In this document: piece after piece, positions 1 to 64,000 of the stretch | Layout: each line of letters begins with the position of its first letter | Numbering within the stretch: the first letter of the stretch is position 1 | From: Acidobacteriota bacterium | GTDB lineage: Bacteria > Acidobacteriota > Thermoanaerobaculia > Multivoradales > JBCCEF01 | NCBI GenBank assembly: GCA_039028635.1 | Contig: JBCCHV010000004.1 | Coordinates: 89,385-153,384, forward strand | Direction: 5' to 3' | DNA length: 64,000 nucleotides | Program-made: the position numbers and the translations under genes | The notes under the pieces: generated by a model | Databases searched by the model: none | Seen by the model: the letters and a program-made list of their open reading frames with translations, nothing else | What the model was told of the DNA's origin: nothing

Positions 1-17
1 TCGATTCGCTGGTCGAG

Positions 18-755
18 ATGGATCCCGAGCACCCCAAGCGGGAGGAGTTCGCGGGCTGGATGACGCTGCTGCGGCAGGAGCTGGCGCAGGACGACAAGGT
101 GGTGAAGACCTTGCAGTCGGCCCGCGAGGCGCTCGCCAAGGGGCGTCGCCGCACCGCCCGCCGGCGCCTCGAGACGCTGCGCAAGCTCGACTCCGACGTC
201 GCCGCGAGCTTCGAGCAGGAGATGACCGAGGCGGCTCAGCGGGAGCAGGAAGACGAGGCCCTGGAGAAACGGCGCAGCGAGTTCGAGCTTCATCTCGAAG
301 CCGGCAACCTGGCCGAGGCGGAGAAGGCCCTCGAGGCCTTGACCGCCCTCGGCGCGACCAAGGTCAGCCTCGACTTCGCCCGCGGGCGCCTCGAAGACCT
401 GCGGCGGCAGCAGGCGGTGGCCGACCAGGTCACCAGTCTCGAGCATCGTTACCGCGAGCGCTTGGCGGTGGACGACTACCGCGGCGCCCGCGAGATCGCC
501 CTCGAGGTCGAGAACCTCTTGCCTGGCGGAGATTCGCGGCGTGGCGCCATGCTGGCCGAGGTGGCGCGTCTCGAGGCCGATGCTGGTCGGCGCGCCTCGG
601 TGGTTCAAGGCGAGCGTCAGGTGGCCGATCTGATCGCCGGCGGCGAGGCCGAGAAGGCGCGCCTCGCCTTGGGGATTTTGCTGCGCTTGGATCCGGAGAA
701 TCGCCGGCGGGCCGACTTCGAAGCGCGCATTGCGGCCCTCGAGGGCGAGCGATAA
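18..755 (+). CDS. hypothetical coiled-coil/TPR-like protein (possibly 5' truncated by the window edge)
   Basis: 245-aa ORF with high GC3. Alternating charged helical segments (AEAEKALEAL, RLEDLRRQQ). The reading frame is open back to nt 3, so the true start may lie upstream of the window. Confidence 0.4.
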   Translation: MDPEHPKREEFAGWMTLLRQELAQDDKVVKTLQSAREALAKGRRRTARRRLETLRKLDSDVAASFEQEMTEAAQREQEDEALEKRRSEFELHLEAGNLAEAEKALEALTALGATKVSLDFARGRLEDLRRQQAVADQVTSLEHRYRERLAVDDYRGAREIALEVENLLPGGDSRRGAMLAEVARLEADAGRRASVVQGERQVADLIAGGEAEKARLALGILLRLDPENRRRADFEARIAALEGER

Positions 756-803
756 GATCCCGGCTCTTCTCCAGCCACCCCCTCACCTCACGGAAGACCT
801 CCC

Positions 804-2867
804 ATGTCCTCTCTGGAACGTTTGCGGCGATACGCCTTCATGAAGCTGGCGCGTGATCTCGACGCGCGCTTCGAAAACCTGCTCAAGACCGGTCGGGTGA
901 CCAAGTGGTATAGCGAGGTCGGCAACGAGGCCACCACCGTGCCGGCTGGCCTGGCTCTCGAGGCCGGTGACTCGCTCTGCACCCTGCATCGCGATCTCGG
1001 CGCCATCCTCGCCGTCTATCTCGATCCGGCGCGCATTTTTCCCGGCTTCGGATTCGGCGAGCCGGACGGTCGCCGGCCGGCGCCGGAAGAGGTGCTCTAT
1101 CGCCTCTGCTGCCAGCTTCTGGGCAAGGGCGACGGCTTTTCCCAGGGTGTCGAGCGCTCCTTCCATTACGGCTATCTCGATCCGGCGGCCGGTATCCATC
1201 ACGTCGGCATGATCAGCCACCTCGGGGCGATGATTCCGGTGGCCGCGGGCTGTGCCTTCGCGCATCGACAGCGGGGTAGTGACCGGGTGGCGATCAACTT
1301 CATCGGCGACGGTGGCACCTCGACCGGTGATTTCCACGAGGGGCTCAACATGGCCGCGGTGTGGAAGCTGCCGCTCATCCTGGTGGTCGAGAACAACCGC
1401 TACGCCTTCTCGACCCCGACTCGCCTGCAGTATGCCTGCGAGCGGCTGAGCGACCGTGGCGTCGGCTACGGGGTGGCCGCCGAGAGCGTCGATGGCAACG
1501 ATCCGGACGCCATGGCGGCGGCCTTCGAAGGCGCCATCGCCCGCGCCCGCGGCGGCGAAGGTCCGACCTTGATCGAGGCCATGCTGGGGCGCATGCGCGG
1601 CCACAGCGAAGGGGACGATTCCCTCAAGGTGGTGCCGCCGGACGAGCTCGAGACCTATCTCGCCGCCGATCCGGTGCCGACCTATGGCAAACGCCTCGCC
1701 GCCGACGGGGTGCTCGACGAAGCGACCTGGCAGCGGCTCGACGACGCCATTGGCGCTTTGGTGGAAGACAGCCTGGGGCGGGCCCTCGAGGCCGAGCCGC
1801 CGACTCCGGAGACGGCTCGCCGGCCGCTCTTCGCGGTGGGCGACGGCGCTCCCGTCGGCTCCCTGGCGCCATCGCGCTGGGCGGCTCCGACGGACACCGA
1901 GACCAGCTACGTCGACGCCATCAATCGTGCCCTGGCGGAGGAGATGGAGCGCGATACGCAGGTGGTGCTGATGGGCCAGGACATTGCCGCCTTCGAGGGT
2001 GCCTTTCGGGCCACCAAGAAGCTCCACGCCACCTGGCCCGAACGCGTCTTCGATACCCCCATCGCCGAGTCCGGCACCCTCGGCATCGCCATCGGCGCGG
2101 CGCTGTCGGGATTCCGGCCGGTGGTCGAAATGCAGTTCGCCGACTTCATTTCCTGCGGCTACAACCAGATCGTCAACGTCGCCGCCAAGCTCTTCTACCG
2201 CTGGCAGGTGCCTTGCCCGCTGGTGGTGCGCCTACCCTCCGGCGGCGGAGTGGGGGCGGGGCCCTTCCACTCCCAGAACCCGGAGGGCTGGTTCGCCCAC
2301 GTGCCCGGCTTGAAGGTGGTTTGCCCGGCCACCGCGGAGGACGCCGGGCGGCTGTTGGTGGCCGCCATTCGGGACCCCAATCCGGTGCTCTTCTTCGAGC
2401 ACAAGTTCCTCTATCGGCGCAAGAAGAGCCAGCTCCCGAGCACCGCCCTGGAGGCTGCCGAAATCGGTCGCTCGCAACGGCTGCGGGAGGGCTCGGACCT
2501 CACCCTGGTGGCCTACGGCGCCTCGACCTGGACCTGCCTCGAAGCGGCGGAGAAGCTCTCCGGAGAAGGCATCGAGGCGACGGTGATCGACCTCCGTACT
2601 CTGGTGCCCCTCGACCTCGAGCCGGCGCTCGAGTCGCTGCGCCAGACCTCCCGTGCCTTGGTGGTGCACGAGGACCATGTCACCGGCGGCTTCGGGGCCG
2701 AAGTGGCGACCCGCTTGGCGGACGAGGCCTTCCTGTGGCTCGACGCTCCGGTGCGGCGGGTGGCGACGGAGGATCGGCCGAGCCCCTACGTCAAGAGCTT
2801 GGAGCGAGTCCTTCTGCCGACGGTGGAGAAGGTCGTCGAGGCCGCCCGCGACCTCGCGGCGTTTTAG
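804..2867 (+). CDS. 2-oxo acid (pyruvate/branched-chain/acetoin) dehydrogenase E1 component, fused alpha-beta subunits
   Basis: The N-terminal half has the TPP-binding E1-alpha signature (GDGGTSTGDFHEGLNMAAVWKLPLILVVENNRYAFSTPT). The C-terminal half is E1-beta transketolase-like (QDIAAFEGAFRATKKLHATWPERVFDTPIAESGTLGIAIGAA ... FEHKFLY). 687 aa. Confidence 0.85.
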   Translation: MSSLERLRRYAFMKLARDLDARFENLLKTGRVTKWYSEVGNEATTVPAGLALEAGDSLCTLHRDLGAILAVYLDPARIFPGFGFGEPDGRRPAPEEVLYRLCCQLLGKGDGFSQGVERSFHYGYLDPAAGIHHVGMISHLGAMIPVAAGCAFAHRQRGSDRVAINFIGDGGTSTGDFHEGLNMAAVWKLPLILVVENNRYAFSTPTRLQYACERLSDRGVGYGVAAESVDGNDPDAMAAAFEGAIARARGGEGPTLIEAMLGRMRGHSEGDDSLKVVPPDELETYLAADPVPTYGKRLAADGVLDEATWQRLDDAIGALVEDSLGRALEAEPPTPETARRPLFAVGDGAPVGSLAPSRWAAPTDTETSYVDAINRALAEEMERDTQVVLMGQDIAAFEGAFRATKKLHATWPERVFDTPIAESGTLGIAIGAALSGFRPVVEMQFADFISCGYNQIVNVAAKLFYRWQVPCPLVVRLPSGGGVGAGPFHSQNPEGWFAHVPGLKVVCPATAEDAGRLLVAAIRDPNPVLFFEHKFLYRRKKSQLPSTALEAAEIGRSQRLREGSDLTLVAYGASTWTCLEAAEKLSGEGIEATVIDLRTLVPLDLEPALESLRQTSRALVVHEDHVTGGFGAEVATRLADEAFLWLDAPVRRVATEDRPSPYVKSLERVLLPTVEKVVEAARDLAAF

Positions 2868-3454
2868 TCCTCTTCTTCCGTTTCGGTGCTGTCTTCCGCG
2901 GCGTCCGGGGTCGCTGGCTCGGTGGGCGGTGGATCGCTGCGGTAGATCAACCACAGAAAGCCCGTCGGCGGTGCGCCTTCGAGGGCGCTCGGAGAGCGTA
3001 GCGGCGCCGCCAGCTCGAGACCCTCGCCCGGTTTCTCGGTCAGCTCGAGGGTTTCGAGCACCCAGCCATCGCGCGGGTCGAGGCGGCCGGTGGTGAGCAG
3101 CTTGCGGTCGCTGCCGGCGAGCACGGTGCCGTCCGCACCGAGGACGTGGAGGGCTTCGATGCCCGGTACCTCGAGGGCCGCCGACACGGCTTGGTCGAGA
3201 CCGCTACGATTCTTCGCCCGCGCCAGCGGCAGCACGCCCGAGGCGAGGGCCGCAAAGACCGCCCGGCCTTCCTTGCGCCCGGCCTCCGCCTGCAGCCGCT
3301 CCGCCTCCGTCTGAAAGGTCATCAGGCGCGAGTTCCAGCGATTGTCCTGTATCTCGAGCTCGGAAGTGCGCTGCCGCTCCTTGATCGTCCAGATTCCCCA
3401 GCCGGTCAGGAAAATCAGCGCCACGAGCAAAGCCTCGAAGGCGATCCTCTTCAT
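2864..3454 (-). CDS. hypothetical membrane-anchored protein
   Basis: 196 aa starting MKRIAFEALLVALIFLTGWGIW (N-terminal TM) with an acidic C-terminus (TETEEED). ATG at 3452-3454 confirmed on the reverse strand. Lies downstream of the PLP enzyme gene. Confidence 0.5.
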   Translation of the reverse strand: MKRIAFEALLVALIFLTGWGIWTIKERQRTSELEIQDNRWNSRLMTFQTEAERLQAEAGRKEGRAVFAALASGVLPLARAKNRSGLDQAVSAALEVPGIEALHVLGADGTVLAGSDRKLLTTGRLDPRDGWVLETLELTEKPGEGLELAAPLRSPSALEGAPPTGFLWLIYRSDPPPTEPATPDAAEDSTETEEED

Positions 3455-3492
3455 AATTTTCTCCCCTTGATCGAATGCCGATGGCCGGAAGT

Positions 3493-4650
3493 TTACTCCG
3501 CCAGCGCGGCTTCGAGGTCGGCGAGGAGGTCGTCGGCAGCCTCGATGCCGGTGGAAATGCGCACCAGTCCGTCGCTGATGCCGGCCTGACGGCGCTCTTC
3601 TGAGCTCAGGGAGCGGTGCGATGAGCGCGCCGGCGAGACGATCAGGGTCTCGATGCCGCCGAGGCTGGGGGCGTGGGTGGCGAGGCGAGTGCGGGTGAGC
3701 CAGCGATGGGCCGCTTCGGTACCGCCCTCGAGTTCGACCGCCAGCATGCCGCCGAAGCCGTCGAGGAGACGGCTGGCGCGCTGGTGGTGGGGATGGCTGG
3801 CGAGTCCCGGATAGAGCACCTTCGCCACCGCCGGGTGCGGCTCGAGGCGCTGGGCGAGGGCGAGGGCGGTCTGGTGATGGCGCTCCATGCGGACGCCGAG
3901 GGTCTTGAGACCGCGCTGCAAGAGGTAGCAGGCATGGGGGTCGAGGCAGCCGCCGAGGAGGTGGATCAGGTCGGCGCAGGCCTCGACCCGCTCGCGGCGG
4001 CCGATGATGGCGCCGGCGACCAGATCCGAGTGGCCGTTGAGGTACTTGGTGGCGCTGTGCAGGGAGAGATCGAAGCCGTGCTCGGCGGGGCGAAAGTTGA
4101 TCGGCGTGGCGAAAGTGTTGTCGGTCATCGCCGCCAGGCCGTGCTTTCCGGCGAAGCGACCGACCTCGTCGAGGGGTGGCACGGCGAGGGTGGGGTTGCT
4201 CACCGTTTCGACATAGATGGCACGGCTGTTGGGACGCAGCGCGCCGGACCAGCTGGCGGGATCCTCGACATCGATCACCGAGACCTCGACGCCGTAGCGT
4301 GGCAAGAAGCGGTGAACGAACTGATGGGTGCCGCCATAGAGGCCGCCGCAGGCCAGCAGGTGGTCGCCCTGCGAGAGAACGCTCAGCAGCGCCGCCGAGA
4401 TCGCCGCCATGCCGCTGCTGGTGACCAGCGCCGCTTCGGCGTTCTCGAGGTCGGCCAGCTTGTCCGCCAGGACCTGATGGTTCGGCAGGTTGTTGTAGCG
4501 AATATAGGTCAGCTCCTGGTCTTCCCGACCGGCGGGGATCTCGTAGACGGTGGACTGGAAAACCGGCGTGATCGCCGAGCCGGCGACTCGGTTCGCGGCT
4601 TCTCCGGCATGGACGACGCGGGTGTCGAGGTGGTCGCGCGAACGGCTCAT
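3493..4650 (-). CDS. Cys/Met-metabolism PLP-dependent enzyme (cystathionine gamma-synthase / methionine gamma-lyase / O-acetylhomoserine sulfhydrylase family)
   Basis: Family hallmarks: VVHAGE near the N-terminus, SSGMAAI, and the PLP-lysine region [15 protein letters not shown]. Start chosen at the internal MSRSRDHLD (ATG 4648-4650). The longer overlapping 620-aa ORF is an artefact. Confidence 0.8.
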
Positions 4651-4785
4651 GGCAGGGTCCTTTCGGGGGTGAATCGATGGCCGGTGAGGTCGGGGCCGTA
4701 AGCATAGCGTCACGGCGATCCATCATGGAGGCGGACGGCGCGGTAAACTCACGGACGGTCGCCGACTCGGCCAGAACTTCGAATC

Positions 4786-5091
4786 ATGCAGGAAAACGCT
4801 CCCCTCCGTCCGATGCGCTCGCTGTTGATCGGCGCCCTGGTGCTGTTTCTCACCCTGATGGTGGTGGCCGCCTTCGAGAGCTATCGTGACCTGACCATGG
4901 TGCAGGCGCGGGAAGCCGAGCTCCAGGACGAGCTGGCCGCCACCGAGGACGCGATCCTCGACCTCGAGGAGCGCATCGTCGGTTTGCGCGAAGATCCGGC
5001 GATCCTCGAACGGCTGGCGCGCGAGGAGCTCGGCATGATGAAGCCCGGCGAGGTGGTCATTCTGCTGCCCGAGGACGCCGGCTCCCCCTGA
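4786..5091 (+). CDS. ftsB: septum formation initiator FtsB/DivIC family
   Basis: 101 aa with a single N-terminal TM and coiled coil, then the C-terminal LERLAREELGMMKPGEVVI motif typical of FtsB. Confidence 0.6.
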   Translation: MQENAPLRPMRSLLIGALVLFLTLMVVAAFESYRDLTMVQAREAELQDELAATEDAILDLEERIVGLREDPAILERLAREELGMMKPGEVVILLPEDAGSP

Positions 5092-5102
5092 AGCGGACGG
5101 CT

Positions 5103-6710
5103 GTGGATTCCGAATCTTCCGCGCGCCGCGGCGATGCCCGCCGACGGCTCTGGCTGCTCCTGGTGCTCGGAGCGCTGGGGCTGGCTCTGATCGCCTTCGG
5201 AGCGCGTTTCCATCCGATCGAGGAGGCCGGGACCGCCGAGCGCGACGGCTTCGTCGCCCAGGCCGATCTCCTGCTCGCCGGCGAGGTGCCGCGGGATGCC
5301 TTCCGGCCGCTGCTCTATCCGTTGACGGTGGCCGCGCTGGCGCCGCTGGTCGGCGATACCTTCACCGCGGCCCGGCTGTGCTCGAACCTGGCGGCGGTGG
5401 CCTTGGTGCTGCTCGCCTTCGCCTTCGCTCGCCAGCTCGTTCCCGAGCGCCCGGCGGTGGCCTGGTGGGCGCTCGCCCTGCTGGCGGTCAATCCCAACCT
5501 CTGGATCCTCGGCCAGCACGTCTCGACGGACATGTTCTTCGCCGCCCTGGGCGCGGCCAGCCTGCTGCTGGCCTTGCGCTTTCGCCAGCAGCCGACGGTG
5601 GCGATGGCCCTCGCCCTGGGTGCCGGCCTGGGGCTCGCCGCCTTCAGCCGCGGCAGTGCCCTCTTTCTGGTGCCGCCGGTGCTTTGGGCCCTGTGGTCCG
5701 GTCGTCACCGGCCGGCCCTCTGGGGCTGGGCGTGCCTCGCCTTCGGGATCACCTTGGCACCGCACTTCGGTCTGCGCTTCGTCGCCTTCGGAGATCCCTT
5801 CCACGACGAGAACTGGAAGAACCTGGCCTTCAAGCTCTATGGCTACCCGGACTGGTCCTATCTCGAGCGGGTGCCCTTCTCGGGCCTCGGCGAGGTCTTG
5901 CTGGCCGATCCGCTGGCGGTGCTGTGGGGAGGAATGCGGGAGGCGGCGCGCTTCCTGGTGGGAGGGCTGAAGCATCTCCTGGGAACTCCGCTCCACGGCC
6001 TGCTCCTCGGTCTCGGGATGTGGGCTGCCTGGAGGCGCTCGAAGGATCGCCCGGTACTGCTCTGGCTGCTCTTCGCCATCGGGATCTTCCTCGCCGGCCT
6101 GTGTTTCACCTTCTTCGCTTGGGGGCGGTTGGTGCTGCCCCTGTTGCCGATCCTGGTCACCCTGTCGGCCTGCGCTTGGTGGCTGGCTCCCGGGGGCCGC
6201 CGTTGGCCGCAGGCGGTCGGGGTCGCCCTGGTGCTCCTGCTGGCGATCAAGACCTTCGCTTTCCGCCTGCCGGCCTTCGTCGAGCGTCATCCGGCGGCCG
6301 AGCTCGCCATGCTGCAGCGTCTTGCCCTGGAGGTCGAGCCGGGGCGTTCCCTAGCCGGCACCATGCCTTTTGCCGGACGCGATCTCACGGTGCCCTATGT
6401 GGCCTTGCCGGATGCCCTCGGCCAGTGGGCTGCGTCGCCGGCGTATTACCAGTCTTTGGCCGAGCTCTGCGACCGCGAAGCGGTGGACTATCTGGTGATC
6501 AGCGCCCTCGAGCTGCGGCAGCGTCCGGCGGCGCTGCTCTCCGAGCCGGCGCCGGTGAGCTGGCTGGAAGCGGTGCAGATCACCGACGGGGTGGCCGCCT
6601 GGCGGGTGCGCCGAACGCCGGTGGAGACCGAGAGCGCCGGGGATGACCCCGAGGGGGCGTCCGAGGAGAAAATCGACCCTCCCCGGGCGTCCGGCGACGA
6701 TCTCCTGTAG
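5103..6710 (+). CDS. glycosyltransferase family 39 (PMT_2 / ArnT-like) integral membrane protein
   Basis: 535 aa with many TM helices, an Asp-containing first periplasmic loop (RDAFRPLLYPL) and ArnT/PMT-like topology. Confidence 0.55.
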   Translation: MDSESSARRGDARRRLWLLLVLGALGLALIAFGARFHPIEEAGTAERDGFVAQADLLLAGEVPRDAFRPLLYPLTVAALAPLVGDTFTAARLCSNLAAVALVLLAFAFARQLVPERPAVAWWALALLAVNPNLWILGQHVSTDMFFAALGAASLLLALRFRQQPTVAMALALGAGLGLAAFSRGSALFLVPPVLWALWSGRHRPALWGWACLAFGITLAPHFGLRFVAFGDPFHDENWKNLAFKLYGYPDWSYLERVPFSGLGEVLLADPLAVLWGGMREAARFLVGGLKHLLGTPLHGLLLGLGMWAAWRRSKDRPVLLWLLFAIGIFLAGLCFTFFAWGRLVLPLLPILVTLSACAWWLAPGGRRWPQAVGVALVLLLAIKTFAFRLPAFVERHPAAELAMLQRLALEVEPGRSLAGTMPFAGRDLTVPYVALPDALGQWAASPAYYQSLAELCDREAVDYLVISALELRQRPAALLSEPAPVSWLEAVQITDGVAAWRVRRTPVETESAGDDPEGASEEKIDPPRASGDDLL

Positions 6711-6722
6711 ACTCCTGCGCCC

Positions 6723-9700
6723 ATGATGGAAGCCCGCGTGTGGGACGACTTTTCCCGGACGCTGCGTCGCAGTGTGCCCTTTCGCCGGCTCGCCGAGAGC
6801 CTTGGGGACGTGGTGCGTCTGCCGGTGCCGGCGGCGGCTTGGGTGGCCGAGCTGCTGGCCCGCGAGCACGACCGACCGTTGCTCGTGCTGGTGCCGCGCG
6901 AGGGCGATGCCATCGCCTGGCTGGAGGGGGCTCAGTTGGTCGGCGAGTCCGAGAGCGCCGTTTACTTTCCGGCGCCGTCCCTGTCGCCCTACCAGGAGAC
7001 CGAGGTGTCGCTGTTGGTGCGGGCCCAGGAGTCGGTGGCCATCGACCGCCTGGTTTCGGGGCGGGTGCGGACCGTGGTGGCGACGCCGCGCGCCCTCTTC
7101 CGCCGCCTGCCGCTGCCCTCCGAGGTGCATTCCGCAAGGGTGGCGATCACCGCCGGTGACGAGATCTCGCGCGATGATCTGCTGGCGCACCTGGTGCGCT
7201 TCGGCTTTCACCGCGTCGACCTGGTCTCGGAGATCGGCGAGCTGGCCGTTCGCGGCGGCATCTTCGATTTCTTTCCGCCCGGCGAAGAGTCGCCGATCCG
7301 CCTCGACTTCTTCGGCGACACGGTCGATTCCATTCGCCGCTTCGATGCCGCCAGCCAGCGCTCCGAGGAGTCCCTCGACAGCCTCGAGATCCTGCCCCTG
7401 TCGCTGGTTCCGGCGGGATCCGAAGAGGCGCGACGGCTGGCGGCCTTGCTGCCGCAGCAGCTCGACTACGAGCTCGGTCCGGAGGGCGCCGGCCAGCTCG
7501 AGGATCTCCTCGAGCGGGGAGGATTCGGTGGCTGGGAGAGCTATCTGCCGCTGCTCGAGCCCGAGACCACGGCGCTCGAAGGGCTGCTGGCGAATCCCCT
7601 GGTGGTGGCGGTCGATCCCCCGGCCCTGGTCGGCGAAGTGGAGCACCACGCCGACCTGCTGACGGCGGACTACGGAGCGCGCCGCGATGGCGGTCGGTTG
7701 GCGCTGCCGCCGGAGGTCGTGGAGCGGCCGGTGGACGAGGTTCTGGAGTTGATCGCGGGTGCGCCGCTGCGGATTCGTGACCTCGTCCTGGGCGGCGGCG
7801 AGGGCGGCTCGCAGATCGACTTCGAGGGCACCACGACGGATCTCTTCCAGGGTCAGCTACCGCGCTTCCCGCAGGAGGTGGCGGCGGCTCGGGCGCGCGG
7901 TGATCGCTGCTTGGTGGTGGTGCCGGCGGGCCACCGGCGGCGCATCGAAGATCTCCTCGAAGGGCGCGAGATCGCCCTCGGCTCGACCGGTTGCGAGATC
8001 GTGGAGGGTGAGCTGCAGCGCGGCTTTCGCCTACCGGCGGCAGGCCTTTCGGTCTATGGCGAGGCGCAGCTCCTGCCGCGCGCCAAGCCGCAACGGCGGG
8101 CGCCCAAAAAGGGCTTCGGTCCCTTCGTTTCGGGGCTGCGCGACCTCAAGGTGGGGGACTTCGTGGTCCACGCCGATCACGGCATCGGTCAGTTCGTGGC
8201 GCTGCGTCGTCTCGGCGGCGGCACCGCCACCCCGGATCTGCCGCCTTCCTTGAGCGACATGTCGAGTGGCCAGGGCGGCGAGGCGGAGGTGATGGAGATC
8301 GCCTACGCCGCCGGCAAGAGCCTGCTGCTGCCCCTGTCGCGTCTCGATCTGGTGCAGAAGTTCAGCGGTATGGAGGGGGTCCGGCCGCGCCTCGACAAGC
8401 TCGGCGGCACTTCCTGGAACAAGACCAAGGCGAAGGTGCGCAAGAGCCTTCGGGACATGGCCCAGGAGCTGCTCAAGCTGTATGCCCAGCGGCAGGTGGC
8501 GGAGGCTCCGGTGATGCCGCCGGACAGCGACATGATCCGCCAGTTCGGCGCCGCCTTCGCCTACGAGGAAACCCCCGATCAGCTCGAGGCCATCCTCGCC
8601 ATCGGCGAGGACCTCGAACGCTCGCGCCCGATGGATCGTCTGCTCTGCGGTGACGTCGGTTACGGCAAGACGGAGGTCGCCATGCGGGCCGCCTTCAAGG
8701 TCGTCGATGGCGGCTATCAGGTGGCCGTGCTGGCGCCCACCACCATCCTGGCGGACCAACACCTCGAGACCTTCCGCAAGCGCTTCGCCGGCTTCCCGGT
8801 CAATATCTCGATGATCTCCCGCTTCCGTTCCCGGGAGGAGGTGCGGGATGTGCGACAGCGCCTCGAGGCGGGCAAGATCGACATTCTGGTCGGCACCCAC
8901 CGACTGCTCTCCAAGGACATCGAGTTTCAGCGCCTCGGCCTGCTGATCGTCGACGAGGAGCAGCGCTTCGGCGTCGCCCAGAAGGAGAAGGTCAAGCAGC
9001 TCAAGCAGAACGTCCACGTGCTCGCCATGTCGGCGACGCCGGTGCCGCGCACCCTCCAGCTCTCCCTCGCCGGGGTGCGCGATATGTCGGTGATCGAGAC
9101 TCCGCCGAAGGACCGCATGGCCGTCGAGACGGCGATCCTGCCTTTCGATGCGCGCTTCATCCGCGAGGCGGTGGAGGCCGAGATCGACCGTGGTGGGCAG
9201 GTGTACTACGTCTACAACCGGGTCGAGACCATCGAGCGCATGCTCACTTTCCTGCGCGAGACCATCCCCGGCGTGCGGGTGACGGTGGGGCACGGTCAGC
9301 TCGACGAGCGCGAGCTGTGGCGGCGCATGCACGCCTTCACCAACCGCGAGTTCGATGTCCTGCTGGCCACCACCATCATCGAAAACGGCATCGACATCCC
9401 CAACGTCAACACCATGATCGTGCATCGCGCCGACCGCTTCGGGCTGGCTCAGCTCTATCAGCTGAGGGGCCGGGTGGGGCGCAGCGATCAGCTCGCCTAC
9501 TGCTATCTACTGGTAGACGGCGATCGGGTGCTCTCGGAGCAGGCCCGCAAGCGACTGTCGGCGATTCGTGAGTTCACCGATCTCGGGGCCGGCTTCCGCA
9601 TCGCGGCGCGCGATCTCGAGATTCGCGGCGCCGGCAACCTGCTGGGGGCGGAGCAGAGCGGCCACATCGCCGCGGTCGGTATCGAGACCTACCTCAAGAT

Positions 9701-10169
9701 GCTCGAAGAGGCGGTCCGCGAGCTGCGCGGTGAAGCGGTCGAAGAGGCTCCCTCGGTGGCCCTCGACCTGCCGGTGTCGTCGTCGATTCCGGAGAGCTAC
9801 ATCGAGGACTCCAATCTCCGCATGGAGGTCTATCGCAAGATCGCCGCCGCCGAGGTGCAGGAGAAGGAGCTGCTGGCGGAGATGGAGGATCGCTTCGGGC
9901 CGCCGCCGCCGGAGGTGCGGACGCTGCTTTCGGTGGGTCGCCTGAAGCGCGCCGCCGAGGCGCTGCGGGTGCAGTCCATCTCCTATCAGAAGGGACAGCT
10001 CACCATGCGCCTGCGGCGCGACGCCCGCATCGACGTCGACCGTCTGATCGCGATGGTCTCGAGCCGCGGCGACGCCAGTTTTTCGCCCAGTGGCGTGCTC
10101 ACCCTGGCGGTCGCCTCGCAGCCGCCCCTCGGTCTCGCCCTCGCCACCCTCGAGGAGCTGGCGGCATGA
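6723..10169 (+). CDS. mfd: transcription-repair coupling factor Mfd
   Basis: 1148 aa. Superfamily-2 helicase motifs (LLCGDVGYGKTEVAMRAAFK, DEEQRFGV, SATPVPRTL, QLRGRVGRS) plus a CarD/TRCF domain (GDFVVHADHGIGQF). Confidence 0.9.
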   Translation: MMEARVWDDFSRTLRRSVPFRRLAESLGDVVRLPVPAAAWVAELLAREHDRPLLVLVPREGDAIAWLEGAQLVGESESAVYFPAPSLSPYQETEVSLLVRAQESVAIDRLVSGRVRTVVATPRALFRRLPLPSEVHSARVAITAGDEISRDDLLAHLVRFGFHRVDLVSEIGELAVRGGIFDFFPPGEESPIRLDFFGDTVDSIRRFDAASQRSEESLDSLEILPLSLVPAGSEEARRLAALLPQQLDYELGPEGAGQLEDLLERGGFGGWESYLPLLEPETTALEGLLANPLVVAVDPPALVGEVEHHADLLTADYGARRDGGRLALPPEVVERPVDEVLELIAGAPLRIRDLVLGGGEGGSQIDFEGTTTDLFQGQLPRFPQEVAAARARGDRCLVVVPAGHRRRIEDLLEGREIALGSTGCEIVEGELQRGFRLPAAGLSVYGEAQLLPRAKPQRRAPKKGFGPFVSGLRDLKVGDFVVHADHGIGQFVALRRLGGGTATPDLPPSLSDMSSGQGGEAEVMEIAYAAGKSLLLPLSRLDLVQKFSGMEGVRPRLDKLGGTSWNKTKAKVRKSLRDMAQELLKLYAQRQVAEAPVMPPDSDMIRQFGAAFAYEETPDQLEAILAIGEDLERSRPMDRLLCGDVGYGKTEVAMRAAFKVVDGGYQVAVLAPTTILADQHLETFRKRFAGFPVNISMISRFRSREEVRDVRQRLEAGKIDILVGTHRLLSKDIEFQRLGLLIVDEEQRFGVAQKEKVKQLKQNVHVLAMSATPVPRTLQLSLAGVRDMSVIETPPKDRMAVETAILPFDARFIREAVEAEIDRGGQVYYVYNRVETIERMLTFLRETIPGVRVTVGHGQLDERELWRRMHAFTNREFDVLLATTIIENGIDIPNVNTMIVHRADRFGLAQLYQLRGRVGRSDQLAYCYLLVDGDRVLSEQARKRLSAIREFTDLGAGFRIAARDLEIRGAGNLLGAEQSGHIAAVGIETYLKMLEEAVRELRGEAVEEAPSVALDLPVSSSIPESYIEDSNLRMEVYRKIAAAEVQEKELLAEMEDRFGPPPPEVRTLLSVGRLKRAAEALRVQSISYQKGQLTMRLRRDARIDVDRLIAMVSSRGDASFSPSGVLTLAVASQPPLGLALATLEELAA

Positions 10170-11002
10170 GGGGTCATCGGGCTCTGCTCCTGCTGGTCGC
10201 GCTGGCCGTTCTGTTCGGCTGCCCGATCGGTGGGCCGCAGCCGGCGCCGGACCTGGCGGCGCGCATCGACGACGAGGCGGTGCGCTATCGCGAGTTCGAG
10301 CTCTACCTCGAAGAGCTCCTCGGGGAATCCGGGAGCAGCCTCGAGAGCACCGTGCTGTCGCGCCTCTTCGATGGCTTCTTGGAGGAGCGGCTACTGGTCA
10401 AGCTGGCGGTCGACCGGGTGCTGGTGCCGCAAGGCGCGGCGCCGCGGCAGGCGGTCGAGCGACTGTTGGCGGAAGACCCGCCGCGCGTCCCCGGGGAGGA
10501 GGCCGTCGAGGCCTACTACCAGGCCCACCGCGAAGATTTCGTTCGCCCCGAGCGGGTGCGCTTGCGGCAGATCCTGGTCGCCGAGCGAGAAACGGCCGAG
10601 GAAGCCCTGCGACGCCTTGGTCGCGGTGAGGATTTCGGTGCCGTGGCGCAGGGCTTGTCGGGCGACCTCAATGCCTCCTCGGGCGGCTTCCAGGGGGAGC
10701 TGGCGCGGGATGAGCTGCCGCCCGCCTTTGCGGCTCCGATCTTCGCCCTCGAGCCGGGTGAGGTGAGCGCGATCATCGAGGCCGAGTACGGATTCCACCT
10801 CTTCCAGGTGGTGGCCCGGCTACCGGCCGAGGAGGTGTCGCAGGCCGCCGTGCGCAGCGAGATCGAGCGTCGCTTGCTGCAGGCCGCGACCGCAGAACGG
10901 GTCGCCCAATTGGCTGCAGAAGCGCGGAACCGATACACTCTGGAGGTCTTTGTCAGGAACCTCCCGTTCAACTACCAGAGCTCCTCGCGTGATGAATCGT
11001 AG
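10166..11002 (+). CDS. parvulin-type peptidyl-prolyl cis-trans isomerase, lipoprotein
   Basis: Lipobox LFGC after the signal peptide. Parvulin domain (FQGELARDELPPAFAAPIFALEPGEVSAIIEAEYGFHLFQV). The ATGA overlap with the mfd stop suggests translational coupling. Confidence 0.7.
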   Translation: MRGHRALLLLVALAVLFGCPIGGPQPAPDLAARIDDEAVRYREFELYLEELLGESGSSLESTVLSRLFDGFLEERLLVKLAVDRVLVPQGAAPRQAVERLLAEDPPRVPGEEAVEAYYQAHREDFVRPERVRLRQILVAERETAEEALRRLGRGEDFGAVAQGLSGDLNASSGGFQGELARDELPPAFAAPIFALEPGEVSAIIEAEYGFHLFQVVARLPAEEVSQAAVRSEIERRLLQAATAERVAQLAAEARNRYTLEVFVRNLPFNYQSSSRDES

Positions 11003-12062
11003 TTTTCTCCCGGTGATCTTTCTCTCCCTGCTGGCGCTGCCGGTGTCCGCGGACACCGTGTTCAAGGTGGTGATGAACGTCAATGACGAGATTCACAGCC
11101 TGTACGAATATCAGCAGCGCAAGACGGAGCTCGAGCGCTCGATCCAAGCGCAGACCAACATTTCTCCGGCGCGCCGGCAGGAGCTGCTGGACAACTTGCC
11201 GAAGCAGGTCTTCCGGCAGATGTACGAAGAGCTTCTCCTGCTGTCGCGGGCTCGCCGCGCGGGAGTTTTCGTCAGCGAAGAGGATGTCGACAAGCAGATC
11301 GGTCGCATCCAGGATCGCTTCGGAATCGAGAACGAGGAGGAGTTCCAGCTGGCGCTGGCGCAGAACGGTATGCGCATCGAGGATCTGCGCGAGCAGACCC
11401 GCCGCCAGATGATGATCGACAACCTACTGTTCCAAGAGGTGTCGTCCAAGATCGAGGTTCCGGAAGAGGTGCTGCGGCGCTACTACCGCGAGAATCCGGA
11501 CCAGTTCACCCAGTCCGAGAAGCTGCGGCTGCAAGAGATCGTGGTACTGGAAGACAGTGGCTTGTCGGAGGATGAGCTCGCGCGGATTGCCGACGAGGTG
11601 CGCGCCGCGGTGGCGGCCGGTGGTGACCTCGCCAAGATCGCCGAAACCCGCTCCTCCTCTGGCGAGACCAGCGCTCTGATCGAGCTCGGGTGGATCTCGT
11701 CCGGGGACCTGTCGAAGGATCTCGAAGAGGCGGTGTGGGATCTCGAAGTGGACCAGATCAGCGCCCCCGTCGCGGCTCGTGGAGGCCTTCACCTGGTGCA
11801 GGTGCTCGAGCGCGAGGAAGCCGTAGTGCTGCCCTACACCGAGGTCTCCGACCGGATTCGCCGGCGGGAAGAGAACCTTCGCTATGGCAAAGCCGTCGGC
11901 GAGTTCATGGAGCGCCTCGAAAGCGAGGCCTGGGTCGAGCTCGATCCGCCGCCGGAGGCGGTCGGTTTCCGCGACCTCGGCTCTGGCACCGCCGACGAAA
12001 AGACGCCCCCTCCGCCGCCCGCCGAGGCGAGCGACGAAGACGCCGCCGACCCCTCGACCTAG
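10992..12062 (+). CDS. surA: SurA-like periplasmic chaperone / parvulin PPIase
   Basis: Signal peptide MNRSFLPVIFLSLLALPVSA, a SurA N-terminal chaperone region, then a parvulin domain (ELGWISSGDLSKDLEEAVWDLEVDQISAPV..GLHLVQVLERE). Start placed at the internal ATG at 10992. Confidence 0.65.
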   Translation: MNRSFLPVIFLSLLALPVSADTVFKVVMNVNDEIHSLYEYQQRKTELERSIQAQTNISPARRQELLDNLPKQVFRQMYEELLLLSRARRAGVFVSEEDVDKQIGRIQDRFGIENEEEFQLALAQNGMRIEDLREQTRRQMMIDNLLFQEVSSKIEVPEEVLRRYYRENPDQFTQSEKLRLQEIVVLEDSGLSEDELARIADEVRAAVAAGGDLAKIAETRSSSGETSALIELGWISSGDLSKDLEEAVWDLEVDQISAPVAARGGLHLVQVLEREEAVVLPYTEVSDRIRRREENLRYGKAVGEFMERLESEAWVELDPPPEAVGFRDLGSGTADEKTPPPPPAEASDEDAADPST

Positions 12063-12088
12063 CCCGGCCCGCGGGCTAGCAGGTCGGG

Positions 12089-13150
12089 CTAGTCCGATTT
12101 CTCCCACAGCACGGCGCAGTCCTCGTGCCGAGTTCCCTGGGCGTCCGTCACGGCGAATTTCGCCGGTCCCCACATGCTGACTCCGGCATGATCCCCGTTC
12201 GGTCCGATGAGGTAGAACTTGAGGCCGAAGGCCGGCCGCCCCTGGTCGTCGAGAAGGCGCTTCTCGCTGGTGGCGGCGACCCGCCGCAGGACCTCCAGGC
12301 CAGCATCCGCCGGTGCCTTGCCCTGGCGCATCAGCTCGACAGCGGCGAAGCTGCAGAGGTTCTGAAGGTTGGCTTCGCCGCGGCCGGTGCTGCCGCAGGA
12401 GCCGATGGTGTTGTCGCAGTAGAGGCCGGCGCCGATGATCGGCGAGTCGCCCACGCGGCCGGGAATCTTGAAGGCCAGACCGCTGGTGGTGGTGACACAG
12501 GAGCGATTGCCCTGGGCATCGACAGCGCCGCAGTGAATGGTTCCGGTGGGGCGGTCCAGGCGGAAGAACTTGCGCACCTCCGGGTCGACCTCGTCGAGCG
12601 GCGGAGTCAGCCAGTCGTCGCGATCGGAGAGGGTTTTCTTCCAATAGAGCCAGATTTCGCGCGTCTTGTCGGTGAGGAGATTCTCTTCCTCGAAGCCCTG
12701 GGCGCGGGCGAAACGCAGCGCCCCCTCGCCAACCAACAGGACGTGGTCGGTGTCGCGCGCCACCTCGAGGGCGACTCGCGAGGGGTTGCGGATGTTGCGC
12801 AACGAGGCGACGGCGCCGGCGCGATGGCTGGGGCCGTGCATCACCGCCGCGTCGAGCTCGACCACACCTTCTTCGTTGGGTAAACCGCCCAGGCCGACGG
12901 TCAGGTCGTCGGGGTCGTCCTCCACCAGGTTGACGCCGGCGACCACCGCATCCAGTGTGTCCTCGCCGGCCACCATGCCCTCGTAGGCACGCCGGGTGGC
13001 TTCGAGGCCATTGGCCGACGACACTGCCTTGACCGGAAAGCGGCCAGTCGGTGGGGAAGTGCCGGAGGTCGTCCGGTTCCATCCCAGGCTCAGAGCGGCG
13101 CCACCGGTGGCGGCGAGGAAGGTGCGTCGACTGAGGGCTTTGTCCTTCAT
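12089..13150 (-). CDS. N-terminal nucleophile hydrolase, isoaspartyl peptidase / L-asparaginase (glycosylasparaginase) family, Tat-secreted
   Basis: Tat motif SRRTFLAATGGAAL. Asparaginase_2 family blocks (VELDAAVMHG, the autoproteolytic GTIHCGAVDAQGN, GDSPIIGAGLYCD). Start MKDK at 13148-13150. The longer ORF upstream is an artefact. Confidence 0.65.
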   Translation of the reverse strand: MKDKALSRRTFLAATGGAALSLGWNRTTSGTSPPTGRFPVKAVSSANGLEATRRAYEGMVAGEDTLDAVVAGVNLVEDDPDDLTVGLGGLPNEEGVVELDAAVMHGPSHRAGAVASLRNIRNPSRVALEVARDTDHVLLVGEGALRFARAQGFEEENLLTDKTREIWLYWKKTLSDRDDWLTPPLDEVDPEVRKFFRLDRPTGTIHCGAVDAQGNRSCVTTTSGLAFKIPGRVGDSPIIGAGLYCDNTIGSCGSTGRGEANLQNLCSFAAVELMRQGKAPADAGLEVLRRVAATSEKRLLDDQGRPAFGLKFYLIGPNGDHAGVSMWGPAKFAVTDAQGTRHEDCAVLWEKSD

Positions 13151-13261
13151 GACTCCTCCATCGGGATGAAAATTTGAACGATCAATGAGAGGATATCCGT
13201 TCTGTTTAATCGCAGGGGCCACTCCAACGTTGATTTTCCGAAATCGAGAAAGGAACCCGCC

Positions 13262-14365
13262 ATGCGAGTGATGATCGGATGCCTCGCTATCCTGTCCTTG
13301 GCCGTGCCCGCTACCGCCAGCGTCTCCGTCGAGATGCACGACGACGGTAGCGTGGTGGTCGAAGGCCAGCGCTACGCCACCATCGAAGAGTTCCAGATGT
13401 CGGAGCAGTTCCGCACCGGCGGACACCGCTGCGCCACCAAGACGCCTGCCCAGGTCGATATCAGCCCGCTGCTCGGAGCCGCCGGAGGAGCCGACTGCAG
13501 CTTTACCTCGACCACCATTCGCCCGCAGTACGAGTTCGATGTCAAGGGTGGCACCATCTACCGTGTTCCGGTGGTGTTCCACATCGTGCGCCGGGACAAC
13601 GGTTTCGGTGATGTTTCGGAGGCTTTGGTGCTTAGCCAGCTCGACATCATCAATGAGGACTTCCGTGCCCTCACCGGCACGCCCGGTGCGCCGGGCGTCG
13701 ACACCGGCTTCGAGTTCTACCTGCCGGACACCGATCCGGACGGATTCCCGACCACCGGCATCTACTTCTACAACAACGATGACTGGTTCTCGGATCCCGG
13801 CCCGCAGGTCTTCAACAGCATGAAGAGCGCGCTGGCCTGGGACACCACCCGCTACCTGAACATCTACTCCAACGATTCGGCCGGTGCCCTCGGCTACGCC
13901 ACCTTCCCACAGAACGAGGGCGGCACAATCAACGATGGTGTGGTTCTGCTGTGGTCCTCCGTCGGTCGCGATGCACCCAACGGCGGCATCTACGACCAGG
14001 GCCGTACCGGCACCCACGAGATCGGCCACTGGTTGGGGATCTTCCACAACTTCTCGGGTAGCTGCGGCATGCCGGGCCAGCCCTACACTTCCGGTGACCT
14101 GGTGGGCGACACGGCGCCGCAGGAGTTCCCGTTGTTCAACTGCCCGGCGGGCTCCGCGACCTGCGGCTCGACGGACGACATCGACAACTACATGAACTAC
14201 ACCCAGGACACCTGCATGAGCGCCTTCACGGCGGAGCAGACCAACCGAATGCGTTGCTCCTTCGAGAACTATCGCCAGGAGATCGGCAACCTGCTGCCGA
14301 TCTTCGGTGACAACTTCGAGACCGGCGACCTCACTCGCTGGACCTCCTCGGTGAGCGGCATCTAG
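13262..14365 (+). CDS. secreted zinc metallopeptidase, M43 (pappalysin/ulilysin-cytophagalysin) family
   Basis: Signal peptide. Metzincin zinc site HEIGHWLGIFHNF. M43-like Cys pattern (SGSCGMPGQPY ... CMSAFTAEQTNRM). Confidence 0.7.
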   Translation: MRVMIGCLAILSLAVPATASVSVEMHDDGSVVVEGQRYATIEEFQMSEQFRTGGHRCATKTPAQVDISPLLGAAGGADCSFTSTTIRPQYEFDVKGGTIYRVPVVFHIVRRDNGFGDVSEALVLSQLDIINEDFRALTGTPGAPGVDTGFEFYLPDTDPDGFPTTGIYFYNNDDWFSDPGPQVFNSMKSALAWDTTRYLNIYSNDSAGALGYATFPQNEGGTINDGVVLLWSSVGRDAPNGGIYDQGRTGTHEIGHWLGIFHNFSGSCGMPGQPYTSGDLVGDTAPQEFPLFNCPAGSATCGSTDDIDNYMNYTQDTCMSAFTAEQTNRMRCSFENYRQEIGNLLPIFGDNFETGDLTRWTSSVSGI

Positions 14366-14570
14366 CAGGCGGCTGAAAAAGCCCGCATTGCGGCTTTTCC
14401 AGCGCTGCTAGGTTTTTTCGAGAGGGGCTCCGCGCCCCTGACTGCGCGTCCCGCTCCGGCCCAAGAAGCGCGGTTCTTGGGCCTCCTCTCCCGTCGCGGC
14501 GGCTGCGCCGCCGCCGGGCCCTCTCGGGCCCGGTAGCAGGCTGCTGACGAGTTTTTCAGTGGCCTGCTAG
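14362..14570 (+). mobile_element. MITE-like inverted-repeat element, family A copy 1 (CTAG termini)
   Basis: Begins CTAGCAGGCGGCTGAAAAAGCCCGC and ends GTTTTTCAGTGGCCTGCTAG (terminal inverted repeats). It has internal hairpins and a second copy at 17252-17510. Its first CTAG supplies the TAG stop of the M43 gene. Confidence 0.55.
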
Positions 14571-14611
14571 CAGACCGTCCAAAGAGTCCGCTTCGCGGAT
14601 TTCTCGATCGT

Positions 14612-14655
14612 GTTTTCTGGACGAGCCCTCCTGCGGGAGGGCTCGTTGCGTTTTG
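14612..14655. terminator. putative bidirectional rho-independent terminator between convergent genes
   Basis: GC hairpin GAGCCCTCCtgcgGGAGGGCTC with TTTT on the + side and a TTTTCT complement on the other side. Lies between the M43 gene (+) and paralog P1 (-). Confidence 0.45.
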
Positions 14656-14685
14656 GGAACCGTCGCTTTGCCGGGATCGGCCCGT

Positions 14686-15444
14686 TCAGACCGCTGGACA
14701 GCGCCAGGTGGTCTGTACCGGGATGGAGCCCGGTGGCCGCTCCGCCGTGGGGCCGCAAAGGGCTCCGGCGATCACCGTCGGGTCGGTGGTGCTGGCGGTG
14801 GCCCGCACGACGTTGCGCAGCTCGTCGGTGCAGGCGGCCTCGCCGGTCGCCGGGGCGAGCTCGAAGCTCGAGATCTCGCCGCTGCCGTTCTCGACGTTGA
14901 CTCGAATAGCGTAGGGATTGGGGTTGCACACTTCGACCAGACGGATGGTCGCCGGGAGGCGGGCATCGATGGTGGTCAGCTCGCTCCAGCAGATGCGAGA
15001 GCCACAGCAGGCGCCGCCGAAGACTCCGTTGACCTCGGCGTCTTCGGTGAAGACATCGACGGCACGGGTGTAGCTCTCCATGGTGTCGTCGCGGTCGCGA
15101 GCGTTGAACTGAAAGGTGGTGTCCTCGGTCGGTCGAACCACTCGGCTGCCGCGGGTCTCCTCGGCGGCGATCGGGTCACCGGCGAAGACATCCGGCGACG
15201 AGGTGATGTCGACCCGGATCGGGTCACGACAACCGCTGCCCACCAAGACGCCATCGGGGTTGCGTTCACAACCGCCGTTGGGGCCCAGGTCCCAAGTGAC
15301 GGTGACCGGGTCCGCAGGACAGGTTTCCGTCGGCTCGACCCTTGCCGGCCAGGGCAGGCCGCCCCGGGGCACCGAGCAGGCCGGGGCGAGAAGGGTGATC
15401 AGTAGAACGGCGAGGGCGAGACCTGGGGTTGCTCGCTGGGTCAT
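14686..15444 (-). CDS. Cys-rich secreted lipoprotein, paralog P1 of a 4-member tandem family (unknown function)
   Basis: Signal peptide plus lipobox LLAPAC. About 10 conserved Cys. Shared motifs: CPxDPVTVTW, GCERN, GSGCxDP, GACCGxxxCW, EVCNPN, WRCP. ATG at 15442-15444. Confidence 0.7.
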   Translation of the reverse strand: MTQRATPGLALAVLLITLLAPACSVPRGGLPWPARVEPTETCPADPVTVTWDLGPNGGCERNPDGVLVGSGCRDPIRVDITSSPDVFAGDPIAAEETRGSRVVRPTEDTTFQFNARDRDDTMESYTRAVDVFTEDAEVNGVFGGACCGSRICWSELTTIDARLPATIRLVEVCNPNPYAIRVNVENGSGEISSFELAPATGEAACTDELRNVVRATASTTDPTVIAGALCGPTAERPPGSIPVQTTWRCPAV

Positions 15445-15532
15445 GACTGCCTCCTTTGGAATCGGAGGAGCGGCTGGGGGCACGCTCCTCCTCTCTCAGG
15501 TCGAGGCAGGCGGCGATTTCGTTTCCTCGCCG

Positions 15533-16291
15533 TCAGGCAGGGCAGCGCCAGACGACGTCGACGACGAAGGACCCCGGAGGGTTCGAGACCGTTGGGCTGC
15601 AGTCGGCACCGCCGGTGATCGCCGGGTCGTCGGCTTCGCCGGTGACCCGGGTGACGCCGCTCAAGGGGGGCGTGCAGTTGGCTCCCGATCCCTCCGGCTC
15701 GAGCCCGAAGGTCGACCGCGTGCCGTCGCTCTGCTCGACCGTGAGACGAATCGCGAAACGGTTGTTGTTGCAGATCTCGCTTGGCTCGAGGGTCTCCGGC
15801 AGGTCGCCGCTCGAAGTTTGCTGCAGGTCGCTCCAGCACGGTCGGCGACCGCAGCAGGCGCCCTGGAAGGTGCCTTGGCCAGGAACCTCGTCGGTGATCA
15901 CCTCGATGGTGCGGTCGAATGGGAACAGGGCGTCGTCGGTGTCGAAGGCGCTGAAGTCGATGGTGGTGTCCTCGGTCGGGTTGACGACGCGGGTGCCTCG
16001 GGTCTCTCGCTCGTTGATCGGATCGCTGGCGAAGACATCCGGAGTGGCGGTGATCACCACCCGCGTCGGGTCGCCGCAGCCGCTACCCATGAAGACGCCG
16101 TCCTCATTGCGCTCGCAGCCATCTTCGGGACCGGCATCCCAAGTCACGGTGACCGGGTCGCCAGGGCAGATGGTGGTCGGCTCGACCGATTGGCGCCAGG
16201 CGGTGCCGCGACGGTCGACGTCGCAGGCTGGGGCGATGAGGGCGAAAAGGACGACGAGGACTGGAGCGCAGCGACGAAAAGAGGTGGACAA
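15533..16291 (-). CDS. Cys-rich secreted lipoprotein, paralog P2
   Basis: 252 aa with lipobox LIAPAC. Same conserved motifs as P1, P3 and P4 (ICPGDPVTVTWDAGP, GCERN, GACCGRRPCW, WRCPA). Confidence 0.7.
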   Translation of the reverse strand: MSTSFRRCAPVLVVLFALIAPACDVDRRGTAWRQSVEPTTICPGDPVTVTWDAGPEDGCERNEDGVFMGSGCGDPTRVVITATPDVFASDPINERETRGTRVVNPTEDTTIDFSAFDTDDALFPFDRTIEVITDEVPGQGTFQGACCGRRPCWSDLQQTSSGDLPETLEPSEICNNNRFAIRLTVEQSDGTRSTFGLEPEGSGANCTPPLSGVTRVTGEADDPAITGGADCSPTVSNPPGSFVVDVVWRCPA

Positions 16292-16361
16292 GGGGTGAAA
16301 TCTCCGTGAGTTGAAGATCAGGGGCCGAGAACGGGTCGGCCGGCTTCGGCGAAGGCCACTG

Positions 16362-17123
16362 CTAGGGACTCGGGCATCTCCAGGTGGAGATCACCGGAAT
16401 CGGGGCCGGTGGGTTCTGGATCGTCGGACTGCAGATCGCGCCGGCGGTGAGCGAGGGGTCTGATGCACTGGCGGTGATCTGCGAGACGTTGCGCAACTCG
16501 CCGGTGCAGTCGGGATCGCCGCCGGCGGCCTGGAGATCGAAGTTCGAGATGCCACCGTCGTTGGCTTCCACGACCAGACGGATTCCGAAAGAGTTGGGGT
16601 TGCAGACCTCGACCAGTCGGATGGTGGCCGGCAGGGTGGGATTGCTGCCGGAAATGGGAATCCAGCACAGGGTCGAGCCGCAGCAGGCGCCACCGAAGCC
16701 GTCGTTCAGCACCTGATCTTCGGTGATGACGTCGACCGAGTGACTGTAGCTCGGCAGGGTGTCGTCGCGGTCCGAGGCCATGAAGTCGAAGGTGGTGTCG
16801 GCGCTCGGATTGACCACCCGAGTGCCGGCGGTTTCGGCCGAGGCGATCGGGTCGGCGGCGAAAACGTCCGGTGTCGAGGTGATGGTGACGCGGGTCGGGT
16901 CGCTGCAGCCGCTGCCCATCAAGACCCCCTCGGCATTGCGTTCGCAGCCGCCGTCCGGGCCGGCGTTCCAGGTCACCGTCACCGAATCGCCGGGACAGAT
17001 GATGGTCGGCTCGACGGAGGTCGACCAGCCGATTCCGGTGCGGTTGAGGAGGCAGGCCGGGGCGAGTAGGGCGATGGAGATGGCGGCGAAGGCCGTCGAG
17101 GCGCGCAGGGTGATAGTTCGCAT
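16362..17123 (-). CDS. Cys-rich secreted lipoprotein, paralog P3
   Basis: 254 aa from the internal ATG (MRTITLRAS..LLAPAC). Closest to P1 (LPATIRLVEVCNPN is identical). The upstream extension of the ORF is non-coding. Confidence 0.7.
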   Translation of the reverse strand: MRTITLRASTAFAAISIALLAPACLLNRTGIGWSTSVEPTIICPGDSVTVTWNAGPDGGCERNAEGVLMGSGCSDPTRVTITSTPDVFAADPIASAETAGTRVVNPSADTTFDFMASDRDDTLPSYSHSVDVITEDQVLNDGFGGACCGSTLCWIPISGSNPTLPATIRLVEVCNPNSFGIRLVVEANDGGISNFDLQAAGGDPDCTGELRNVSQITASASDPSLTAGAICSPTIQNPPAPIPVISTWRCPSP

Positions 17124-17251
17124 GATTGGCCTCCTGGATGTTGGGCGGAGGACGAGCGAGATCTCGCTCGGACGGAAGGATTTGATAGCTGTGTAGCAAT
17201 ATCTTACCAGGCCTTTCCAAGGAGGTTGAACTTGCCTAGGGAGCGAGGCGG

Positions 17252-17510
17252 CTAGCAGGCTGCTGAAAAAAGCCCGCTTCGCGACTTTTCCAACGCTGCT
17301 AGCTGTTTGTTTCAGGGGCGCCCGGCGAGGGGGCTGAGCGCCTCCTCGCCTGCGCGGCCCGGCCCGAAAAAGTGCGATCTTCGGCGGCCCGCGTAGGGGC
17401 TCACCCCGTCCAGGGCGGCCCCGTCTCACGGCTTCGCCGCCGGGCCGGGGGCGCCCAGCCCTCTCGGGCCCGGGAGCAGGTTGCCGATGGGTTTTTCAGT
17501 AACCTGTTAG
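17252..17510 (+). mobile_element. MITE-like inverted-repeat element, family A copy 2
   Basis: CTAGCAGGCTGCTGAAAAAAGCCCGC ... GTTTTTCAGTAACCTGTTAG. Same termini and internal blocks as copy 1, with a roughly 50 bp longer GC-rich interior. Its last bases supply the TAA stop of P4. It sits in the promoter region of P3. Confidence 0.55.
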
Positions 17511-18265
17511 GAGCAGGACCAGGTTTCGAGAACTCGGAACGGCCGCGGGGGAACGGCGAGCACGCCGGAGCATCCGGAACCCGCGGTGACGGTTGCGGAG
17601 CGCGTGCTCCCGGAGACCTGGCGCACGACCCCATCGAGCGCTCCTGTGCAGGCCGATTCGTCGCCGGCGGCGCCGAGGTCGAAGGTGCGAATGCCACCGT
17701 CCGTCGCGACCGATACGGTGACCCGAAAGTCGTTGGGATTGCACAGCTCGATGAGCTCGGCGGTCTCAGGAATCCAGGATTTGTCGAGGTCGAGCTGTTG
17801 CCAGCTTGGCCGCCGGCCATCGCAAATGCCATAGAACCAGCCGCTGTCGATGTTCGCTTCGGTCATCACCGACACGACGTGGTTGAGCGGCCCGACGGTG
17901 TCGTTGCGTCCGCTGGCGGTGAAGCTGATCGAGGTGTTCTCGACCGGCCGGATGGTGCGACTGCCGGCCGTTTCGCGCGGGTCGATCGGATCGGCTGTGA
18001 AGACATCTGGGGTGGAGCGAACGGCGATGCGGGTCGGATGGCCGCAATTGGCGGGACCGCCGACGAATTCGCCCGCTGCGTTGCGGCGACAGCCGCTCCA
18101 CGGTCCAGCATTCCAGGTGACCGTGACCTCATCCCCTGGGCAGATCAGAGTCGGTTCGACCTCGGATTGCCAGGTATTCGGTGGCGAGGGTGGGGCGAGA
18201 AAGCAGGCCGGGGCGGTAAGGCTCAGGGCGAGAGCTGAGAGTGCAAGCAGGTTTCCACGAGACAT
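17507..18265 (-). CDS. Cys-rich secreted lipoprotein, paralog P4 (most divergent)
   Basis: 252 aa from MSRGNLLALSALALSLTAPAC. Retains ICPGDEVTVTWNAGP, ELCNPN and TWSCS but has lost the GACCG block (GICDG instead). Confidence 0.65.
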   Translation of the reverse strand: MSRGNLLALSALALSLTAPACFLAPPSPPNTWQSEVEPTLICPGDEVTVTWNAGPWSGCRRNAAGEFVGGPANCGHPTRIAVRSTPDVFTADPIDPRETAGSRTIRPVENTSISFTASGRNDTVGPLNHVVSVMTEANIDSGWFYGICDGRRPSWQQLDLDKSWIPETAELIELCNPNDFRVTVSVATDGGIRTFDLGAAGDESACTGALDGVVRQVSGSTRSATVTAGSGCSGVLAVPPRPFRVLETWSCS

Positions 18266-18500
18266 GGGGGCTCCTTCGGGATCGCGTCCGCTCGGCGGAT
18301 CTATTGGATCGGGAATCTGTCTCTTTCGGCGCAGCGCCGCATCGCCTGACCAGGCGACCACCGGTGAGCTGGAAGAGCAGAACGCTTTTGGGGACGGTCG
18401 TCGAGGCTGCCGGTGCGTTACTGGATACGATGCGCCGGAACTGGGCAGGGGGGTGGGGAACCCCCCTGGACGAAGCTACCTGCTGAGAGGGGCTCGGCGG

Positions 18501-18875
18501 TCAGCCAGCCGGCGGCTGGAAGAGTGCGAAGGGCGCCCCGGCGGGGTCCTTGACGACGCAATAGCGGCCGTGCTCGCCCATGTCCTTGGGGCCGGCGACG
18601 ATCTCGCCGCCGCGCGCCCGGCAGGCGGCGAGGCTGGCATCGAGGTCGGCGACGTTGATGTAGATCAGCCAGGCGGCCGGCAGTCCGGTGTTGCCGCCGC
18701 GGGCGTGGCAGACTCCGGCCACCGGCTCGCCGCTGGCGTTCATGTTGAAGTCGCAGTACTCGCCCATGTCGACATCGCTGGGCTCCCAGCCCACCACCGC
18801 CTGGTAGAAGTCCCGAACCTCTTCGGTGTTGTCGATCGTCAGGTCGATCCAACCGATCTTGCCGATGTCGCTCAT
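18501..18875 (-). CDS. VOC/glyoxalase-bleomycin resistance family protein
   Basis: 124 aa from MSDIGKIGWIDLTIDN, preceded by a GGAGGAGAAGG RBS. Has the VOC fold pattern (DFYQAVVGWEP ... PFALFQPPAG). Confidence 0.6.
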   Translation of the reverse strand: MSDIGKIGWIDLTIDNTEEVRDFYQAVVGWEPSDVDMGEYCDFNMNASGEPVAGVCHARGGNTGLPAAWLIYINVADLDASLAACRARGGEIVAGPKDMGEHGRYCVVKDPAGAPFALFQPPAG

Positions 18876-19036
18876 CGCCTTCTCCTCCCGAATTCTGTTT
18901 GCGGACCGCGTTTCGTTGCCTCGATGAAGGCCCCGAGTATAAGCCGACGACCGAGCCAATCCTTCTCCGGCCTTGACAGAGCTGCGGCCCCCTTCTTCGC
19001 CCTCGCGCCGGGCTTCGGCGGCGTTACCATGGCGCC

Positions 19037-20053
19037 ATGGAGAAGATCTTCGTCACTCGGCGTTTGCCGGCCGCCGGCATCGCCCGATTGGAAGCCGCCG
19101 ACGTTCCCTTTCGGATCGGCCAGGAGGACGAGGAGGCAGGGCTGCCGCGCGACGCTTTGCTCGCCGGTGCCGCCGGCGCCGAGGTGTTGATCTGCCAGCT
19201 CACCGAGACCATCGATCGCGAGGTTCTCGAGCTCGGCCTGCGCGGAGTCTGCAACATGGCCGTCGGTTTCGACAACGTCGACGTCGCGACGGCGACGGAG
19301 CTCGGGGTGGCGGTGACCAACACACCGGGAGTGCTCACCGAAACCACCGCCGATTTCGCCTGGGCGTTGCTGATGGCGGTGGCGCGGCGGCTGCCGGAGG
19401 CGGACCGCTACACCCGGGACGGGCGCTGGAAGATCTGGGGCCCCAACCTCTTCCTCGGCGGTGATGTCGGCCCCGGTGCCGACGGTCGGCGCAAGTGCCT
19501 CGGCATCGTCGGCTTCGGCCGGATCGGAGCTGCCGTAGCGCGGCGCGCCCAGGGCTTCGAAATGGAAGTTCTGGTCTACGATCCGCGCCATCGCGAGCGT
19601 GTCGAGGCCCATCCGGGAGTGCGTTGGGTCGAGCTGGCGCCGCTCCTCGAGCAGAGCGACTTCGTTTCGCTCCATCCGCCCCTGACGGCCGAGACCCATC
19701 ATCTGATCGGTGCCGCCGAGCTCGCCCGCATGAAGCCCACCGCCTACTTGATCAACACCGCCCGCGGTCCGGTGGTCGATGAGCCGGCCCTGCTCGTCGC
19801 TCTGCGCGAAGGTCGCCTGGCCGGTGCCGGCCTCGACGTCTTCGAGAACGAGCCGCGGCTGACGGCGGGCCTCGCCGACCTCGACCAGGTCGTGCTGGCG
19901 CCTCACATCGCAAGCGCCAGCGTTGCCACCCGCGGTCGCATGGCGACCTTGGCGGTCGACAACGCCCTCGCCCTGCTGGCCGGCCAACGGGCGCCCCATA
20001 CGGTCGATCCGAGGGTTTATGAAGGGCCCGCCTGGGGGCGGCGTCTGGGGTAA
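19037..20053 (+). CDS. D-isomer-specific 2-hydroxyacid dehydrogenase (glyoxylate/hydroxypyruvate reductase-like)
   Basis: NAD-binding GIVGFGRIGAAVARRA. Catalytic region LINTARGPVVDEPALLVALREGRLAGAGLDVFENEP ... APHIASAS. Confidence 0.85.
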   Translation: MEKIFVTRRLPAAGIARLEAADVPFRIGQEDEEAGLPRDALLAGAAGAEVLICQLTETIDREVLELGLRGVCNMAVGFDNVDVATATELGVAVTNTPGVLTETTADFAWALLMAVARRLPEADRYTRDGRWKIWGPNLFLGGDVGPGADGRRKCLGIVGFGRIGAAVARRAQGFEMEVLVYDPRHRERVEAHPGVRWVELAPLLEQSDFVSLHPPLTAETHHLIGAAELARMKPTAYLINTARGPVVDEPALLVALREGRLAGAGLDVFENEPRLTAGLADLDQVVLAPHIASASVATRGRMATLAVDNALALLAGQRAPHTVDPRVYEGPAWGRRLG

Positions 20054-20083
20054 GCTGGGCGGCCACGAGAGGAGGGCGGAACG

Positions 20084-20638
20084 ATGGCTGCCGAAGCACA
20101 AGGAGCGGGACTCACCTGGTTGGTTTGGGCTCTGATGACGGTCGGGTCCTGGGGCCTTTACGGGATCTTTCTTCACACCGGTCAGATGGGCATGGCGGAT
20201 CCGGTCAACGGGCGCTACAAGGCGTTCCTGTTCGTCGGCCTGGCGTACTTCCTGACCGCCGTGTTGGCGCCCCTGGCGCTGTTGCTGCTCAACGGTGCCA
20301 GCTTGACCTTCCCGGCCAAGGGCGCGCTCTGGTCGCTGCTCGCCGGTGTGGTCGGAGCGATCGGTGCCTTCGGTGTTCTGCTGGCCTTCGGTGCCAAGGG
20401 TAGTCCGGCGGTGGTGATGTCGATCATTTTCGCCGGCGCGCCGATCGTCAACGCCGTCGTCGCCCTCGCCCTCCACCCGCCGGCAGGGGGACTGCAGTCG
20501 ATTCGCTGGCCCTTCTTCGCCGGCATTCTGATGGCCGCCATCGGAGGCTGTCTGGTGACCCTCTACAAGCCGGGGCCGGCACCTCCACCGGCGGCTCAGG
20601 AGCCCGCGGCCTCGGCGCCCTCGACGAGCTCGCCCTGA
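20084..20638 (+). CDS. hypothetical small integral membrane protein (4-5 TM)
   Basis: 184 aa, hydrophobic with a Pro/Ala-rich C-terminal tail. No recognisable catalytic motif. Confidence 0.45.
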   Translation: MAAEAQGAGLTWLVWALMTVGSWGLYGIFLHTGQMGMADPVNGRYKAFLFVGLAYFLTAVLAPLALLLLNGASLTFPAKGALWSLLAGVVGAIGAFGVLLAFGAKGSPAVVMSIIFAGAPIVNAVVALALHPPAGGLQSIRWPFFAGILMAAIGGCLVTLYKPGPAPPPAAQEPAASAPSTSSP

Positions 20639-20659
20639 TGACAAGCACGCCTTGATGGG

Positions 20660-21394
20660 GTGATCCCGTCGGATCCGACCCTCGCGGTCCTACTCTTCGC
20701 CAGCCTGGCGGCGGCGAGCGCCTTCCTCGGTGCCCTGCCGCTGCTCGGGCGGAGAGCGCAAGCGCCGCAGGCCTTGCTCGGCTGGTCGAATGCCCTCGCT
20801 GCCGGTCTCATGTTGGGATCGGCCTTCGTGCTCTCCGAAACGGTCGGTGCCGCCGCTCCCTGGGCTAGTGCCCTCGGGGCGGCCCTTGGGACCTGTTACA
20901 GCGCCTGGGCGCGGTCCGTCTCCGGCGGGCCGATTCCAGAACCATCCCTCTGTGAGCCGGCGCAGGGCTACCAGGCCCTGCTGGTGGCGACCTTGCACTC
21001 CGCGTCCGAGGGTATCGCCATCGGCGCCGCGATGGCGGCGGACCTCTCCCTCGGCATTTTCACCGCCCTGGCGATCGCGGTGCACAACGTGCCGGAAGGA
21101 CTCGTTCTCGGGGCGGTGCTGCGGGGACACGGCGTCACGTCTCTGCAGGCCGGAGCGCTGGCGGTCGCCGCCAACATCAGTCAGGTGCTATTCGCGGTCT
21201 CGACCTTTGCGGTGATCTCGGCGGCGCCGGCCATCCTCCCCTGGATACTCGGCTTCGCGGTGGGTGCTCTGGTCTTCCTGATCCTGACGGAGCTCTTGCC
21301 GGAGGCCTATCGCGAAGCCGGCGCCAGCCGCATCGCCCTGGTGACCAGCGTGGCGATGAGCCTGGTGGTGCTGCTGCGGGGACTGGTGCCGTGA
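20660..21394 (+). CDS. ZIP family metal (zinc) transporter, ZupT-like
   Basis: HNVPEGL signature (AIAVHNVPEGLVLGAVL), TM-rich, 244 aa. Confidence 0.75.
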   Translation: MIPSDPTLAVLLFASLAAASAFLGALPLLGRRAQAPQALLGWSNALAAGLMLGSAFVLSETVGAAAPWASALGAALGTCYSAWARSVSGGPIPEPSLCEPAQGYQALLVATLHSASEGIAIGAAMAADLSLGIFTALAIAVHNVPEGLVLGAVLRGHGVTSLQAGALAVAANISQVLFAVSTFAVISAAPAILPWILGFAVGALVFLILTELLPEAYREAGASRIALVTSVAMSLVVLLRGLVP

Positions 21395-22119
21395 GCCCGG
21401 TGCTGCTGGTTTTCCTCTACGGTCTCCTGACTGCCTTGGCGACCGGGCTGGGAGCTTTGCCTTTTGTCTTCGTGCGTCGGGTCTCGGCGCGCGCCGTCGC
21501 TTACGCCAATGCCGTGGCCGCCGGTCTCATGCTAGGCGCGAGCTTCGGGCTGGTTGCCGAGGGTACCCGCACCGGGCGCTGGCAGACCATTGCCGGGGTC
21601 CACCTGGGCATCGCTTTCATCCTGCTGATCCAGAGATTTCTGGGGGAGCACGATGTCCGGTTCGGTCGGCTGAGCGGTGCCGGGGCGCGCAGGATCCTCT
21701 TGATGCTGGTGGTGATGACGGCCCACTCCTTCGCCGAAGGGGTGGCGGTGGGGTCGTCCTTTGGCGGCGGCATGACCTTGGCGACGGTGATCACCGTCGC
21801 CATCGCGGTGCACAACGTCCCCGAGGGATTGGCGATCAGTGCCGTGTTGCGACCCCAAGGGGTGAGCGTACTCGCCTGTGCCGGCTGGAGCATCTTTTCG
21901 TCATTGCCGCAACCGGTGATGGCGGTCCCCGCCTTTCTCTTCGTCGACACCTTCCGCTCGGCCTTGCCTTACGGTGTCGGATTCGCCGCCGGGGCGATGG
22001 TTTACATGGTCTTCGTCGAGCTCCTGCCGGAAGCCTTCGACCAGGCGCCGCAGCCGCGGGTCGGTCTTCTCGCCACTCTGACGCTGGTGGCCATGATCCT
22101 CTTCCAGCGCTTCCTATGA
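21391..22119 (+). CDS. ZIP family metal transporter, second tandem paralog
   Basis: AIAVHNVPEGLAISAVL with a His-containing TM segment (MTAHSFAEGVAVGSS). A 4-nt start/stop overlap with the upstream ZIP gene. Confidence 0.75.
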   Translation: MSPVLLVFLYGLLTALATGLGALPFVFVRRVSARAVAYANAVAAGLMLGASFGLVAEGTRTGRWQTIAGVHLGIAFILLIQRFLGEHDVRFGRLSGAGARRILLMLVVMTAHSFAEGVAVGSSFGGGMTLATVITVAIAVHNVPEGLAISAVLRPQGVSVLACAGWSIFSSLPQPVMAVPAFLFVDTFRSALPYGVGFAAGAMVYMVFVELLPEAFDQAPQPRVGLLATLTLVAMILFQRFL

Positions 22120-22742
22120 TCTTTTTCGACCGGCTGCGGAACCCTGCGCCGGACGGTGCGTTGTGGGGGATGCGAGAGGAGCGCATGGGCGAACGGAGCG
22201 ATGCCGATTTGATGGCCGCGACACGCCGGGGTGACCTCGAGGCCTTTGGCAGCATCGTCGATCGCTACAAGGACCCGCTGGTCAACTATCTCACCCGCCT
22301 GGCAGGCTGTCGCCAGCGGGCCGAGGACCTGGCGCAAGACAGCTTCCTCCGACTCTTCGAGAGCGCACGGCGCTACGAGGAGCGGGGCTGTCTCAAGGCC
22401 TTGCTGTATCGCATTGCGGTGAATCGTCTGCGCTCCGAGGAACGCCGCTTCCGCCGCTGGCGGGGAATCGAGCCAATGTACGGGGCGAGCGCCAACGGGC
22501 ACACGCCGGAGGCCGGCGATCTGCTGCGGGACGAGCTCCAACACCAGGTGCAGGGGGCGATCGCCGACCTGCCCCTGAAGTTTCGGATTCCCCTCGTTTT
22601 GCACGAGCTCGAGGATTGGCCCTATGACGCCATCGCGGACCAGCTCGGTTGTCGAGTCGGGACCGTGAAGTCGCGGATCTTTCGAGCTCGCGAACGGCTC
22701 CGGCGGCGGCTGGAGCCCTATTGGAACGGAGAAGCTCGATGA
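22116..22742 (+). CDS. ECF (sigma-70 family) RNA polymerase sigma factor
   Basis: Region 2 (DLAQDSFLRLFE) and region 4 (DAIADQLGCRVGTVKSRIFRARERL). The exact start is uncertain (MREERM or MGER internal starts are plausible). Confidence 0.75.
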   Translation: MIFFDRLRNPAPDGALWGMREERMGERSDADLMAATRRGDLEAFGSIVDRYKDPLVNYLTRLAGCRQRAEDLAQDSFLRLFESARRYEERGCLKALLYRIAVNRLRSEERRFRRWRGIEPMYGASANGHTPEAGDLLRDELQHQVQGAIADLPLKFRIPLVLHELEDWPYDAIADQLGCRVGTVKSRIFRARERLRRRLEPYWNGEAR

Positions 22743-23206
22743 GCGACCGACGTCTCGACGAGGCCCTACGCTCGCTGCCGACGGCACGAGCCAGCGATGA
22801 ATTCACCGCCCAGGTGCTGCGCCGGCTGCCGGCCGATGCGGGGACCGAGCAAGGGCCCGGGAATCCCTGGAATCGCCCGGCGAGCTGGGCCGGTTTGGCG
22901 GCCGCGGCGATGCTGTTGCTGGCCTTCGCCGGCGTCTTGTTGGCGCCGCGCGGTGGGGGTGACGACTCGGCGGCAGTGGATCGCGAGGAAGCCCGTGCTC
23001 TCCTCGAGGAGCTGCGCCAGGACCACCGTCGTCTGACCGCCGAGGTGCGCTCCCTGCGCGAGCACCAGCAGGCTCCAGTGCTCTACCTGGGCGGAGACGA
23101 AGGCCTCGACATCGTGCTCGATCTCGGCCGCGAGGATCTGCGACCGTCGGCGCGCCGGGCGCCGGCCGGCGGCGAGTATCGACCCGCCCGCATGACCACC
23201 TACTGA
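22739..23206 (+). CDS. putative anti-sigma factor (membrane-anchored)
   Basis: The ATGA overlap with the sigma stop implies translational coupling. It has a single TM (WAGLAAAAMLLLAFAGVLL) after a short cytoplasmic N-terminus. Confidence 0.5.
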   Translation: MSDRRLDEALRSLPTARASDEFTAQVLRRLPADAGTEQGPGNPWNRPASWAGLAAAAMLLLAFAGVLLAPRGGGDDSAAVDREEARALLEELRQDHRRLTAEVRSLREHQQAPVLYLGGDEGLDIVLDLGREDLRPSARRAPAGGEYRPARMTTY

Positions 23207-23236
23207 GACCTATCGGTAGCAAGGGAGAACAGCCCC

Positions 23237-24163
23237 ATGAAACGCATCGCGCTATCCACGTTGATACTCGCCGGCCTCGCTATGGGCGGAGCGGTTTGGG
23301 CGCAGGATGATGAGCACCGGGTGGTGGTGATCAGCCAGAACGTCGAGATCACCGAAGACGACGAGGGCGTGATCGACTGCCGGGCGATCTCCGTCAGCGA
23401 CGGCGCCGAGCAGGAGCTGCGCTGCGAGCTGCGCGAGGGCAGCGATGGCCTGACCCGCGCGGTGTTCTTCAATGCTCAGGGCGAAGAGGTCGAGATCGAG
23501 GGTGAGTCCAAGCTCAACTGGCTGACCCAGAGCCTGCGCAATCGGCCGCTGATTCTCGGCGATCACTCGAGCCACGATCAGCGCTTCGACCTGCAGATTT
23601 TCGGGCTCGACGAGCCCGGCAAGCCGCGGGGCTTCCTCGGCCTGCGTCTCACCGACCTGACGCCGGAGCTGCGACGCTTCTTCGGAGTCGCCGAGACCGC
23701 CGGGGTTCTGGTCGCCCAGGTGACGCCCGGCGGGCCCGCCGATCGCGCCGGCGTGCGCGTGGGAGACGTGCTGACGGCCCTCGACGGCAAGGATGTGGTG
23801 GCGAGCCGCGACCTGCGTCGCCTGGTGCGGGCCTATCAGGAAGGGGATCCGGTGGTGCTCGAGATCTACCGCGACCGGCGCCTCCAGAAGGTCACCGCCG
23901 AGATCACTCTGCGGGCCGTGCCCGAAGCCGACATTCGGCAGTTCCTCTGGCGATCACAGCAGGATGCCGGGGACGCCAGCGGCAACGCCTTCACCTACCG
24001 CCTCGACTCGGGCGGTGCCGCTGCGGCCATCGTCGATCTCCAGAAGACCCTCGAACGTGGCGAGGGCCTCTTCCCGCAGCCGTCTTGCGGACCCCTGGAG
24101 AAGCGTCTCGAGGAGCTCGAAAAGAAAATCCTCGAGCTCTCGCAGCGGCTCGAAGGCCGCTGA
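23237..24163 (+). CDS. secreted PDZ domain-containing protein
   Basis: Signal peptide MKRIALSTLILAGLAMGGAVWA. PDZ block (GFLGLRLTDLTPELRRFFGVAETAGVLVAQVTPGGPADRAGVRVGDVLTALDGKDV). Confidence 0.6.
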   Translation: MKRIALSTLILAGLAMGGAVWAQDDEHRVVVISQNVEITEDDEGVIDCRAISVSDGAEQELRCELREGSDGLTRAVFFNAQGEEVEIEGESKLNWLTQSLRNRPLILGDHSSHDQRFDLQIFGLDEPGKPRGFLGLRLTDLTPELRRFFGVAETAGVLVAQVTPGGPADRAGVRVGDVLTALDGKDVVASRDLRRLVRAYQEGDPVVLEIYRDRRLQKVTAEITLRAVPEADIRQFLWRSQQDAGDASGNAFTYRLDSGGAAAAIVDLQKTLERGEGLFPQPSCGPLEKRLEELEKKILELSQRLEGR

Positions 24164-24392
24164 TGCCGCGGCCGTGAGACGGCGGCGCGGCGCTCGCTGG
24201 TCGGGAAGCGGCTTGCGCCGCGACCCGCCCTCGTGGCTGAGCGGCGAGATGAGAGAATCAGCCCGTTCCGTTCCTGTTTGACTCGCTGGTCGGTTTTCGG
24301 GAAGCCCGAGGACCGACCGATGCGCCCAGGGAGTGGAATGGGTGGGGGCTATTCGCCGGGTCCCTCCCGAACGGTCGTTCACGGAGGGACTG

Positions 24393-24830
24393 ATGAAGAT
24401 TCGCACTTTCCTGCTCATTCTGGTCTTCCTGCTGGCGTTGCTGTTCACCGCTCTCAACTGGGAGCAGTTCGCCGCGCCGGCGAGCCTCAACATCCTGATC
24501 GGTCGGGTCGACGCGCCGCTGGGGTTGCTTCTCCTCGGTGCGATGGGCATCCTGACCTTGGTCTATTTGCTCCTGCTGTCGAAGAGCGAGGCGGCGGCGC
24601 TGATCGAAAGCCGGCGCACCCTCAAGGACCTCGAGAAGGCCCGCAAGGTCGCCGAGCAGGCCGAGGAATCACGCATTCGCGAGCTCCGCGATCAGCTCGA
24701 TATCGAGCTCGAACAGCTCCACGGGAAGATCGATCGCCTGCTGGGCGTAAAGGAAGAAGAGCCGGCTTCGCCTGCCGAGGGTGAGGTGGTGGCTCCGGTC
24801 GAGGACGAAATCGGCAAGGAGGCGGATTGA
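24393..24830 (+). CDS. LapA-family (DUF1049) inner membrane protein
   Basis: 145 aa from MKIRTFLLILVFLLALLFTALNWEQ with a GGAGGGA RBS. Two TM segments then a coiled-coil tail, as in LPS assembly protein A. Confidence 0.55.
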   Translation: MKIRTFLLILVFLLALLFTALNWEQFAAPASLNILIGRVDAPLGLLLLGAMGILTLVYLLLLSKSEAAALIESRRTLKDLEKARKVAEQAEESRIRELRDQLDIELEQLHGKIDRLLGVKEEEPASPAEGEVVAPVEDEIGKEAD

Positions 24831-25360
24831 TGGGTGATCGTGGTGGTATCGGTTGCGGCAAGCTCTTCCTGGGGTGTGGCTGTCTAGTCCTGATTCTGCT
24901 GTTGGTGAGCGGCTTGACCCTCGCCCTCAATCCCGACCTGCTCAAATCGACCGCCTGGTACCAAAAGGCCGAAGAGCTCGCCGCCGAGGGCAAAGGCGCC
25001 ATGCAGTTCGCCCTCACGCTGCGCGAAGAGCTGCTCTCGATCTATCCAGCGGAGGACCTGGGGGTCAACTGGAACTGGTCCAACGAGTCCGGCAAGACCC
25101 TCGCCGTCGAGATCGTCAACCCGGCCTTCGCCGACGACGAGAATGCGGACTGGAACGCCATCGCCCTCGAGATTGCTCGCTACACCGCCTCGGCCCACGG
25201 CAAGCCCGAAGAGCTCGAGGGAATTCAGGTCGTCATCACTCAGCGAGTCACCGCCGGCGTGAGCTTTTCGAAGGAGCAGGACTACTACTTCTCGATGGAG
25301 GAGATCGGCGACCTCGGCCTGCGACCGCAGGTCGAAGCGACCCCCGGCGAGACTCTCTGA
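24827..25360 (+). CDS. hypothetical membrane-anchored protein
   Basis: 177 aa with an N-terminal TM (LVLILLLVSGLTLAL). ATGA overlap with the lapA-like stop. Confidence 0.4.
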   Translation: MMGDRGGIGCGKLFLGCGCLVLILLLVSGLTLALNPDLLKSTAWYQKAEELAAEGKGAMQFALTLREELLSIYPAEDLGVNWNWSNESGKTLAVEIVNPAFADDENADWNAIALEIARYTASAHGKPEELEGIQVVITQRVTAGVSFSKEQDYYFSMEEIGDLGLRPQVEATPGETL

Positions 25361-25369
25361 GGGGCGTCC

Positions 25370-27544
25370 TTACAGGTATCCCAGCGCTTCGAGCTGGCGC
25401 CGGGTCTCTTCGTCCTCGGCCGGTGGTGTGGCGCCGTCCTCCGCGGGGCGACCGGACTCGATCCAGGCGCGCAGTCGCTCGCGCAGCCAGGCGGCTTCCG
25501 GCCGCCCGTCGCCGGCCAGATTGAGGCGCTGCTCGGGGTCGCCTTCGAGGTCGAAGAGATAGACCGGCTGCTTGCTGCGCCCGAGGCCGTCCCCCTGGCC
25601 CCAGCCGAGTCCTTGACGCGGTGCGAAGATCAGCTCGAGGCGGTCGCTGCGGGCGGAGAAGATGCCGCCGGGAACGCTGGCGGCGGCGGCGAAGCGCACT
25701 GGCTGCGGCGACCATTGGGAGGCGAGCAGATTTCGCCCCGCAGGCTCGCCGGAGACCACCAGGCCGCGCAGCGTGGCATGGAGGTCGGTGGTGTCGGTGG
25801 CGGCCGCGATGCGCCGCGGCGCCAGCCGGCCCGGAGCCCACAGGATCAACGGAATCTCGATCATCTCGCGATAGAGGGTGTAGCCGTGGAGCAGGCCGCC
25901 ATGGTCGAAGAGCTCCTCGCCATGGTCCGAGGTGACGGCGAGGACGGTGTCCTGCGGCGCGAAGCGTTCGGCGAGGGCGTCGAGGAGATGCCCGATCTGC
26001 TGATCGTTGTAAGCCAGGGCGCCGGCGTAGAGTCCCCGCAGGCGCTCGCGATCGCCGTCGGCGAGGGTGCGTCGGCCGCGCTGGACGTCGAGCAGCGTCT
26101 CGGTGGCGCCGTCGATGGCCGAAGGGCCGCGCGGCGCAAAGCGGGAGCGCAGCGGCTCCGGCGGGGTGTAGGGGTTGTGGGGGTGGATGGTGTGCAGGTA
26201 GAGGAACACCGACGCGGTGGCCGGCAGGGTGTCGAGCCAGGCCTCGGCGGCGGCGTGGATGCGCGCTGCGTTGTCGTTGACCGGACCGGTGGTCCCACCG
26301 TCCACCAAGGCGGCGTGCTCGAAGCCGCGGTCGGTGCCGTAGGTGGGCGACACGTAGACATTGCCCGAAAACAGGCCGGTGCGGTAGCCGGCGTCGGCGA
26401 ACTGCTCGGCGAGGGTCGGAAGGCCATCGGCCGGAATCTTCCAGCCGCCTCGGAAACGCGGCGCGTGGCCGGTCAAGAGTGCCTTGGTGGAGGGTAGGGT
26501 GTTGGGAGCGGTGGAGCGGTGATTGGCGAACAGCCAGCCCTCTTGCGCCAGGCGATCGAGGGTCGGGGAGGCGCCGCGAGGACTGCCGTAGGCGCCGAGG
26601 GCGTCGGCTCGCAGGGCGTCGAGCACGTAAAGGACCACCAGCTTCGGCCGTTCGGTCGTCGGCGCGGTCGTCTCGGCGCCGGCCGCCGCCCGCGGGGTCG
26701 TCGGTTGCGTTCCGCCTTCCCAGCGCAGGTCGTGCCAGGTGGCGGCCGGTCCCGCGCCCTGGGCGAGTAGCCGGATGCGCCGCCAGCCAGGGGCTGGGGG
26801 CGCATCGAAGGTCAGGTCGAAGGCACCGCGCAGTCCGTTGTCGGGCCAGGATCGCTCGACCAGTGGCCGGCCTGTCGCGTCCTCGACCCGCAGGACGAAG
26901 CGCTGATCGGGCGCCGGTGCTGGGGGCGGCACGAAGCGACCCGTCAATCGGTGGCGGCCGGCGACGGGACGCACCGCTTCGAGCAGGGAGGTGCCCTGCT
27001 GGTGGATCTCGTCGCCGACTCGCTCGATTTCCCCGGGGTGGGCCACCGGCCGCACCGCCGCACCGGCCAAGGCGACGTCGCGGCTGCCGGAGAACGTCAG
27101 GTCGAGGGGTACCCGGCCGAGGGGTAGATCCGCCGGCAGGGGAAGCTCGATCGTCGCCTCTACCGGCGCCTGCGCCAGCAGGCGGTCGCCGAAGCGCACG
27201 GCGACCTCGCCGCCGGTGCCGCCGGCGAGATCGAGCACCAGCCGCCGCGGTCGCGCCGCCAACTGCACGATCTCGAGGCGGGAGCCGCCCTCGAGAGGAT
27301 TGAGCCGGACTCGGCCTTCGCCGTCGCGCCAGGGCCACCAACCGGCGAGAAAGCGATGGCCGTCGAGGCTCGGCCGGTGATCCAACCGCGCCGCTTCGAT
27401 CAGCAGGTCCGGCTGATGCAGATCGTCGAGCAGAGGCCTTGCCGGCGGTGGCGCCGGGGGGCGGCAGGCGAGGGCGAGAAGGGCCACCGAGAGGAGGCCA
27501 GAGAGGATTAGCCGTTGCCGGAGACTGGCGGGGGGTCCCTGCAT
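25370..27544 (-). CDS. sulfatase / alkaline-phosphatase-superfamily hydrolase with N-terminal extra domain
   Basis: Lipoprotein-like signal (LLALACRPP). Sulfatase core (LVVLYVLDALRADALGAYGSP ... TAPNTLPSTKALLTGHAP ... LYLHTIHPHNPY). Confidence 0.7.
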   Translation of the reverse strand: MQGPPASLRQRLILSGLLSVALLALACRPPAPPPARPLLDDLHQPDLLIEAARLDHRPSLDGHRFLAGWWPWRDGEGRVRLNPLEGGSRLEIVQLAARPRRLVLDLAGGTGGEVAVRFGDRLLAQAPVEATIELPLPADLPLGRVPLDLTFSGSRDVALAGAAVRPVAHPGEIERVGDEIHQQGTSLLEAVRPVAGRHRLTGRFVPPPAPAPDQRFVLRVEDATGRPLVERSWPDNGLRGAFDLTFDAPPAPGWRRIRLLAQGAGPAATWHDLRWEGGTQPTTPRAAAGAETTAPTTERPKLVVLYVLDALRADALGAYGSPRGASPTLDRLAQEGWLFANHRSTAPNTLPSTKALLTGHAPRFRGGWKIPADGLPTLAEQFADAGYRTGLFSGNVYVSPTYGTDRGFEHAALVDGGTTGPVNDNAARIHAAAEAWLDTLPATASVFLYLHTIHPHNPYTPPEPLRSRFAPRGPSAIDGATETLLDVQRGRRTLADGDRERLRGLYAGALAYNDQQIGHLLDALAERFAPQDTVLAVTSDHGEELFDHGGLLHGYTLYREMIEIPLILWAPGRLAPRRIAAATDTTDLHATLRGLVVSGEPAGRNLLASQWSPQPVRFAAAASVPGGIFSARSDRLELIFAPRQGLGWGQGDGLGRSKQPVYLFDLEGDPEQRLNLAGDGRPEAAWLRERLRAWIESGRPAEDGATPPAEDEETRRQLEALGYL

Positions 27545-27621
27545 GGGCGCGATCCTACCCCGCCGGGGCGCCGCCGCGGCGAGGCGCTGATAGACTGCGC
27601 CGGCCCCTCGGAATTCCCTCC

Positions 27622-28245
27622 ATGCCCCTCCTGCGTCGCGTTCCTCAGAAGCTCCATATCGGAGCCGGCAAGCTCCGCCTCGAAGGCTGGGTCAATATCG
27701 ATATCCAGGCCCTGCCCGGCGTCGATGTGGTGGCCGATGTCACCGAGGGACTCGACTTCCGCAACGTCGAGGCGGTCTACGCCGAGCACTTTCTCGAGCA
27801 TCTCGACATTCAGGCGGCGTTGGCCTTCCTGCTCGAGTGTCACCGGGTCCTACGCCCGGACGGCTGGCTGCGCCTTTCGACTCCCAATCTCGATTGGGTA
27901 TGGAGCACCCATTATCCGCCCTACTTCGAGGGCCGGCAGAAGGAAGAGGCGGCGATTCGCGCCAACCGCGCCTTCTATGGCTGGCGCCATCGCTTTCTGT
28001 GGAACCGCGAGCTCCTCGGACGGGCGCTGCGCGCCTGTGGCTTCGAGGATCTCCGTTGGTGCCGCTACCGGGAGAGCGATCTCGAGGTGTTCCAGGGCCT
28101 CGAGCGCCACGAGACCTACACGGACACCGACGAGATGCCCCATGTGCTGATCGTCGAGGCCCGCCGCGGGCGTTCCCAGGAGGCGGATCTCGCCGCCCTC
28201 CGTGCCGAGATCCACGACGAGTTCCTGATCCACCTCGACGATTAG
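27622..28245 (+). CDS. class I SAM-dependent methyltransferase
   Basis: 207 aa from MPLLRRVPQKLHIGAGK. Methyltransf_11/23-like (VDVVADVTEGLD, EHFLEHLD, LRPDGWLRLSTPN). Confidence 0.6.
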   Translation: MPLLRRVPQKLHIGAGKLRLEGWVNIDIQALPGVDVVADVTEGLDFRNVEAVYAEHFLEHLDIQAALAFLLECHRVLRPDGWLRLSTPNLDWVWSTHYPPYFEGRQKEEAAIRANRAFYGWRHRFLWNRELLGRALRACGFEDLRWCRYRESDLEVFQGLERHETYTDTDEMPHVLIVEARRGRSQEADLAALRAEIHDEFLIHLDD

Positions 28246-28344
28246 AGGTGGCCTCTCCGGGCCGCCGGCCCGGGTGTTGACTCCTCGTCGGGACTGTGCA
28301 ACGATTCGCCTCCGCGGCGGAACACGACCGTCGCTTCAAGGTGA

Positions 28345-28422
<78 letters not shown>

Positions 28423-28497
28423 CCTTGATCGCTCAAGGCCCGGCAAACGCCGGGCCTTTTCGCGTTTGAACCGCGCTCACCGGAAACCAGCAGCGCG

Positions 28498-30579
28498 CTA
28501 GCGACCTCCTTCCATCAGCTCTTTGCCGAGGTGCTCGGCGCCGGGGTAGATCTCGAGCAAGGTCTCGAGAACGGCCGCGGCATGCACCGACACGGAGCGC
28601 CCCTGCTCGTCGTTGTAGACGAAGCGGTTGGGGAGCGCGAAGAGATTGCCGTCGAAGATGATGCCGACGAACTCGCCGGCGCGGTTGATCACCGGGCTGC
28701 CGGAGTTGCCGCCGATGATGTCGTGGGTCGAGACGAAGTTGTAGGGCGTCTCGGGGTCGATTCGGTCGCGCGCGGCGGCCAACGTCGGCGGGATGTCGAA
28801 GGGCGCCTCGCCGCCGAACTTCTCGGAGCGCTCGAAGAGACCGCCGAGCTGAGTCACCCAAGGGATGTCCTGCTCCCCTTCGCGATAACCGAGGGCCTGG
28901 CCGTAGGACAGCCGCAGGGTGAAGGTGGCGTCCGGGTAGGTGTCCGTGCCGTGGACTTCGAAGAAGGTGTCGGCGATCTTCTCGTTGGCTGCTCGGCGGA
29001 CGGCGCTGACCTCGTCGTCGTTGCGACGGCGCAGCTCACGGCCGGTTTCGTCGATGGTCCGCATCAGGCGAATCAGCGGGTCGTCCGAGGCCTTCACGGC
29101 CGCGACGCCGCCGTCCACGAGGCTCTTGCGCACCTCGACGTCGGCCAGCTTGGTGCCTGAGATCAGCTCCGCGGCGAGCTTTTCCGCGGTCTTGCCCTGG
29201 AAGACCTCCAGCACCAGCGGGTTGGTGAGGCCGAACTGAGCCCGGAACTGGCGCAGCGCCATTTCCATCCGGAACTGCTCGTACTCGGGATAGATCGGAG
29301 CTTTCGAGTAGAGGCGCTGGAGCACCGAGGGCATGGCGGTTTCGCGGAACTCCCGCAGGCGCTCGGCGTTCGGCCTTTCGACCTCGGCGGTCAGCCGCAC
29401 GAGGCGCCGGGCGATGCCCGACAGCTTGGTGCCGCTGAGGCCGGCGAGGGCCTCCGAACGGCGCGCGAAGGTGCGTCCGATGGTAATCGACCGTTCGAGG
29501 TCCGCCCAGGGGTCGCCGATGCGTGCCGCCAGCTCGGGATCGCTCGCCACCTTCTCCCGCAGCAGCTCCTCGTCCGCCGTCTTGCGCGCCATCAGCTGGT
29601 CGTCCACCAATCCCGACATGTAGCCGGAGATCGCCTTGATGCCGTTCTCGACACCCAGCAGATCGTCCTCGACGATGCGCTCCTGCTCTTCGCCACGGGC
29701 GGCGAAGCTGCGCAGGGCGTCGCGCAGGTAGGAAAGGCGCAGCAGGGTATGGGGGTAGGCCTCGTCGCGCAGGTACTCGAGCTGGGCGACGGCGTTGAGG
29801 CGGCCGGTCGAGCCCGGGTTGCCGGAAACGAAGATCACCTCGCCCTCCTGCGGACCGGCGGGATTGAACTCGAGGAAGTTCTCGGTGCGCGCCGGCTCGT
29901 CGCCGTCCCATACCCGGAAGAGAGCGAAGTCCATGCAGTAGCGCGGATAGTTGAAATTGTCCGGGTCGCCGCCGAAGAATCCGAACTGGGCCTCCGGTGC
30001 GAACGCCAGGCGCACGTCCGTGTAGCGGCGATAGCGGTAGAGGTCGTACTCCCCACCGCGGTAGAGGGTGATGACGTCGCAGCGCAGGCCGGTTTCGTCC
30101 TGGCACTCTTTCTCGATGCGCGACAGCTCGCCGCGCCGGGCCTCGCCGGCGGCCGCCGCGTCCTTGGTGTCGCCGACGGCGGCACGCACGCGATCGGTGA
30201 CCCGCTCGATGCTGTCGAGGACGTTGAGCTCGAGGTCCGGGCAGACCTCTTCATCGGCCAAGCGGCGGGCGACGAAGCCCTCTCCGACAAAGTCGTTCTC
30301 GGCCGATGACAGTTTCTGGATGCAGTCCAGGCCGACGTGGTGATTGGTGATCACCAGGCCGTCGGCGGACACGAAGGAGGCGGAGCCGCCCGAGTTGAAT
30401 CGCACCGACGACAGGCGCACGTGGTCGAGCCACTCCTGGCTCGGGGCGAATCCGTATTCGGCTTCGAACTTGGCCGAGGGGAAGCCGTTGAAGGTCCACA
30501 TGCCCTCGTCGGCGGCGGCGCTACCGACGACCAGGCCGGCAAGCGCCAAGGCGAGGGTCCAGCGATGGATCTGTTGCAT
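28498..30579 (-). CDS. S46 family serine peptidase (dipeptidyl-peptidase 7/11-like), secreted
   Basis: Signal peptide, then the DEGMW N-terminal motif of S46. About 690 aa with chymotrypsin-fold His/Asp/Ser regions (ITNHHVG, GNSGSPV). The start (30579 vs 30588) is uncertain. Confidence 0.7.
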   Translation of the reverse strand: MQQIHRWTLALALAGLVVGSAAADEGMWTFNGFPSAKFEAEYGFAPSQEWLDHVRLSSVRFNSGGSASFVSADGLVITNHHVGLDCIQKLSSAENDFVGEGFVARRLADEEVCPDLELNVLDSIERVTDRVRAAVGDTKDAAAAGEARRGELSRIEKECQDETGLRCDVITLYRGGEYDLYRYRRYTDVRLAFAPEAQFGFFGGDPDNFNYPRYCMDFALFRVWDGDEPARTENFLEFNPAGPQEGEVIFVSGNPGSTGRLNAVAQLEYLRDEAYPHTLLRLSYLRDALRSFAARGEEQERIVEDDLLGVENGIKAISGYMSGLVDDQLMARKTADEELLREKVASDPELAARIGDPWADLERSITIGRTFARRSEALAGLSGTKLSGIARRLVRLTAEVERPNAERLREFRETAMPSVLQRLYSKAPIYPEYEQFRMEMALRQFRAQFGLTNPLVLEVFQGKTAEKLAAELISGTKLADVEVRKSLVDGGVAAVKASDDPLIRLMRTIDETGRELRRRNDDEVSAVRRAANEKIADTFFEVHGTDTYPDATFTLRLSYGQALGYREGEQDIPWVTQLGGLFERSEKFGGEAPFDIPPTLAAARDRIDPETPYNFVSTHDIIGGNSGSPVINRAGEFVGIIFDGNLFALPNRFVYNDEQGRSVSVHAAAVLETLLEIYPGAEHLGKELMEGGR

Positions 30580-30831
30580 TCCTTCCATCTCCTTCGAGAT
30601 TGAGCGGGGTTTGATTTGGTGAATTCTATCGATACGGAGAGCGTGCTCTCCTGCTGGTTGGGTTGCCGACAGCGCTTTCTGGCGCGCCGGCCCCTGGTGG
30701 CCCGGGTGTCGGGCTCTCACCGTTCCGGTGGCGTTTCTGTTTTTACGAATGGCGTGAAGGTGAGGTTTCCAGCGATCTCGGCGGCGGCGAGGCGAGCAGG
30801 CCCGCTGCGATCGGACCTTGGCGTCGGGGGT

Positions 30832-32064
30832 TCAGGCGGGGGCGACGGGGTCCGGGGCCGGCGCCGCTTCCGGAGCTGCGGCCTCGGCGCTGATCGGTTT
30901 GATCACACCCCAGGCGATGGTTCCCGCGACCGCCACCAGCGCCGAGGCGACCCAGAACGGCGTGGCGATGCCGGCATGCTGGAACAGCAGGCCGGCCCAG
31001 GAGGGGCCGAGCCAGCGGGCGACGCCGCCGAAGGTCTGCTGCACGCCGAGGGTCTGGCCGACCTGGCGTTTGCTCGCCCGCTCTGAGACCAGAGCGGTGG
31101 TGGCGGGGAACAGGAAAGCGGTGCCGACGGGTACGAAGAGCACCGCCACCGCCAGGGTGAAGATCGAGCGTGGCAGTGGCAGGATGGCGAGGCCGAAGGC
31201 GAGGGCGATCCAGCCGAGGCGCAGGGTGCGCAGCTCGCCGAGGCGGTCGATCACCGGGCCGAGAACGAATGCTCGCATCACCAGCGACAGGCCGCCGACG
31301 TAGACGAAGAACCAACCGATGTTGGCCTCGGTGACGCCGAAAACGCGCTCGAGGTAGAGGGCGAGAACACCGTTCAGGGCCATGAAGGCCATCATGCTGA
31401 CGGCGTAGAGCCAGATCAGCGCCGACACCGAGCCGGTGGGGCGTCGCAGCACTTCGGCCATGGTGCGCCAGATCGCCGTCGGCGGTGAGGCATCGCCGGT
31501 CTCGGCGCCCTTGGGCTCGCTCAGCCAGCGCCAGGCGAAGGCGAAATTGAGCAGGCAGAGGATGGCGGCGACGAAGCCCGGTGCGCTTTCCCCGAACTGC
31601 ACCGCGAAGGACGCCACCGCCGGACCGAGCATGACGCCGGCGCTGGTGGCGGCGGTCACCCAGCCGAGGGCCTTGGCGCGCTGGCCGGGGCCGGCGGCGT
31701 CGGAGACGTAAGCCTGGATCACGCCGACGGTGCCGCCGGCGGCACCCTGGATGAGGCGCGACAGGAAGAGCATCCAGAGGGACTGGGCGAGGGCGAAGAA
31801 CACGAAGGCGACGGCCGACGTCACCAGGCTGGTGAGGATGATCGGGCGGCGCCCCCAGCGATCCGACAGGCGACCCCAGAAGGGAGCGCTGACCAGCTGC
31901 ATGAAGGAGAAGGCTCCAACCAGGTAGCCGACATCCGCAGGGGTTGCCCCGAAGCGCTGGGCGTAGAAGGGCAGCAGCGGCAGCACGATGAGGAAACCCA
32001 TCATGTCGACGAAGCCGGTGACCATGATCACCCACAGGCGCTTGAGCATCGGAGGCTGGGTCAT
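30832..32064 (-). CDS. MFS transporter
   Basis: 12-TM profile with MFS motif A-like loops (GRLSDRWGRRP). Confidence 0.7.
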   Translation of the reverse strand: MTQPPMLKRLWVIMVTGFVDMMGFLIVLPLLPFYAQRFGATPADVGYLVGAFSFMQLVSAPFWGRLSDRWGRRPIILTSLVTSAVAFVFFALAQSLWMLFLSRLIQGAAGGTVGVIQAYVSDAAGPGQRAKALGWVTAATSAGVMLGPAVASFAVQFGESAPGFVAAILCLLNFAFAWRWLSEPKGAETGDASPPTAIWRTMAEVLRRPTGSVSALIWLYAVSMMAFMALNGVLALYLERVFGVTEANIGWFFVYVGGLSLVMRAFVLGPVIDRLGELRTLRLGWIALAFGLAILPLPRSIFTLAVAVLFVPVGTAFLFPATTALVSERASKRQVGQTLGVQQTFGGVARWLGPSWAGLLFQHAGIATPFWVASALVAVAGTIAWGVIKPISAEAAAPEAAPAPDPVAPA

Positions 32065-33740
32065 CAGGCGGCTTCCTTGCGGCCCCACAGCACGAAGGCG
32101 GTGGTGCCGGCGATCATCAACAAGACGCCGTAAACGCCGGCGACGCCGAGCTCTTGCAGCCGGAGGTTCGACAAGATCTCGATCGAGATCGGTCGCGTGC
32201 TGTAGGTGTAGAGCACGATCGAGGTCACGAAGTCACCGAGGCCGGTGATGAAGGCCAGGCTGGCGCCGGCGGCCAGCGCCGGCCGCACCAGCGGCAGCAC
32301 GATCCGGCGGGCGGTGCGCCAGGGGCTGGCGCCGAGGGAGGCGGCGGCCTCCTCGAGGGCGCCGTCGAGCTGACCGAGGCCGGCGAGGGCGGCGCGGCCG
32401 GTCATCGGCAGATTGCGCACCAGGTAGGCCAACGGCAGGATCCAGGGGGTGCCGATCAGGACGAAGCGGCCGAACCAGGGTTGCTGAACGCTGAAGGTGG
32501 TCGCCAGGGCGACGGCGAAGACGGTGCCCGGAATCGCCCAGGGCAGCGACAGAAGTCCTTCGAGAAGGCGGCCGAGCCGGCCTTTGTGGCGCAGCGACGA
32601 GCGCGCTGCCAGGAAGCCCAAGAGGACCGCCGCCAGCGCCGCCACGGTGGCCATCCACAGCGAGTTCCAGACCGGCGTCAGTCGTCCCGGCTCGGCGGCC
32701 AGCAGGCGGTAGTTGTCGAAGTTGAGGACCGGCGGCCAGGCCTCCGTCGTCCAGGTACCCGGGGGCACCAGGGAGATCAGTACGAGGGTGGCGTGGGGCA
32801 GCAGCATGAGGGCGGCGAGGGCGTAGCCGGCGCCGCCGGCGAGGGCGCGGCTCCAGCGGCTGCGTAGCTGCCGCCGTGACGGCGCGATGCCGCGTACCGC
32901 GCCTTCCACCGCCGCCGGCGGGCTGAGGCGCTGCATCGCCCAGAGGGCGACGAGGGCCATCGCCGCCAAGGTCACCGTCTCGACGTAGGCCATGGTGGTC
33001 TCGCCGTTGAGCTTCGAGAACACGATCTGGGTGGTCATCACCCGAAAGCCGCCGCCGAAGATGTAGGGCGCCGAGAAGGACGCCAGAGAGGTCATGAAGG
33101 TGAGCAGGGCGGCACCGGCGAGGGACGGTCCGAGCAGCGGCAGGGTGACCTTTCGCAGGGTGCGTCCGGGGCCGGCGCCGAGGGAAGCGGCGGCTTCGAG
33201 CAGGGCGTTGTCGAGGCGGGCGAGGCCGGCGCGAGTGAACAGGTAGAAGTACACGTACATCGAGTACGCATGAACCAGGAGAATGGCCCCGGGACCGTTG
33301 AGCCGCCAGGGCGGTCCGTCGAGGGAAAACAGCATCCGAATGCCGCGCGAGATAAAGCCGCTCTCGCCGTAGAGGAAGAGAAAAGCGATCACTCCGACCA
33401 ATGGCGGCAGGGCCACCGGCAGGGCGATCAAGGCGCCGAGGAACTGGCGTCCCGGAAACTCGGTGCGCTCGAAGATGAAGCCCAGGGGAATGCCGATGGC
33501 GGCCGCCAGAGCCACCGAGGCGAGGGAGATCCACAGACTGCGCCACAGTGCCAGCCACTCGTCGGGACGGCTGACGAATTCCTGGAACGGAGCCAGGCTC
33601 CAGCCATCGCCGCCGGCGAGCCCGAGGGCCTGCAGCAGGGTCATCAGCAGCGGGTAGCCGACCAGCCAGCCGAGGAAGGCGGCGAGCGCGAAGGCCGCCG
33701 AGCGGGAGGCGCGGCGGCTGGGCGGTCGGCGTTCCCTCAC
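32064..33740 (-). CDS. ABC transporter permease, two-domain Fe(III)/thiamine-type (FbpB/ThiP-like)
   Basis: 558 aa with duplicated BPD-transport permease domains, each carrying an EAA-like loop (EAAASLGAGPGRTL and EEAAASLGASPWRT). Confidence 0.75.
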   Translation of the reverse strand: MRERRPPSRRASRSAAFALAAFLGWLVGYPLLMTLLQALGLAGGDGWSLAPFQEFVSRPDEWLALWRSLWISLASVALAAAIGIPLGFIFERTEFPGRQFLGALIALPVALPPLVGVIAFLFLYGESGFISRGIRMLFSLDGPPWRLNGPGAILLVHAYSMYVYFYLFTRAGLARLDNALLEAAASLGAGPGRTLRKVTLPLLGPSLAGAALLTFMTSLASFSAPYIFGGGFRVMTTQIVFSKLNGETTMAYVETVTLAAMALVALWAMQRLSPPAAVEGAVRGIAPSRRQLRSRWSRALAGGAGYALAALMLLPHATLVLISLVPPGTWTTEAWPPVLNFDNYRLLAAEPGRLTPVWNSLWMATVAALAAVLLGFLAARSSLRHKGRLGRLLEGLLSLPWAIPGTVFAVALATTFSVQQPWFGRFVLIGTPWILPLAYLVRNLPMTGRAALAGLGQLDGALEEAAASLGASPWRTARRIVLPLVRPALAAGASLAFITGLGDFVTSIVLYTYSTRPISIEILSNLRLQELGVAGVYGVLLMIAGTTAFVLWGRKEAA

Positions 33741-34828
33741 GGGAGCTTTCCGGGGGCAAAGAGGCGCGGTCGCGGACCGTTGCCGGCAGCGCTGACGATC
33801 ACTGCCTCGTCGAGCCGGGCGGCGTCCGAGGGGGCCAGAACCTCGATCTCGGTGCCCGTGGCCAGAACGACCTGGAAGTAGGTCAGTGGACCGGTGAAGC
33901 GACGGCCGACGACGGTACCGGTCAGTCCCTCGCCTCGAACCGCGGGCGATCCTTCAGCGGTGGCGAGGCTCAGGGCGAGGCTCTCGGGCCGCACCACGAG
34001 CTCGGCCGCGGCGCCATCGGCGAGGTCGTCGGCATTGACCGCGGGCCAGGTGACGCCGGCCTCGAGCTCGATGCCCTGGCCGCCCGCAGTGACGCGACCG
34101 GAAAGGCGGCTGGCGCGGCCCACGAAGCCGGCGACGAAGGGCGTCGCCGGCTCACCGTAGAGCTCCTCGGGGCGTCCCACCTGAGCCAGCCGGCCGGCGT
34201 GGAGCACCGCCACCCGGTCGCCGAGGTCGAAGGCTTCCTCCTGCTCATGGGTGACCAACACGGTGGTGATGCCGACCCGCCGGAAGGCCGCCGCCAGCTC
34301 GCGCCGGGTGCGCTCGCGCAGGGCAGGATCGAGGTTCGAAAGGGGCTCGTCGAGGAGCAGCAGCTTGGGTTGCGGTGCCAGGGCTCGGGCCAAGGCGACA
34401 CGCTGCTGCTGGCCGCCGGAGATCTCGCCGACGCGGCGTTGCTCGAAGCCGGCGAGGTCGACCAGCTCGAGCATCTCGGCGATGCGCCTGGCGCGCTCCG
34501 CCACCGGCAAGGCGACCGATTCGAGGCCGAAGGCGACGTTCTCGCCGACGGTGAGGTGGGGGAACAGGGCGTAGTGCTGGAACACCATGCCGAAGCGGCG
34601 TTTGGCCGGCGGCAGGGGAGCGACATCGAGGCCATCGACCCGGATGCTGCCGCGGTTGGGGTGCTCGAAGCCGGCGAGCAGGCGCAACAGGGTGGTCTTG
34701 CCGCTGCCGCTCGGTCCGAGGAGGGCGAGGATCTCGCCTTCCGCGACCTCGAGCGAGATGTCGTCGAGGACGCGCTGGTCACCGAAGCGCTTTTCGATGC
34801 CCTGGAGGGCGAGAAAGGGTCGATCCAT
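33737..34828 (-). CDS. ABC transporter ATP-binding protein (FbpC/PotA-like)
   Basis: Walker A GPSGSGKTT, signature LSGGQQQRVALARAL, Walker B LLLLDEP, and a C-terminal TOBE-like domain. Start at MDRPFLALQG. Confidence 0.85.
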   Translation of the reverse strand: MDRPFLALQGIEKRFGDQRVLDDISLEVAEGEILALLGPSGSGKTTLLRLLAGFEHPNRGSIRVDGLDVAPLPPAKRRFGMVFQHYALFPHLTVGENVAFGLESVALPVAERARRIAEMLELVDLAGFEQRRVGEISGGQQQRVALARALAPQPKLLLLDEPLSNLDPALRERTRRELAAAFRRVGITTVLVTHEQEEAFDLGDRVAVLHAGRLAQVGRPEELYGEPATPFVAGFVGRASRLSGRVTAGGQGIELEAGVTWPAVNADDLADGAAAELVVRPESLALSLATAEGSPAVRGEGLTGTVVGRRFTGPLTYFQVVLATGTEIEVLAPSDAARLDEAVIVSAAGNGPRPRLFAPGKLP

Positions 34829-34847
34829 GGAGCTGCCGGGTGCCTCC

Positions 34848-35876
34848 TCAGGCGGCGCCCTTACCGCGCACGCTGCGATCCCAGGTCGACATCCAGTCGG
34901 GGCCATGACGTTCGATGACGTCGCGGTCGACCTCGGCGGGCACGATGTTTTCGAGCACTTCGCGGGCCCAGGCCGGGAGATCCTCCGTCGGCAGGTCGTT
35001 GCGCGCCGGCAGCCGGAAGGCCTCGCGGGCGGCGAGCTCCTGCGCCTCCGGGCTGCCCACCCATTCGATGAAGCGTTTGCCGAGCTCGCCGTTGGGAGCT
35101 CCCGCGACCAAACCGATCGAGTCGACGATGATCGGTGTTCCGCTCGATGGGAAGCGATAGTCGAGGGGCATCCGGCGCTCGAGCTGCCAGAGGGCGTCGG
35201 TGAGCTCCCACACCGTCAGCAGACCCTCCTGGCGAACCATCTTTTCGACCATCAGCACCGGATTGAGGACGTACTCCTTGGTCTGCCCATCGAGGCGCCC
35301 GAGCCACTCGAAACCGGAGCGCGGATCGCCGGTGGTGCGCAGGGAGCGCTCCAGGATCATGCCGAAGAAGATCCGCATGGTGCCGCTGGCGAGGGGATCG
35401 CGAATCAGGATCTGGTCGTGCCAGCGCTCGTCGAGGAGGTCTTCCCAGTCCGCGGGCGCGTCCTCGGGGGCGATCGCCGCCGAGTTGAAGAGCAGCACCG
35501 GGGCGGTGCGGTAGGCGGCGAAGAATCGGTCCGCGGGATCGTTGTAGCCGGCCGGAATCGCCCCCGCCCAGCTCGGCCGGAAGGGCTCCAAGAGATTTTC
35601 CTCGGCTCCGCGGGCGAAGATAGTCGATGGGCCCCCGAACCAGACATCGGCTTGGGGGTTGGCCTTCTCCGAGCGCACCCGGTCGTAGATCTCCTGCGAG
35701 CCCATATCGAGCCAGCGCACGTCGACGCCGGGATTCTCGGCTTCGAAGGTGGTCTCGAAGAGGGACAGCAGGTCGCGGCCGTGGGGCGAGTAGACCAACA
35801 GCTTTTGGTCGCCTCCACCGCTACAGGCGGCGGCGAGGGGCAGCGCAATCAACAACCAGCGTAGGTGACGGCTCAC
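34848..35876 (-). CDS. ABC transporter periplasmic substrate-binding lipoprotein (Fe(III)/thiamine family)
   Basis: Lipobox LAAAC. SBP_bac_1/FbpA-like pattern (KLLVYSPHG ... VWFGGPS). Confidence 0.7.
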   Translation of the reverse strand: MSRHLRWLLIALPLAAACSGGGDQKLLVYSPHGRDLLSLFETTFEAENPGVDVRWLDMGSQEIYDRVRSEKANPQADVWFGGPSTIFARGAEENLLEPFRPSWAGAIPAGYNDPADRFFAAYRTAPVLLFNSAAIAPEDAPADWEDLLDERWHDQILIRDPLASGTMRIFFGMILERSLRTTGDPRSGFEWLGRLDGQTKEYVLNPVLMVEKMVRQEGLLTVWELTDALWQLERRMPLDYRFPSSGTPIIVDSIGLVAGAPNGELGKRFIEWVGSPEAQELAAREAFRLPARNDLPTEDLPAWAREVLENIVPAEVDRDVIERHGPDWMSTWDRSVRGKGAA

Positions 35877-35878
35877 GA

Positions 35879-38548
35879 TCAGCTCCCGGAAAGTGCGAGG
35901 AGATTGGCGAACAGGCGATAAGCGCCGGGCACGCCGGCGGGTAGCTGCCGGAAGAAGGCCAGCCCCGTATAGATGTAGGTTCCCTCACCGTAGTCGGCCA
36001 CCAGCAGGGCGCCCTCCTGGCGCTCGCCCCCGGGATCGGCCATCGCCAGCAGCGGCACGAAGGCTTCGTCCCAGGTGTCCGCCATGTAGAGGCCGCGCTC
36101 CTGCACCCAGTCGGACCAATCGGACTCGGCGATGCGATTCGGCGTGGTCCACACCGGGTGCTGCGGCAGCAGCGGCGTGACCGCGGCGGTCTCGTCCGTG
36201 ACCCGGTCGTGGGGCCGGTCGATGGTCAAGGCGTAAGGGGCGAAGGCGCCACCGGCGAAGGCGTACTGCTGGTACTGGACGAGCAGCAGGCCACCGGCCT
36301 CGACGTACTCCAGCAGACGCGGATTGACCGCCGCCAGGCCGGCGGTGGCCTCGTAGGCGCGGCTGCCGATGACGATGGCGTCGTAGACCGACAGATCCTG
36401 GCTGGCGAGGGTCTCGGGGGTGAGCATCTCGATCGGCAGGGCGACCTCGCGCAATGCCTCCGGCACGCGGTCCGAGGCACCGCGGACGTAGCCGATGCGG
36501 TCGAGGCCGGGCACCGCCAGAGAGGTGGCGCTGATGCGGACCTCGGCGCGGCGCGGCTGCAGCGTCGGCACAACGTGGAAGTAGTCGATCTTGGGCAGCC
36601 CGAGGTCGAGGCGTAGCTGGCCCTGCGTCGTCTCGACCACCGCCTCGAGGCCGAGGCGGTAGTTGCCCGGCGGGAAGGGATTGGGTGGGCTGACCTGCAG
36701 GCGGACACTGTCCCGGGAGCCGCTCTTCTCCAGCCGGAAGGAGGCCGGGGCGACGGTCGGCCAGCCCGCCGGCACGGTGACCTCGACGCGGCCGCTCACC
36801 GGTGCGCCGGAGCGCGAGGTCAGCAGCACTTCGAGGTCCCTGGGTGCCCCGTCGCCGGTTGGCCACACCCACAGGTCGCGCCCGAGGTCGATCTCGAGGG
36901 GTGGCATCACCCGCAAGGGGTAGCGGATTTCGCCCTCGGCCTGATCGCGGTGGCGGTGTACGACCTCCCGCACGAGGGTCAGACGCTGGTCTCCCAGCGC
37001 GATGCGGAAGCGCGCCAAGAGCACTGGCGGACCGAAGGGCTCGCCGCGCACCGTCGCCGGGGCATTGCTCCAGTCGTAGAGGTCGCCGCGGCGGGGTCGC
37101 TCCAGAAAGTAGGGCACCGACGGGGCGCTGCCGGCCGGCACCGTCACCTCGAAGGCGCGCAGGTAGAAGCCCTTCTCGGGCTGATCCTGACCGAAGAAGC
37201 GAGCGATCCAGCCGCTGCGCTCGGGAAGCTCCGTCGGCGTCACGTCGAGGTCCAGGCCGCGCGGGCTGATCACCTCGAGGCCGAGGAGCTCGGCGCCGCT
37301 GGCGCCGGCATCCCAGAGCGCCGCTTCGAGGGTGATGGCCTCTCCCGGGATCAGGCCTTCGGCGGTGCTGTGGGCGTCGACGGCGAGGCCGGCCACGCTC
37401 ACCACCAACTCTTCGGCGACGGCGATCTTCTCGTCCAACAGGTCCGCCGCCGGTTCCGCGATGTCGATCCACTGGCGGCCCTGGCGCAGGGTGTCGAGGA
37501 TCTCCAGGGCGGTCGGCAGGATGGCCTGGGGATCGGCCGCGGTCACCCGGCCGTGGGCTTCTTCGGCGAGGCCCTGGGCGCGGCGCAGGAGCGCCTCGAG
37601 GCGCTCGCGGGAGTCCCCCGGGGGGAGCGTCGACGCGAGGCCGGCGAGGTCCGTATCGAGGCCGGCAAAAGGCTGGTCGCCGCCGTTGCCGGCGCCGCCT
37701 TCGACCCAGGAGAGTCGACCTTCCTGGGGACCGATGGGCTGCAGCATGCCCATGTCCTGGCAGCGGTGCTGGCTGCGGCTCGCCATCGCGATCTGGAAGA
37801 TCGAACGGCCGCTCACCGGCTCGAGGCGGGCCAGGTCGTAGGTCATGGAGGCGCCCTCCGGATTCCACCAGGCGGCGCGGTAGAAGGCGCTCGGCTGCCA
37901 GGGCGCCAAGCCCTCGGCGATCAGCTCCGGAAAGGCCTTGGGGTCGCCGGCGGCGCGGAAGGCCTCGCCGGTGATGACGCCGGCGGCCTGGTGCTGGCCG
38001 TGGCCGGCGCGGGCGTCCGGGGGAAACACCGACACCACCACCTGCGGCTTGAACCGTCGCATCACCCGTACCGTGTCTTCGAGGAGAATCTCCCGGGGCC
38101 AGCGCTCGAAGGTCTCGTCGAGGGAGCGCGTGTAGCCGAAGTCGAAGGCGCGGGCGAAGTACTGGCGAGCGCCGTCGATGCGCCGGGCGGCCTCGAGCTC
38201 GCGGCTGCGCAGCAACCCGAGACCGACGCCGAGCTCGGTGCCGATGAGGTTCTGGCCGCCCTCGCCGCGGCTGAGGGAAAAGTACGCCGCCTCGCCTCCG
38301 AGGCCCCGACTGACCAGTGCCAGCAGGGTGGTGTCTTCGTCGTCCGGGTGCGCCGCCACGATCATCAGGCGGCGATGCTGTTGCAGCTTGGTGAGGGCGC
38401 GCTCGATGCGCTCGAGTCCGCCCGTCGAAGCCGGAACGTAGGGGTTGTCGGGCAGGGCGTCGGCGGTTGCCGATAGGGTCGTACCGAGGGCCAGGACGCT
38501 GGCCGTCAGCGCCGCGAGCAGGCCCCTGCAGGAGATCTTCCGAGTCAT
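35879..38548 (-). CDS. secreted PIG-L/LmbE family deacetylase with large C-terminal extension
   Basis: Signal peptide. LmbE motif LMIVAAHPDDED and a zinc-ligand His region (GHGQHQA). 889 aa, so roughly 600 aa of uncharacterised C-terminal domains. Confidence 0.65.
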   Translation of the reverse strand: MTRKISCRGLLAALTASVLALGTTLSATADALPDNPYVPASTGGLERIERALTKLQQHRRLMIVAAHPDDEDTTLLALVSRGLGGEAAYFSLSRGEGGQNLIGTELGVGLGLLRSRELEAARRIDGARQYFARAFDFGYTRSLDETFERWPREILLEDTVRVMRRFKPQVVVSVFPPDARAGHGQHQAAGVITGEAFRAAGDPKAFPELIAEGLAPWQPSAFYRAAWWNPEGASMTYDLARLEPVSGRSIFQIAMASRSQHRCQDMGMLQPIGPQEGRLSWVEGGAGNGGDQPFAGLDTDLAGLASTLPPGDSRERLEALLRRAQGLAEEAHGRVTAADPQAILPTALEILDTLRQGRQWIDIAEPAADLLDEKIAVAEELVVSVAGLAVDAHSTAEGLIPGEAITLEAALWDAGASGAELLGLEVISPRGLDLDVTPTELPERSGWIARFFGQDQPEKGFYLRAFEVTVPAGSAPSVPYFLERPRRGDLYDWSNAPATVRGEPFGPPVLLARFRIALGDQRLTLVREVVHRHRDQAEGEIRYPLRVMPPLEIDLGRDLWVWPTGDGAPRDLEVLLTSRSGAPVSGRVEVTVPAGWPTVAPASFRLEKSGSRDSVRLQVSPPNPFPPGNYRLGLEAVVETTQGQLRLDLGLPKIDYFHVVPTLQPRRAEVRISATSLAVPGLDRIGYVRGASDRVPEALREVALPIEMLTPETLASQDLSVYDAIVIGSRAYEATAGLAAVNPRLLEYVEAGGLLLVQYQQYAFAGGAFAPYALTIDRPHDRVTDETAAVTPLLPQHPVWTTPNRIAESDWSDWVQERGLYMADTWDEAFVPLLAMADPGGERQEGALLVADYGEGTYIYTGLAFFRQLPAGVPGAYRLFANLLALSGS

Positions 38549-38687
38549 GTTCGAGCCTTCTCTTTACGCCGAGGGCTGAGGGATTTGAGGGCTTTTTGCG
38601 GGGCGTGAGTCTAGCATGGGCGCGACCGCCGAAGCGGCCTTCGGCGGGGGCGCCAAAAGAACCAGAAAGCGGTATCCTTCGGGGGCC

Positions 38688-41171
38688 ATGAGCGAGTATC
38701 AGACGGTCACCGCCAACAAGCAGGAACACGAGCAGATCCTCGATGCATTCCGCCGCTGGGGCTATCTGCAAGCCAAGCTCGATCCCCTCGGTCGATTGCC
38801 CACACCACCGTTCGGCCAGCTCGACTTCGAGGGCGAGGTGGCCGAACAGGGGCGGCGCGCCTACTGTGGCTCGATCGCCGTCGAGTTCATGCACATCCCG
38901 GATCCCACCCGCCGGCGTTGGATCCAGGAGCGCATGGAGGGCGAAGCGCCGCCGGTCGATCATCCGCGCGTCTTCGACCGCCTGGTGCGGGCGGAAGCCT
39001 TCGAGAAGATGTTGCAGGCTCGCTACCTGGGCTCGAAGCGCTTCTCCCTCGAGGGCGTGACGGCGATCATTCCGCTGCTCGAGGAGATGCTCGATGTCGC
39101 CGCCGACGAGAATGCCGTCCAGGCGGTGGTGGCAATGAGCCATCGCGGGCGCCTCAACGTCATGGCCCACGTCGTCGGTGCTCCCTTCGAGCACCTCTTC
39201 GCCGGCTTCGAGGACGTCGATCCCAAGAGCGTCCTCGGCGGCGGTGACGTCAAGTATCACCAGGGGGCCACCGGCGTCTTCCACACCGCCCGCGGGCGTG
39301 AGATCAGCATCCACCTGGCCTCCAACCCGAGTCATCTCGAAGCCGTCGATCCGGTGGCCCTGGGTCGTACCCGGGCCAAGCAGCAGCGCCTCGGAGACGA
39401 GCAGCGCCGCCGCGTCATGCCGATTCTGCTGCACGGCGACTCGGCCTTTGCCGGTCAGGGGATCCTCGCCGAGACCCTCAACCTGAGCTCCCTCGAAGGC
39501 TTCGACGTCGGTGGCACGGTGCACGTCATCGTCAACAACATGATCGGTTTCACCACCGAGCCCCACGCCTACAACTCGACCCACTTCGCCACCGATGTGG
39601 CGCGGCGCCTGCCGGTTCCGATCTTCCACGTCAACGGCGAAGATCTCGATGCCGTGGTGCGCACGGCGCGACTGGCGGTGGAGTATCGCTATGCCTTCGG
39701 CAGCGAGGTGGTGGTCGACGTCATCGGCTACCGGCGCCATGGCCACAGCGAGGTCGACGACCCCACCATCACCCAGCCCTTGCTCTACCGCGCCCTCGAA
39801 AACCATCCCACCCTGTGGGAGATCTACGCCGAGCAGATCGGCCTCGGCGAGGCCGAGCGCAAGGCCAAGCACGACGAAGTCCGTGCCGAGCTCGAGGCGG
39901 CCCATCAGCGCGCCACCAGCATCGATAAGAAGCCGGCGCTGGCGCGACCGCCGAGCTATTGGGACGCCTACATCGGGGGCGCCTACGACGGCGCCTTCGA
40001 GGTTGACACCGGAGTCGATGGCGAAACCCTCGGCGAGCTCGCCGAGGCCCTCACCTACTACCCGCAGAGCTTCCACATCCACCCCAAGGTCAAGCGGCTG
40101 CTCGACCAGCGGGCCGAGATGGGGCAAGGCGAGCGGCCGATCGACTTCGGCATGGCGGAAGCCTTGGCGATGGCGTCGCTACTACATCAGGGGGTGCCGG
40201 TGCGCCTCTCCGGCCAGGACAGCCGGCGCGCCACCTTCAACCAGCGCCACGCCGTGCTGATCGACATCGAGGACGAGTCGGAAGTCGTGCCGCTGGCCGG
40301 CATCGCGCGCGACGACGCCTTCTTCGAGATCTACGACTCGATGCTGTCGGAAGCCGCGGTGATGGGCTTCGAGTACGGCTTTTCGCGCGACTACCCCGAG
40401 GCGCTGGTGCTGTGGGAGGCGCAATTCGGTGACTTCGCCAACGGTGCTCAGATCATCATCGATCAGTTCGTCACCGCCGCCGAGGACAAGTGGGGCTTGC
40501 TCTCGGGGTTGGTGCTGTTGCTACCGCACGGTTACGAGGGGCAAGGGCCGGAGCACTCGAGCGCCCGCTTCGAGCGCTTCCTGACGCTGGCGGCGGAGGA
40601 CAACATCCAGGTCTGTCAGCCGTCGACGGCGGGCCAGTACTTCCACCTCCTGCGGCGCCAGGCGCTGCGCAAGTGGCGCAAGCCGCTGGTGGTCTTCACC
40701 CCCAAGTCGATGCTGCGCCACAAGGACTCGACGTCCAGCCTGGCGGAGCTCGAGAGGCCGCGCTTCCTGCCGGTGGTGGGGGATGCGCAGGTCGAGAACG
40801 CCGATCGAGTTCTGGTGTGCAGCGGCAAGATCGGTCATGAGCTGCTGCGTCAGCGGCAGCGCGGTGGCGACGACGCGACGGCGGTGGTCTTCCTCGACCA
40901 GCTCTACCCCTTCCCGAAGCACGAGCTGCGCGCCGAGCTCGAGCGCCACCCCCAGGCTCGGCAGCTCATCTGGGTGCAGGAAGAGCCGGCCAACATGGGG
41001 CCCCTCAACTTCGTTCTGCCGCGCCTGCGCCGCCTGGTGACGGATCGCATCAAAGTGCGCTCGATCAAGCGCTCCGCCAGCGCCAGCCCGGCGACCGGCT
41101 CTGCCAAGGCCCACTCGATCGAGCAGAAGACTCTTCTCGAGCTGGCTTTCTCGCGGCGCAAGGAGGACTAG
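38688..41171 (+). CDS. sucA: 2-oxoglutarate dehydrogenase E1 component
   Basis: TPP-dependent E1o blocks throughout (RFSLEGVTAIIPLL, HRGRLNV, GDSAFAGQG, and the C-terminal OGDH_C). About 827 aa from MSEYQ, which is short at the N-terminus relative to the E. coli enzyme. Confidence 0.85.
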   Translation: MSEYQTVTANKQEHEQILDAFRRWGYLQAKLDPLGRLPTPPFGQLDFEGEVAEQGRRAYCGSIAVEFMHIPDPTRRRWIQERMEGEAPPVDHPRVFDRLVRAEAFEKMLQARYLGSKRFSLEGVTAIIPLLEEMLDVAADENAVQAVVAMSHRGRLNVMAHVVGAPFEHLFAGFEDVDPKSVLGGGDVKYHQGATGVFHTARGREISIHLASNPSHLEAVDPVALGRTRAKQQRLGDEQRRRVMPILLHGDSAFAGQGILAETLNLSSLEGFDVGGTVHVIVNNMIGFTTEPHAYNSTHFATDVARRLPVPIFHVNGEDLDAVVRTARLAVEYRYAFGSEVVVDVIGYRRHGHSEVDDPTITQPLLYRALENHPTLWEIYAEQIGLGEAERKAKHDEVRAELEAAHQRATSIDKKPALARPPSYWDAYIGGAYDGAFEVDTGVDGETLGELAEALTYYPQSFHIHPKVKRLLDQRAEMGQGERPIDFGMAEALAMASLLHQGVPVRLSGQDSRRATFNQRHAVLIDIEDESEVVPLAGIARDDAFFEIYDSMLSEAAVMGFEYGFSRDYPEALVLWEAQFGDFANGAQIIIDQFVTAAEDKWGLLSGLVLLLPHGYEGQGPEHSSARFERFLTLAAEDNIQVCQPSTAGQYFHLLRRQALRKWRKPLVVFTPKSMLRHKDSTSSLAELERPRFLPVVGDAQVENADRVLVCSGKIGHELLRQRQRGGDDATAVVFLDQLYPFPKHELRAELERHPQARQLIWVQEEPANMGPLNFVLPRLRRLVTDRIKVRSIKRSASASPATGSAKAHSIEQKTLLELAFSRRKED

Positions 41172-41174
41172 CTC

Positions 41175-42356
41175 TTGGGGCGCATCGTTGCGCTGGGGAC
41201 CGCTCTGCTGCTGGTTTTCGGGGGACTGCAGGCGGCAGCAGACGAGAGCGTTTCGAGCCTCGACCGGCAGGGCCTGATCGCCGCCGCGGAGGCCAGCCGC
41301 AGCGATGCCCTCTACGTCACCGTCGGTGACCAGGTGGTGATCGACTGGCGTCCGGAGGGCCAGCATCCGCAGCCCTACGAGCTGATGTCGGCGGTCAAGT
41401 CGGTGGTCGCCCTCGCCATCGGCCGGCTCCTCTCCCTCGGGCACCTCGAGAGCCTCGACCAGCCGGTCCATGGCTTTTTCCCGGAGTGGAAGCAGGGGCG
41501 CAAGCAGCAGATCACGGTCCGCCATCTGCTCAATCACACCTCCGGCCTGCAGAACGTCCCCAGCGCCGGCGCCGAGATCTATCCCAGCCCCGATGCGGTG
41601 CGCCTGGCCCTCGCCGCCGAGCTCGATCACGCCCCCGGGGAACACTTCTCCTACAACAACAAGGCGGTGAATTTGCTCGCCGGCATTGTCGAGCGGGCGT
41701 CCGGCCAGCGCATGGACCTCTTCATCCAGAAGCAGCTCTTCGCTCTCCTCGGCATCAAGACCTATCAGTGGTACTTCGATGCTTCGGGATCGCCTCATGC
41801 CATGGCCGGACTGCGGCTCTACGCGGCGGATGTCGCCAAGCTCGGCCGCCTGGTGCTCGACCGCGGCCAGTGGCAGGGAGAAGCGTTGCTCGCTGCCGAC
41901 TTCGTCGACCAGATGCTGGCTCCCGGCCAGGAGCACTACCCGCTGGCCGGTTTGCTCTGGTGGCGCCATGCCGGCTCGCAGGAGATCGAGCTGGCGGCGA
42001 CCGCCGATCTCGAGACTCTCCCCTGGCTCGCGGCCTTCGCTGGCAAGACCTTCTCTTCCTGGGGCGAAGTGCGCGAGCTCCTGCCGCAGGCAATGGGATC
42101 CCCGGAGAAGGCGCGCCGCTGGCTCGGGAATCACGGCCGGGCGGCGCTGCGAGAGCACTTCGACTGGCGTCTCGGAGAGATCGACGCCTACTACGGCGAG
42201 GGCTACCTCGGGCAGTACCTGGTAGTGGTGCCGGCGGCCGACCTGGTGGCGGTGCGTCAGATCGATTCGAAGCCGGGTCTCGACCGCGATACGGAGTTCC
42301 GAGACTTCGTGAAGCAGGTGGTGCGCTTCGCCAGCGCTATGCCGACCGCAGACTAG
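41175..42356 (+). CDS. beta-lactamase-family serine hydrolase (secreted)
   Basis: Signal peptide. SxxK motif (MSAVKSV) and the YNN/YSN-like box (HFSYNNKAV) of class C/ serine esterases. Confidence 0.7.
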   Translation: MGRIVALGTALLLVFGGLQAAADESVSSLDRQGLIAAAEASRSDALYVTVGDQVVIDWRPEGQHPQPYELMSAVKSVVALAIGRLLSLGHLESLDQPVHGFFPEWKQGRKQQITVRHLLNHTSGLQNVPSAGAEIYPSPDAVRLALAAELDHAPGEHFSYNNKAVNLLAGIVERASGQRMDLFIQKQLFALLGIKTYQWYFDASGSPHAMAGLRLYAADVAKLGRLVLDRGQWQGEALLAADFVDQMLAPGQEHYPLAGLLWWRHAGSQEIELAATADLETLPWLAAFAGKTFSSWGEVRELLPQAMGSPEKARRWLGNHGRAALREHFDWRLGEIDAYYGEGYLGQYLVVVPAADLVAVRQIDSKPGLDRDTEFRDFVKQVVRFASAMPTAD

Positions 42357-42385
42357 GCAAGGGCCGGTGTAGGCTCGGCGCCATC

Positions 42386-42604
42386 ATGAAAGACGAGCCC
42401 CGCGCCCACCGCGGCTTTCGCTGGGCCCTGACGTTGACCGCTCTGGGCACCGTGCCCTTTCCCTTCATCGGCCGCGAGCCGATGGCGTGGCTGGGCTTGC
42501 CCGTTTGGCTGTGGTGGAGCGGTGCTTTCACCCTCGCCCTTTCCTGCGTCACCGCCTGGGGGTTGACCCGCTACTGGCGGGACGACGGTGAGGGGGAGCC
42601 GTGA
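42386..42604 (+). CDS. DUF3311-family small membrane protein
   Basis: 72 aa with two Trp-rich TM segments. A GTGA overlap with the downstream SSS transporter, which is the conserved DUF3311-SSS gene pair. Confidence 0.5.
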   Translation: MKDEPRAHRGFRWALTLTALGTVPFPFIGREPMAWLGLPVWLWWSGAFTLALSCVTAWGLTRYWRDDGEGEP

Positions 42605-44064
42605 CCGACCTCGGCCGCGACCTGGTGCTGGCCGCCGGGGGCTACGTGGCGCTCTTGCTGCTTGTGGGGGCGCTGGCCAGGCGCGCCTTGCGTGAGCGCA
42701 CCCTCAGCGACTTCTACCTCGCCGGACGGCGTCTCGGCCTGATGGTGTTGCTGCTCACCCTCTTCGCCACCCAATACAGCGGCAACTCCCTGTCCGGGTT
42801 TCCGGGGCAAACCTACCGCCAGGGCCTGGCCTACTTCATGAGCGTCACCTTCATGGTGGCGATCGTCGCCGGCTACACCCTGTTCGTGCCGTCCCTCTTC
42901 GCCCGCTCGCGGCGAGGCTCCTTCGTGACGCCGACGGATTTCCTGGCGCGGCGCTTCGGCAGCCCGCTGCTCAACTACCTGTCGGCGACCATTTTCGTGG
43001 TCACCTTGTTCAACTACCTGCTGGCCCAGTTGATGGCCATGGGCCATGCCTTCGCTGGCCTCACCAACGGCGCCGTGCCCTTCGCCACGGCGGTGCTGGT
43101 AGGGGCGGTGGTGATTCTGGTCTACGAGCTTCTCGGCGGCATGCGGGCAGTGGCCTGGACCGACGTTCTGCAAGGCGGCCTGCTGTTCAGCGGGCTCTTG
43201 CTGGTCGTAGTGCTGCTGTCGTTCGAGGTCGGCTCACCGGCGGATGTGATCGCGTCCGTCGAGGCGGTGGCGCCAGAGAAGGTGGCGAGTCCTGACTTGA
43301 GTATGTGCCTGGTGTGGGCGAGCAACTTCTTGCTCCTCGGCCTGGGGGCGCCTCTCTATCCCCAGGCAATCCAGCGAATCTACGCCGCCCGCAGCATGGT
43401 CACCCTGCGGCGAGCCCTGAGCGGGATGGCCTTTCTGCCCCTCATCGCGATCACCACAGTGGTCTGGATCGGTCTCGCCGGCATCGCCCTCTTCCCGGGT
43501 CTCGAGGGGGCCGAAACGGATCAGATCACCTTCCGTGTGCTCGCCTACCTGGTCGAAGCGCAGCCCCTCGCCTACCTGCCGGTGCTGGCGGTGATGATGG
43601 CGGTGGTGGCGGCGATCATGTCGACCGCCGATTCCTGCCTGCTGTCCCTGTCCTCCATCTTCACCAAGGACTTTCTGGCCCGCGCCCGCGGCCTCGACAA
43701 CGCCGAAGCCGAGCGCCTGCTGCGCTGGGGACCCTGGTTCAGCATCGCGGTCATGGCCTTGCTGGTCGGGGTCGCCCTGGCCCCTCGGATCACCCTCTGG
43801 GGTTTGCTGGTGATCAAGTTCGAGATCCTGATCCAGATGTCTCCCGCCTTCGTCCTCGGCACGCTCCACGAGGCCGACGACCGGCGCGCCTACAGCGCCC
43901 GCGACATCCTCCTCGGCCTCACTCTGGGCCTCGGCCTGGCGGTCACCCTGTACGCCTTGGGATTGCGCAACGTCGGCGGGATCCACGCCGGCGTGCTGGG
44001 GGTGGTGGTGAATTACCTGACGGCGGTGGGTTCGCGGACCCTGCGTCTTCAGCGCGCGGCGTAG
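42601..44064 (+). CDS. sodium:solute symporter (SSS) family transporter
   Basis: 13-TM SSS profile (DFYLAGRRLG, GGMRAVAWTDVLQG). Confidence 0.8.
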   Translation: MTDLGRDLVLAAGGYVALLLLVGALARRALRERTLSDFYLAGRRLGLMVLLLTLFATQYSGNSLSGFPGQTYRQGLAYFMSVTFMVAIVAGYTLFVPSLFARSRRGSFVTPTDFLARRFGSPLLNYLSATIFVVTLFNYLLAQLMAMGHAFAGLTNGAVPFATAVLVGAVVILVYELLGGMRAVAWTDVLQGGLLFSGLLLVVVLLSFEVGSPADVIASVEAVAPEKVASPDLSMCLVWASNFLLLGLGAPLYPQAIQRIYAARSMVTLRRALSGMAFLPLIAITTVVWIGLAGIALFPGLEGAETDQITFRVLAYLVEAQPLAYLPVLAVMMAVVAAIMSTADSCLLSLSSIFTKDFLARARGLDNAEAERLLRWGPWFSIAVMALLVGVALAPRITLWGLLVIKFEILIQMSPAFVLGTLHEADDRRAYSARDILLGLTLGLGLAVTLYALGLRNVGGIHAGVLGVVVNYLTAVGSRTLRLQRAA

Positions 44065-44768
44065 GCGGCCTTCAGCTCGGCCTGGACCTCTTCCGGCAGG
44101 CGCCGGGTGCCTTCCCGGAAGGTCAGGCCGGACATGCGGTCGAGGCGCGAGCGCACCCAGGCGGCGACCTTGTCGGGGGTCTTCTGGCTGGCCTCTCGCA
44201 GCACCCAACCGATCGCCTTGCGCAGAAAGAACTCCTTCTCCTCGAGCAGGTGGTCGGCGTAGCGGCTGAAGCGCGGCCAGTCGCCACGGCCCTCGCGCAG
44301 GGGGATGAGCAACGCCAGGAGCGAGGCGCGCTGGAGCCAGAAGTTGTCGTCCCGGTTCCAGCGATCGAGGGCGGCGCGGCCGGCGGCCGGAAAACGCTCG
44401 ACCAGCGAGCCGGCGAGGCGCACCGACAGCTCGTCGACGTGGGCCCAGGTGTTGGCTTTGCGCAGCAGGTTCTCGGTGAGCGCCAGATCTTCCGCCGTCA
44501 GCAGTCCGACCCGTAAGGCGAGGGCCTGGGCCCCGAAGGTACGCAGCTCGTGGACCCGGGTTTGCCACAGTCGGTGGGCCAGGGCGACCAGCTCGGCTCG
44601 GCCAATCTCCGGCCGGGCCTTGAGCCAACGGCGGACCTCGCGCCGAATGGTCGGCACTTTGACACCGAGGAACTCCAGGTCGCTCTTCAGGTAGCGTTTC
44701 TCGTTGGTAGCGCGCTCGGCCGTGCCGAGGGCGGCGAGGGTGGCTCGGATGTCGGCGATCGAGTCCAT
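44049..44768 (-). CDS. DNA alkylation repair enzyme (AlkD/AlkC-like HEAT-repeat glycosylase)
   Basis: 239 aa from MDSIADIRA, matching the DNA_alkylation family (NEKRYLKSDLEFLGVKVP ... WAHVDEL ... NFWLQRASLLAL). Confidence 0.7.
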   Translation of the reverse strand: MDSIADIRATLAALGTAERATNEKRYLKSDLEFLGVKVPTIRREVRRWLKARPEIGRAELVALAHRLWQTRVHELRTFGAQALALRVGLLTAEDLALTENLLRKANTWAHVDELSVRLAGSLVERFPAAGRAALDRWNRDDNFWLQRASLLALLIPLREGRGDWPRFSRYADHLLEEKEFFLRKAIGWVLREASQKTPDKVAAWVRSRLDRMSGLTFREGTRRLPEEVQAELKAAYAAR

Positions 44769-44793
44769 GGCCGCCACCCTACCGGATGTCTGC

Positions 44794-46422
44794 TCAGTCC
44801 TTCGAGGCGGCGAGACGCAGCACCATGTTCTCGAGCGGCAGCTCGGCCTTGACCCAGCGGGCCGGTCGTTGCGGTGAAGGCTGCCAGGGCTTTCCCGCCA
44901 GGGCATCGCGGAAGGCGAGGCGACCGAGCAACTGGTAGCTGGAGAGCCGAAAGGGGCGACCCTCTCCGGCCAGAGATTCGGGTTGGTCCGAGAGGTGGTG
45001 GTGGAGGTGGGGAGCCAGGCTGTGACCCGAGTTTCCGATCTCGGCGATCGGCTCTCCCGCGGCGACGCGGTCGCCGGGCGCAACCCGGATCGAGCCGGCG
45101 CGCAGATGGGCGTAGGTCGAGTAGCGGCCGTCGCCTTCGTCGATCACCACCGTATTGCCGGTGAGCGCGGCACGATTCGAATGCAGGGCCGCCTGCTCGG
45201 CGCCGGGAGGGTGGTCGGTCTGGTGGTCGCGAACCGAATGGACTCTGCCGCCGGCCATCGCCAGCACCGCTTCGCCGAAGCCGTACCAGTGGTGATTTTC
45301 GGAGCCATCTTCGGCAAACAGGCGACCGTCCGGTCCGAGGCGCGCCCAGTCGACGGCGAAGCGCTGAGCCAGGCTGGTCGAACCGTTCAGAGCGATCAGG
45401 GCGCGGCGATGGCCCGACGCGTTCGAGGGGCCGCGCAGGGCGACCCAGGTGCCCGCGCCGACCGGCGCGGCGAGGATCGGCTCGGGCGATTCCTCGACCT
45501 CGAGGGGGGCGGTTGACAGATCTTCCAGGCGCTCGTCGGTGGTGGTTTCGACCCGGTGACTCACCTTCTTCGGGGCCTCCGTACCGGCAGCGAGGGCGAG
45601 CCAGAGGTAGGCGATGGCGCGTCCTCCGGGAGACAGCCGACCGGGTGCTGCCGAAGGGTTGCCAACGGTGGCCAGTCGGCGGTGCAGGGCCTCGCCCTCC
45701 CAGGCGGCGATCTCGTCACCGGACTCCCCGAGCACAGCGAGGCGAGTGATCTGTCGCGCCGTGGTGCCGAAGTTGGTGAGATGGAGCTCGTAGACCAGGT
45801 GCTTTCTGCCGAGGGCATCGACCACCTGGGGCGCGGTCTGAGCCTGGACTTCGAGGGGGCTCTCGCCGGCGAGCTGGCCTTGGACCGCGGGCGCGAACCC
45901 TGTGATCCCGACAAACAGGGACAGCAGCACCGCGATGCCTGCCTTGCGCAGCAGCTCGTCGCGGCGGTGTAGGAGCGCCCGGTGTCGCTGGCGGGCTTGC
46001 CGCAGCGCCAGGCCGGCGATGGTGACCAGCGCCGCGCCGAAGGCGCTCGCCGTCAGCCCCAGGTGCCGCAGATCGGCCTGGGTCAGAGCCAGGGTGACGG
46101 CACCGGCAGTGAAGGCCCCGGTGACGACCACCGCGAGCCGGCCGGCGATCAGGCGGTGCTCGGCGAGGAGGACGTGGCGGCGGCTCAGGGTCCAGGCGAA
46201 GAACACTGCCCAGGCGACCGCCAAGGCCAGCAGGCCGGCGAAGGCCAGTTGAGTGCGAACCGGCAGTCCCGGCTCGGTCAGCCAGAGGGAGGCGACGGCA
46301 ACGGCACCCAGGAGGTCGAACAAGAGCAGCAGGAGGTAGACGATGCGCCGCCGCGGCGACAGCTCGGCAGCGAGTTTGCGCTGCATGACCTCGACGGTGG
46401 GGCGCGGTGAGGTCGGCTTCAT
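44794..46422 (-). CDS. membrane protein with C-terminal M23 (LytM-type) metallopeptidase domain; putative anti-sigma factor
   Basis: 4-5 N-terminal TM helices. M23 motifs HYGFGE (HxxxD-like) and SGHSLAPHLHHHL (HxH). The ATGA overlap with the upstream ECF sigma stop suggests coupling. Confidence 0.7.
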   Translation of the reverse strand: MKPTSPRPTVEVMQRKLAAELSPRRRIVYLLLLLFDLLGAVAVASLWLTEPGLPVRTQLAFAGLLALAVAWAVFFAWTLSRRHVLLAEHRLIAGRLAVVVTGAFTAGAVTLALTQADLRHLGLTASAFGAALVTIAGLALRQARQRHRALLHRRDELLRKAGIAVLLSLFVGITGFAPAVQGQLAGESPLEVQAQTAPQVVDALGRKHLVYELHLTNFGTTARQITRLAVLGESGDEIAAWEGEALHRRLATVGNPSAAPGRLSPGGRAIAYLWLALAAGTEAPKKVSHRVETTTDERLEDLSTAPLEVEESPEPILAAPVGAGTWVALRGPSNASGHRRALIALNGSTSLAQRFAVDWARLGPDGRLFAEDGSENHHWYGFGEAVLAMAGGRVHSVRDHQTDHPPGAEQAALHSNRAALTGNTVVIDEGDGRYSTYAHLRAGSIRVAPGDRVAAGEPIAEIGNSGHSLAPHLHHHLSDQPESLAGEGRPFRLSSYQLLGRLAFRDALAGKPWQPSPQRPARWVKAELPLENMVLRLAASKD

Positions 46423-46997
46423 GATGAGAGCTCCTCGGAGGTGATTCCTCGGGCTTCGAGAAAGGTGCGAAGAAGGCGTCGCGATCGATGCAGGCGCGAT
46501 TTCACCGTGCCCACGGGTACGCCCTGGACCTCGGCGATGTCGCGCAGCTCGAGCTCTCGCAGGTAGAAGAGAACCGTCGCTTCGCGATCCCAGGGCTCGA
46601 GCTCCTCGAGGGCTTGGGTAAGGAGCTCGAGGTCTTCCCACGGCAGCTCCGGCTCGCGAGCCGCCCTCGGCTCCTCGGCGAGGGGCTCGAGGTGGCTCTC
46701 GCCGGCCCGCGCTCGCAGGCGATCGACAAACGCGCGGCGCAGGATCGAGAACAGCCAGGGGCGGAGCCGAGACGGCTGTCGCAGGGCGGGCAGGGCGCGC
46801 AGGATGCGCAGCCAGCCGTCCTGCAAGATCTCCTCGGCCAACGCCGGGTCGCCACACATGGCGAGCACGTAGCGCCACAGCGGTCCGTGCCAGCGCGCCA
46901 CCAGCTCATCGAAGGCAGCGGCCTCGCCGAGCTGACAGCGCACCGCCAACAGCTCGCTGTCACGGTCCGCGGTGGGGGATGGAGGTCTCTGGTTCAT
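46419..46997 (-). CDS. ECF RNA polymerase sigma factor
   Basis: Region 2 (EEILQDGWLRILRAL) and region 4 (LRDIAEVQGVPVGTVKSRLHRSRRLL). Confidence 0.8.
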   Translation of the reverse strand: MNQRPPSPTADRDSELLAVRCQLGEAAAFDELVARWHGPLWRYVLAMCGDPALAEEILQDGWLRILRALPALRQPSRLRPWLFSILRRAFVDRLRARAGESHLEPLAEEPRAAREPELPWEDLELLTQALEELEPWDREATVLFYLRELELRDIAEVQGVPVGTVKSRLHRSRRLLRTFLEARGITSEELSS

Positions 46998-47122
46998 CGC
47001 CGTCTCTCGCTCCTACCAGTCGGTGAGGAGAGGGTCGAGGTTCACGGCGGCACCGGTCGAGAGTTGAGAGGGTTTATCGTATTGTCTGAGTAATATTTTA
47101 ATTGTTGTCGCCGGGAGGGAAG

Positions 47123-48292
47123 ATGGTGAGACGATCGCTGTGGAGCCTTGTCTTCATATGGATGGCCGTCGCTCCAGCCTGCGGAGCAGCCTTGTCATCG
47201 CAGGCTGACGATCCGAGGGCGGACGCTGTTGGCGAAGCAGTCGTCGCGGCTGCCGAACGTGCCGAGGTCGCTGCCGAACGAGCCGAACAGGCCGCGATGC
47301 GTGGGGACCGAGCTTCCAAGAAGGCCGACACGCTGGTGGGTGCGATGCAGGTCTTCGTGGCGGTGCTCGCTTTCATTCTGGTCGTAGCTGGTTCGATCGG
47401 ATTACTGGAGCTGCGAAATCTTCGCGAGGCTCGCCAACAGGCCGAAGCCCAAGTCGCCGAGATTCGGAAAATGCGGGACTCTCTGGGAGAGAGCTGGGCT
47501 CGCTTTGTGCGAGAGGCTCTCGAGCGACTGGAGGCGCTCGGGTCTTACATTGACGGAACCCATCCCGAGATGGAGCGTACCGACGAGTTCTTGGATGCCG
47601 ATCGCGTGGCCATTGTTGGTGATGCGCTCGGGCTCGCCAGGGATCCGAACACCCGATTCGACATCCTCTTTCGGCTGGGACGCCACTGGAAGAGTCAAGG
47701 ATTCTATGCCCGCGCCTTGCAGCGGTTCGAGCGGAGCCGGGAGTTGGCGGTAGACCTCAATGCCAGCAGTTGTGGAAAGGCCCGAGCCCTGAACTTCATG
47801 GCGCTGACGCTGATTGAATGGGCGGAGACGCTCAGCAAGCGATCGACCCAGCAGGTGACCGCCGGTCACGAGGACTCGTCACGCTCGGCGGGTGCGTCAC
47901 TACTTCAGGAGGCCGAAGGCATCTTGGTTCCGCTGCTTGGCGCGGGGGCCGAGGTCAGTGTCGAGACCCTTTTCGTTCAAGGCAAGCTGGAGTGGGCTCA
48001 GAGGCGACTGGACCAAGCCCTCGGCACTTATGCCGCAGTCATCGAACGGGCTCGCAACAGTGCAGATGAGGAGGAGAGAGCCGATGGCTACCGAGCGATC
48101 TACAACACGGCTTGCGCCCTCTGTGACCGCCGAAAGGAAGGAGACCTCTACCGTGCGATGGGCTTCCTGGAATCTCTTCCCAGGTCGGAAGGTTGGGCGC
48201 GATGGGCTGGAGAGGATGAAGACTTGCAGCCGCTGAGGGATGACCCGAACCTAGGGCCTCGGTTCGAGAGATTTACTTTTACCGAGAGGTAG
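47123..48292 (+). CDS. hypothetical protein (N-terminal signal/TM, helical repeats) in lower-GC segment
   Basis: Preceded by the AT-rich stretch TATCGTATTGTCTGAGTAATATTTTAATTGTTG and a GGGAGGGAAG RBS. No family was recognised. Confidence 0.5.
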   Translation: MVRRSLWSLVFIWMAVAPACGAALSSQADDPRADAVGEAVVAAAERAEVAAERAEQAAMRGDRASKKADTLVGAMQVFVAVLAFILVVAGSIGLLELRNLREARQQAEAQVAEIRKMRDSLGESWARFVREALERLEALGSYIDGTHPEMERTDEFLDADRVAIVGDALGLARDPNTRFDILFRLGRHWKSQGFYARALQRFERSRELAVDLNASSCGKARALNFMALTLIEWAETLSKRSTQQVTAGHEDSSRSAGASLLQEAEGILVPLLGAGAEVSVETLFVQGKLEWAQRRLDQALGTYAAVIERARNSADEEERADGYRAIYNTACALCDRRKEGDLYRAMGFLESLPRSEGWARWAGEDEDLQPLRDDPNLGPRFERFTFTER

Positions 48293-48550
48293 CTGGGCTG
48301 CTGGCGGTCGCTGGGGTTCAGGGCGAACCCAGAGCGAGTCGCTAGAACTTGGTGATGTCGTCGTTGGTCTTCATGATTCTCCGATCGTAGTGCCTAGTTG
48401 AAGAATTCTCAAGCTCATTCTCGACTGGCCCTCGAGAAGCCTCGACCATGAAAACGCGTTTCGGCGCCGAAAATTCCTGCACTGGGGGCGAGGGTTGGAG
48501 GAGGTCATGCCGTTGTTTCCAACGGCATGACTCGGGTCTCTCTTCGCCGA

Positions 48551-50599
48551 TCAGAGCAATCGAGCGTGGTAGATGCGGTGGTGGTCGTTGGCGTTGATCC
48601 AGAAGATCCTCACTTGCCCCCCGAGGTTGGCCAAAGCCGGTGCGCACGCCGCGTGGTGCGGGTCGCCGTTGATCGGAGCGGGCTGCGACCAGCTCTCGAA
48701 GGGAGAGGAAGAGCGACTGTAGAGGATGCGACTGCCATCGCCGCGCTCCTTCCAGGCAACGAAGACTTCGCCATTCAGCTCGGTGACCGCCGGTGAGAAG
48801 TCCGACGAAGCGCCCGGGATGGTCTTGGGTGCTTGCCAGGTCTGAGTATTCCAGCTCGTGTACCAGAGCTCCCGCGTCGCGCTTTTCGAGTTGCCGAAGA
48901 CCAGGAGCTGAGTTCCGACGGGGATCGCAGCCGGTGTTTTCTCGCTGGCATAGGCGTCACCGATTCGCTGAGGCGTTCCCCAGGAGATGCCGCCATCCTC
49001 GGAGGTCTTGTAGCAGAGGCGGCGCTTGTCCTCATCTTCCACCCACAGCAGGATGCGGCCGGTCTTGATGCCATAGAAGCGGCTGAGAGCCGGTGATTCG
49101 GGCGTGGCGTTGCCTTGAATCTCGGAGTGCTTGCTCCAGGTCCAGCCCTTCATCTGGCTCCAGGTTCCGCGAGCTCCGTAGATTTCCGGCTGGTTCCATT
49201 CGTACCCGCGCCAGACGAGCTGCAGGCCTTCATTGTCGCTGAGCTTGTCCGGGAGCGCCGCCGAGTAGAGGTAGGTCAGGTAGTTGCGCCAGTCGCCTCC
49301 GCCGACGATCTCGGGAGCCTTCCAGGTTTCGCCCTGGTGTCGGCTGCTGAAGTAGATGCCGCCGCGGGCGTGCTCCGCTGTCCACAAGACCATGGACTCG
49401 GGACTCGGGGGGTCGAGATTGGGAGTGCCGTGGAAGTCGAAGGCGACCGGGGTTTGACGCGATTTGGCGTTGGGGTGGAGGGCTCGCCCACGACTGAAGT
49501 CCCCCGACCACAAGCAGCCGGAGTGGGCGTTCACGTGCGCCGCGATGCGGCTGATGTTGGGAGCCAGGAAGATGCGCTTGGTGCCGAAGGATGGGCACAT
49601 GATGATGGCGTCGGGCCCTTGGCAGTGCTCGGTGCCGACGTGCAGGGCGCCGAAGTTGTGCCCCAGCTCGTGAGAGACCAGGGCGACCAAGCCGTTCTGG
49701 CTTCCGAAGGGCAGAGCGGAAAGACCATAGGTCGGTGTCTTGCACACCGTGCCGGTGTCGGCGATGCCGGCGATGTTGCCGTCGAGCTCCTTGCCGCTGA
49801 ACAGATGGGTGAGGGCCCGTTCGGCGGTGATCTGGCCGCCGTAGGCACGCAATTGCCCCAGTAGCGTCGTGTCCTTGGTCGACTTGTAGGGCTGTGCGCT
49901 CGCCGACTTGTGGACGGCGAGGTGGGTGACCACGAGGCGCAGTCCGTGATGGCTTTCGAAGACGGCGCTGACCTCGTTGAGGACGCCCAGAATCTTGGCG
50001 CTCCAGTTGCTCTGATTTCGATTCCAGAACTCGAAGTCGGCCTCGATCGCGATCGGCACCGTAAAGGTCGGATTCATCGCTTCTGTCGGAGGGGTGTTCG
50101 GGACCGGCGAGACTTCGGTCGGATTGCCGCAGCTCGGCTCCGTTGGGTTCGGTGAGGAGATGAGATCCGAATCCCGATACAGCACCAAAAGGCTGTCATC
50201 AAGGCTCTCGCTGAAGGAGGCCGCAGGCTCGAAGAAGGTCGTTTCCCCGGGAGTCGCGATTCGTCCTTGCAAGAAGCCCGGGGCGATGACCAGCTGGACG
50301 CTGCTCTCGGGCTGGTGGGTGAGGTGACCGCGGTAGATGCCGATGCGCTCGAGCTCGCGGGCGGTTTCCACCGAGTCGGCGAGGTCGCCGTCCCAGATCG
50401 CATGAGGCTCGAGGGTGAGCTCGAGCTCGCGGTCTGCGATGCGCAGGACGACCGGTTCTCCTGCCGACAGGGCTCGGCGGAGAGCATCGACCTGCAGGTG
50501 GAACAACGTGAAGTGGGCGAGGTGCGGGGCGAGCGCGTCGCGCAGAGCGGTGGTGGGTTCGACGATATCGGCGGTGACAGGTGTCTGGTTCGTTGTCAT
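48551..50599 (-). CDS. metzincin zinc metalloprotease (reprolysin/M12B-like) fused to BNR/Asp-box-containing C-terminal region
   Basis: HELGHNFGALH zinc site followed by the Met-turn AIIMCP. The C-terminus has Asp-box-like SEDGGISWGT and Trp-rich repeats. GGGAGGAAGAG RBS before the ATG at 50597-50599. No obvious signal peptide. Confidence 0.65.
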   Translation of the reverse strand: MTTNQTPVTADIVEPTTALRDALAPHLAHFTLFHLQVDALRRALSAGEPVVLRIADRELELTLEPHAIWDGDLADSVETARELERIGIYRGHLTHQPESSVQLVIAPGFLQGRIATPGETTFFEPAASFSESLDDSLLVLYRDSDLISSPNPTEPSCGNPTEVSPVPNTPPTEAMNPTFTVPIAIEADFEFWNRNQSNWSAKILGVLNEVSAVFESHHGLRLVVTHLAVHKSASAQPYKSTKDTTLLGQLRAYGGQITAERALTHLFSGKELDGNIAGIADTGTVCKTPTYGLSALPFGSQNGLVALVSHELGHNFGALHVGTEHCQGPDAIIMCPSFGTKRIFLAPNISRIAAHVNAHSGCLWSGDFSRGRALHPNAKSRQTPVAFDFHGTPNLDPPSPESMVLWTAEHARGGIYFSSRHQGETWKAPEIVGGGDWRNYLTYLYSAALPDKLSDNEGLQLVWRGYEWNQPEIYGARGTWSQMKGWTWSKHSEIQGNATPESPALSRFYGIKTGRILLWVEDEDKRRLCYKTSEDGGISWGTPQRIGDAYASEKTPAAIPVGTQLLVFGNSKSATRELWYTSWNTQTWQAPKTIPGASSDFSPAVTELNGEVFVAWKERGDGSRILYSRSSSPFESWSQPAPINGDPHHAACAPALANLGGQVRIFWINANDHHRIYHARLL

Positions 50600-50895
50600 C
50601 TCTTCCTCCCGGAAGGCTTGAGAAGAAGCGACCGCAGGGCGAATACACGCTGGCTGTTCGCCGATCGCAGGGACGCTGGGTCCGTAGCCGGTCGACGCTC
50701 GTTGGGGGAAACCTGCCCCGGATCGCAGATTGGAATCTGCACCGGGTGTGTTCTCGGCGGAGAAACGTTTCAGCAGCTCAGGAGTCGAGCTGCTAGGGCG
50801 GTCCGCCTGTGTCCTACGGGTTGCTGAAGGGGCCATCGGCCGGGGCATCCCTCGATGGAGGTCCCGGCGGCCTCGAGGGGTACCTGCCTCCGGCG

Positions 50896-51285
50896 CTACT
50901 CCCAGGCTTCGGCGCCCTGGACGACCCGCGACTGGATCTGGGCGATCCTTTCGGCATGGGCCTTGATCGACGTGGCGTGGGGGCCTTGCCAGCTCTGGTC
51001 AACGGTTTCCCGGAAGAGCTCGATCCAGCGCCCGAACTGCTCGGCGCGGAAGGGCATCTGCTGCGACAGGACCGAGTGCTTCTGGGTCGGCGAGCCGTGG
51101 AACCCTGGAATGCGCAGCTCGACGGCGCACCAGAAGGCAGTCAGCTTGGTGATGTGCTCGTCCCAGTCGACTCCCGCTTGGTCGACGAAGACGGGGCCGA
51201 GCAGATCGTCCCGCTGGACCCGCTCGTAGAAGGCGCGGACGAAGGTCTCGAGACGTTCGGGGCTGTCGAGATCCGGTCGTGACAT
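50896..51285 (-). CDS. truncated-hemoglobin-like (globin family) protein
   Basis: 129 aa. FYERVQRDDLLGPVF ... LTAFWCAVE ... GSPTQKHSVL ... FGRWIELF resembles group II/III truncated globins. Confidence 0.5.
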   Translation of the reverse strand: MSRPDLDSPERLETFVRAFYERVQRDDLLGPVFVDQAGVDWDEHITKLTAFWCAVELRIPGFHGSPTQKHSVLSQQMPFRAEQFGRWIELFRETVDQSWQGPHATSIKAHAERIAQIQSRVVQGAEAWE

Positions 51286-51298
51286 AGGGTCCTCGCGG

Positions 51299-51482
51299 CT
51301 AGCCCGGCCTTCTCACGAGGTTTCCTGGCGAGAGGCCGTAGGTTCTTGAAGATGCAAGGCATCCGTCGCTGCCACGACGCAGCCGTACTCGATGTACTGC
51401 GAGGAGAGCAGGCGACGGATAACGCAGCAGATTCTGGGACATACGGACGCGCAGCGGAAAGCTCGTGAGAAGGGCGGGCTAG
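51299..51482 (-). mobile_element. MITE-like inverted-repeat element, family B copy 1 (inverted relative to copies 2 and 3)
   Basis: CTAGCCCGGCCTTCTCACGAG ... CTCGTGAGAAGGGCGGGCTAG, a 20-21 bp TIR. About 90% identical to 53481-53663 and 57839-58027. The terminal CTAG supplies the stop of the small membrane ORF. It sits in the promoter of the globin gene. Confidence 0.6.
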
Positions 51483-51862
51483 CTGGAGAGGGATTCGATC
51501 ACGATCGCGACCAGGACGAAGAGGATCGTCAGCAGGCCGCAGCCGTTGATGCCGCCGCCGAGGAAGGCCATCAGCTTCGGTTCTCGGGATGCGGCTCGGA
51601 TGCCATAGGAGGTGCCGAAGCCGAAGGGAATCGCCGACCCGAAGAAGATCAGCAGCACCAGGCCGGCGAGAGGGCCGGCGATCGATCGGTTGTCCGACAG
51701 TATGGCGATTGCGAAGCCGCCGAAAACGCAAATCCCCAGCAGCACCACCCAGGTGATCGATCCCAACAGCATCGACTTGACGCCCAGCGGAGATTCGCCC
51801 CGGGCCGACGAGGGCGGATTCGGAGTTGCCCCCTCGGAAGGAGGATCTGGAGTATTGGTCAT
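51479..51862 (-). CDS. hypothetical small membrane protein
   Basis: 127 aa from MTNTPDPPSEG, with a Pro-rich N-terminus and three hydrophobic helices. The longer ORF extension is non-coding repeat sequence. Confidence 0.45.
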   Translation of the reverse strand: MTNTPDPPSEGATPNPPSSARGESPLGVKSMLLGSITWVVLLGICVFGGFAIAILSDNRSIAGPLAGLVLLIFFGSAIPFGFGTSYGIRAASREPKLMAFLGGGINGCGLLTILFVLVAIVIESLSS

Positions 51863-52167
51863 TCTTTGACCTCGACGACCTCTCGGTGGTTGGGGACCGG
51901 AGCGTTTAGTCCGGGCCTTGTTCTCAACTCTCTCATGGGAAGGCGCAGGCTTGAAGGTTCGGTGGCGGTCAATGCTAGAGTTCAAGGCGGCGGCCGCGCT
52001 GAGCGCCCAACTCCTGCAGGCCTCTCGCCCCGAGGCCTCTCGTCGGAGCAAAGGGGAGCCCGGACTTCTCCAGCGCCAAGTGTCTGACGATCTCTAGGTT
52101 TCAGACCATGAGCTCAGTGGAAGGGGGCGACTTCTGTTGTGCTCATGGGACCAGAGGATGAGATGTC

Positions 52168-53463
52168 ATGACACAGCAGTCAAGCTTCAAAGCTCGTGTG
52201 CGCGCTCGGATGTCTAAGACCGGAGAGCGCTACGCTGCAGCGCGCCTCGCCCTGCTCAAGAACGCCAGCTCCAACGCCGATTCTCCAGCCGCCGAAGCGG
52301 TACCGCCAGGGACCATTCTCACGGACCTCGGGGCCCTGGCGATGGCGCTCCAAGCCGCCGGTATCGTCGACCCTGCCACCGGGGCTCCGTTCTCCGAGAC
52401 TCGCCTCTTCGGACTCTCCGGTGGCCCTGGCTTCATGAGCTTTGTTTTTCAGTACCAGAACGTTGCTCCGATCCTGACCATCACCTGTCGGAGCTTTTCT
52501 CTTCCGGGGCCGGTCGTCGATCGGGCACTGGAGCATGCCGGGATCAACCCGGATCGCTTCGAGAGCGGGAGCACCAGCAAGAGCCGCCGAGCTCTCGACC
52601 AGGTTCTGGAGCAATCTCGCGTCGCCCATCTCGCCGTCGATCAAGCGCGATTGCCGTGGCTCGGGTTGGATCCGATCTGGCAGGGGCAGTGGCCGCGTCA
52701 CGTCAATGTCTCCAAGGTCGGCGACGCCTTTCGAGTTCAGGACCAGGCGCAGTGGACGCTCAGCGAGGAGCAGCTCGCGGCGGCTCGAGCCGGCATCAAA
52801 AAGGCCAAGCATCGAATGCTGTCCTTTGGTGACACCACGGTGGGCGATCCCGTGGCGGCGACGCGCCAAGCGCTCGAGTTCTACGTCAGCAATCAAAGAA
52901 CCGCACCCTACGCCAACTTCAAAAACAACTTCGGGCTCAAGGGCTTGGCCCGTACCGCCCAAGCGATGGGCGACCTGACCACCAAGAAGGGCTGGCTGCG
53001 AACCTTCGACAGCGGACCCTATGCCTTTGCTGCCCTTTGGCGCCTGTGGGAGTGTCTCACCGTGGAGCTGACGGCGCCGGCCGCTGGCCGGCCTCTGTTC
53101 GCGGACTTTCTCGAGCAGGCGAGCGAGCTTCCCGGCTGTCCCGATCTTCGATCGGCCGCTGAGCTGGCGCGGGCCAGCGGCGAGGCGTTCGAAGATCTGG
53201 TCGATCTCGCCGTGGCGGCCGGAGGCGGGCCGCTCGGCCAAGCCATCGAGTGGACCGAGGCCATCGACGAGGCACTGCGCTCCGGTGCTCCCGACACTCC
53301 CGAGACCGTTCGCGAGCTGCGCGCCCGTCGCGCTGCGCTGGCGGCGCAATGCACCCTCGACGAAGCGTCTCGTCGTGAAGTGTTCACCGCCCTTGCCGCT
53401 CAGATGAATCGGATCCTCGATCGCGAGACGGCTCTGGTCGAAGCGCTCGAGCGCAAGCCCTGA
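52168..53463 (+). CDS. hypothetical protein (possibly BtrH_N/DUF4872-like; unverified)
   Basis: 431 aa with good GC3 bias. The family assignment is only a weak recollection. Flanked by inverted family-B repeats. Confidence 0.45.
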   Translation: MTQQSSFKARVRARMSKTGERYAAARLALLKNASSNADSPAAEAVPPGTILTDLGALAMALQAAGIVDPATGAPFSETRLFGLSGGPGFMSFVFQYQNVAPILTITCRSFSLPGPVVDRALEHAGINPDRFESGSTSKSRRALDQVLEQSRVAHLAVDQARLPWLGLDPIWQGQWPRHVNVSKVGDAFRVQDQAQWTLSEEQLAAARAGIKKAKHRMLSFGDTTVGDPVAATRQALEFYVSNQRTAPYANFKNNFGLKGLARTAQAMGDLTTKKGWLRTFDSGPYAFAALWRLWECLTVELTAPAAGRPLFADFLEQASELPGCPDLRSAAELARASGEAFEDLVDLAVAAGGGPLGQAIEWTEAIDEALRSGAPDTPETVRELRARRAALAAQCTLDEASRREVFTALAAQMNRILDRETALVEALERKP

Positions 53464-53480
53464 GGCGTTCCCCGGAGGAT

Positions 53481-53663
53481 TAGCCCGTCCTTCTCACGAG
53501 CTTTCCGCTGCGCGTCCGTATGTCCTCGAATCTGCTGCGTTATCCGTCGTCTGCTCTCCTCGCAGTACGTCGAGTACGGCGGCGTCGTGGCAGCGCCGGA
53601 TGCCTTGCATCTTCAAGAACCTACGGCCTCTCGCGAGGAAACCTCGGGAGAAGGCCGGGTTAG
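53481..53663 (+). mobile_element. MITE-like inverted-repeat element, family B copy 2
   Basis: TAGCCCGTCCTTCTCACGAGC ... ACCTCGGGAGAAGGCCGGGTTAG. Has the internal hairpin CCGTCG..CGACGG. Confidence 0.6.
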
Positions 53664-53775
53664 GAATCCCCGGGGTTCGGGGAAACCCTCACCCGTCGGC
53701 GGCCTTGGCGGCCTTGGCGACCTCGGTGGGTGAGGGCTCTCTCCGCGCCGGGCGCAGGGTCTTTGCTCGCAGCCC

Positions 53776-54324
53776 TTAGTCGTCTGGTTGTCCGACGAGC
53801 AGGGCGGCGAATCCGGGGAAGAAGGCGAAGGCCCAATAGGCGGCGCGGAGAAGGTAGTTGACCGGCTCGGCGGAAGGGTTGGTCCAGATCCCGGAGATCG
53901 CCCAGAACGCCAGGCCCGAGAGGCCGGCGGCGATCGCCCCGCGGGTCAGGGCGCGGCCGCGGCTCTCGCGGCCACCCCGAGCTCGGCGCAGGAGCGTGGC
54001 GAGGGTCAGCCACATGGCGATCCAGGTGATCAGCAGGCCGCCGAGATAGCCCACGACCATCGCGATCGGATAGAAGGCGGCGGCAATCAGCAGGCCGCCG
54101 ATGGGCAGCGTCTTCAGCAGGCTGCGGGTCGCACCGGCGACTCCCGAGGCTCGGCCGAGGACCAGGGCGAGAATCAGGAAGATCAGGACGCCGTGAACGA
54201 TGCCGGGGACCACCGCACCGTCTGGGATGAAGCTCGCCCACAGCCAATCGCCGAAGGACGACACCACGCCGAGGATCAGCGCCGTGACCACTGCCCGAGC
54301 GATTCCTGGACCGAGAGCGCTCAT
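53776..54324 (-). CDS. hypothetical integral membrane protein
   Basis: 182 aa with 5-6 TM helices. Divergent from the kinase gene. Confidence 0.45.
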   Translation of the reverse strand: MSALGPGIARAVVTALILGVVSSFGDWLWASFIPDGAVVPGIVHGVLIFLILALVLGRASGVAGATRSLLKTLPIGGLLIAAAFYPIAMVVGYLGGLLITWIAMWLTLATLLRRARGGRESRGRALTRGAIAAGLSGLAFWAISGIWTNPSAEPVNYLLRAAYWAFAFFPGFAALLVGQPDD

Positions 54325-54558
54325 CGGTTCCTCTCCGTGTGGTCGAGGTCGAGGCAGGGATCAGGCAACCGCGATGGCCTCGGCTTCTACCTGCGGTCGA
54401 ATCTGCGGTCGCAGGCCGCTCTCGGTGACCAAGGCGAGGTGCTGGTGGAGGAGGTGAAGTGCTTCGTCGCTGTTCATCGCTCGAAGTCTATCGCCACCTC
54501 GGCATGCCCTCCCAGGAACGCTAAAACGCGCCATCTCGATGGTACCTTCGTCTCTACC

Positions 54559-57225
54559 GTGAGCTCCGAACCGACCCAGGACCTCGAACAGGAACGCCGA
54601 GTCTTCGCTCTACTCGCCGAGGTCGGCGAGTTGGGTCCGGAGGAGCGGGAGCGTGCTCTCGACGAGTGCGACGATCCGGCCTTGGCGACCGTTGTGCGTC
54701 GGATGCTCTCCGCCCACGGCTCGATCAGCGGCTTCCTCGACACGCCCGCACCGGCGGCTTTTCCGCCGACCTGGGTCGGCAAGTCGATCGGACCCTACGA
54801 GGTCCTCGAGCTGCTCGGCGAAGGCGGCATGGGGATGGTCTTCCGTGCCGCCCAGACCGAGCCGGTGCAGCGCGAAGTGGCGCTCAAGATCTTGCGCCTG
54901 ACCCGGCTCAGTCAAGAGGTGAAGGTTCGCTTTGAGGCCGAACGGCAAGCGATGGCCCGCCTCGACCATCCCAACATCGGTCGCATCCTCGAAGCCGGCA
55001 CGACCGAGAACGGGCTGCCCTACTTCGCGATGGAGTTGATCGATGGGGACAAGATCACCACTTACTGCGATCAGGCCGAGCTGCCCATCGAGGAGCGTCT
55101 GCGGCTCTTCCGCGACGTTTGCCGAGGCACCCACCACGCTCACCTGAAGCTGCTGCTCCACCGCGACATCAAGCCGTCCAATGTTTTGGTGACGGAGTTC
55201 GATGGCAGGCCGATTCCGAAGCTGATCGACTTCGGCATCGCCAAAGGGCTGGACGAGCCACTGGCCGCCGCCACCATGGCGACCGGCGACCGCTTCCTCG
55301 GGACACCGGCCTACATGAGTCCGGAAGCCCTCGAGTCCGGCCGCGACGTCGACGCACGCTCGGACGTCTTCGGCCTCGGCGTTCTGCTTTACCGGCTGCT
55401 CACCGGAACTCTGCCGTGGCCGGCTCCGGAGAACGATCCGCTGCAGATGATGAAGCAGCGGTTGGAGCGCGACGCCGACCGTCCGTCGACCCAAATCACC
55501 AGCCTCGAATCCGATCGCCGTGCCCAGATCGCGAGCCGGCGCAGCCTCGATCCACAGAAGCTGGCGCAGAAGCTGCGCGGCGATCTCGACAGCATCGTGA
55601 TGAAGGCGATCGAGCAGGACCCCGGTCGGCGCTACGCTTCGGCCGCCGAGCTGGCCGATGACATCGAGCGCCACCTGGCCGACGAGCCGATCCGTGCCCG
55701 CCCGCTCACCGGGCGGCTGCTGCTCAGCAAGCTGGTGCGTCGACACCGCACCGTGGTGGTCGCCGCCGTTGCGGTTCTGCTGGCCCTGGTCCTCGGCGCG
55801 GTCGGCACCGTCGCCGGTCTGCTTCAGGCCCGCGAGGCGGAGCGCAGGGCCGTCGCCGAGGCCGAGGCGGCGGTCGACGCCCGCGACCAAGCCGACGAGG
55901 TCTCCCGATTCCTGGTCGGGCTCTTCCGGCGGTCGAGCACCCATTCGCCGAACGCCGACAAAGCACCCGGCGAAACGACCGCCCTCGAGCTGGTTGCCCG
56001 TGGTGCCGAGCTGAGTGAGAAGGACCTCCAGAATCGCCCGGTGGTGCGCGCCCGGATCGCTCACGAGGTGGGCAAGATCTACAAGAACCTGGGAGAGTTT
56101 GACCAAGCGCGCAGCTCTTTCCGGTCGAGCATCGCCACGCAGGAGACCCTCGACCCTCGCCCCTTGACCCTCATCGCGGGCAACTACCTCGAGCTGGCTC
56201 AGATCGAGCACCGGCTCGCCAACTGGACCGAATCGAAAGAGCTGCTGGACCAGACCCTCGCTCTCGTCGCGGATTTGACTTCCTCGCCGGCCATTTCGCT
56301 GCGCGGCAACGCACTGAACCTGCTGAGCCGCCTGCGCCGTGCCGAGGGTGACTACGAAGGCGCCGAACAGGCGATCCAGGAAGCGATCCGGATTTACGAG
56401 CTGCAGGACGACGGAGGCCGAGACATCGCCTGGGGGCGGGCGACCCTGGGCACCGTCTACTTCTCCCGGCAACGCTGGGCCGACGCTGAGAATCAGTGGC
56501 GGCAGGCGATCGAGCTGCTCGAGCCGGTGCTCGACCAGGGAAATCCGATCCTCACCCAGCTCTACAACAACCTGGGCGCCGCCATCGCCAGCCAAGACCG
56601 CCTCGAGGACGCCGCACCGATGTTCGAACGGGCGGAGCACCACCAGCGCGCCCGCCTCGGTGACGAGCATCACGAGCTGGCCGATACGCTGAACAACCTG
56701 GGGGTTTTGAATCAACAGCTCGAGCGCCTCGAGCGCGCCGAGGCCATCCACCGCAAGGCGCTCGCGATCCGCGAACGGGCCCTCGGTGCCGACCACCCGA
56801 AGACCGCCTGGAGTCTCGACAACCTGGCCCGCACGGTCGAAGATCTGGGACGCCCCGACGAGGCCCGCTCGCTGCAAGAGCGCGCCCTGAAGATTCGCGA
56901 GAAGAAGCTGGGCGCGGAGCATCTCGACCTTGCCCGCAGCCTCGGCCACCTTTCCCGGCTGCTGGTGCTGGACGGCGAGCACCGCCTGGCCGTCCGCTAC
57001 GCCGACCGCGCCTATCGCATCCGGGTCACCCAGCTCGACCCGGGCCATCGCGAGATCGGCTTGAGCGCCGTCGATCTCGGCGCAGCCCTTTGGCACCTGG
57101 AGCGGCGCGACGAGGCGCGGCAACGGTTCGAGGAAGCGAGCAAGCTCTTTGCAGCCGGAGGCGAGTCGATGCAAGACGAAATCGCAGAGACGAAGGAGCG
57201 ACTCGCCGCGCTCGGTATTTCTTGA
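54559..57225 (+). CDS. Ser/Thr protein kinase with C-terminal TPR repeats
   Basis: Hanks kinase motifs GEGGMGMVF, VALK, HRDIKPSNVLV, DFGIAK and GTPAYMSPE. A TM helix follows the kinase domain, then about 450 aa of TPR_10/12-type repeats. The start (GTG 54559) is uncertain. Confidence 0.8.
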   Translation: MSSEPTQDLEQERRVFALLAEVGELGPEERERALDECDDPALATVVRRMLSAHGSISGFLDTPAPAAFPPTWVGKSIGPYEVLELLGEGGMGMVFRAAQTEPVQREVALKILRLTRLSQEVKVRFEAERQAMARLDHPNIGRILEAGTTENGLPYFAMELIDGDKITTYCDQAELPIEERLRLFRDVCRGTHHAHLKLLLHRDIKPSNVLVTEFDGRPIPKLIDFGIAKGLDEPLAAATMATGDRFLGTPAYMSPEALESGRDVDARSDVFGLGVLLYRLLTGTLPWPAPENDPLQMMKQRLERDADRPSTQITSLESDRRAQIASRRSLDPQKLAQKLRGDLDSIVMKAIEQDPGRRYASAAELADDIERHLADEPIRARPLTGRLLLSKLVRRHRTVVVAAVAVLLALVLGAVGTVAGLLQAREAERRAVAEAEAAVDARDQADEVSRFLVGLFRRSSTHSPNADKAPGETTALELVARGAELSEKDLQNRPVVRARIAHEVGKIYKNLGEFDQARSSFRSSIATQETLDPRPLTLIAGNYLELAQIEHRLANWTESKELLDQTLALVADLTSSPAISLRGNALNLLSRLRRAEGDYEGAEQAIQEAIRIYELQDDGGRDIAWGRATLGTVYFSRQRWADAENQWRQAIELLEPVLDQGNPILTQLYNNLGAAIASQDRLEDAAPMFERAEHHQRARLGDEHHELADTLNNLGVLNQQLERLERAEAIHRKALAIRERALGADHPKTAWSLDNLARTVEDLGRPDEARSLQERALKIREKKLGAEHLDLARSLGHLSRLLVLDGEHRLAVRYADRAYRIRVTQLDPGHREIGLSAVDLGAALWHLERRDEARQRFEEASKLFAAGGESMQDEIAETKERLAALGIS

Positions 57226-57247
57226 TCGCTGCTATTCTCGCCGCTCG

Positions 57248-57841
57248 ATGGCTGACGAAACTCCCGATCTACCGGAGGTTACCGAGCTGCTCTCGCGCTG
57301 GCGGGTCGGTGAAGAAACCGATCTCGAGGCCATGGTCCCGCAGATCTACGACGAGCTGCGCAGCCTGGCCAATCGCTACATTCGGCGCGGCGGCTCTGCC
57401 CAGACACTGCAACCCACGGAGCTGGTGAACGAGGCCTTCGTGCGACTGATGGGCTCGACGGTGAGCACCAATGATCGTCTGCATTTCCTGGCCCTCACTG
57501 CCCGCGTCATGCGCAGCGTCCTGGTCGACCGTTTCCGCCGGCGCGACGCGGCGAAGCGCGGCAGCAATCCGACGCCGGTGACGCTGGCTTCCAGCTTCGC
57601 CGAGCGGCAGCAGAGCTCGATCGACCTCCTCGATCTCCACCGCGCTCTGGAGCGCTTCGGCTCGGTCTCGCCACGAGCCGCGCAGATCGTCGAGCTGCGC
57701 TTCTTCGCCGGCTTGACCAATGAGGAAGTCGCAGAAGTCCTGGGGGTCTCGCTGGCCACCGTGGCTCGGGAATGGCGGGCCGCCCGGGTTTGGCTGGCCA
57801 ACGCCCTCGAGACGCCGCCGGGAGCGTCGTTACGACAGTAG
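57248..57841 (+). CDS. ECF-type sigma factor, TIGR02999-like (kinase-associated subgroup)
   Basis: N-terminal VTELLSRWRVGEETDLEAMVPQIYDELRSLANRYIRR...TLQPTELVNEAFVRL is diagnostic of the Sig-70_X6 family. Region 4 IVELRFFAGLTNEEVAEVLGVSLATVAREW. Lies 23 nt downstream of the kinase. Confidence 0.8.
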   Translation: MADETPDLPEVTELLSRWRVGEETDLEAMVPQIYDELRSLANRYIRRGGSAQTLQPTELVNEAFVRLMGSTVSTNDRLHFLALTARVMRSVLVDRFRRRDAAKRGSNPTPVTLASSFAERQQSSIDLLDLHRALERFGSVSPRAAQIVELRFFAGLTNEEVAEVLGVSLATVAREWRAARVWLANALETPPGASLRQ

Positions 57842-58027
57842 CCCTCGCCCGTCCTTCTCACCAGCTTTCCGCTGCGAGTCCGTAGGTCCCCGAATCTGCT
57901 GCGTTATCCGTCGCTTGCTCTCCTCGCAGTACGTCGAGTACGGCAGCGTCGTGGCAGCGACGGATGCCTTGCATCTTCAAGAATCTACGGCCTCTCGCCA
58001 GGAAACCTCGTGAGAAGGGCGGGCTAG
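57839..58027 (+). mobile_element. MITE-like inverted-repeat element, family B copy 3
   Basis: Exactly fills the gap between convergent genes. The left TAG is the sigma stop codon and the right CTAG contains the amine oxidase stop. Confidence 0.6.
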
Positions 58028-59217
58028 AACGTTCGGGAGGTGCTCTCCAGGACTTGATCCACGGCCTCGAACCCGGAGAGGGCGGCGCCGTGCACGGTGG
58101 CCCAGCTTTCGGCGTAGGTCTCGCCGGCGAAGAAGACCTTGCCTTCGAGCGGCGAGCGGAGGATGGCCCGGGTTGCCGCGTCGGTATCGAAGGTGTAGGA
58201 ACCTCGGATGAAGGGTTCTTTCGACCAGTTCTGTACGACGTGTTTCACATGGTGCTTGGAGGCTGCGCCGCCGAAGATGCGATCGAGCTCGTCCAGCGCG
58301 AGGTCGACAGTCTCTTGGTCGGTCGCGGCCGTTGCGTAGGGTCTCGCAGGGTCCCCAACGGTGAACAGACCGAGGATGTTCCTCGAGCTGTCCTTCTTGA
58401 AAGCCGCGTCGTAGTAGATCTTCTCGCCCCAGCCCTGGATCTTATTGGGTCCGCCTTGGAGGAGGTCGGGGTAGAACCGCTCCCGGAATTCGAAGAACAA
58501 CTTCAGGCCATCCGGCATCGAGAGGCGGTTCAACGCCGCGACTTTCTCCCCGGGCAGCTCGGGAGTGAACTGAATCTCCGCTTCTTTCAGGACCGTCAAG
58601 GGGACTGTGACGATGATGCGATCGGCTTTGTGAGTCGTGCCGTCTTGCGTGATCACCTGGACTCGGCGGCCCGAAACGTCGATGGCCCGGACCGGGCTGT
58701 CGAGACGAATGCGGCCCTGGATTCTGGACGCCAGGTGTTTTTCGAAGAAGCCGAACCAGGTTGTCCGCTTGAACTTGTGCTCCGCATAGACGAGTGAAGC
58801 GAGGCGGTTCTTGCGGATCCGGCCGCCCTTCCAGGTCGAGATCCAAGGGTTGTACTTGACGACCTCGAACTTGCGACCAGCCTCTGGATCGTGCGCCAAC
58901 TCTTCCAGAATCGAAGGCGCGGTGTGAATCCACTCTGCGCCGAGGTCGATGGGGAAGTCAGCGAAGTCGGAGATCCGCTTCATGCGGCCGCCGATACGAG
59001 AGGAGGCCTCGAGGATCTCGAATTCGACGCCGCGGCGCTCGAGGGCGAAGCCGGCGGCGAGTCCCGCGGCCCCGGCGCCGATCACCAGCACCTTGAAGTC
59101 CAAGGCAGGCGTGACGCTTCTTCGCCCCGCAGCTTCCTGAGGTTGAATCCTCAGAGCAAGCTGCTGAAGGCCGAGAATGGCGCCTGCTGCGCCGCGGAGG
59201 AAGGTCCTGCGATCCAT
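58024..59217 (-). CDS. flavin-containing amine oxidase (Tat-secreted)
   Basis: Tat motif MDRRTFLRGAAGA. FAD Rossmann VLVIGAGAAGLAAGFAL..EILEASSRIGGR. C-terminal amine-oxidase block (FFAGETY). Confidence 0.75.
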   Translation of the reverse strand: MDRRTFLRGAAGAILGLQQLALRIQPQEAAGRRSVTPALDFKVLVIGAGAAGLAAGFALERRGVEFEILEASSRIGGRMKRISDFADFPIDLGAEWIHTAPSILEELAHDPEAGRKFEVVKYNPWISTWKGGRIRKNRLASLVYAEHKFKRTTWFGFFEKHLASRIQGRIRLDSPVRAIDVSGRRVQVITQDGTTHKADRIIVTVPLTVLKEAEIQFTPELPGEKVAALNRLSMPDGLKLFFEFRERFYPDLLQGGPNKIQGWGEKIYYDAAFKKDSSRNILGLFTVGDPARPYATAATDQETVDLALDELDRIFGGAASKHHVKHVVQNWSKEPFIRGSYTFDTDAATRAILRSPLEGKVFFAGETYAESWATVHGAALSGFEAVDQVLESTSRTF

Positions 59218-59437
59218 CAGGACAGAGTATAGCGACGGAGCCCTAGACGGTCGTCTCTCTCGAGTACAAGCCCATCTTCGTTTCGGAGGCGTCCCTGCGC
59301 GGCCCCTCTACGGCAGCCTCTCAGGGCAGCGGAGGAGGCGCCGAATCAAGACGCGGGGCGATTGGCTCGAATCTGCGGGCTACCTCATCCGCTCAGTTGC
59401 GCCTTTCGGCCAGTTTTGGTGTTGCCTCCCTCGTCCG

Positions 59438-59827
59438 CTACCAGGCCTCGACTTGAAGAGATTCGACCTGAGCGAAGTGGCGATCACGAGTCGCCAGGAT
59501 CAGATCGTGTTGCCGGGCACAGGCTGCAATCCAGATATCGTTCTCAGGAATCGGCCGCCCCTGCTGTTGGAGATGCGCCTTAAGCGTCCCGTACTGCTGA
59601 GCAGTCGCGATGTCCTGTGGCATCACCGGACAGACCTCTACCAGCCCTTCGATCCGGCGACGGTTGGCCTCGGGACGAGCTGACTTCGCAGCCCCAAAGA
59701 GCAATTCACCGACGACCATGAGGCAGAGAAAAGACTTGATCCCGAGACCGCGGCGGGCTTCAAGATCAACGTCCTGATTGAGCACACGTATGGCGACGTT
59801 GGTATCGAGCAGGTACCTACCACTCAT
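59438..59827 (-). CDS. vapC: type II toxin VapC (PIN-domain ribonuclease)
   Basis: 129 aa starting MSGRYLLDTNVAIRVLN. PIN acidic residues (D at LLDTN, E in GELLFGA, D in ILATRD). Confidence 0.75.
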   Translation of the reverse strand: MSGRYLLDTNVAIRVLNQDVDLEARRGLGIKSFLCLMVVGELLFGAAKSARPEANRRRIEGLVEVCPVMPQDIATAQQYGTLKAHLQQQGRPIPENDIWIAACARQHDLILATRDRHFAQVESLQVEAW

Positions 59828-60068
59828 CGGCGTCGACCCGCCACCCATCCGCGTCAACCTGCTCGCATCCCTCTTCGATTGCTTCCATCATCTCGCGCGC
59901 CGATTTGTCGTCAAGAGTGCCGGCAACCTTCATCAGATCCTCGACCGAGGCTCCCTGAAGGCTGGACCTGGCCAGATCGTGGACCAGCGCGGCGGCCCGC
60001 TCCTGTTGCTTGGGCGAGAGCCGGTCCAGGTCACTAAGAATCTGCTCCTTGATCGTTGGTACCACCAT
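59817..60068 (-). CDS. type II antitoxin (VapB-like) of VapC
   Basis: 83-aa acidic protein. The 11-nt overlap with the vapC start is the classic TA operon layout. Confidence 0.55.
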   Translation of the reverse strand: MVVPTIKEQILSDLDRLSPKQQERAAALVHDLARSSLQGASVEDLMKVAGTLDDKSAREMMEAIEEGCEQVDADGWRVDADEW

Positions 60069-60432
60069 AGTGCCACCTCCTTTGCGCTCCGGTGCGCGGT
60101 CCGATTCTATCCGGCAGCCTAAGGAGGCGGTGAGATCGCCCCTGCCTCTTCGGCAAGAGCCAGGAGATACCTCATAGCGACCTCCCTACCGTTGGCCTCG
60201 GTGGTATCCGATTGAAGAGGTGCCCCAACGACCCGCCTTCCTATGCTCGGTGGACCGAGTTGGAGTTGGCAGGTCGGGCGGTCCTGTAGGATGTCCGCAA
60301 TACATCTTGAGCGAATTCTTGAAATCATGCTCTGGCTTCCACCTCTGGGCAGGAAATTCTAGCTTGGACACTTCTCCTTGGTTGCTTTGGGGAGGCTTGG
60401 GCAGCACACGGCCAACGAAGAGGAGGCAGACA

Positions 60433-61695
60433 TTGGCAAGGCGGGGATTCTTTGCAGAGATTAGCCACCAAGTGCGACAGGCGGAAAAGGCAAGAGCAAG
60501 GGCGGAGCGAGAGGAGGAGCGAGCTAGGAAGGCGGCTATCCGTGATCTTGAAAGAGCCCGGAAGAAGTCCGAGCGCCTTAGGCAGCAAGCTGTAAGAGCC
60601 CACGCTGCTGAGAAGAAGAGGCTCGAAAAAGAGGCTCGTGCTGCTCACTTCGCCGCTAGACAAGCCGAGGTCGACAAGCAGAACAGCGAGCTTGAGCAGC
60701 AGTTCCAAGAGATTGAATCCCTATTAGCAGCCACGCTTGATGTAGATGATTATGTAGACTTGGACTCTCTCCGGAAGAAGGCCGAGCACCCGGCGTTTGG
60801 CCACCCGGATCTTGAGGTACCCATCCAGCCACCCGAACCACCTTCTGAGTCGCCAGAGCCAGTGTTCATTGAACCAAGGGCACCGAAGGGGCTTGCGGCG
60901 CTTTTTGGCCGGAAGAAGGCAGCGAGAGCGGTTGCGGCAGCCAATGAAGCTCATGTGGAAGCCGTCACTGCCTGGCGCTCCAAAGTAGAAGAGCTCAAAG
61001 CCCTTCACAAGGCTGAGTTGAGGGGCGCCGCAGAGCGCGAGGAGAAGCGATTAGAGCGGCTCAAGGCTGAGAGAGGGAAGTATGAGAAAGAGTGCGCCGA
61101 GCGTGAAAAGGCCGTTGCCGAACACAACTCTAGGCTAGATACCTTCATAACCAATCTTGGCTACGGAACTGCCGAAGCGATTCAAGAGTACGTGTCCATC
61201 GTGCTGGCGAACTCTGTCTACCCTCCGGTATTTCCTGTCGATCACGACTTTGACTTCGACCCAAATAGCGCCGAGCTCCGGTTGCGGGTTGTCGTTCCGC
61301 CCCCCGAAGCAATGCCGACCGTCAAGGCCTACCGATACGTCAAATCCAAAGACGAAATCATGGCAACGTCCCTTTCCCAGAAAGCGTCCAAAGAGAGGTA
61401 CGAAAGTGCCATCCATCAAGTGGCGCTTCGGTCGGTGCATGAGGTGTTCGAAGCCGACCGCCGGGGGCTCATTAGGACCATCTCCATGGAACTGGGCACA
61501 GAGACTGTCAGACCAGCAACGGGGCGGATGGACTACTTCCCATTCGTCGCCTTGGCAACTGACCGAGATCAGTTCCTTGAGCTGAACCTATCGGCCGTCG
61601 TGCCAACCGCCAGCCTTGAGCATCTTGGTGCGGTGATATCCAAGAATCCCTTTGGGCTAGTTACGGTTGATGCATCAGGGGTCCGTCAGGCATGA
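60433..61695 (+). CDS. hypothetical coiled-coil protein (component A of candidate two-gene defence module)
   Basis: TTG start 6 nt after a GAGGAGG RBS. About 200 aa of Lys/Arg/Glu-rich coiled coil (AEKARARAEREEERARKAAIRDLERARKK...), then a roughly 200-aa globular C-terminal domain (VDHDFDFD ... YESAIHQVALRSVHEVF). No P-loop. About 58% GC. Confidence 0.55.
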   Translation: MARRGFFAEISHQVRQAEKARARAEREEERARKAAIRDLERARKKSERLRQQAVRAHAAEKKRLEKEARAAHFAARQAEVDKQNSELEQQFQEIESLLAATLDVDDYVDLDSLRKKAEHPAFGHPDLEVPIQPPEPPSESPEPVFIEPRAPKGLAALFGRKKAARAVAAANEAHVEAVTAWRSKVEELKALHKAELRGAAEREEKRLERLKAERGKYEKECAEREKAVAEHNSRLDTFITNLGYGTAEAIQEYVSIVLANSVYPPVFPVDHDFDFDPNSAELRLRVVVPPPEAMPTVKAYRYVKSKDEIMATSLSQKASKERYESAIHQVALRSVHEVFEADRRGLIRTISMELGTETVRPATGRMDYFPFVALATDRDQFLELNLSAVVPTASLEHLGAVISKNPFGLVTVDASGVRQA

Positions 61696-63044
61696 CCGAT
61701 GACTCGGCTATCTTCAATCCCCCTCCTGGCTGGCCAAAACCGCCAGAGGGCTGGAAGCCGCCACCTGGCTGGTCACCGGACCCCGCCTGGCCTGCGCCGC
61801 CCGAGGGCTGGGAACTGTGGCTTCCGGCAACTGCCGAGGACGGGAAGCAAGATGAGGCTGAGTCGACTTCTCCTGCCAAGTTGCCCAGGGGGAACTCGGA
61901 AGCGAGACAGGCCGACAGCGCTTCGGTGGACCGGGTCGCACAGCTCGAAGCGGAGAACGCGGCACTACGCGCACGCCTAGACTCTGATCCTCTAGAGGAC
62001 GATGCCATCACCCTGAGCGACGAGGCGGTGCTCCAAGAGGTGGGCATCTACCAATACCACCACCCGCTGGAAAGCGCGGTTGCTTACAAGGAAACCCTGA
62101 AGAAGCTGTCGAGTCGAATCGCAGATCAAGTGCGCTTCAGAAGCGCGATCGAGGTCTCGAGCCGATTCACCTTCAACAACTCGCTCGCGCAGGGGCGCAG
62201 GCTGTCCTCGAACCTCTCTCGACTGATGCTTCGCGCTTACAACGCTGAGGTAGACAATTGTCTTCGCTCGCTGAGAGCTGGAAACGTAGTTACCGCGAAG
62301 AAGAGAGTCGAGGCTTCTCGCAGGGCGATCAGAAAGCTCGGCAGCATTATGGAGATGCAGATTAGCCCCGGGTACCACGCGCTACGACTTGAGGAGATCG
62401 AGCTCACAGCGGACTACCTGATCAAGAAGAAGGAAGAGAGGCTCGCGGCCCGAGAGGAGCGGGCCCGCCTCCGGGAGGAACGACGGGTCGAGGCCGAGTT
62501 GGCGGCGGAGCGCGAGCGGCTAGAGAAAGAACGCAGCCACCTCCTGAACGCCCTGGCAACTCTTCGGGCGGGCGGCTCTTCGGATGAGGACCTGGAGAGC
62601 AAACTAAGCGAAGTCGAGGTGGCGATTGAGCACAATGACTACCGGGCGGCCAACATCCGAGCAGGCTACGTGTATGTCATATCTAATCGTGGCTCTTTTG
62701 GGAGAGGAGTCGTCAAGATAGGGCTTACTCGCCGCCTGCAGCCGCTAGTGCGCGTTTCCGAGCTTAGCGGGGCCTCGGTGCCTTTTCGGTTTGATGTGCA
62801 TGGACTCTTCTTCTCAGAGGATGCAGTCTCCCTCGAGGCCGAATTGCACGAGGAATTTGCGCCGCGCCGTGTGAACCTCGCGAATAGCCGTAAGGAATTT
62901 TTCTTTGCGAGCCCGTCGGAGGTCCAAGAGGCCTTGGTGTCGAAAGTTGGAAGCTTGCTGGAATTCAAAGAGGAGGCTGAGGCGACCGAGTACTGGCAAA
63001 GCCTGCACCACTGGCCAGAGGACCACAGAAGCCGCAATCAATAG
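61692..63044 (+). CDS. DUF4041 + T5orf172 (GIY-YIG-like nuclease) domain protein (component B)
   Basis: ATGA overlap with gene A. N-terminal PxGW tandem repeats. DUF4041-like helical region with RLAAREERARLREERR. C-terminal T5orf172/MUG113 motif GYVYVISNRGSFGRGVVKIGLTRR...R..EL....PF.FDVH..F.SEDA..LE..LH..F...RVN......EFFFASP. Confidence 0.65.
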   Translation: MTDDSAIFNPPPGWPKPPEGWKPPPGWSPDPAWPAPPEGWELWLPATAEDGKQDEAESTSPAKLPRGNSEARQADSASVDRVAQLEAENAALRARLDSDPLEDDAITLSDEAVLQEVGIYQYHHPLESAVAYKETLKKLSSRIADQVRFRSAIEVSSRFTFNNSLAQGRRLSSNLSRLMLRAYNAEVDNCLRSLRAGNVVTAKKRVEASRRAIRKLGSIMEMQISPGYHALRLEEIELTADYLIKKKEERLAAREERARLREERRVEAELAAERERLEKERSHLLNALATLRAGGSSDEDLESKLSEVEVAIEHNDYRAANIRAGYVYVISNRGSFGRGVVKIGLTRRLQPLVRVSELSGASVPFRFDVHGLFFSEDAVSLEAELHEEFAPRRVNLANSRKEFFFASPSEVQEALVSKVGSLLEFKEEAEATEYWQSLHHWPEDHRSRNQ

Positions 63045-63248
63045 GTTCGGAAGAGCGATGAGAACCTCGCCGTAGCTAGGGAGGGGTGTAGCGCTGCGCT
63101 CGACGCTCATGCTTTAGGTGCCGGCGTAGTCACAGTTCCACCCTCCTCCCTGACTCTTCAGCCTCAACTTGAATCAGCAGGGCTGGCTGCCTGGTCCGAT
63201 GAGCCAGAGGTTTGCCCCGGTTCTCGAAAGCCCACTGGTCCAGCGATC

Positions 63249-63616
63249 GTGCCTCTCCCGTCACCGGTGATCTCCTTCCTTGCTGACCTTCGCAAAGAGC
63301 GTCGCTCCGAGGTCTGGGTCGTCGCCAACAAGGCCGGGAATCGAGAAAGACACCTCCTCGAGATTTTCAAGATCGTCTGCCGGCGAGCCAAGATCACCCC
63401 TCAGGCAGCGATGCTTTATGCGCTCCGTCGTTCCTTCGGGACCCACCTGCGAGGGCAGGGGTTCGCCTGGCTGACATCGCTGGTCTCAGGGGGCAAAGCG
63501 ACCTGGCAACCACCAAGATCTACGCTAGCCTACCTCCCTCCGATTTCGGCGGCGCTGTTACGCAAAATGACGCCGTTGGTGGGTGGCTCTGGCGAGCCGT
63601 CACACAAACCTGCTGA
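63249..63616 (+). pseudogene. tyrosine recombinase/integrase remnant (C-terminal catalytic part only, frameshifted)
   Basis: One frame gives the R...HxxR box (LYALRRSFGTHLRGQG). The conserved LATTKIYASLPPS tail with the catalytic Tyr is in a different frame, so there is a frameshift near 63470. The N-terminal two thirds are absent. Confidence 0.5.
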
Positions 63617-63689
63617 AGAGAGCGAGTCGACTCGCTTGATCGAGCCTAAACCATCGCTAATAAGAGGCTTGGAGAGTGGTATCGAGAAG

Positions 63690-63763
63690 TGGCTGGGACG
63701 CAGGGAGTCGAACCCCGATTCTACGGTCCAGAGCCGCATGTCTTGCCATTAGACGACGTCCCA
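63690..63763 (-). tRNA. tRNA-Gln (anticodon CUG)
   Basis: Reverse complement: TGGGACGTCGTCTAATGGCAAGACATGCGGCTCTGGACCGTAGAATCGGGGTTCGACTCCCTGCGTCCCAGCCA. 7-bp acceptor stem, GTCT/AGAC D stem, anticodon loop CTCTGGA, T-loop TTCGACT, encoded CCA. Confidence 0.8.
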
Positions 63764-63874
63764 AGCGGACGAGAGGGTAACCGATTCGGCGCTTCTCGGT
63801 CAAGCCGTGAGCGGGGCACGAAGGTTGCCGCAAAGGCCAGCGCTGTTGGGCGTTTTGGCCTTCTGATCGGGACC

Positions 63875-64000
63875 TACTCGCTGGTCGGTGCGATCTCGGC
63901 GAGGTAGGCGATGAAGTGGTCGAGCCGTTGGCGCGTCGCCGGGCGACCGACGAGGGCGACGAGGTCGAAGACCGGCGGGCCCTTCTTGCTGGCGGAGAGC
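63875..64000 (-). CDS. 3' end of an unidentified gene (partial, continues beyond window)
   Basis: The minus-strand frame reads ...LSASKKGPPVFDLVALVGRPATRQRLDHFIAYLAEIAPTSE* with a strong GC3 bias. GC returns to about 70% here. Confidence 0.35.

What the first reader, a model, noticed from the sequence alone, without database searches (positions are those of the whole stretch)
59218..63763. Small low-GC genomic island integrated at the 3' end of tRNA-Gln(CUG), with decayed integrase
GC drops from about 70% to about 57% between the amine oxidase gene and the tRNA-Gln. The island carries vapBC, the A/B module and an integrase that is both N-terminally truncated and frameshifted (R..HxxR and LATTKIYA..Y boxes in different frames). 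The six-frame integrase ORF runs through the tRNA, which is an artefact. This is consistent with an old, now immobilised tRNA-targeting island. No clear direct repeat of the tRNA 3' end (attR) was spotted on the far side by eye.
Basis: seen in the sequence. Interest (0 to 1): 0.6.

Follow-up and report, generated by a model that had tools for sequence, protein, structure and literature searches.

The report
Decayed defence islet beside tRNA-Gln
A 4.5-kb stretch of foreign-looking DNA next to a tRNA-Gln gene in an uncultured Acidobacteriota genome is the immobilised remnant of an integrating element; it carries a toxin-antitoxin pair and a two-gene anti-phage nuclease cassette, and the island is an ordinary kind of thing, though the cassette's first gene is uncharacterised.

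Summary
Window 59218-63689 has 59.2% GC against 68.2% in the first 47 kb. It is the most deviant 4.5-kb segment by tetranucleotides, about 4 SD out. Its genes have GC3 of 0.61-0.75 against 0.83 +/- 0.05. Composition returns to 67% just past the tRNA.

Contents:
- an intact vapBC pair
- a conserved two-gene cassette: A (420 aa, coiled coil, no family) and B (SNIPE / PD-lambda-1 nuclease)
- a tyrosine-recombinase pseudogene ending 73 nt from the 3' end of tRNA-Gln(CUG)

The pseudogene lacks its N-terminal domain and has lost one base in a G run. Two catalytic His are replaced (H->Y, H->Q). An independent assembly carries the identical sequence.

No att repeat of the tRNA exists anywhere in the window. 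No syntenic relative or empty site could be found, so integration is inferred rather than shown.

The inference rests on the same A-B cassette elsewhere. It lies in 4-5-kb islets bounded by direct repeats of tRNA-Leu and tRNA-Met. In one locus it lies beside an intact integrase abutting tRNA-Val in the same geometry.

Verdict: a degraded tRNA-associated defence islet, a new member of a known kind and of modest interest. The undescribed A partner of SNIPE is the most interesting by-product.

The parts
59218..59437 (.). Left junction zone: intergenic region between the start of the host-like amine oxidase gene (58024-59217, minus strand) and the stop of vapC. The island border lies somewhere in here.
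   Evidence: GC3 changes from 0.80 (amine oxidase) to 0.66 (vapC) across it. No att-like match to the tRNA: Smith-Waterman score 7.0, against a null of 7.9 +/- 1.1. No homology to the upstream region of the 68%-identical amine oxidase in L083.
59438..59827 (-). vapC, a PIN-domain toxin of 129 aa from the ATG at 59827 (the mechanical ORF extends to 59857).
   Evidence: PF01850 PIN, E = 6.7e-16. NCBIfam tRNA(fMet)-specific endonuclease VapC models, 1.7e-24 and 2.1e-16, both below their curated cut-offs. phrog_13721, 2e-24. Acidic residues at the positions of the PIN catalytic motifs are visible in the translation: LLDTN, VGEL, ENDIW, TRDRH.
59817..60068 (-). vapB-like antitoxin gene of 83 aa. 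Its stop overlaps the vapC start by 11 nt.
   Evidence: ORF, also called in the independent Logan contig. No Pfam, NCBIfam or PHROG family, so the assignment rests on position and overlap only.
60069..60432 (.). Intergenic region between the divergent vapBA and A-B operons. Holds a GAGGAGG Shine-Dalgarno at 60420-60426, 6 nt before the TTG start of A.
   Evidence: Read from the sequence. The start at 60433 agrees with the gene call in the Logan contig and with the N-termini of 29 homologues. No promoter was verified.
60433..61695 (+). Gene A: 420-aa soluble protein with a coiled-coil hairpin and a C-terminal alpha/beta domain. It is the conserved upstream partner of the SNIPE-family gene.
61692..63044 (+). 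Gene B: SNIPE / PD-lambda-1 family nuclease of 450 aa. It has a PPxGW-rich N-terminus without a transmembrane helix, then DUF4041, then a GIY-YIG (T5orf172) domain. Its start overlaps the stop of A by 4 nt.
   Evidence: PF13250, 4.9e-19, and PF10544, 1.6e-14. PADLOC PD-Lambda-1, 1.4e-96. phrog_1847, 4e-100. Maximum 19-residue Kyte-Doolittle hydropathy is 0.61.
63045..63461 (+). Tyrosine-recombinase pseudogene, part 1 (same frame as B, open from B's stop codon). Recognisable homology runs from about 63246 and includes the box YALRRSFGTHL.
   Evidence: Versus XerD, H244 is Tyr here and R247 is kept. Profile positions 1-67 are not alignable. The whole N-terminal core-binding domain is absent.
63461..63616 (+). 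Tyrosine-recombinase pseudogene, part 2 (shifted frame after loss of one G in the run 63458-63461). Reads VRLADIAGLRGQSDLATTKIYA and ends at the TGA at 63614-63616.
   Evidence: XerD H270 is Gln here and the nucleophile Y279 is kept. The sequence is identical in Logan contig L001.
63690..63763 (-). tRNA-Gln(CUG), intact with encoded CCA. Its 3' end faces the island, 73 nt from the integrase pseudogene stop.
   Evidence: ARAGORN. Rfam RF00005, 55.4 bits, E = 3.4e-10.

Best explanation
Window 59.2-63.7 kb is the fixed remnant of a small integrative element. It entered an Acidobacteriota (Thermoanaerobaculia-like) chromosome by tyrosine-recombinase recombination at the 3' part of tRNA-Gln(CUG).

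Shown:
- The segment is compositionally foreign.
- It is bounded on one side by the tRNA 3' end.
- Next to the tRNA and pointing at it lies a recombinase gene that can no longer work. It has no N-terminal DNA-binding domain, has lost one base in a G run, and has Tyr and Gln in place of two catalytic His.

Inferred:
- The element integrated here.
- Its distal att copy has since been deleted or has eroded beyond recognition.
- The integrase lost its 5' half in a rearrangement whose junction lies directly at the stop codon of gene B.

What the island does now comes from its cargo.
- vapBC is an intact type II toxin-antitoxin pair with a PIN RNase toxin. By analogy it stabilises the segment and may contribute to abortive defence.
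- A-B is a two-gene anti-phage cassette. B is a SNIPE / PD-lambda-1 homologue, with a DNA-binding DUF4041 and a GIY-YIG nuclease. In E. coli this protein cuts phage DNA as it is injected (PMC13190303).
- This B has no membrane anchor. A, a soluble coiled-coil protein translationally coupled to B, is proposed to be its obligate partner, localising, restraining or triggering the nuclease.
For: Composition: GC, tetranucleotide and GC3 outlier, with host-like values restored at both edges.

Recombinase remnant: PF00589 E = 5e-6; XerA, XerD and integron-integrase models 8e-8 to 2e-3; residue-level alignment to XerD 1a0p. It is reproduced in an independent assembly.

The A-B DNA homology to eight other loci is confined to the two coding sequences, 60584-63032. 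The flanks are unrelated, so the pair behaves as a portable cassette.

Contexts of the same cassette:
- L084: a 3.8-kb islet between exact 40-bp direct repeats of tRNA-Leu.
- L086: tRNA-Met, then AbiEi/AbiEii plus A-B, closed by a 24/25 repeat of the tRNA anticodon-loop-to-T-stem segment 46 bp after B.
- L092: A-B, HEPN_AbiU2, HTH_17 and an intact integrase ending 13 bp from the 3' end of tRNA-Val, which is the window's geometry.
- L098: integrase, then A, then B at the end of an IMG/VR prophage contig.
- L096: a Kocuria plasmid.
- L093: a prophage-like element with an integrase.

The A-B link: SNIPE lies directly downstream in 10 of 10 contexts. P0161 is an A-SNIPE fusion. A-like regions are also fused to Mrr_cat nucleases and to NACHT/AAA_16 NTPases.
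Against: - No direct repeat of any part of the tRNA exists at the left border or anywhere in 64 kb.
- No related genome with an empty or occupied site could be recovered, so insertion at this site is not demonstrated.
- The recombinase remnant scores just under Pfam's gathering threshold. It found no homologue in the word-indexed protein search and shows no similarity to the integrases of L092 and L093.
- The window ends 237 bp beyond the tRNA, so the far flank is barely seen.
- The genes differ among themselves in GC3 (0.61-0.75), which fits separate arrivals as well as a single one.
- The role of A and the anti-phage activity of this B are untested.
Confidence: 0.72

Rival explanations
1. 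Serial accretion at a tRNA-adjacent hotspot rather than one island. An old integrative element left only its recombinase stump at tRNA-Gln. The A-B cassette and vapBC arrived later and independently. The A-B arrival deleted the integrase 5' half.
For: - A-B homology to other loci ends exactly at the gene boundaries, and the cassette travels with different neighbours: AbiE, AbiU2, IS elements, a plasmid.
- The junction with the recombinase remnant lies directly after B's stop codon.
- GC3 differs between A (0.61), B (0.70) and vapB (0.75).
- The missing att copy is easier to explain after several rearrangements.
Against: - No transposase, IS end or second att scar was found between the parts.
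- Toxin-antitoxin modules and A-B do occur together inside single att-bounded islets elsewhere (L086).
- This rival differs from the main explanation only in history, not in what the region is.
Confidence: 0.2
2. Native chromosomal region. The low GC reflects the amino-acid and codon bias of defence and TA genes, and the recombinase-like stretch next to the tRNA is coincidental.
For: No att repeat and no empty site were found. The neighbouring amine oxidase is also somewhat low in total GC (0.625). Another block at 47-52.5 kb is moderately low.
Against: - GC3, which is largely free of amino-acid bias, is 2.8-4.7 SD below the background for A, B and vapC.
- The nearest homologue of A is only 60% identical. 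The named sources among the hits are a Coriobacteriia MAG and a Thermoleophilia MAG, both in another phylum.
- The cassette is found on a plasmid and in prophages.
- A recombinase pseudogene converging on a tRNA 3' end is the signature geometry of integration (L092).
Confidence: 0.04
3. Assembly or binning artefact: the MAG contig joins unrelated sequences at the repeated tRNA.
For: The independent Logan contig stops inside the tRNA, at window 63737. It therefore does not confirm the join to the right flank.
Against: The Logan contig covers the left junction (amine oxidase to vapC) and everything up to 48 nt into the tRNA, with proteins identical to the window's. The right flank has host-like GC. 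A tRNA join would not change the conclusion that the islet abuts the tRNA 3' end.
Confidence: 0.04

Closest known systems
tRNA-integrated genomic islands and islets with tyrosine recombinases (P4-like and lambda-like integrative elements; anticodon-loop and T-loop att sublocations)
   Same: Foreign composition; position at the 3' end of a tRNA gene; a tyrosine-recombinase gene next to the tRNA and converging on it; TA and defence cargo.
   Different: The integrase is a pseudogene (truncated, frameshifted, two catalytic His lost). No flanking direct repeat survives. It is very small, at 4.5 kb.
SNIPE / PD-lambda-1 of E. coli (PMC13190303)
   Same: B has the DUF4041 plus GIY-YIG (T5orf172) architecture and matches the PADLOC PD-Lambda-1 models at 1.4e-96 and 3.7e-87.
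   Different: E. coli SNIPE is described as acting on its own and is anchored by an N-terminal transmembrane helix. This B has no TM segment (as in 34% of homologues, per that paper). It has a PPxGW-rich N-terminus and is always preceded by gene A, which that paper does not mention.
Intact analogue in L092 (ENA ERZ25039514 contig_304)
   Same: An A-B cassette, then accessory genes, then an integrase on the same strand, with its stop a few bases from the 3' end of a minus-strand tRNA.
   Different: The tRNA is Val, not Gln. The integrase is intact at 384 aa and shows no detectable similarity to the window's remnant. It carries HEPN_AbiU2 and HTH_17 instead of vapBC.
att-bounded A-B islets in L084 (tRNA-Leu) and L086 (tRNA-Met)
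   Same: Islets of 3.8-4.9 kb next to a tRNA that carry the A-B cassette (with an AbiE TA pair in L086). Both have lower GC than their flanks.
   Different: They keep clear direct repeats (40/40 and 24/25) but have no integrase at all. In L084 the repeat is the 5' half of the tRNA.
VapBC type II toxin-antitoxin systems
   Same: A PIN toxin with acidic residues at the catalytic-motif positions. A small upstream gene overlaps it by 11 nt.
   Different: The antitoxin matches no known antitoxin family. The toxin scores below the NCBIfam equivalog cut-offs, so its RNA target is not assignable.
PADLOC mREase_IV / Mrr-type 'restriction endonuclease' proteins with an A-like N-terminal region
   Same: The coiled-coil and C-terminal domain of A align along positions 17-379 of the model. 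Proteins P0172, P0224, P0250, P0259, P0270 and L097 carry the same region.
   Different: Those proteins end in an Mrr_cat PD-(D/E)xK nuclease domain. A stops before it, and the nuclease is instead supplied by the separate GIY-YIG protein B.

Membership tests
tRNA-integrated genomic island (tyrosine-recombinase type) | Lies directly at the 3' end of a tRNA gene | tested here: met
   The tRNA-Gln 3' end is at 63690. The recombinase pseudogene stop is at 63616. Low-GC DNA extends left from there.
tRNA-integrated genomic island (tyrosine-recombinase type) | Encodes a tyrosine recombinase next to the att site | tested here: inconclusive
   Only a pseudogene is present: PF00589 26.8 bits against a cut-off of 27.1, E = 5e-6, C-terminal 100 positions only. 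It is present as a relic and is not functional.
tRNA-integrated genomic island (tyrosine-recombinase type) | Flanking direct repeats (attL/attR) that duplicate part of the tRNA | tested here: not met
   There is no repeat above chance anywhere in the window. The 11-bp match at 47673 lies inside a gene and has E = 1.7.
tRNA-integrated genomic island (tyrosine-recombinase type) | Composition unlike the host | tested here: met
   GC 59.2% against 68.2%. Tetranucleotide distance about 4 SD above the mean. GC3 0.61-0.75 against 0.83 +/- 0.05.
tRNA-integrated genomic island (tyrosine-recombinase type) | Absent from the same site in related genomes (empty site) | not testable with these tools
   The nearest species representative has 56% identity in the kinase and no synteny. 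The only metagenomic amine-oxidase relative (68%) has a different neighbourhood. The right-flank peptide found nothing.
SNIPE / PD-lambda-1 | DUF4041 followed by a C-terminal GIY-YIG (T5orf172) nuclease domain | tested here: met
   PF13250 4.9e-19 at residues 177-232. PF10544 1.6e-14 at residues 325-415. PADLOC PD-Lambda-1 1.4e-96.
SNIPE / PD-lambda-1 | N-terminal transmembrane anchor | tested here: not met
   Maximum 19-residue hydropathy is 0.61. The published survey found 34% of homologues without a TM segment (PMC13190303), so this does not exclude membership.
SNIPE / PD-lambda-1 | Protects against phage by cutting injected DNA | not testable with these tools
   Needs phage challenge. The host is uncultured.
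VapBC type II toxin-antitoxin | PIN-domain toxin with the conserved acidic residues | tested here: met
   PF01850 6.7e-16. Acidic residues in the LLDTN, VGEL, ENDIW and TRDRH motifs are visible in the translation.
VapBC type II toxin-antitoxin | Small antitoxin gene immediately upstream and overlapping, with a recognisable DNA-binding fold | tested here: inconclusive
   An 83-aa ORF overlaps vapC by 11 nt, but it matches no antitoxin family.
Active tyrosine recombinase (PF00589) | Catalytic R-K-H-R-H/W-Y set and an N-terminal core-binding domain in one reading frame | tested here: not met
   Versus XerD, H244 is Tyr, R247 is kept, H270 is Gln and Y279 is kept. The Arg I region is not alignable. 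The N-terminal domain is absent. There is a frameshift at 63461.
Type IV Mrr-like restriction enzyme (PADLOC mREase_IV), considered for gene A | C-terminal Mrr_cat PD-(D/E)xK nuclease domain | tested here: not met
   A covers only profile positions 17-379 of 544 and has no Mrr_cat hit. Fused relatives do have the domain.

The most novel reading that the evidence does not exclude
A-B is an undescribed two-component form of the SNIPE defence system. In it a membrane-anchor-less SNIPE nuclease depends on a dedicated coiled-coil partner, A. The same module is fused in other lineages to Mrr nucleases and to STAND NTPases. A would therefore be a widespread, portable 'sensor or positioning' subunit for unrelated nuclease effectors. 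The cassette would spread as cargo of very small tRNA-targeting islets, several of which (L084, L086) have att repeats but no integrase and would have to be moved in trans.
Probability: 0.4. Interest if true: 0.55.

Novelty: new member of a known kind. Interest (0 to 1): 0.3.

Why it matters
The island itself is routine. It adds one more example, in a poorly sampled Acidobacteriota lineage, of tRNA genes collecting small defence islets that then decay in place.

The useful by-product concerns SNIPE / PD-lambda-1. A large share of its relatives lack a membrane anchor. A subset of them, shown here in 10 of 10 contexts, is strictly paired with a conserved, uncharacterised 420-aa coiled-coil protein. 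That protein also occurs fused to SNIPE, to Mrr nucleases and to NACHT/AAA_16 NTPases.

This gives a concrete, testable lead on how anchor-less SNIPE nucleases are positioned or kept off host DNA.

Tried and rejected
- att repeat. I ran short-word BLAST of the tRNA +/- 50 nt against the whole window. I ran anchored fuzzy searches of 20-45 nt. I ran Smith-Waterman against four candidate borders with a 400-window null. I searched 17- and 25-nt patterns with up to 3 mismatches. Nothing exceeded chance. The 11-bp match at 47673-47683, near the start of another low-GC block, does not extend and lies inside an ORF, so I rejected it.
- Empty site. A genome-contig scan with the neighbouring kinase gave a best hit of 56% identity and no tRNA within 10 kb in eight Acidobacteriota or Thermoanaerobaculia loci. 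A metagenome scan with the amine oxidase gave one 68% relative, flanked by a CHAT/TPR gene, with no tRNA and no island. Its upstream DNA is not alignable to the window.
- Source contig. The NCBI 164-kb contig that holds the window could not be retrieved. Only a 5.7-kb Logan contig came back.
- Right-flank gene. A search with its 41-aa C-terminus found nothing.
- Integrase relatives. The frameshift-corrected 190-aa fragment found no homologue in the word-indexed search. It has no relative among the fetched loci. The intact integrases of L092 and L093 do not match the window.
- Elements using this tRNA. The tRNA 3' 25-mer has no exact match in IMG/VR.
- Solved structures. There is no solved relative of B.
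- RNA families and signals. Rfam found no other RNA in 57.5-64 kb. The promoter and terminator scans were at chance level.


Full report
**Source and setting**

Gene A of the window is identical to an NCBI protein from a MAG labelled Acidobacteriota bacterium (locus tag AAF604_03225, contig of 164 kb). The nearest species representative in GTDB is a Thermoanaerobaculia MAG. It shares only 56% identity in the neighbouring Ser/Thr kinase. The lineage is therefore poorly sampled.

An independent Logan assembly of run SRR22824298 yields a 5,739-bp contig. It corresponds to window 57999-63737 and encodes identical proteins.

**Checking the observation: composition**

- The segment 59218-63689 is 59.2% GC, against 68.2% in 1-47000 and 66.9% overall.
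- Local 400-nt minima of 55.5-57.8% lie between 60.0 and 61.4 kb.
- Among 120 sliding 4.5-kb windows it has the lowest GC. It also has the largest tetranucleotide distance from the bulk: 0.39-0.40 against 0.167 +/- 0.058.
- Third-position GC removes most amino-acid bias. It is 0.827 +/- 0.047 for 28 background ORFs.
- For the island genes GC3 is 0.61 for A, 0.66 for vapC, 0.70 for B, 0.70 for the recombinase fragment and 0.75 for vapB.
- The amine oxidase on the left has GC3 of 0.80. The 237 bp right of the tRNA have 67% GC.

The size of the drop was slightly overstated; it is about 68% to 59%, not 70% to 57%.

**Gene content**

*tRNA.* tRNA-Gln(CUG) lies at 63690-63763 on the minus strand (Rfam 55.4 bits). 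Its 3' end faces the island.

*vapBC.*
- vapC (59438-59827) is a PIN protein (6.7e-16; VapC models 1.7e-24). Acidic residues sit at the positions of the PIN catalytic motifs.
- An 83-aa ORF (59817-60068) overlaps vapC by 11 nt in the usual antitoxin position. It matches no family.

*Gene A.*
- It starts at the TTG at 60433, behind a GAGGAGG site. This agrees with the independent gene call and with 29 homologues.
- It has no Pfam, NCBIfam or PHROG family.

*Gene B.*
- B (61692-63044) overlaps the stop of A by 4 nt.
- It is a DUF4041 plus T5orf172 protein. It matches the PADLOC PD-Lambda-1 model at 1.4e-96 and phrog_1847 at 4e-100.
- PD-lambda-1 has been renamed SNIPE. It is a membrane-bound GIY-YIG nuclease that cuts phage DNA during injection (PMC13190303).

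**The recombinase relic**

- The frame of B stays open after B's stop codon.
- From about 63246 it encodes ...PLPSPVISFL...YALRRSFGTHLRGQG.
- After the loss of one base in the G run 63458-63461, the next frame reads VRLADIAGLRGQSDLATTKIYA. It ends at the TGA at 63614.
- Joined, the two pieces match PF00589 over profile positions 68-167 of 172 (E = 5e-6, 26.8 bits, cut-off 27.1). They also match XerA and XerD models.
- Aligned to E. coli XerD, R247 and the nucleophile Y279 are kept. H244 is Tyr and H270 is Gln.
- The first 67 positions of the catalytic domain are no longer alignable. The whole N-terminal domain is missing, and the gene is cut off exactly where B ends.
- The Logan contig has the identical sequence in both frames.

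Correcting a sequencing error would therefore not restore a gene.

**What could not be shown**

*att repeat.* No copy of any part of the tRNA exists at the left border or elsewhere in the window.

*Empty or occupied site in a relative.* No relative with either could be found.
- The genome scan gave no synteny.
- The single metagenomic amine-oxidase relative (68%) has a CHAT/TPR gene upstream and no tRNA.
- The integrase fragment and the right-flank peptide found nothing.
- The tRNA 3' end has no exact match in viral contigs.

Integration at this tRNA is therefore an inference.

**Evidence from the same cassette elsewhere**

A has 1,557 homologues. Apart from the identical record, the best is only 60% identical. 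The named sources among the hits include a Coriobacteriia MAG and a Thermoleophilia MAG.

In all ten independent contexts examined, a SNIPE-family gene lies immediately downstream of A. It usually has the same 4-nt overlap. The contexts are the window, L084/85, L086, L087, L088-91, L092, L093/94, L095, the Kocuria rosea plasmid L096 and the IMG/VR prophage contig L098.

DNA similarity between the window and these loci is confined to the two coding sequences. A-B therefore behaves as a portable cassette.

Several contexts are informative.
- **L084.** The cassette sits in a 3.8-kb low-GC islet between exact 40-bp direct repeats of tRNA-Leu.
- **L086.** tRNA-Met is followed by AbiEi/AbiEii and A-B. 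The islet closes 46 bp after B with a 24/25 repeat of the tRNA's anticodon-loop-to-T-stem segment.
- **L092.** A-B is followed by HEPN_AbiU2, an HTH_17 gene and an intact integrase. The integrase's stop lies 13 bp from the 3' end of a minus-strand tRNA-Val. That is the window's geometry with a living integrase.
- **L098.** An integrase directly precedes A-B at a prophage end.

These loci show that the cassette habitually travels in small tRNA-targeting elements.

**How it most likely works**

The element entered by site-specific recombination at tRNA-Gln. Later the integrase lost its 5' half and decayed. The distal att was lost. The segment is now fixed. Each of these steps is inferred.

Its present activity lies in the cargo.
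- The intact vapBC pair would stabilise the segment.
- A-B is a SNIPE-type defence. Neither A nor B has a transmembrane segment; the maximum 19-residue hydropathy is 1.22 and 0.61.
- The published survey found 34% of SNIPE homologues without a TM and proposed other membrane-targeting N-termini. It does not mention a partner gene.

What is known about A:
- The AlphaFold model (pLDDT 89.4) shows a long antiparallel coiled coil (residues 3-95 and 160-244) and a C-terminal alpha/beta domain.
- A-like regions occur fused to SNIPE itself (P0161), to Mrr_cat nucleases (P0172, P0224, P0250, P0259, P0270, and L097 on a Methylobacterium plasmid), and to NACHT/AAA_16 NTPases (P0145, P0155).
- This explains the partial PADLOC mREase_IV hit.

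I therefore propose that A is the obligate partner of this anchor-less SNIPE nuclease, positioning or restraining it. The support is strict gene order, translational coupling and the fusion. There is no experiment behind it.

**Rivals**

- *Serial accretion.* The parts may have arrived one after another at a tRNA hotspot rather than as one element. The cassette's sharp boundaries, the junction at B's stop codon and the unequal GC3 values fit this. It changes the history, not the nature of the region.
- *Native origin.* This is disfavoured by GC3, by the cross-phylum distribution of the cassette and by the integrase-tRNA geometry.
- *Assembly chimera at the tRNA.* This cannot be fully excluded, because the Logan contig ends inside the tRNA. 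It would not alter the conclusion.

**Verdict**

The finding is real and correctly interpreted. It is a degraded, immobilised defence islet at tRNA-Gln, a new member of a well-known kind, and its interest as an island is low to moderate. The A partner of SNIPE is the part worth following up.

Noticed in passing
window 51299-51482, 53481-53663, 57844-58027: Three copies (93-95% alike) of a 184-nt MITE-like element with 28-nt terminal inverted repeats, GCTAGCCCGSCCTTCTCACGAGSTTTCC. One copy abuts the 3' end of the amine oxidase gene. Two copies bracket the kinase and ECF-sigma genes. Five TIR matches were found, against 0 expected.
   Followed up: partly
window 47000-52500: A second, milder compositional outlier: GC 0.63, tetranucleotide distance 0.25-0.26 against 0.167 +/- 0.058. 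It includes ORF 47102-48292 (GC3 0.68) and a 765-aa ORF at 48551-50848. It may be another acquired block.
   Followed up: no
L001 (Logan contig, equal to window 57999-63737): The independent contig breaks 29 nt into the MITE on the left and inside the tRNA, at 63737, on the right. If the right end is also a k-1 overlap, another sequence in the sample shares tRNA positions 1-56 but diverges in the last 17 nt or so. That is what an alternative occupancy of a T-loop att site would give. This is untested.
   Followed up: no
L084 9387-9426 and 13270-13309: The 40-bp exact direct repeat bounding the A-B islet is the 5' half of tRNA-Leu(tag), and the islet lies upstream of the tRNA. This is an unusual side for tRNA-targeted integration. 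The islet contains no integrase.
   Followed up: partly
P0161, P0172, P0224, P0250, P0259, P0270, P0145, P0155; L097 1982-3544: The A module occurs fused to SNIPE (762 aa), to Mrr_cat nucleases (520-721 aa, one with an added TerD domain) and to NACHT or AAA_16 NTPases. It looks like a portable accessory domain of defence nucleases.
   Followed up: partly
window 61692-61830; L084 11260-11400; L098 9181-9320: The N-terminus of B carries conserved proline/tryptophan repeats (PPPGWPKPPxGWxPPxGWxPDPxWP) in place of the transmembrane helix of E. coli SNIPE. The repeats are conserved in orthologues from unrelated contexts.
   Followed up: no
window 58024-59217; L083 9711-10913: The amine oxidase gene has lower total GC (0.625) than its surroundings, although its GC3 is host-like. 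Its 68% homologue in L083 is likewise lower in GC (0.55-0.61) than its neighbours (0.65-0.70). The gene may itself be an older acquisition.
   Followed up: no
L083 4127-6159: Two tandem paralogous genes of 309 and 313 aa, both ending ...DDPDIGIWVGDPP, lie in a 49-55% GC patch of a 65-69% GC contig. Their function is unknown.
   Followed up: no

Follow-up and report, generated by a model that had tools for sequence, protein, structure and literature searches.

A candidate two-gene anti-phage cassette pairing an anchor-less SNIPE-family nuclease with a coiled-coil partner protein

We analyzed a window of 64,000 nucleotides from an Acidobacteriota bacterium (contig JBCCHV010000004.1), in which two adjacent genes lie on the forward strand. 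Gene A (60433–61695) opens with a TTG start codon 6 bases downstream of a Shine-Dalgarno sequence, GAGGAGG, read from the sequence at 60420–60426 on the same strand, and encodes a 420-aa partner protein. Gene B (61692–63044) encodes a 450-aa protein assigned to the SNIPE, or PD-lambda-1, nuclease family, without a transmembrane (TM) segment. The two share an ATGA at 61692–61695 in which the start codon of B sits on the stop codon of A, an overlap that suggests translational coupling. Our ORF check agrees with the initial annotation of this DNA on the position and length of both genes and on their overlap, and the motifs it quoted from A and B are present. Both genes have homologs in the thousands and thus are real genes, not chance ORFs. 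The GC content of the pair is 0.585 versus 0.675 over positions 1–59000, in line with the low-GC stretch reported earlier. A scan of 60000–63400 for promoters and terminators returned nothing exceeding chance.

The pair had also been placed in a mobile island, and only part of the proposed bracketing holds. Upstream on the reverse strand lie a PIN-domain (VapC-like) toxin gene (59438–59857; PIN E = 6.7e-16) and, upstream of and overlapping it, an 83-aa ORF (59817–60068) that has no Pfam match and is the presumed antitoxin. A tRNA-Gln gene with a CTG anticodon, found by ARAGORN at 63690–63763 on the reverse strand, follows B at a distance of 646 nt. The supposed decayed integrase (ORF 63249–63752) has no Pfam match even at E ≤ 10, and the tRNA-Gln region has no att-like repeat within the window. 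Genes further upstream in the window encode peptidases, an ECF sigma factor, and an amine oxidase, which are not defense genes. Thus, the local island amounts to the PIN gene, its presumed antitoxin, and A-B beside the tRNA, and the defense-island context in this window is weak. Elsewhere, the cassettes do sit amid varied defense genes: flanking ORFs match Shedu, Mokosh, Dsr1, PbeA, Type I, II, and IV restriction-modification, and PDC families, and a Kocuria plasmid has DUF262/HEPN genes near A-B. The best explanation is that the A-B cassette is a self-contained, horizontally mobile unit found across phyla and on a plasmid.

The A-B architecture had been mapped to no named system, a view that for gene B is overturned by its profile matches. 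Gene B matches the PADLOC PD-Lambda-1 profile PDLC03976, that is, SNIPE, at E = 1.4e-96 (B residues 62–440 on profile positions 84–472 of 491), as well as PDLC03977 (3.7e-87) and phrog_1847 (4e-100). The core of DUF4041 (PF13250, now named “SNIPE”) occupies B residues 177–232 (62220–62387; E = 4.9e-19) over profile positions 1–56 of 56, and a T5orf172/MUG113 nuclease domain of the GIY-YIG superfamily occupies residues 325–415 (62664–62936; 1.6e-14 and 3.5e-13, respectively). This is the domain composition that the initial annotation proposed. The nuclease motifs GYVYVISN, KIGLTRR, and EFFFA begin at B325, B342, and B402. Among 52 B homologs, the residues G325, Y326, Y328, K342-IGLT-R347-R348, E382, and N398 of the nuclease domain are invariant. 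With its catalytic residues intact, the nuclease of B is expected to cut invading phage DNA.

SNIPE, the former PD-lambda-1, is known from E. coli (Vassallo et al. 2022, PMC9519451; Saxton et al. 2026, PMC13190303). There it functions as a single gene (PMC9519451, PMC13190303). It protects against siphoviruses and has been shown experimentally to cleave phage DNA at injection (PMC13190303); this is described as direct defense, which is at odds with the abortive infection first suggested for this locus. The DUF4041 region of E. coli SNIPE binds DNA and the phage tape measure protein, and the E414A substitution abolishes defense (PMC13190303). The nuclease is safe because an N-terminal TM helix anchors it to the membrane where phage DNA enters; deprived of that helix, SNIPE is toxic and cuts host DNA (PMC13190303). 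Thirty-four percent of SNIPE homologs have no TM helix, and other routes to the membrane have been proposed for them, for example through DivIVA-like or PH-domain N-termini; DUF2510-type Pro/Trp N-termini also occur among these homologs (PMC13190303). The available text of that paper makes no mention of a partner gene.

Gene B resembles SNIPE in its domain order, with a helical DUF4041 region, a long helix, and a C-terminal GIY-YIG/T5orf172 domain, and the catalytic glutamate is conserved: in an alignment with a 500-aa TM-bearing protein from E. coli (a SNIPE-like plasmid copy that may differ from the published clone), E382 of B pairs with E414. The two differ at the N-terminus. Whereas E. coli SNIPE is a single gene that distinguishes self from non-self by its TM anchor, B has no such anchor (maximum KD19 hydropathy 0.61 versus 3.37 in the E. 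coli homolog), carries an invariant Pro/Trp-rich peptide instead, and is always encoded with, and coupled to, the 420-aa A. By these matches, gene B is an anchor-less member of the SNIPE (PD-lambda-1) family. Since a third of the family likewise has no TM helix (34%; PMC13190303), membership stands, while the E. coli mechanism as described is excluded for B.

The peptide that replaces the anchor, which we call the PPGW motif (FNPPPGWPKPPEGWKPPPGWSPDPAWPAPPEGWELW), spans B residues 8–43 (61713–61820). It has the form FNPPPGW...GW...W and is N-terminal, invariant, and confined to B proteins linked to an A; the invariant positions are F8, N9, P12, G13, W14, W21, W27, W33, W40, and W43. With a mean pairwise identity of 0.815 it is the most conserved part of B, above the nuclease domain, while the adjoining linker stands at 0.15. 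Distant A-linked homologs of B have the motif as well, and it is missing from 50 distinct SNIPE homologs that have no A. Its pattern makes it a candidate docking peptide for A or a candidate localization peptide. The motif was also compared with Pfam DUF2510, which gave no match even at E ≤ 10. At a related Curtobacterium locus, a separate DUF2510 protein is encoded upstream of a short DUF4041 gene.

Gene A has more than 1,500 homologs of a uniform length of ∼420 aa and matches nothing in Pfam or NCBIfam. Its AF2 model (pLDDT 91), read together with conservation, shows an antiparallel coiled-coil hairpin over residues 3–244 (60439–61164), made of a helix at 3–95, a conserved proline-rich tip at 96–159 that includes the motif TLDVDDYVDL, and a helix at 160–244. 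Residues 245–420 (61165–61692) form an alpha/beta domain, hereafter the A-domain, with the conserved motifs SVYP, KxYxYxKxxDEI, RY...ALRxxHExFEADRR, and PATG; VDHDFDFD lies at A269 and YESAIHQVALRSVHEVF at A323. The N-terminus, MARRGFF, is conserved, basic, and aromatic. As modeled, then, gene A is a coiled-coil hairpin joined to an undescribed alpha/beta domain. A maximum KD19 hydropathy of 1.22 indicates no TM segment, and a Walker A motif is absent from both A and B, in line with the earlier remark that both proteins are without a P-loop.

No Pfam or PDB entry is related to the A-domain, whose profile gave 0 matches at E ≤ 10 against PDB sequences. A PD-(D/E)xK-like or other nuclease-related fold, as initially suggested for this part of A, finds no support: the best Foldseek match is at E = 9.8e-3, with lambda exonuclease and Rai1 confined to E ∼1–3 and probabilities below 0.1, and hhalign of the A-domain against Mrr_cat gives a probability of 0.7%. 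The structure search likewise returned no match to a known membrane-binding domain beyond generic coiled-coil noise. Two family labels were considered and set aside. Gene A matches the PADLOC mREase_IV profile PDLC03663 at 2.1e-34, and its homologs bear the JGI label “restriction system protein,” but the match covers only positions 16–379 of 544 and A has neither the nuclease part of that profile nor an Mrr_cat match, so that membership of A in the Type IV or Mrr-family restriction endonucleases is not supported. A match to Lamassu LmuB (2.9e-6) is limited to the coiled coil (A 39–272); with an SMC/Rad50 ATPase head and a Walker A motif both missing from A, an assignment to LmuB or to SMC-like proteins is not supported.

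The association of A with B is strict. A scan of genome contigs with A alone yielded only one locus, in Blastococcus, and the A-seeded set was assembled by an alignment-based metagenome scan. Where an A-seeded locus extended 1,400 nt or more downstream, a homolog of B directly followed A on the same strand in 56 of 56 cases; 13 of 14 partial loci had one as well. Of 55 related loci, 51 preserve the ATGA overlap. Distances among A proteins track those among B proteins (Mantel r = 0.913, a value reached by 0 of 2,000 permutations). The relationship also holds from B to A, in Bacteroidia genomes, in Thermoleophilia genomes, and on the Kocuria plasmid, and even A relatives at just 35–36% identity have a SNIPE gene behind them. 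On contigs of sufficient length, no full-length, nuclease-less A of ∼420 aa was found without a downstream SNIPE gene, and no third recurrent gene appeared among 36 loci. The co-occurrence that the initial annotation proposed as a check is borne out, and B, in contrast with the single-gene SNIPE of E. coli, has a coupled upstream A at all 56 loci. These data support the view that A and B are a single operon, both conserved and translationally coupled. Because the A-seeded loci are mostly 49–59% identical to A, they represent one successful cassette rather than many independent associations.

The pairing is also restricted. Neither A nor the PPGW motif occurs in any of 80 SNIPE homologs on viral contigs, of 199 plasmid records containing a SNIPE homolog just 1 has a full-length A, and the E. 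coli SNIPE-like gene that we examined stands alone beside lambda ren with no A-like neighbor. To judge from these distributions, A is specific to one SNIPE clade, which is large and crosses phyla. A literature search for a two-gene SNIPE or for a description of the A-module found nothing, and the A-B pairing appears to be undescribed.

Beyond this clade, the A-domain is present in at least 1,555 representative clusters at 50% identity, and the A-module is fused to Mrr_cat, TerB_N/TerB_C, TerD, NACHT, and AAA_16 domains. Fusion to Mrr_cat was seen in 9 of 20 longer A-module architectures tested, with the A-domain directly N-terminal to Mrr_cat (P0329, P0351, P0364, P0367, P0371, P0376, P0377, P0383, and P0387); the same arrangement occurs in eight prophage-encoded proteins of ∼540 aa. 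Coiled-coil Mrr-type proteins of ∼510–590 aa (PDLC03663; “restriction endonuclease” in PGAP) have the whole A architecture in common with A, including an M-[AG]-RR-x-GF N-terminus, a TLxxDDxxD hairpin tip, and the A-domain. They differ in carrying a C-terminal Mrr_cat (PD-(D/E)xK) nuclease in cis, whereas A has its nuclease in trans, from a SNIPE-type GIY-YIG protein. The single example that we looked at stands alone as a gene, and our literature search found no experimental study of these proteins. A and SNIPE are joined in one protein, P0260, which is a real called gene without the PPGW segment; it comes from a single 2.5-kb contig and its A is N-terminally truncated, so that we take it as a hint only.

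The reading that we consider probable is that A and B make up a two-subunit, anchor-less variant of SNIPE acting against phage, in which B would be the nuclease effector and A a regulating, sensing, or targeting subunit. Translational coupling would ensure that A is produced with B from one mRNA. Through its DUF4041 region and intact nuclease, B would cleave the DNA of an invading phage. Where E. coli SNIPE has its TM anchor, B would present the PPGW peptide on a hypervariable linker, and A may bind B, most plausibly through this peptide, as co-occurrence and conservation suggest. So bound, A would keep the nuclease off host DNA and, on infection, license or localize it. An anchor-less SNIPE would need some such control, given that both A and B lack a TM segment and that TM-less SNIPE is described as toxic (PMC13190303). 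On this reading, A probably controls or targets B. The division of labor proposed in the initial annotation, with A sensing or regulating and B cutting, is still the most plausible one; for A it is an argument from domain architecture, because the A-domain has no relative of known function.

Current database labels would tell a different story, in which A is a Type IV (Mrr-like) enzyme and B a stand-alone PD-lambda-1/SNIPE, two single-gene systems brought together by chance. PADLOC does match A to mREase_IV at 2.1e-34 and B to PD-Lambda-1, JGI names A a “restriction system protein,” and SNIPE acts as a single gene in E. coli, where the SNIPE-like gene examined has no A-like neighbor. Yet A is without the nuclease portion of the mREase_IV profile and without an Mrr_cat match (hhalign 0.7%), and chance neighbors would hardly show adjacency in 56 of 56 loci, an ATGA overlap in 51 of 55, and co-divergence at r = 0.91, nor would full-length A be seen only with a downstream SNIPE gene where the contig sufficed. 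We therefore regard such independence as very improbable.

If A and B instead act together as a toxin-antitoxin or addiction module, B would be a DNA-cleaving toxin sequestered by A, and the outcome would be post-segregational killing or abortive infection. An upstream gene translationally coupled to a downstream nuclease would suit such a module, as would the reported toxicity of anchor-less SNIPE in E. coli and the mobility of a cassette that crosses phyla, occurs on a plasmid, and here lies beside another toxin-antitoxin module. However, A is large (420 aa), highly conserved, and structured (pLDDT 91), and its module occurs with Mrr_cat nucleases in one covalently continuous protein, unlike the build of an antitoxin. 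B, moreover, retains the DUF4041 region that in SNIPE, as described, targets the tape measure protein and DNA in direct defense. We consider an addiction module unlikely; it partly overlaps with the two-subunit SNIPE variant, because an inhibitory A belongs to both. A similarly small probability attaches to A being purely a localization adaptor, a substitute for the TM helix that tethers B to the envelope or the phage injection site and neither senses nor inhibits. SNIPE relies on membrane localization, and for its TM-less homologs alternative routes there have been proposed (PMC13190303). The basic and aromatic MARRGFF N-terminus of A could serve this role, and in other proteins TerB/TerD domains are joined to the A-module. 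TerB and TerD are parts of envelope-associated stress and phage-inhibition systems. Against this, A shows no TM segment, its KD19 hydropathy peaking at 1.22, and its structure matches no known membrane-binding domain above coiled-coil noise; membrane targeting has no known rationale in the fusions to Mrr_cat nucleases.

The two-subunit SNIPE variant bears on a recent question. SNIPE was presented in 2026 as a new form of self/non-self discrimination, and its authors leave open how the anchor-less third of the family is controlled (PMC13190303). For one large, cross-phylum clade, the A-B cassette offers a concrete and testable answer, an obligate partner and a docking-like peptide in place of the anchor. 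More tentatively, the coiled coil and A-domain may constitute a widespread, undescribed control module for interchangeable effectors (SNIPE in trans, Mrr_cat in cis, TerB/TerD, and STAND NTPases), which in the A-B cassette would hold the anchor-less nuclease through the PPGW peptide and release or position it only at a phage cue, a membrane-independent solution to the self/non-self problem. Lamassu (LmuB with varied LmuA) and STAND/Avs systems resemble the A-module in combining a conserved non-catalytic module with swappable effectors. If this reading is true, A would found a new family of defense regulators, beyond being one system's accessory. In two STAND fusions, the A-domain lies at the C-terminus with no further effector domain detected, so that it could be an effector or adaptor there rather than a sensor. 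Many proteins annotated as “restriction endonuclease” or “Type IV” also have the A-module as their uncharacterized N-terminal portion, and knowing what it senses or binds would therefore explain those proteins too. At present, annotation pipelines will wrongly call A a Type IV restriction enzyme and take B for a complete system in a single gene.

Gene B (61692-63044, forward strand) encodes 450 aa and almost certainly belongs to the SNIPE, or PD-lambda-1, family of nucleases. Two PADLOC PD-Lambda-1 profiles match it over almost its full length (1.4e-96 and 3.7e-87), and the statement in the initial annotation that the pair maps to no named system is therefore wrong for B. Phrog_1847 also matches B, at 4e-100, and its Pfam domains are T5orf172/MUG113 and DUF4041 (PF13250, renamed "SNIPE" in a newer Pfam release). 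PD-lambda-1 was discovered by functional selection in E. coli (PMC9519451). The 2026 Nature paper that gave it the name SNIPE describes the protein as having an anchor in the inner membrane, a DUF4041 region that binds the phage's tape measure protein as well as DNA, and a GIY-YIG nuclease that cuts phage DNA during injection; E414A abolishes defence, and a SNIPE lacking its transmembrane (TM) helix is toxic because host DNA is then cut (PMC13190303).

For comparison we took a 500-aa E. coli homologue encoded by a lambda-like phage-plasmid, with a strong TM helix spanning residues 6-24. In its alignment with B, E382 of B falls opposite E414, and the E382, GYVY, KIGLTRR, and N398 positions do not vary among 52 homologues. 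No hydrophobic segment was found in B by KD19 hydropathy, which peaks at 0.61 versus 3.37 in the E. coli homologue. Thus, B falls among the 34% of SNIPE homologues reported to have no predicted TM helix (PMC13190303). Judged from these residues and hydropathy values, B is a SNIPE-family nuclease with its catalytic residues intact and without an anchor. On E. coli pSTEC1018_2, a gene for a 500-aa TM-bearing SNIPE-like protein (1951-3453) stands alone, adjoining the replication genes ren, P, and O on a phage-plasmid of lambda-like type.

Gene A, which encodes the 420-aa coiled-coil partner, lies immediately upstream on the same strand (60433-61695). The longest ORF in its frame opens with GTG at 60220; we place the start at the TTG at 60433, which follows a GAGGAGG at 60420-60426 and encodes the residue equivalent to the start of A homologues, M-A-R-R-G-F-F. 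ORF calls and sequence bore out much of what the initial annotation had described: both ORFs are real, they share an ATGA overlap, they contain the motifs quoted from them, neither has a Walker A motif, and the pair is low in GC (0.585 versus 0.675 over positions 1-59000). An exact match in a protein collection assigns the source to an Acidobacteriota MAG.

The proposed co-occurrence of the two genes also held. A-seeded scans recovered one genome locus and 80 metagenome loci. Sequence downstream of A extended for 1,400 nt or more in 56 loci, and every one of these had a B homologue (57-73% identity) directly after A on the same strand; where the available stretch was shorter (300-1,400 nt), 13 of 14 loci did. 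Of 55 loci, 51 retain the 4-nt ATGA overlap. Conversely, B-seeded searches found an A-like gene upstream in Bacteroidia and Thermoleophilia genomes and on a Kocuria rosea plasmid. Even where relatives of A share only 35-36% identity in their C-terminal domain, a SNIPE gene still comes next. The pairwise distances of A correlate with those of B (r=0.913), a value reached by none of 2,000 permutations. No recurrent third gene was found beside the pair among 36 loci; therefore, the cassette consists of exactly two genes placed in varied contexts. Flanking ORFs match Shedu, Mokosh, Dsr1, PbeA, R-M components, and PDC candidates in PADLOC, with one ORF for each family. A and B very probably form one functional unit, and an anti-phage role for the pair is likely. 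One further protein, on a single 2.5-kb contig, gives a hint of linkage: an N-terminally truncated A is fused directly to a SNIPE body without the Pro/Trp-rich N-terminal segment (PPGW) of B.

No Pfam or NCBIfam family was found for A. In its confident AlphaFold model (58 sequences, pLDDT 91), two long helices (residues 3-95 and 160-244) pair into a hairpin whose tip (96-159) is conserved and proline-rich; residues 245-420 make up a C-terminal alpha/beta domain, the A-domain. The nuclease fold earlier suggested for this domain is unsupported, as a profile comparison with Mrr_cat gave 0.7% probability. Searched against 1.84 billion cluster representatives, the A-domain matched at least 1,555 clusters. 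Many are A-like proteins of ~420 aa, and the longer ones combine the module (hairpin plus A-domain) with other domains. Mrr_cat is the fused domain in 9 of 20 longer proteins tested, and eight prophage-borne proteins of ~540 aa show the full arrangement, including an M-G-R-R-x-G-F start. Other fusions involve TerD or TerB_N with TerB_C, and two have the module on the C-terminal side of a STAND-like NACHT or AAA_16 NTPase (P0355, P0363, P0366, P0367, P0373, P0384, P0280, and P0252). Through the latter fusions this domain, so far undescribed, is linked to conflict systems of the Ter and STAND types. A is the nuclease-less form of the module found in Mrr_cat fusions, and this sharing explains both its JGI label, "restriction system protein," and its match to the PADLOC mREase_IV profile, of which it covers only positions 16-379 of 544. 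More broadly, A points to a widespread uncharacterised module common to many proteins annotated "restriction endonuclease." Two A-domain proteins are unusual: P0298 (684 aa) carries the complete module twice in tandem, and P0338 (1429 aa), which matches one short stretch of the domain (query residues 78-136) 18 separate times, appears to be an odd repeat protein.

The pairing is specific. A is absent beside most SNIPE homologues: among the 199 plasmid records that include a SNIPE homologue, full-length A occurs only on that of Kocuria, and none of the best 80 viral-contig homologues (36-53% identity to B) has an A-like gene in the ~2.5-3 kb examined upstream. Every A-linked B carries the N-terminal motif FNPPPGWPxPPxGWxPPxGWxPDPxWPxPPxGWxxW, in which F8, N9, P12, G13, and six tryptophans are invariant. 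The motif is also present in B of two distant pairs and in 0/50 distinct A-less viral-contig homologues; in these, the N-terminus is a TM helix, or a short motif, MGLFDxFK for instance, that leads into coiled coil. Within B, conservation is highest in the Pro/Trp-rich peptide (mean pairwise identity 0.815 versus 0.79 for the nuclease domain and 0.15 for the linker that follows), whereas the published account finds the N-terminus to be the least conserved region of SNIPE (PMC13190303).

Among viral contigs (L108-L187), many prophage-borne TM-less homologues open with MGLFDxFK, MSLFGxKEK, or MFGKKxK and then coiled coil; these starts may be another anchoring or targeting device. Among predicted viral contigs, the sole A-B pair found (IMG/VR, 7950-10476) has a broken A, with two tblastn pieces in different frames and an ORF that stops after 258 aa; the copy may be decaying, or the sequence may contain an error. 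A short DUF4041/SNIPE gene (360 aa) on the Curtobacterium plasmid NZ_CP126261.1 (3389-5089) follows one for a separate 181-aa DUF2510 protein (PAGWYDD...RYWDGQGW motif and coiled coil) and precedes a second DUF2510 gene; either the N-terminus is split here or this is a two-gene SNIPE of another kind.

How might A act? A is always co-encoded and coupled with B, its module is combined elsewhere with other effectors, and an invariant peptide is unique to the A-linked B proteins. We suggest that A binds to B, with the PPGW peptide on its flexible linker as the probable contact, and supplies the control that the membrane anchor gives in E. coli SNIPE. A could keep the nuclease inactive until a phage cue, place it where phage DNA enters, or both; B would then cut the invading DNA. 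We give a specific regulatory or docking role for A about an even chance. A purely localising adaptor is a rival to this, and a toxin-antitoxin or abortive module overlaps with it in part. That A and B are two independent neighbouring systems is contradicted by their synteny and by the absence of a nuclease domain from A.

The A-B pair is not a categorically new system, because B is in a known, now mechanistically studied family. Three features appear to be undescribed: its obligate two-gene form, the PPGW-type N-terminus that goes with this form, and the module of A itself. Neither a two-gene SNIPE nor the A module turned up in full-text searches. In the parts of PMC13190303 searched, and in its supplementary table, the N-terminal domains that TM-less homologues carry are discussed, DUF2510-type ones included, and we found no mention there of a partner gene. 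With this pair, how anchor-less SNIPE nucleases avoid self-damage becomes directly testable.

Downstream of gene B, the tRNA-Gln of the initial annotation is present (63690-63763, reverse strand). Its "decayed integrase," an ORF at 63249-63752 (forward) that overlaps this tRNA, has no Pfam match even at E<=10, and no att-like repeat of the tRNA-Gln region was found across the window. Upstream of gene A and divergent from it lie a VapC-like PIN-domain gene (59438-59857, reverse; E=6.7e-16) and, upstream of and overlapping that gene, an 83-aa ORF without a Pfam match (59817-60068, reverse), presumably its antitoxin. Farther upstream the genes are ordinary, including M23 and reprolysin-like peptidases, an ECF sigma factor, and an amine oxidase. 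A second lower-GC stretch (47000-52500, GC 0.60-0.65) holds a reprolysin-like M12B metallopeptidase with a weak BNR match (48551-50848, reverse) and a DUF4872/BtrH_N protein (52168-53463). The large protein at 53788-57225 has a Ser/Thr-kinase-like motif in its translation (HRDIKPSNVL...DFGIAK) and a long, repeat-rich C-terminus; with the ECF sigma factor gene directly after it (57149-57841; Sigma70_ECF 7.6e-44), it may form a kinase/sigma-factor signalling pair.
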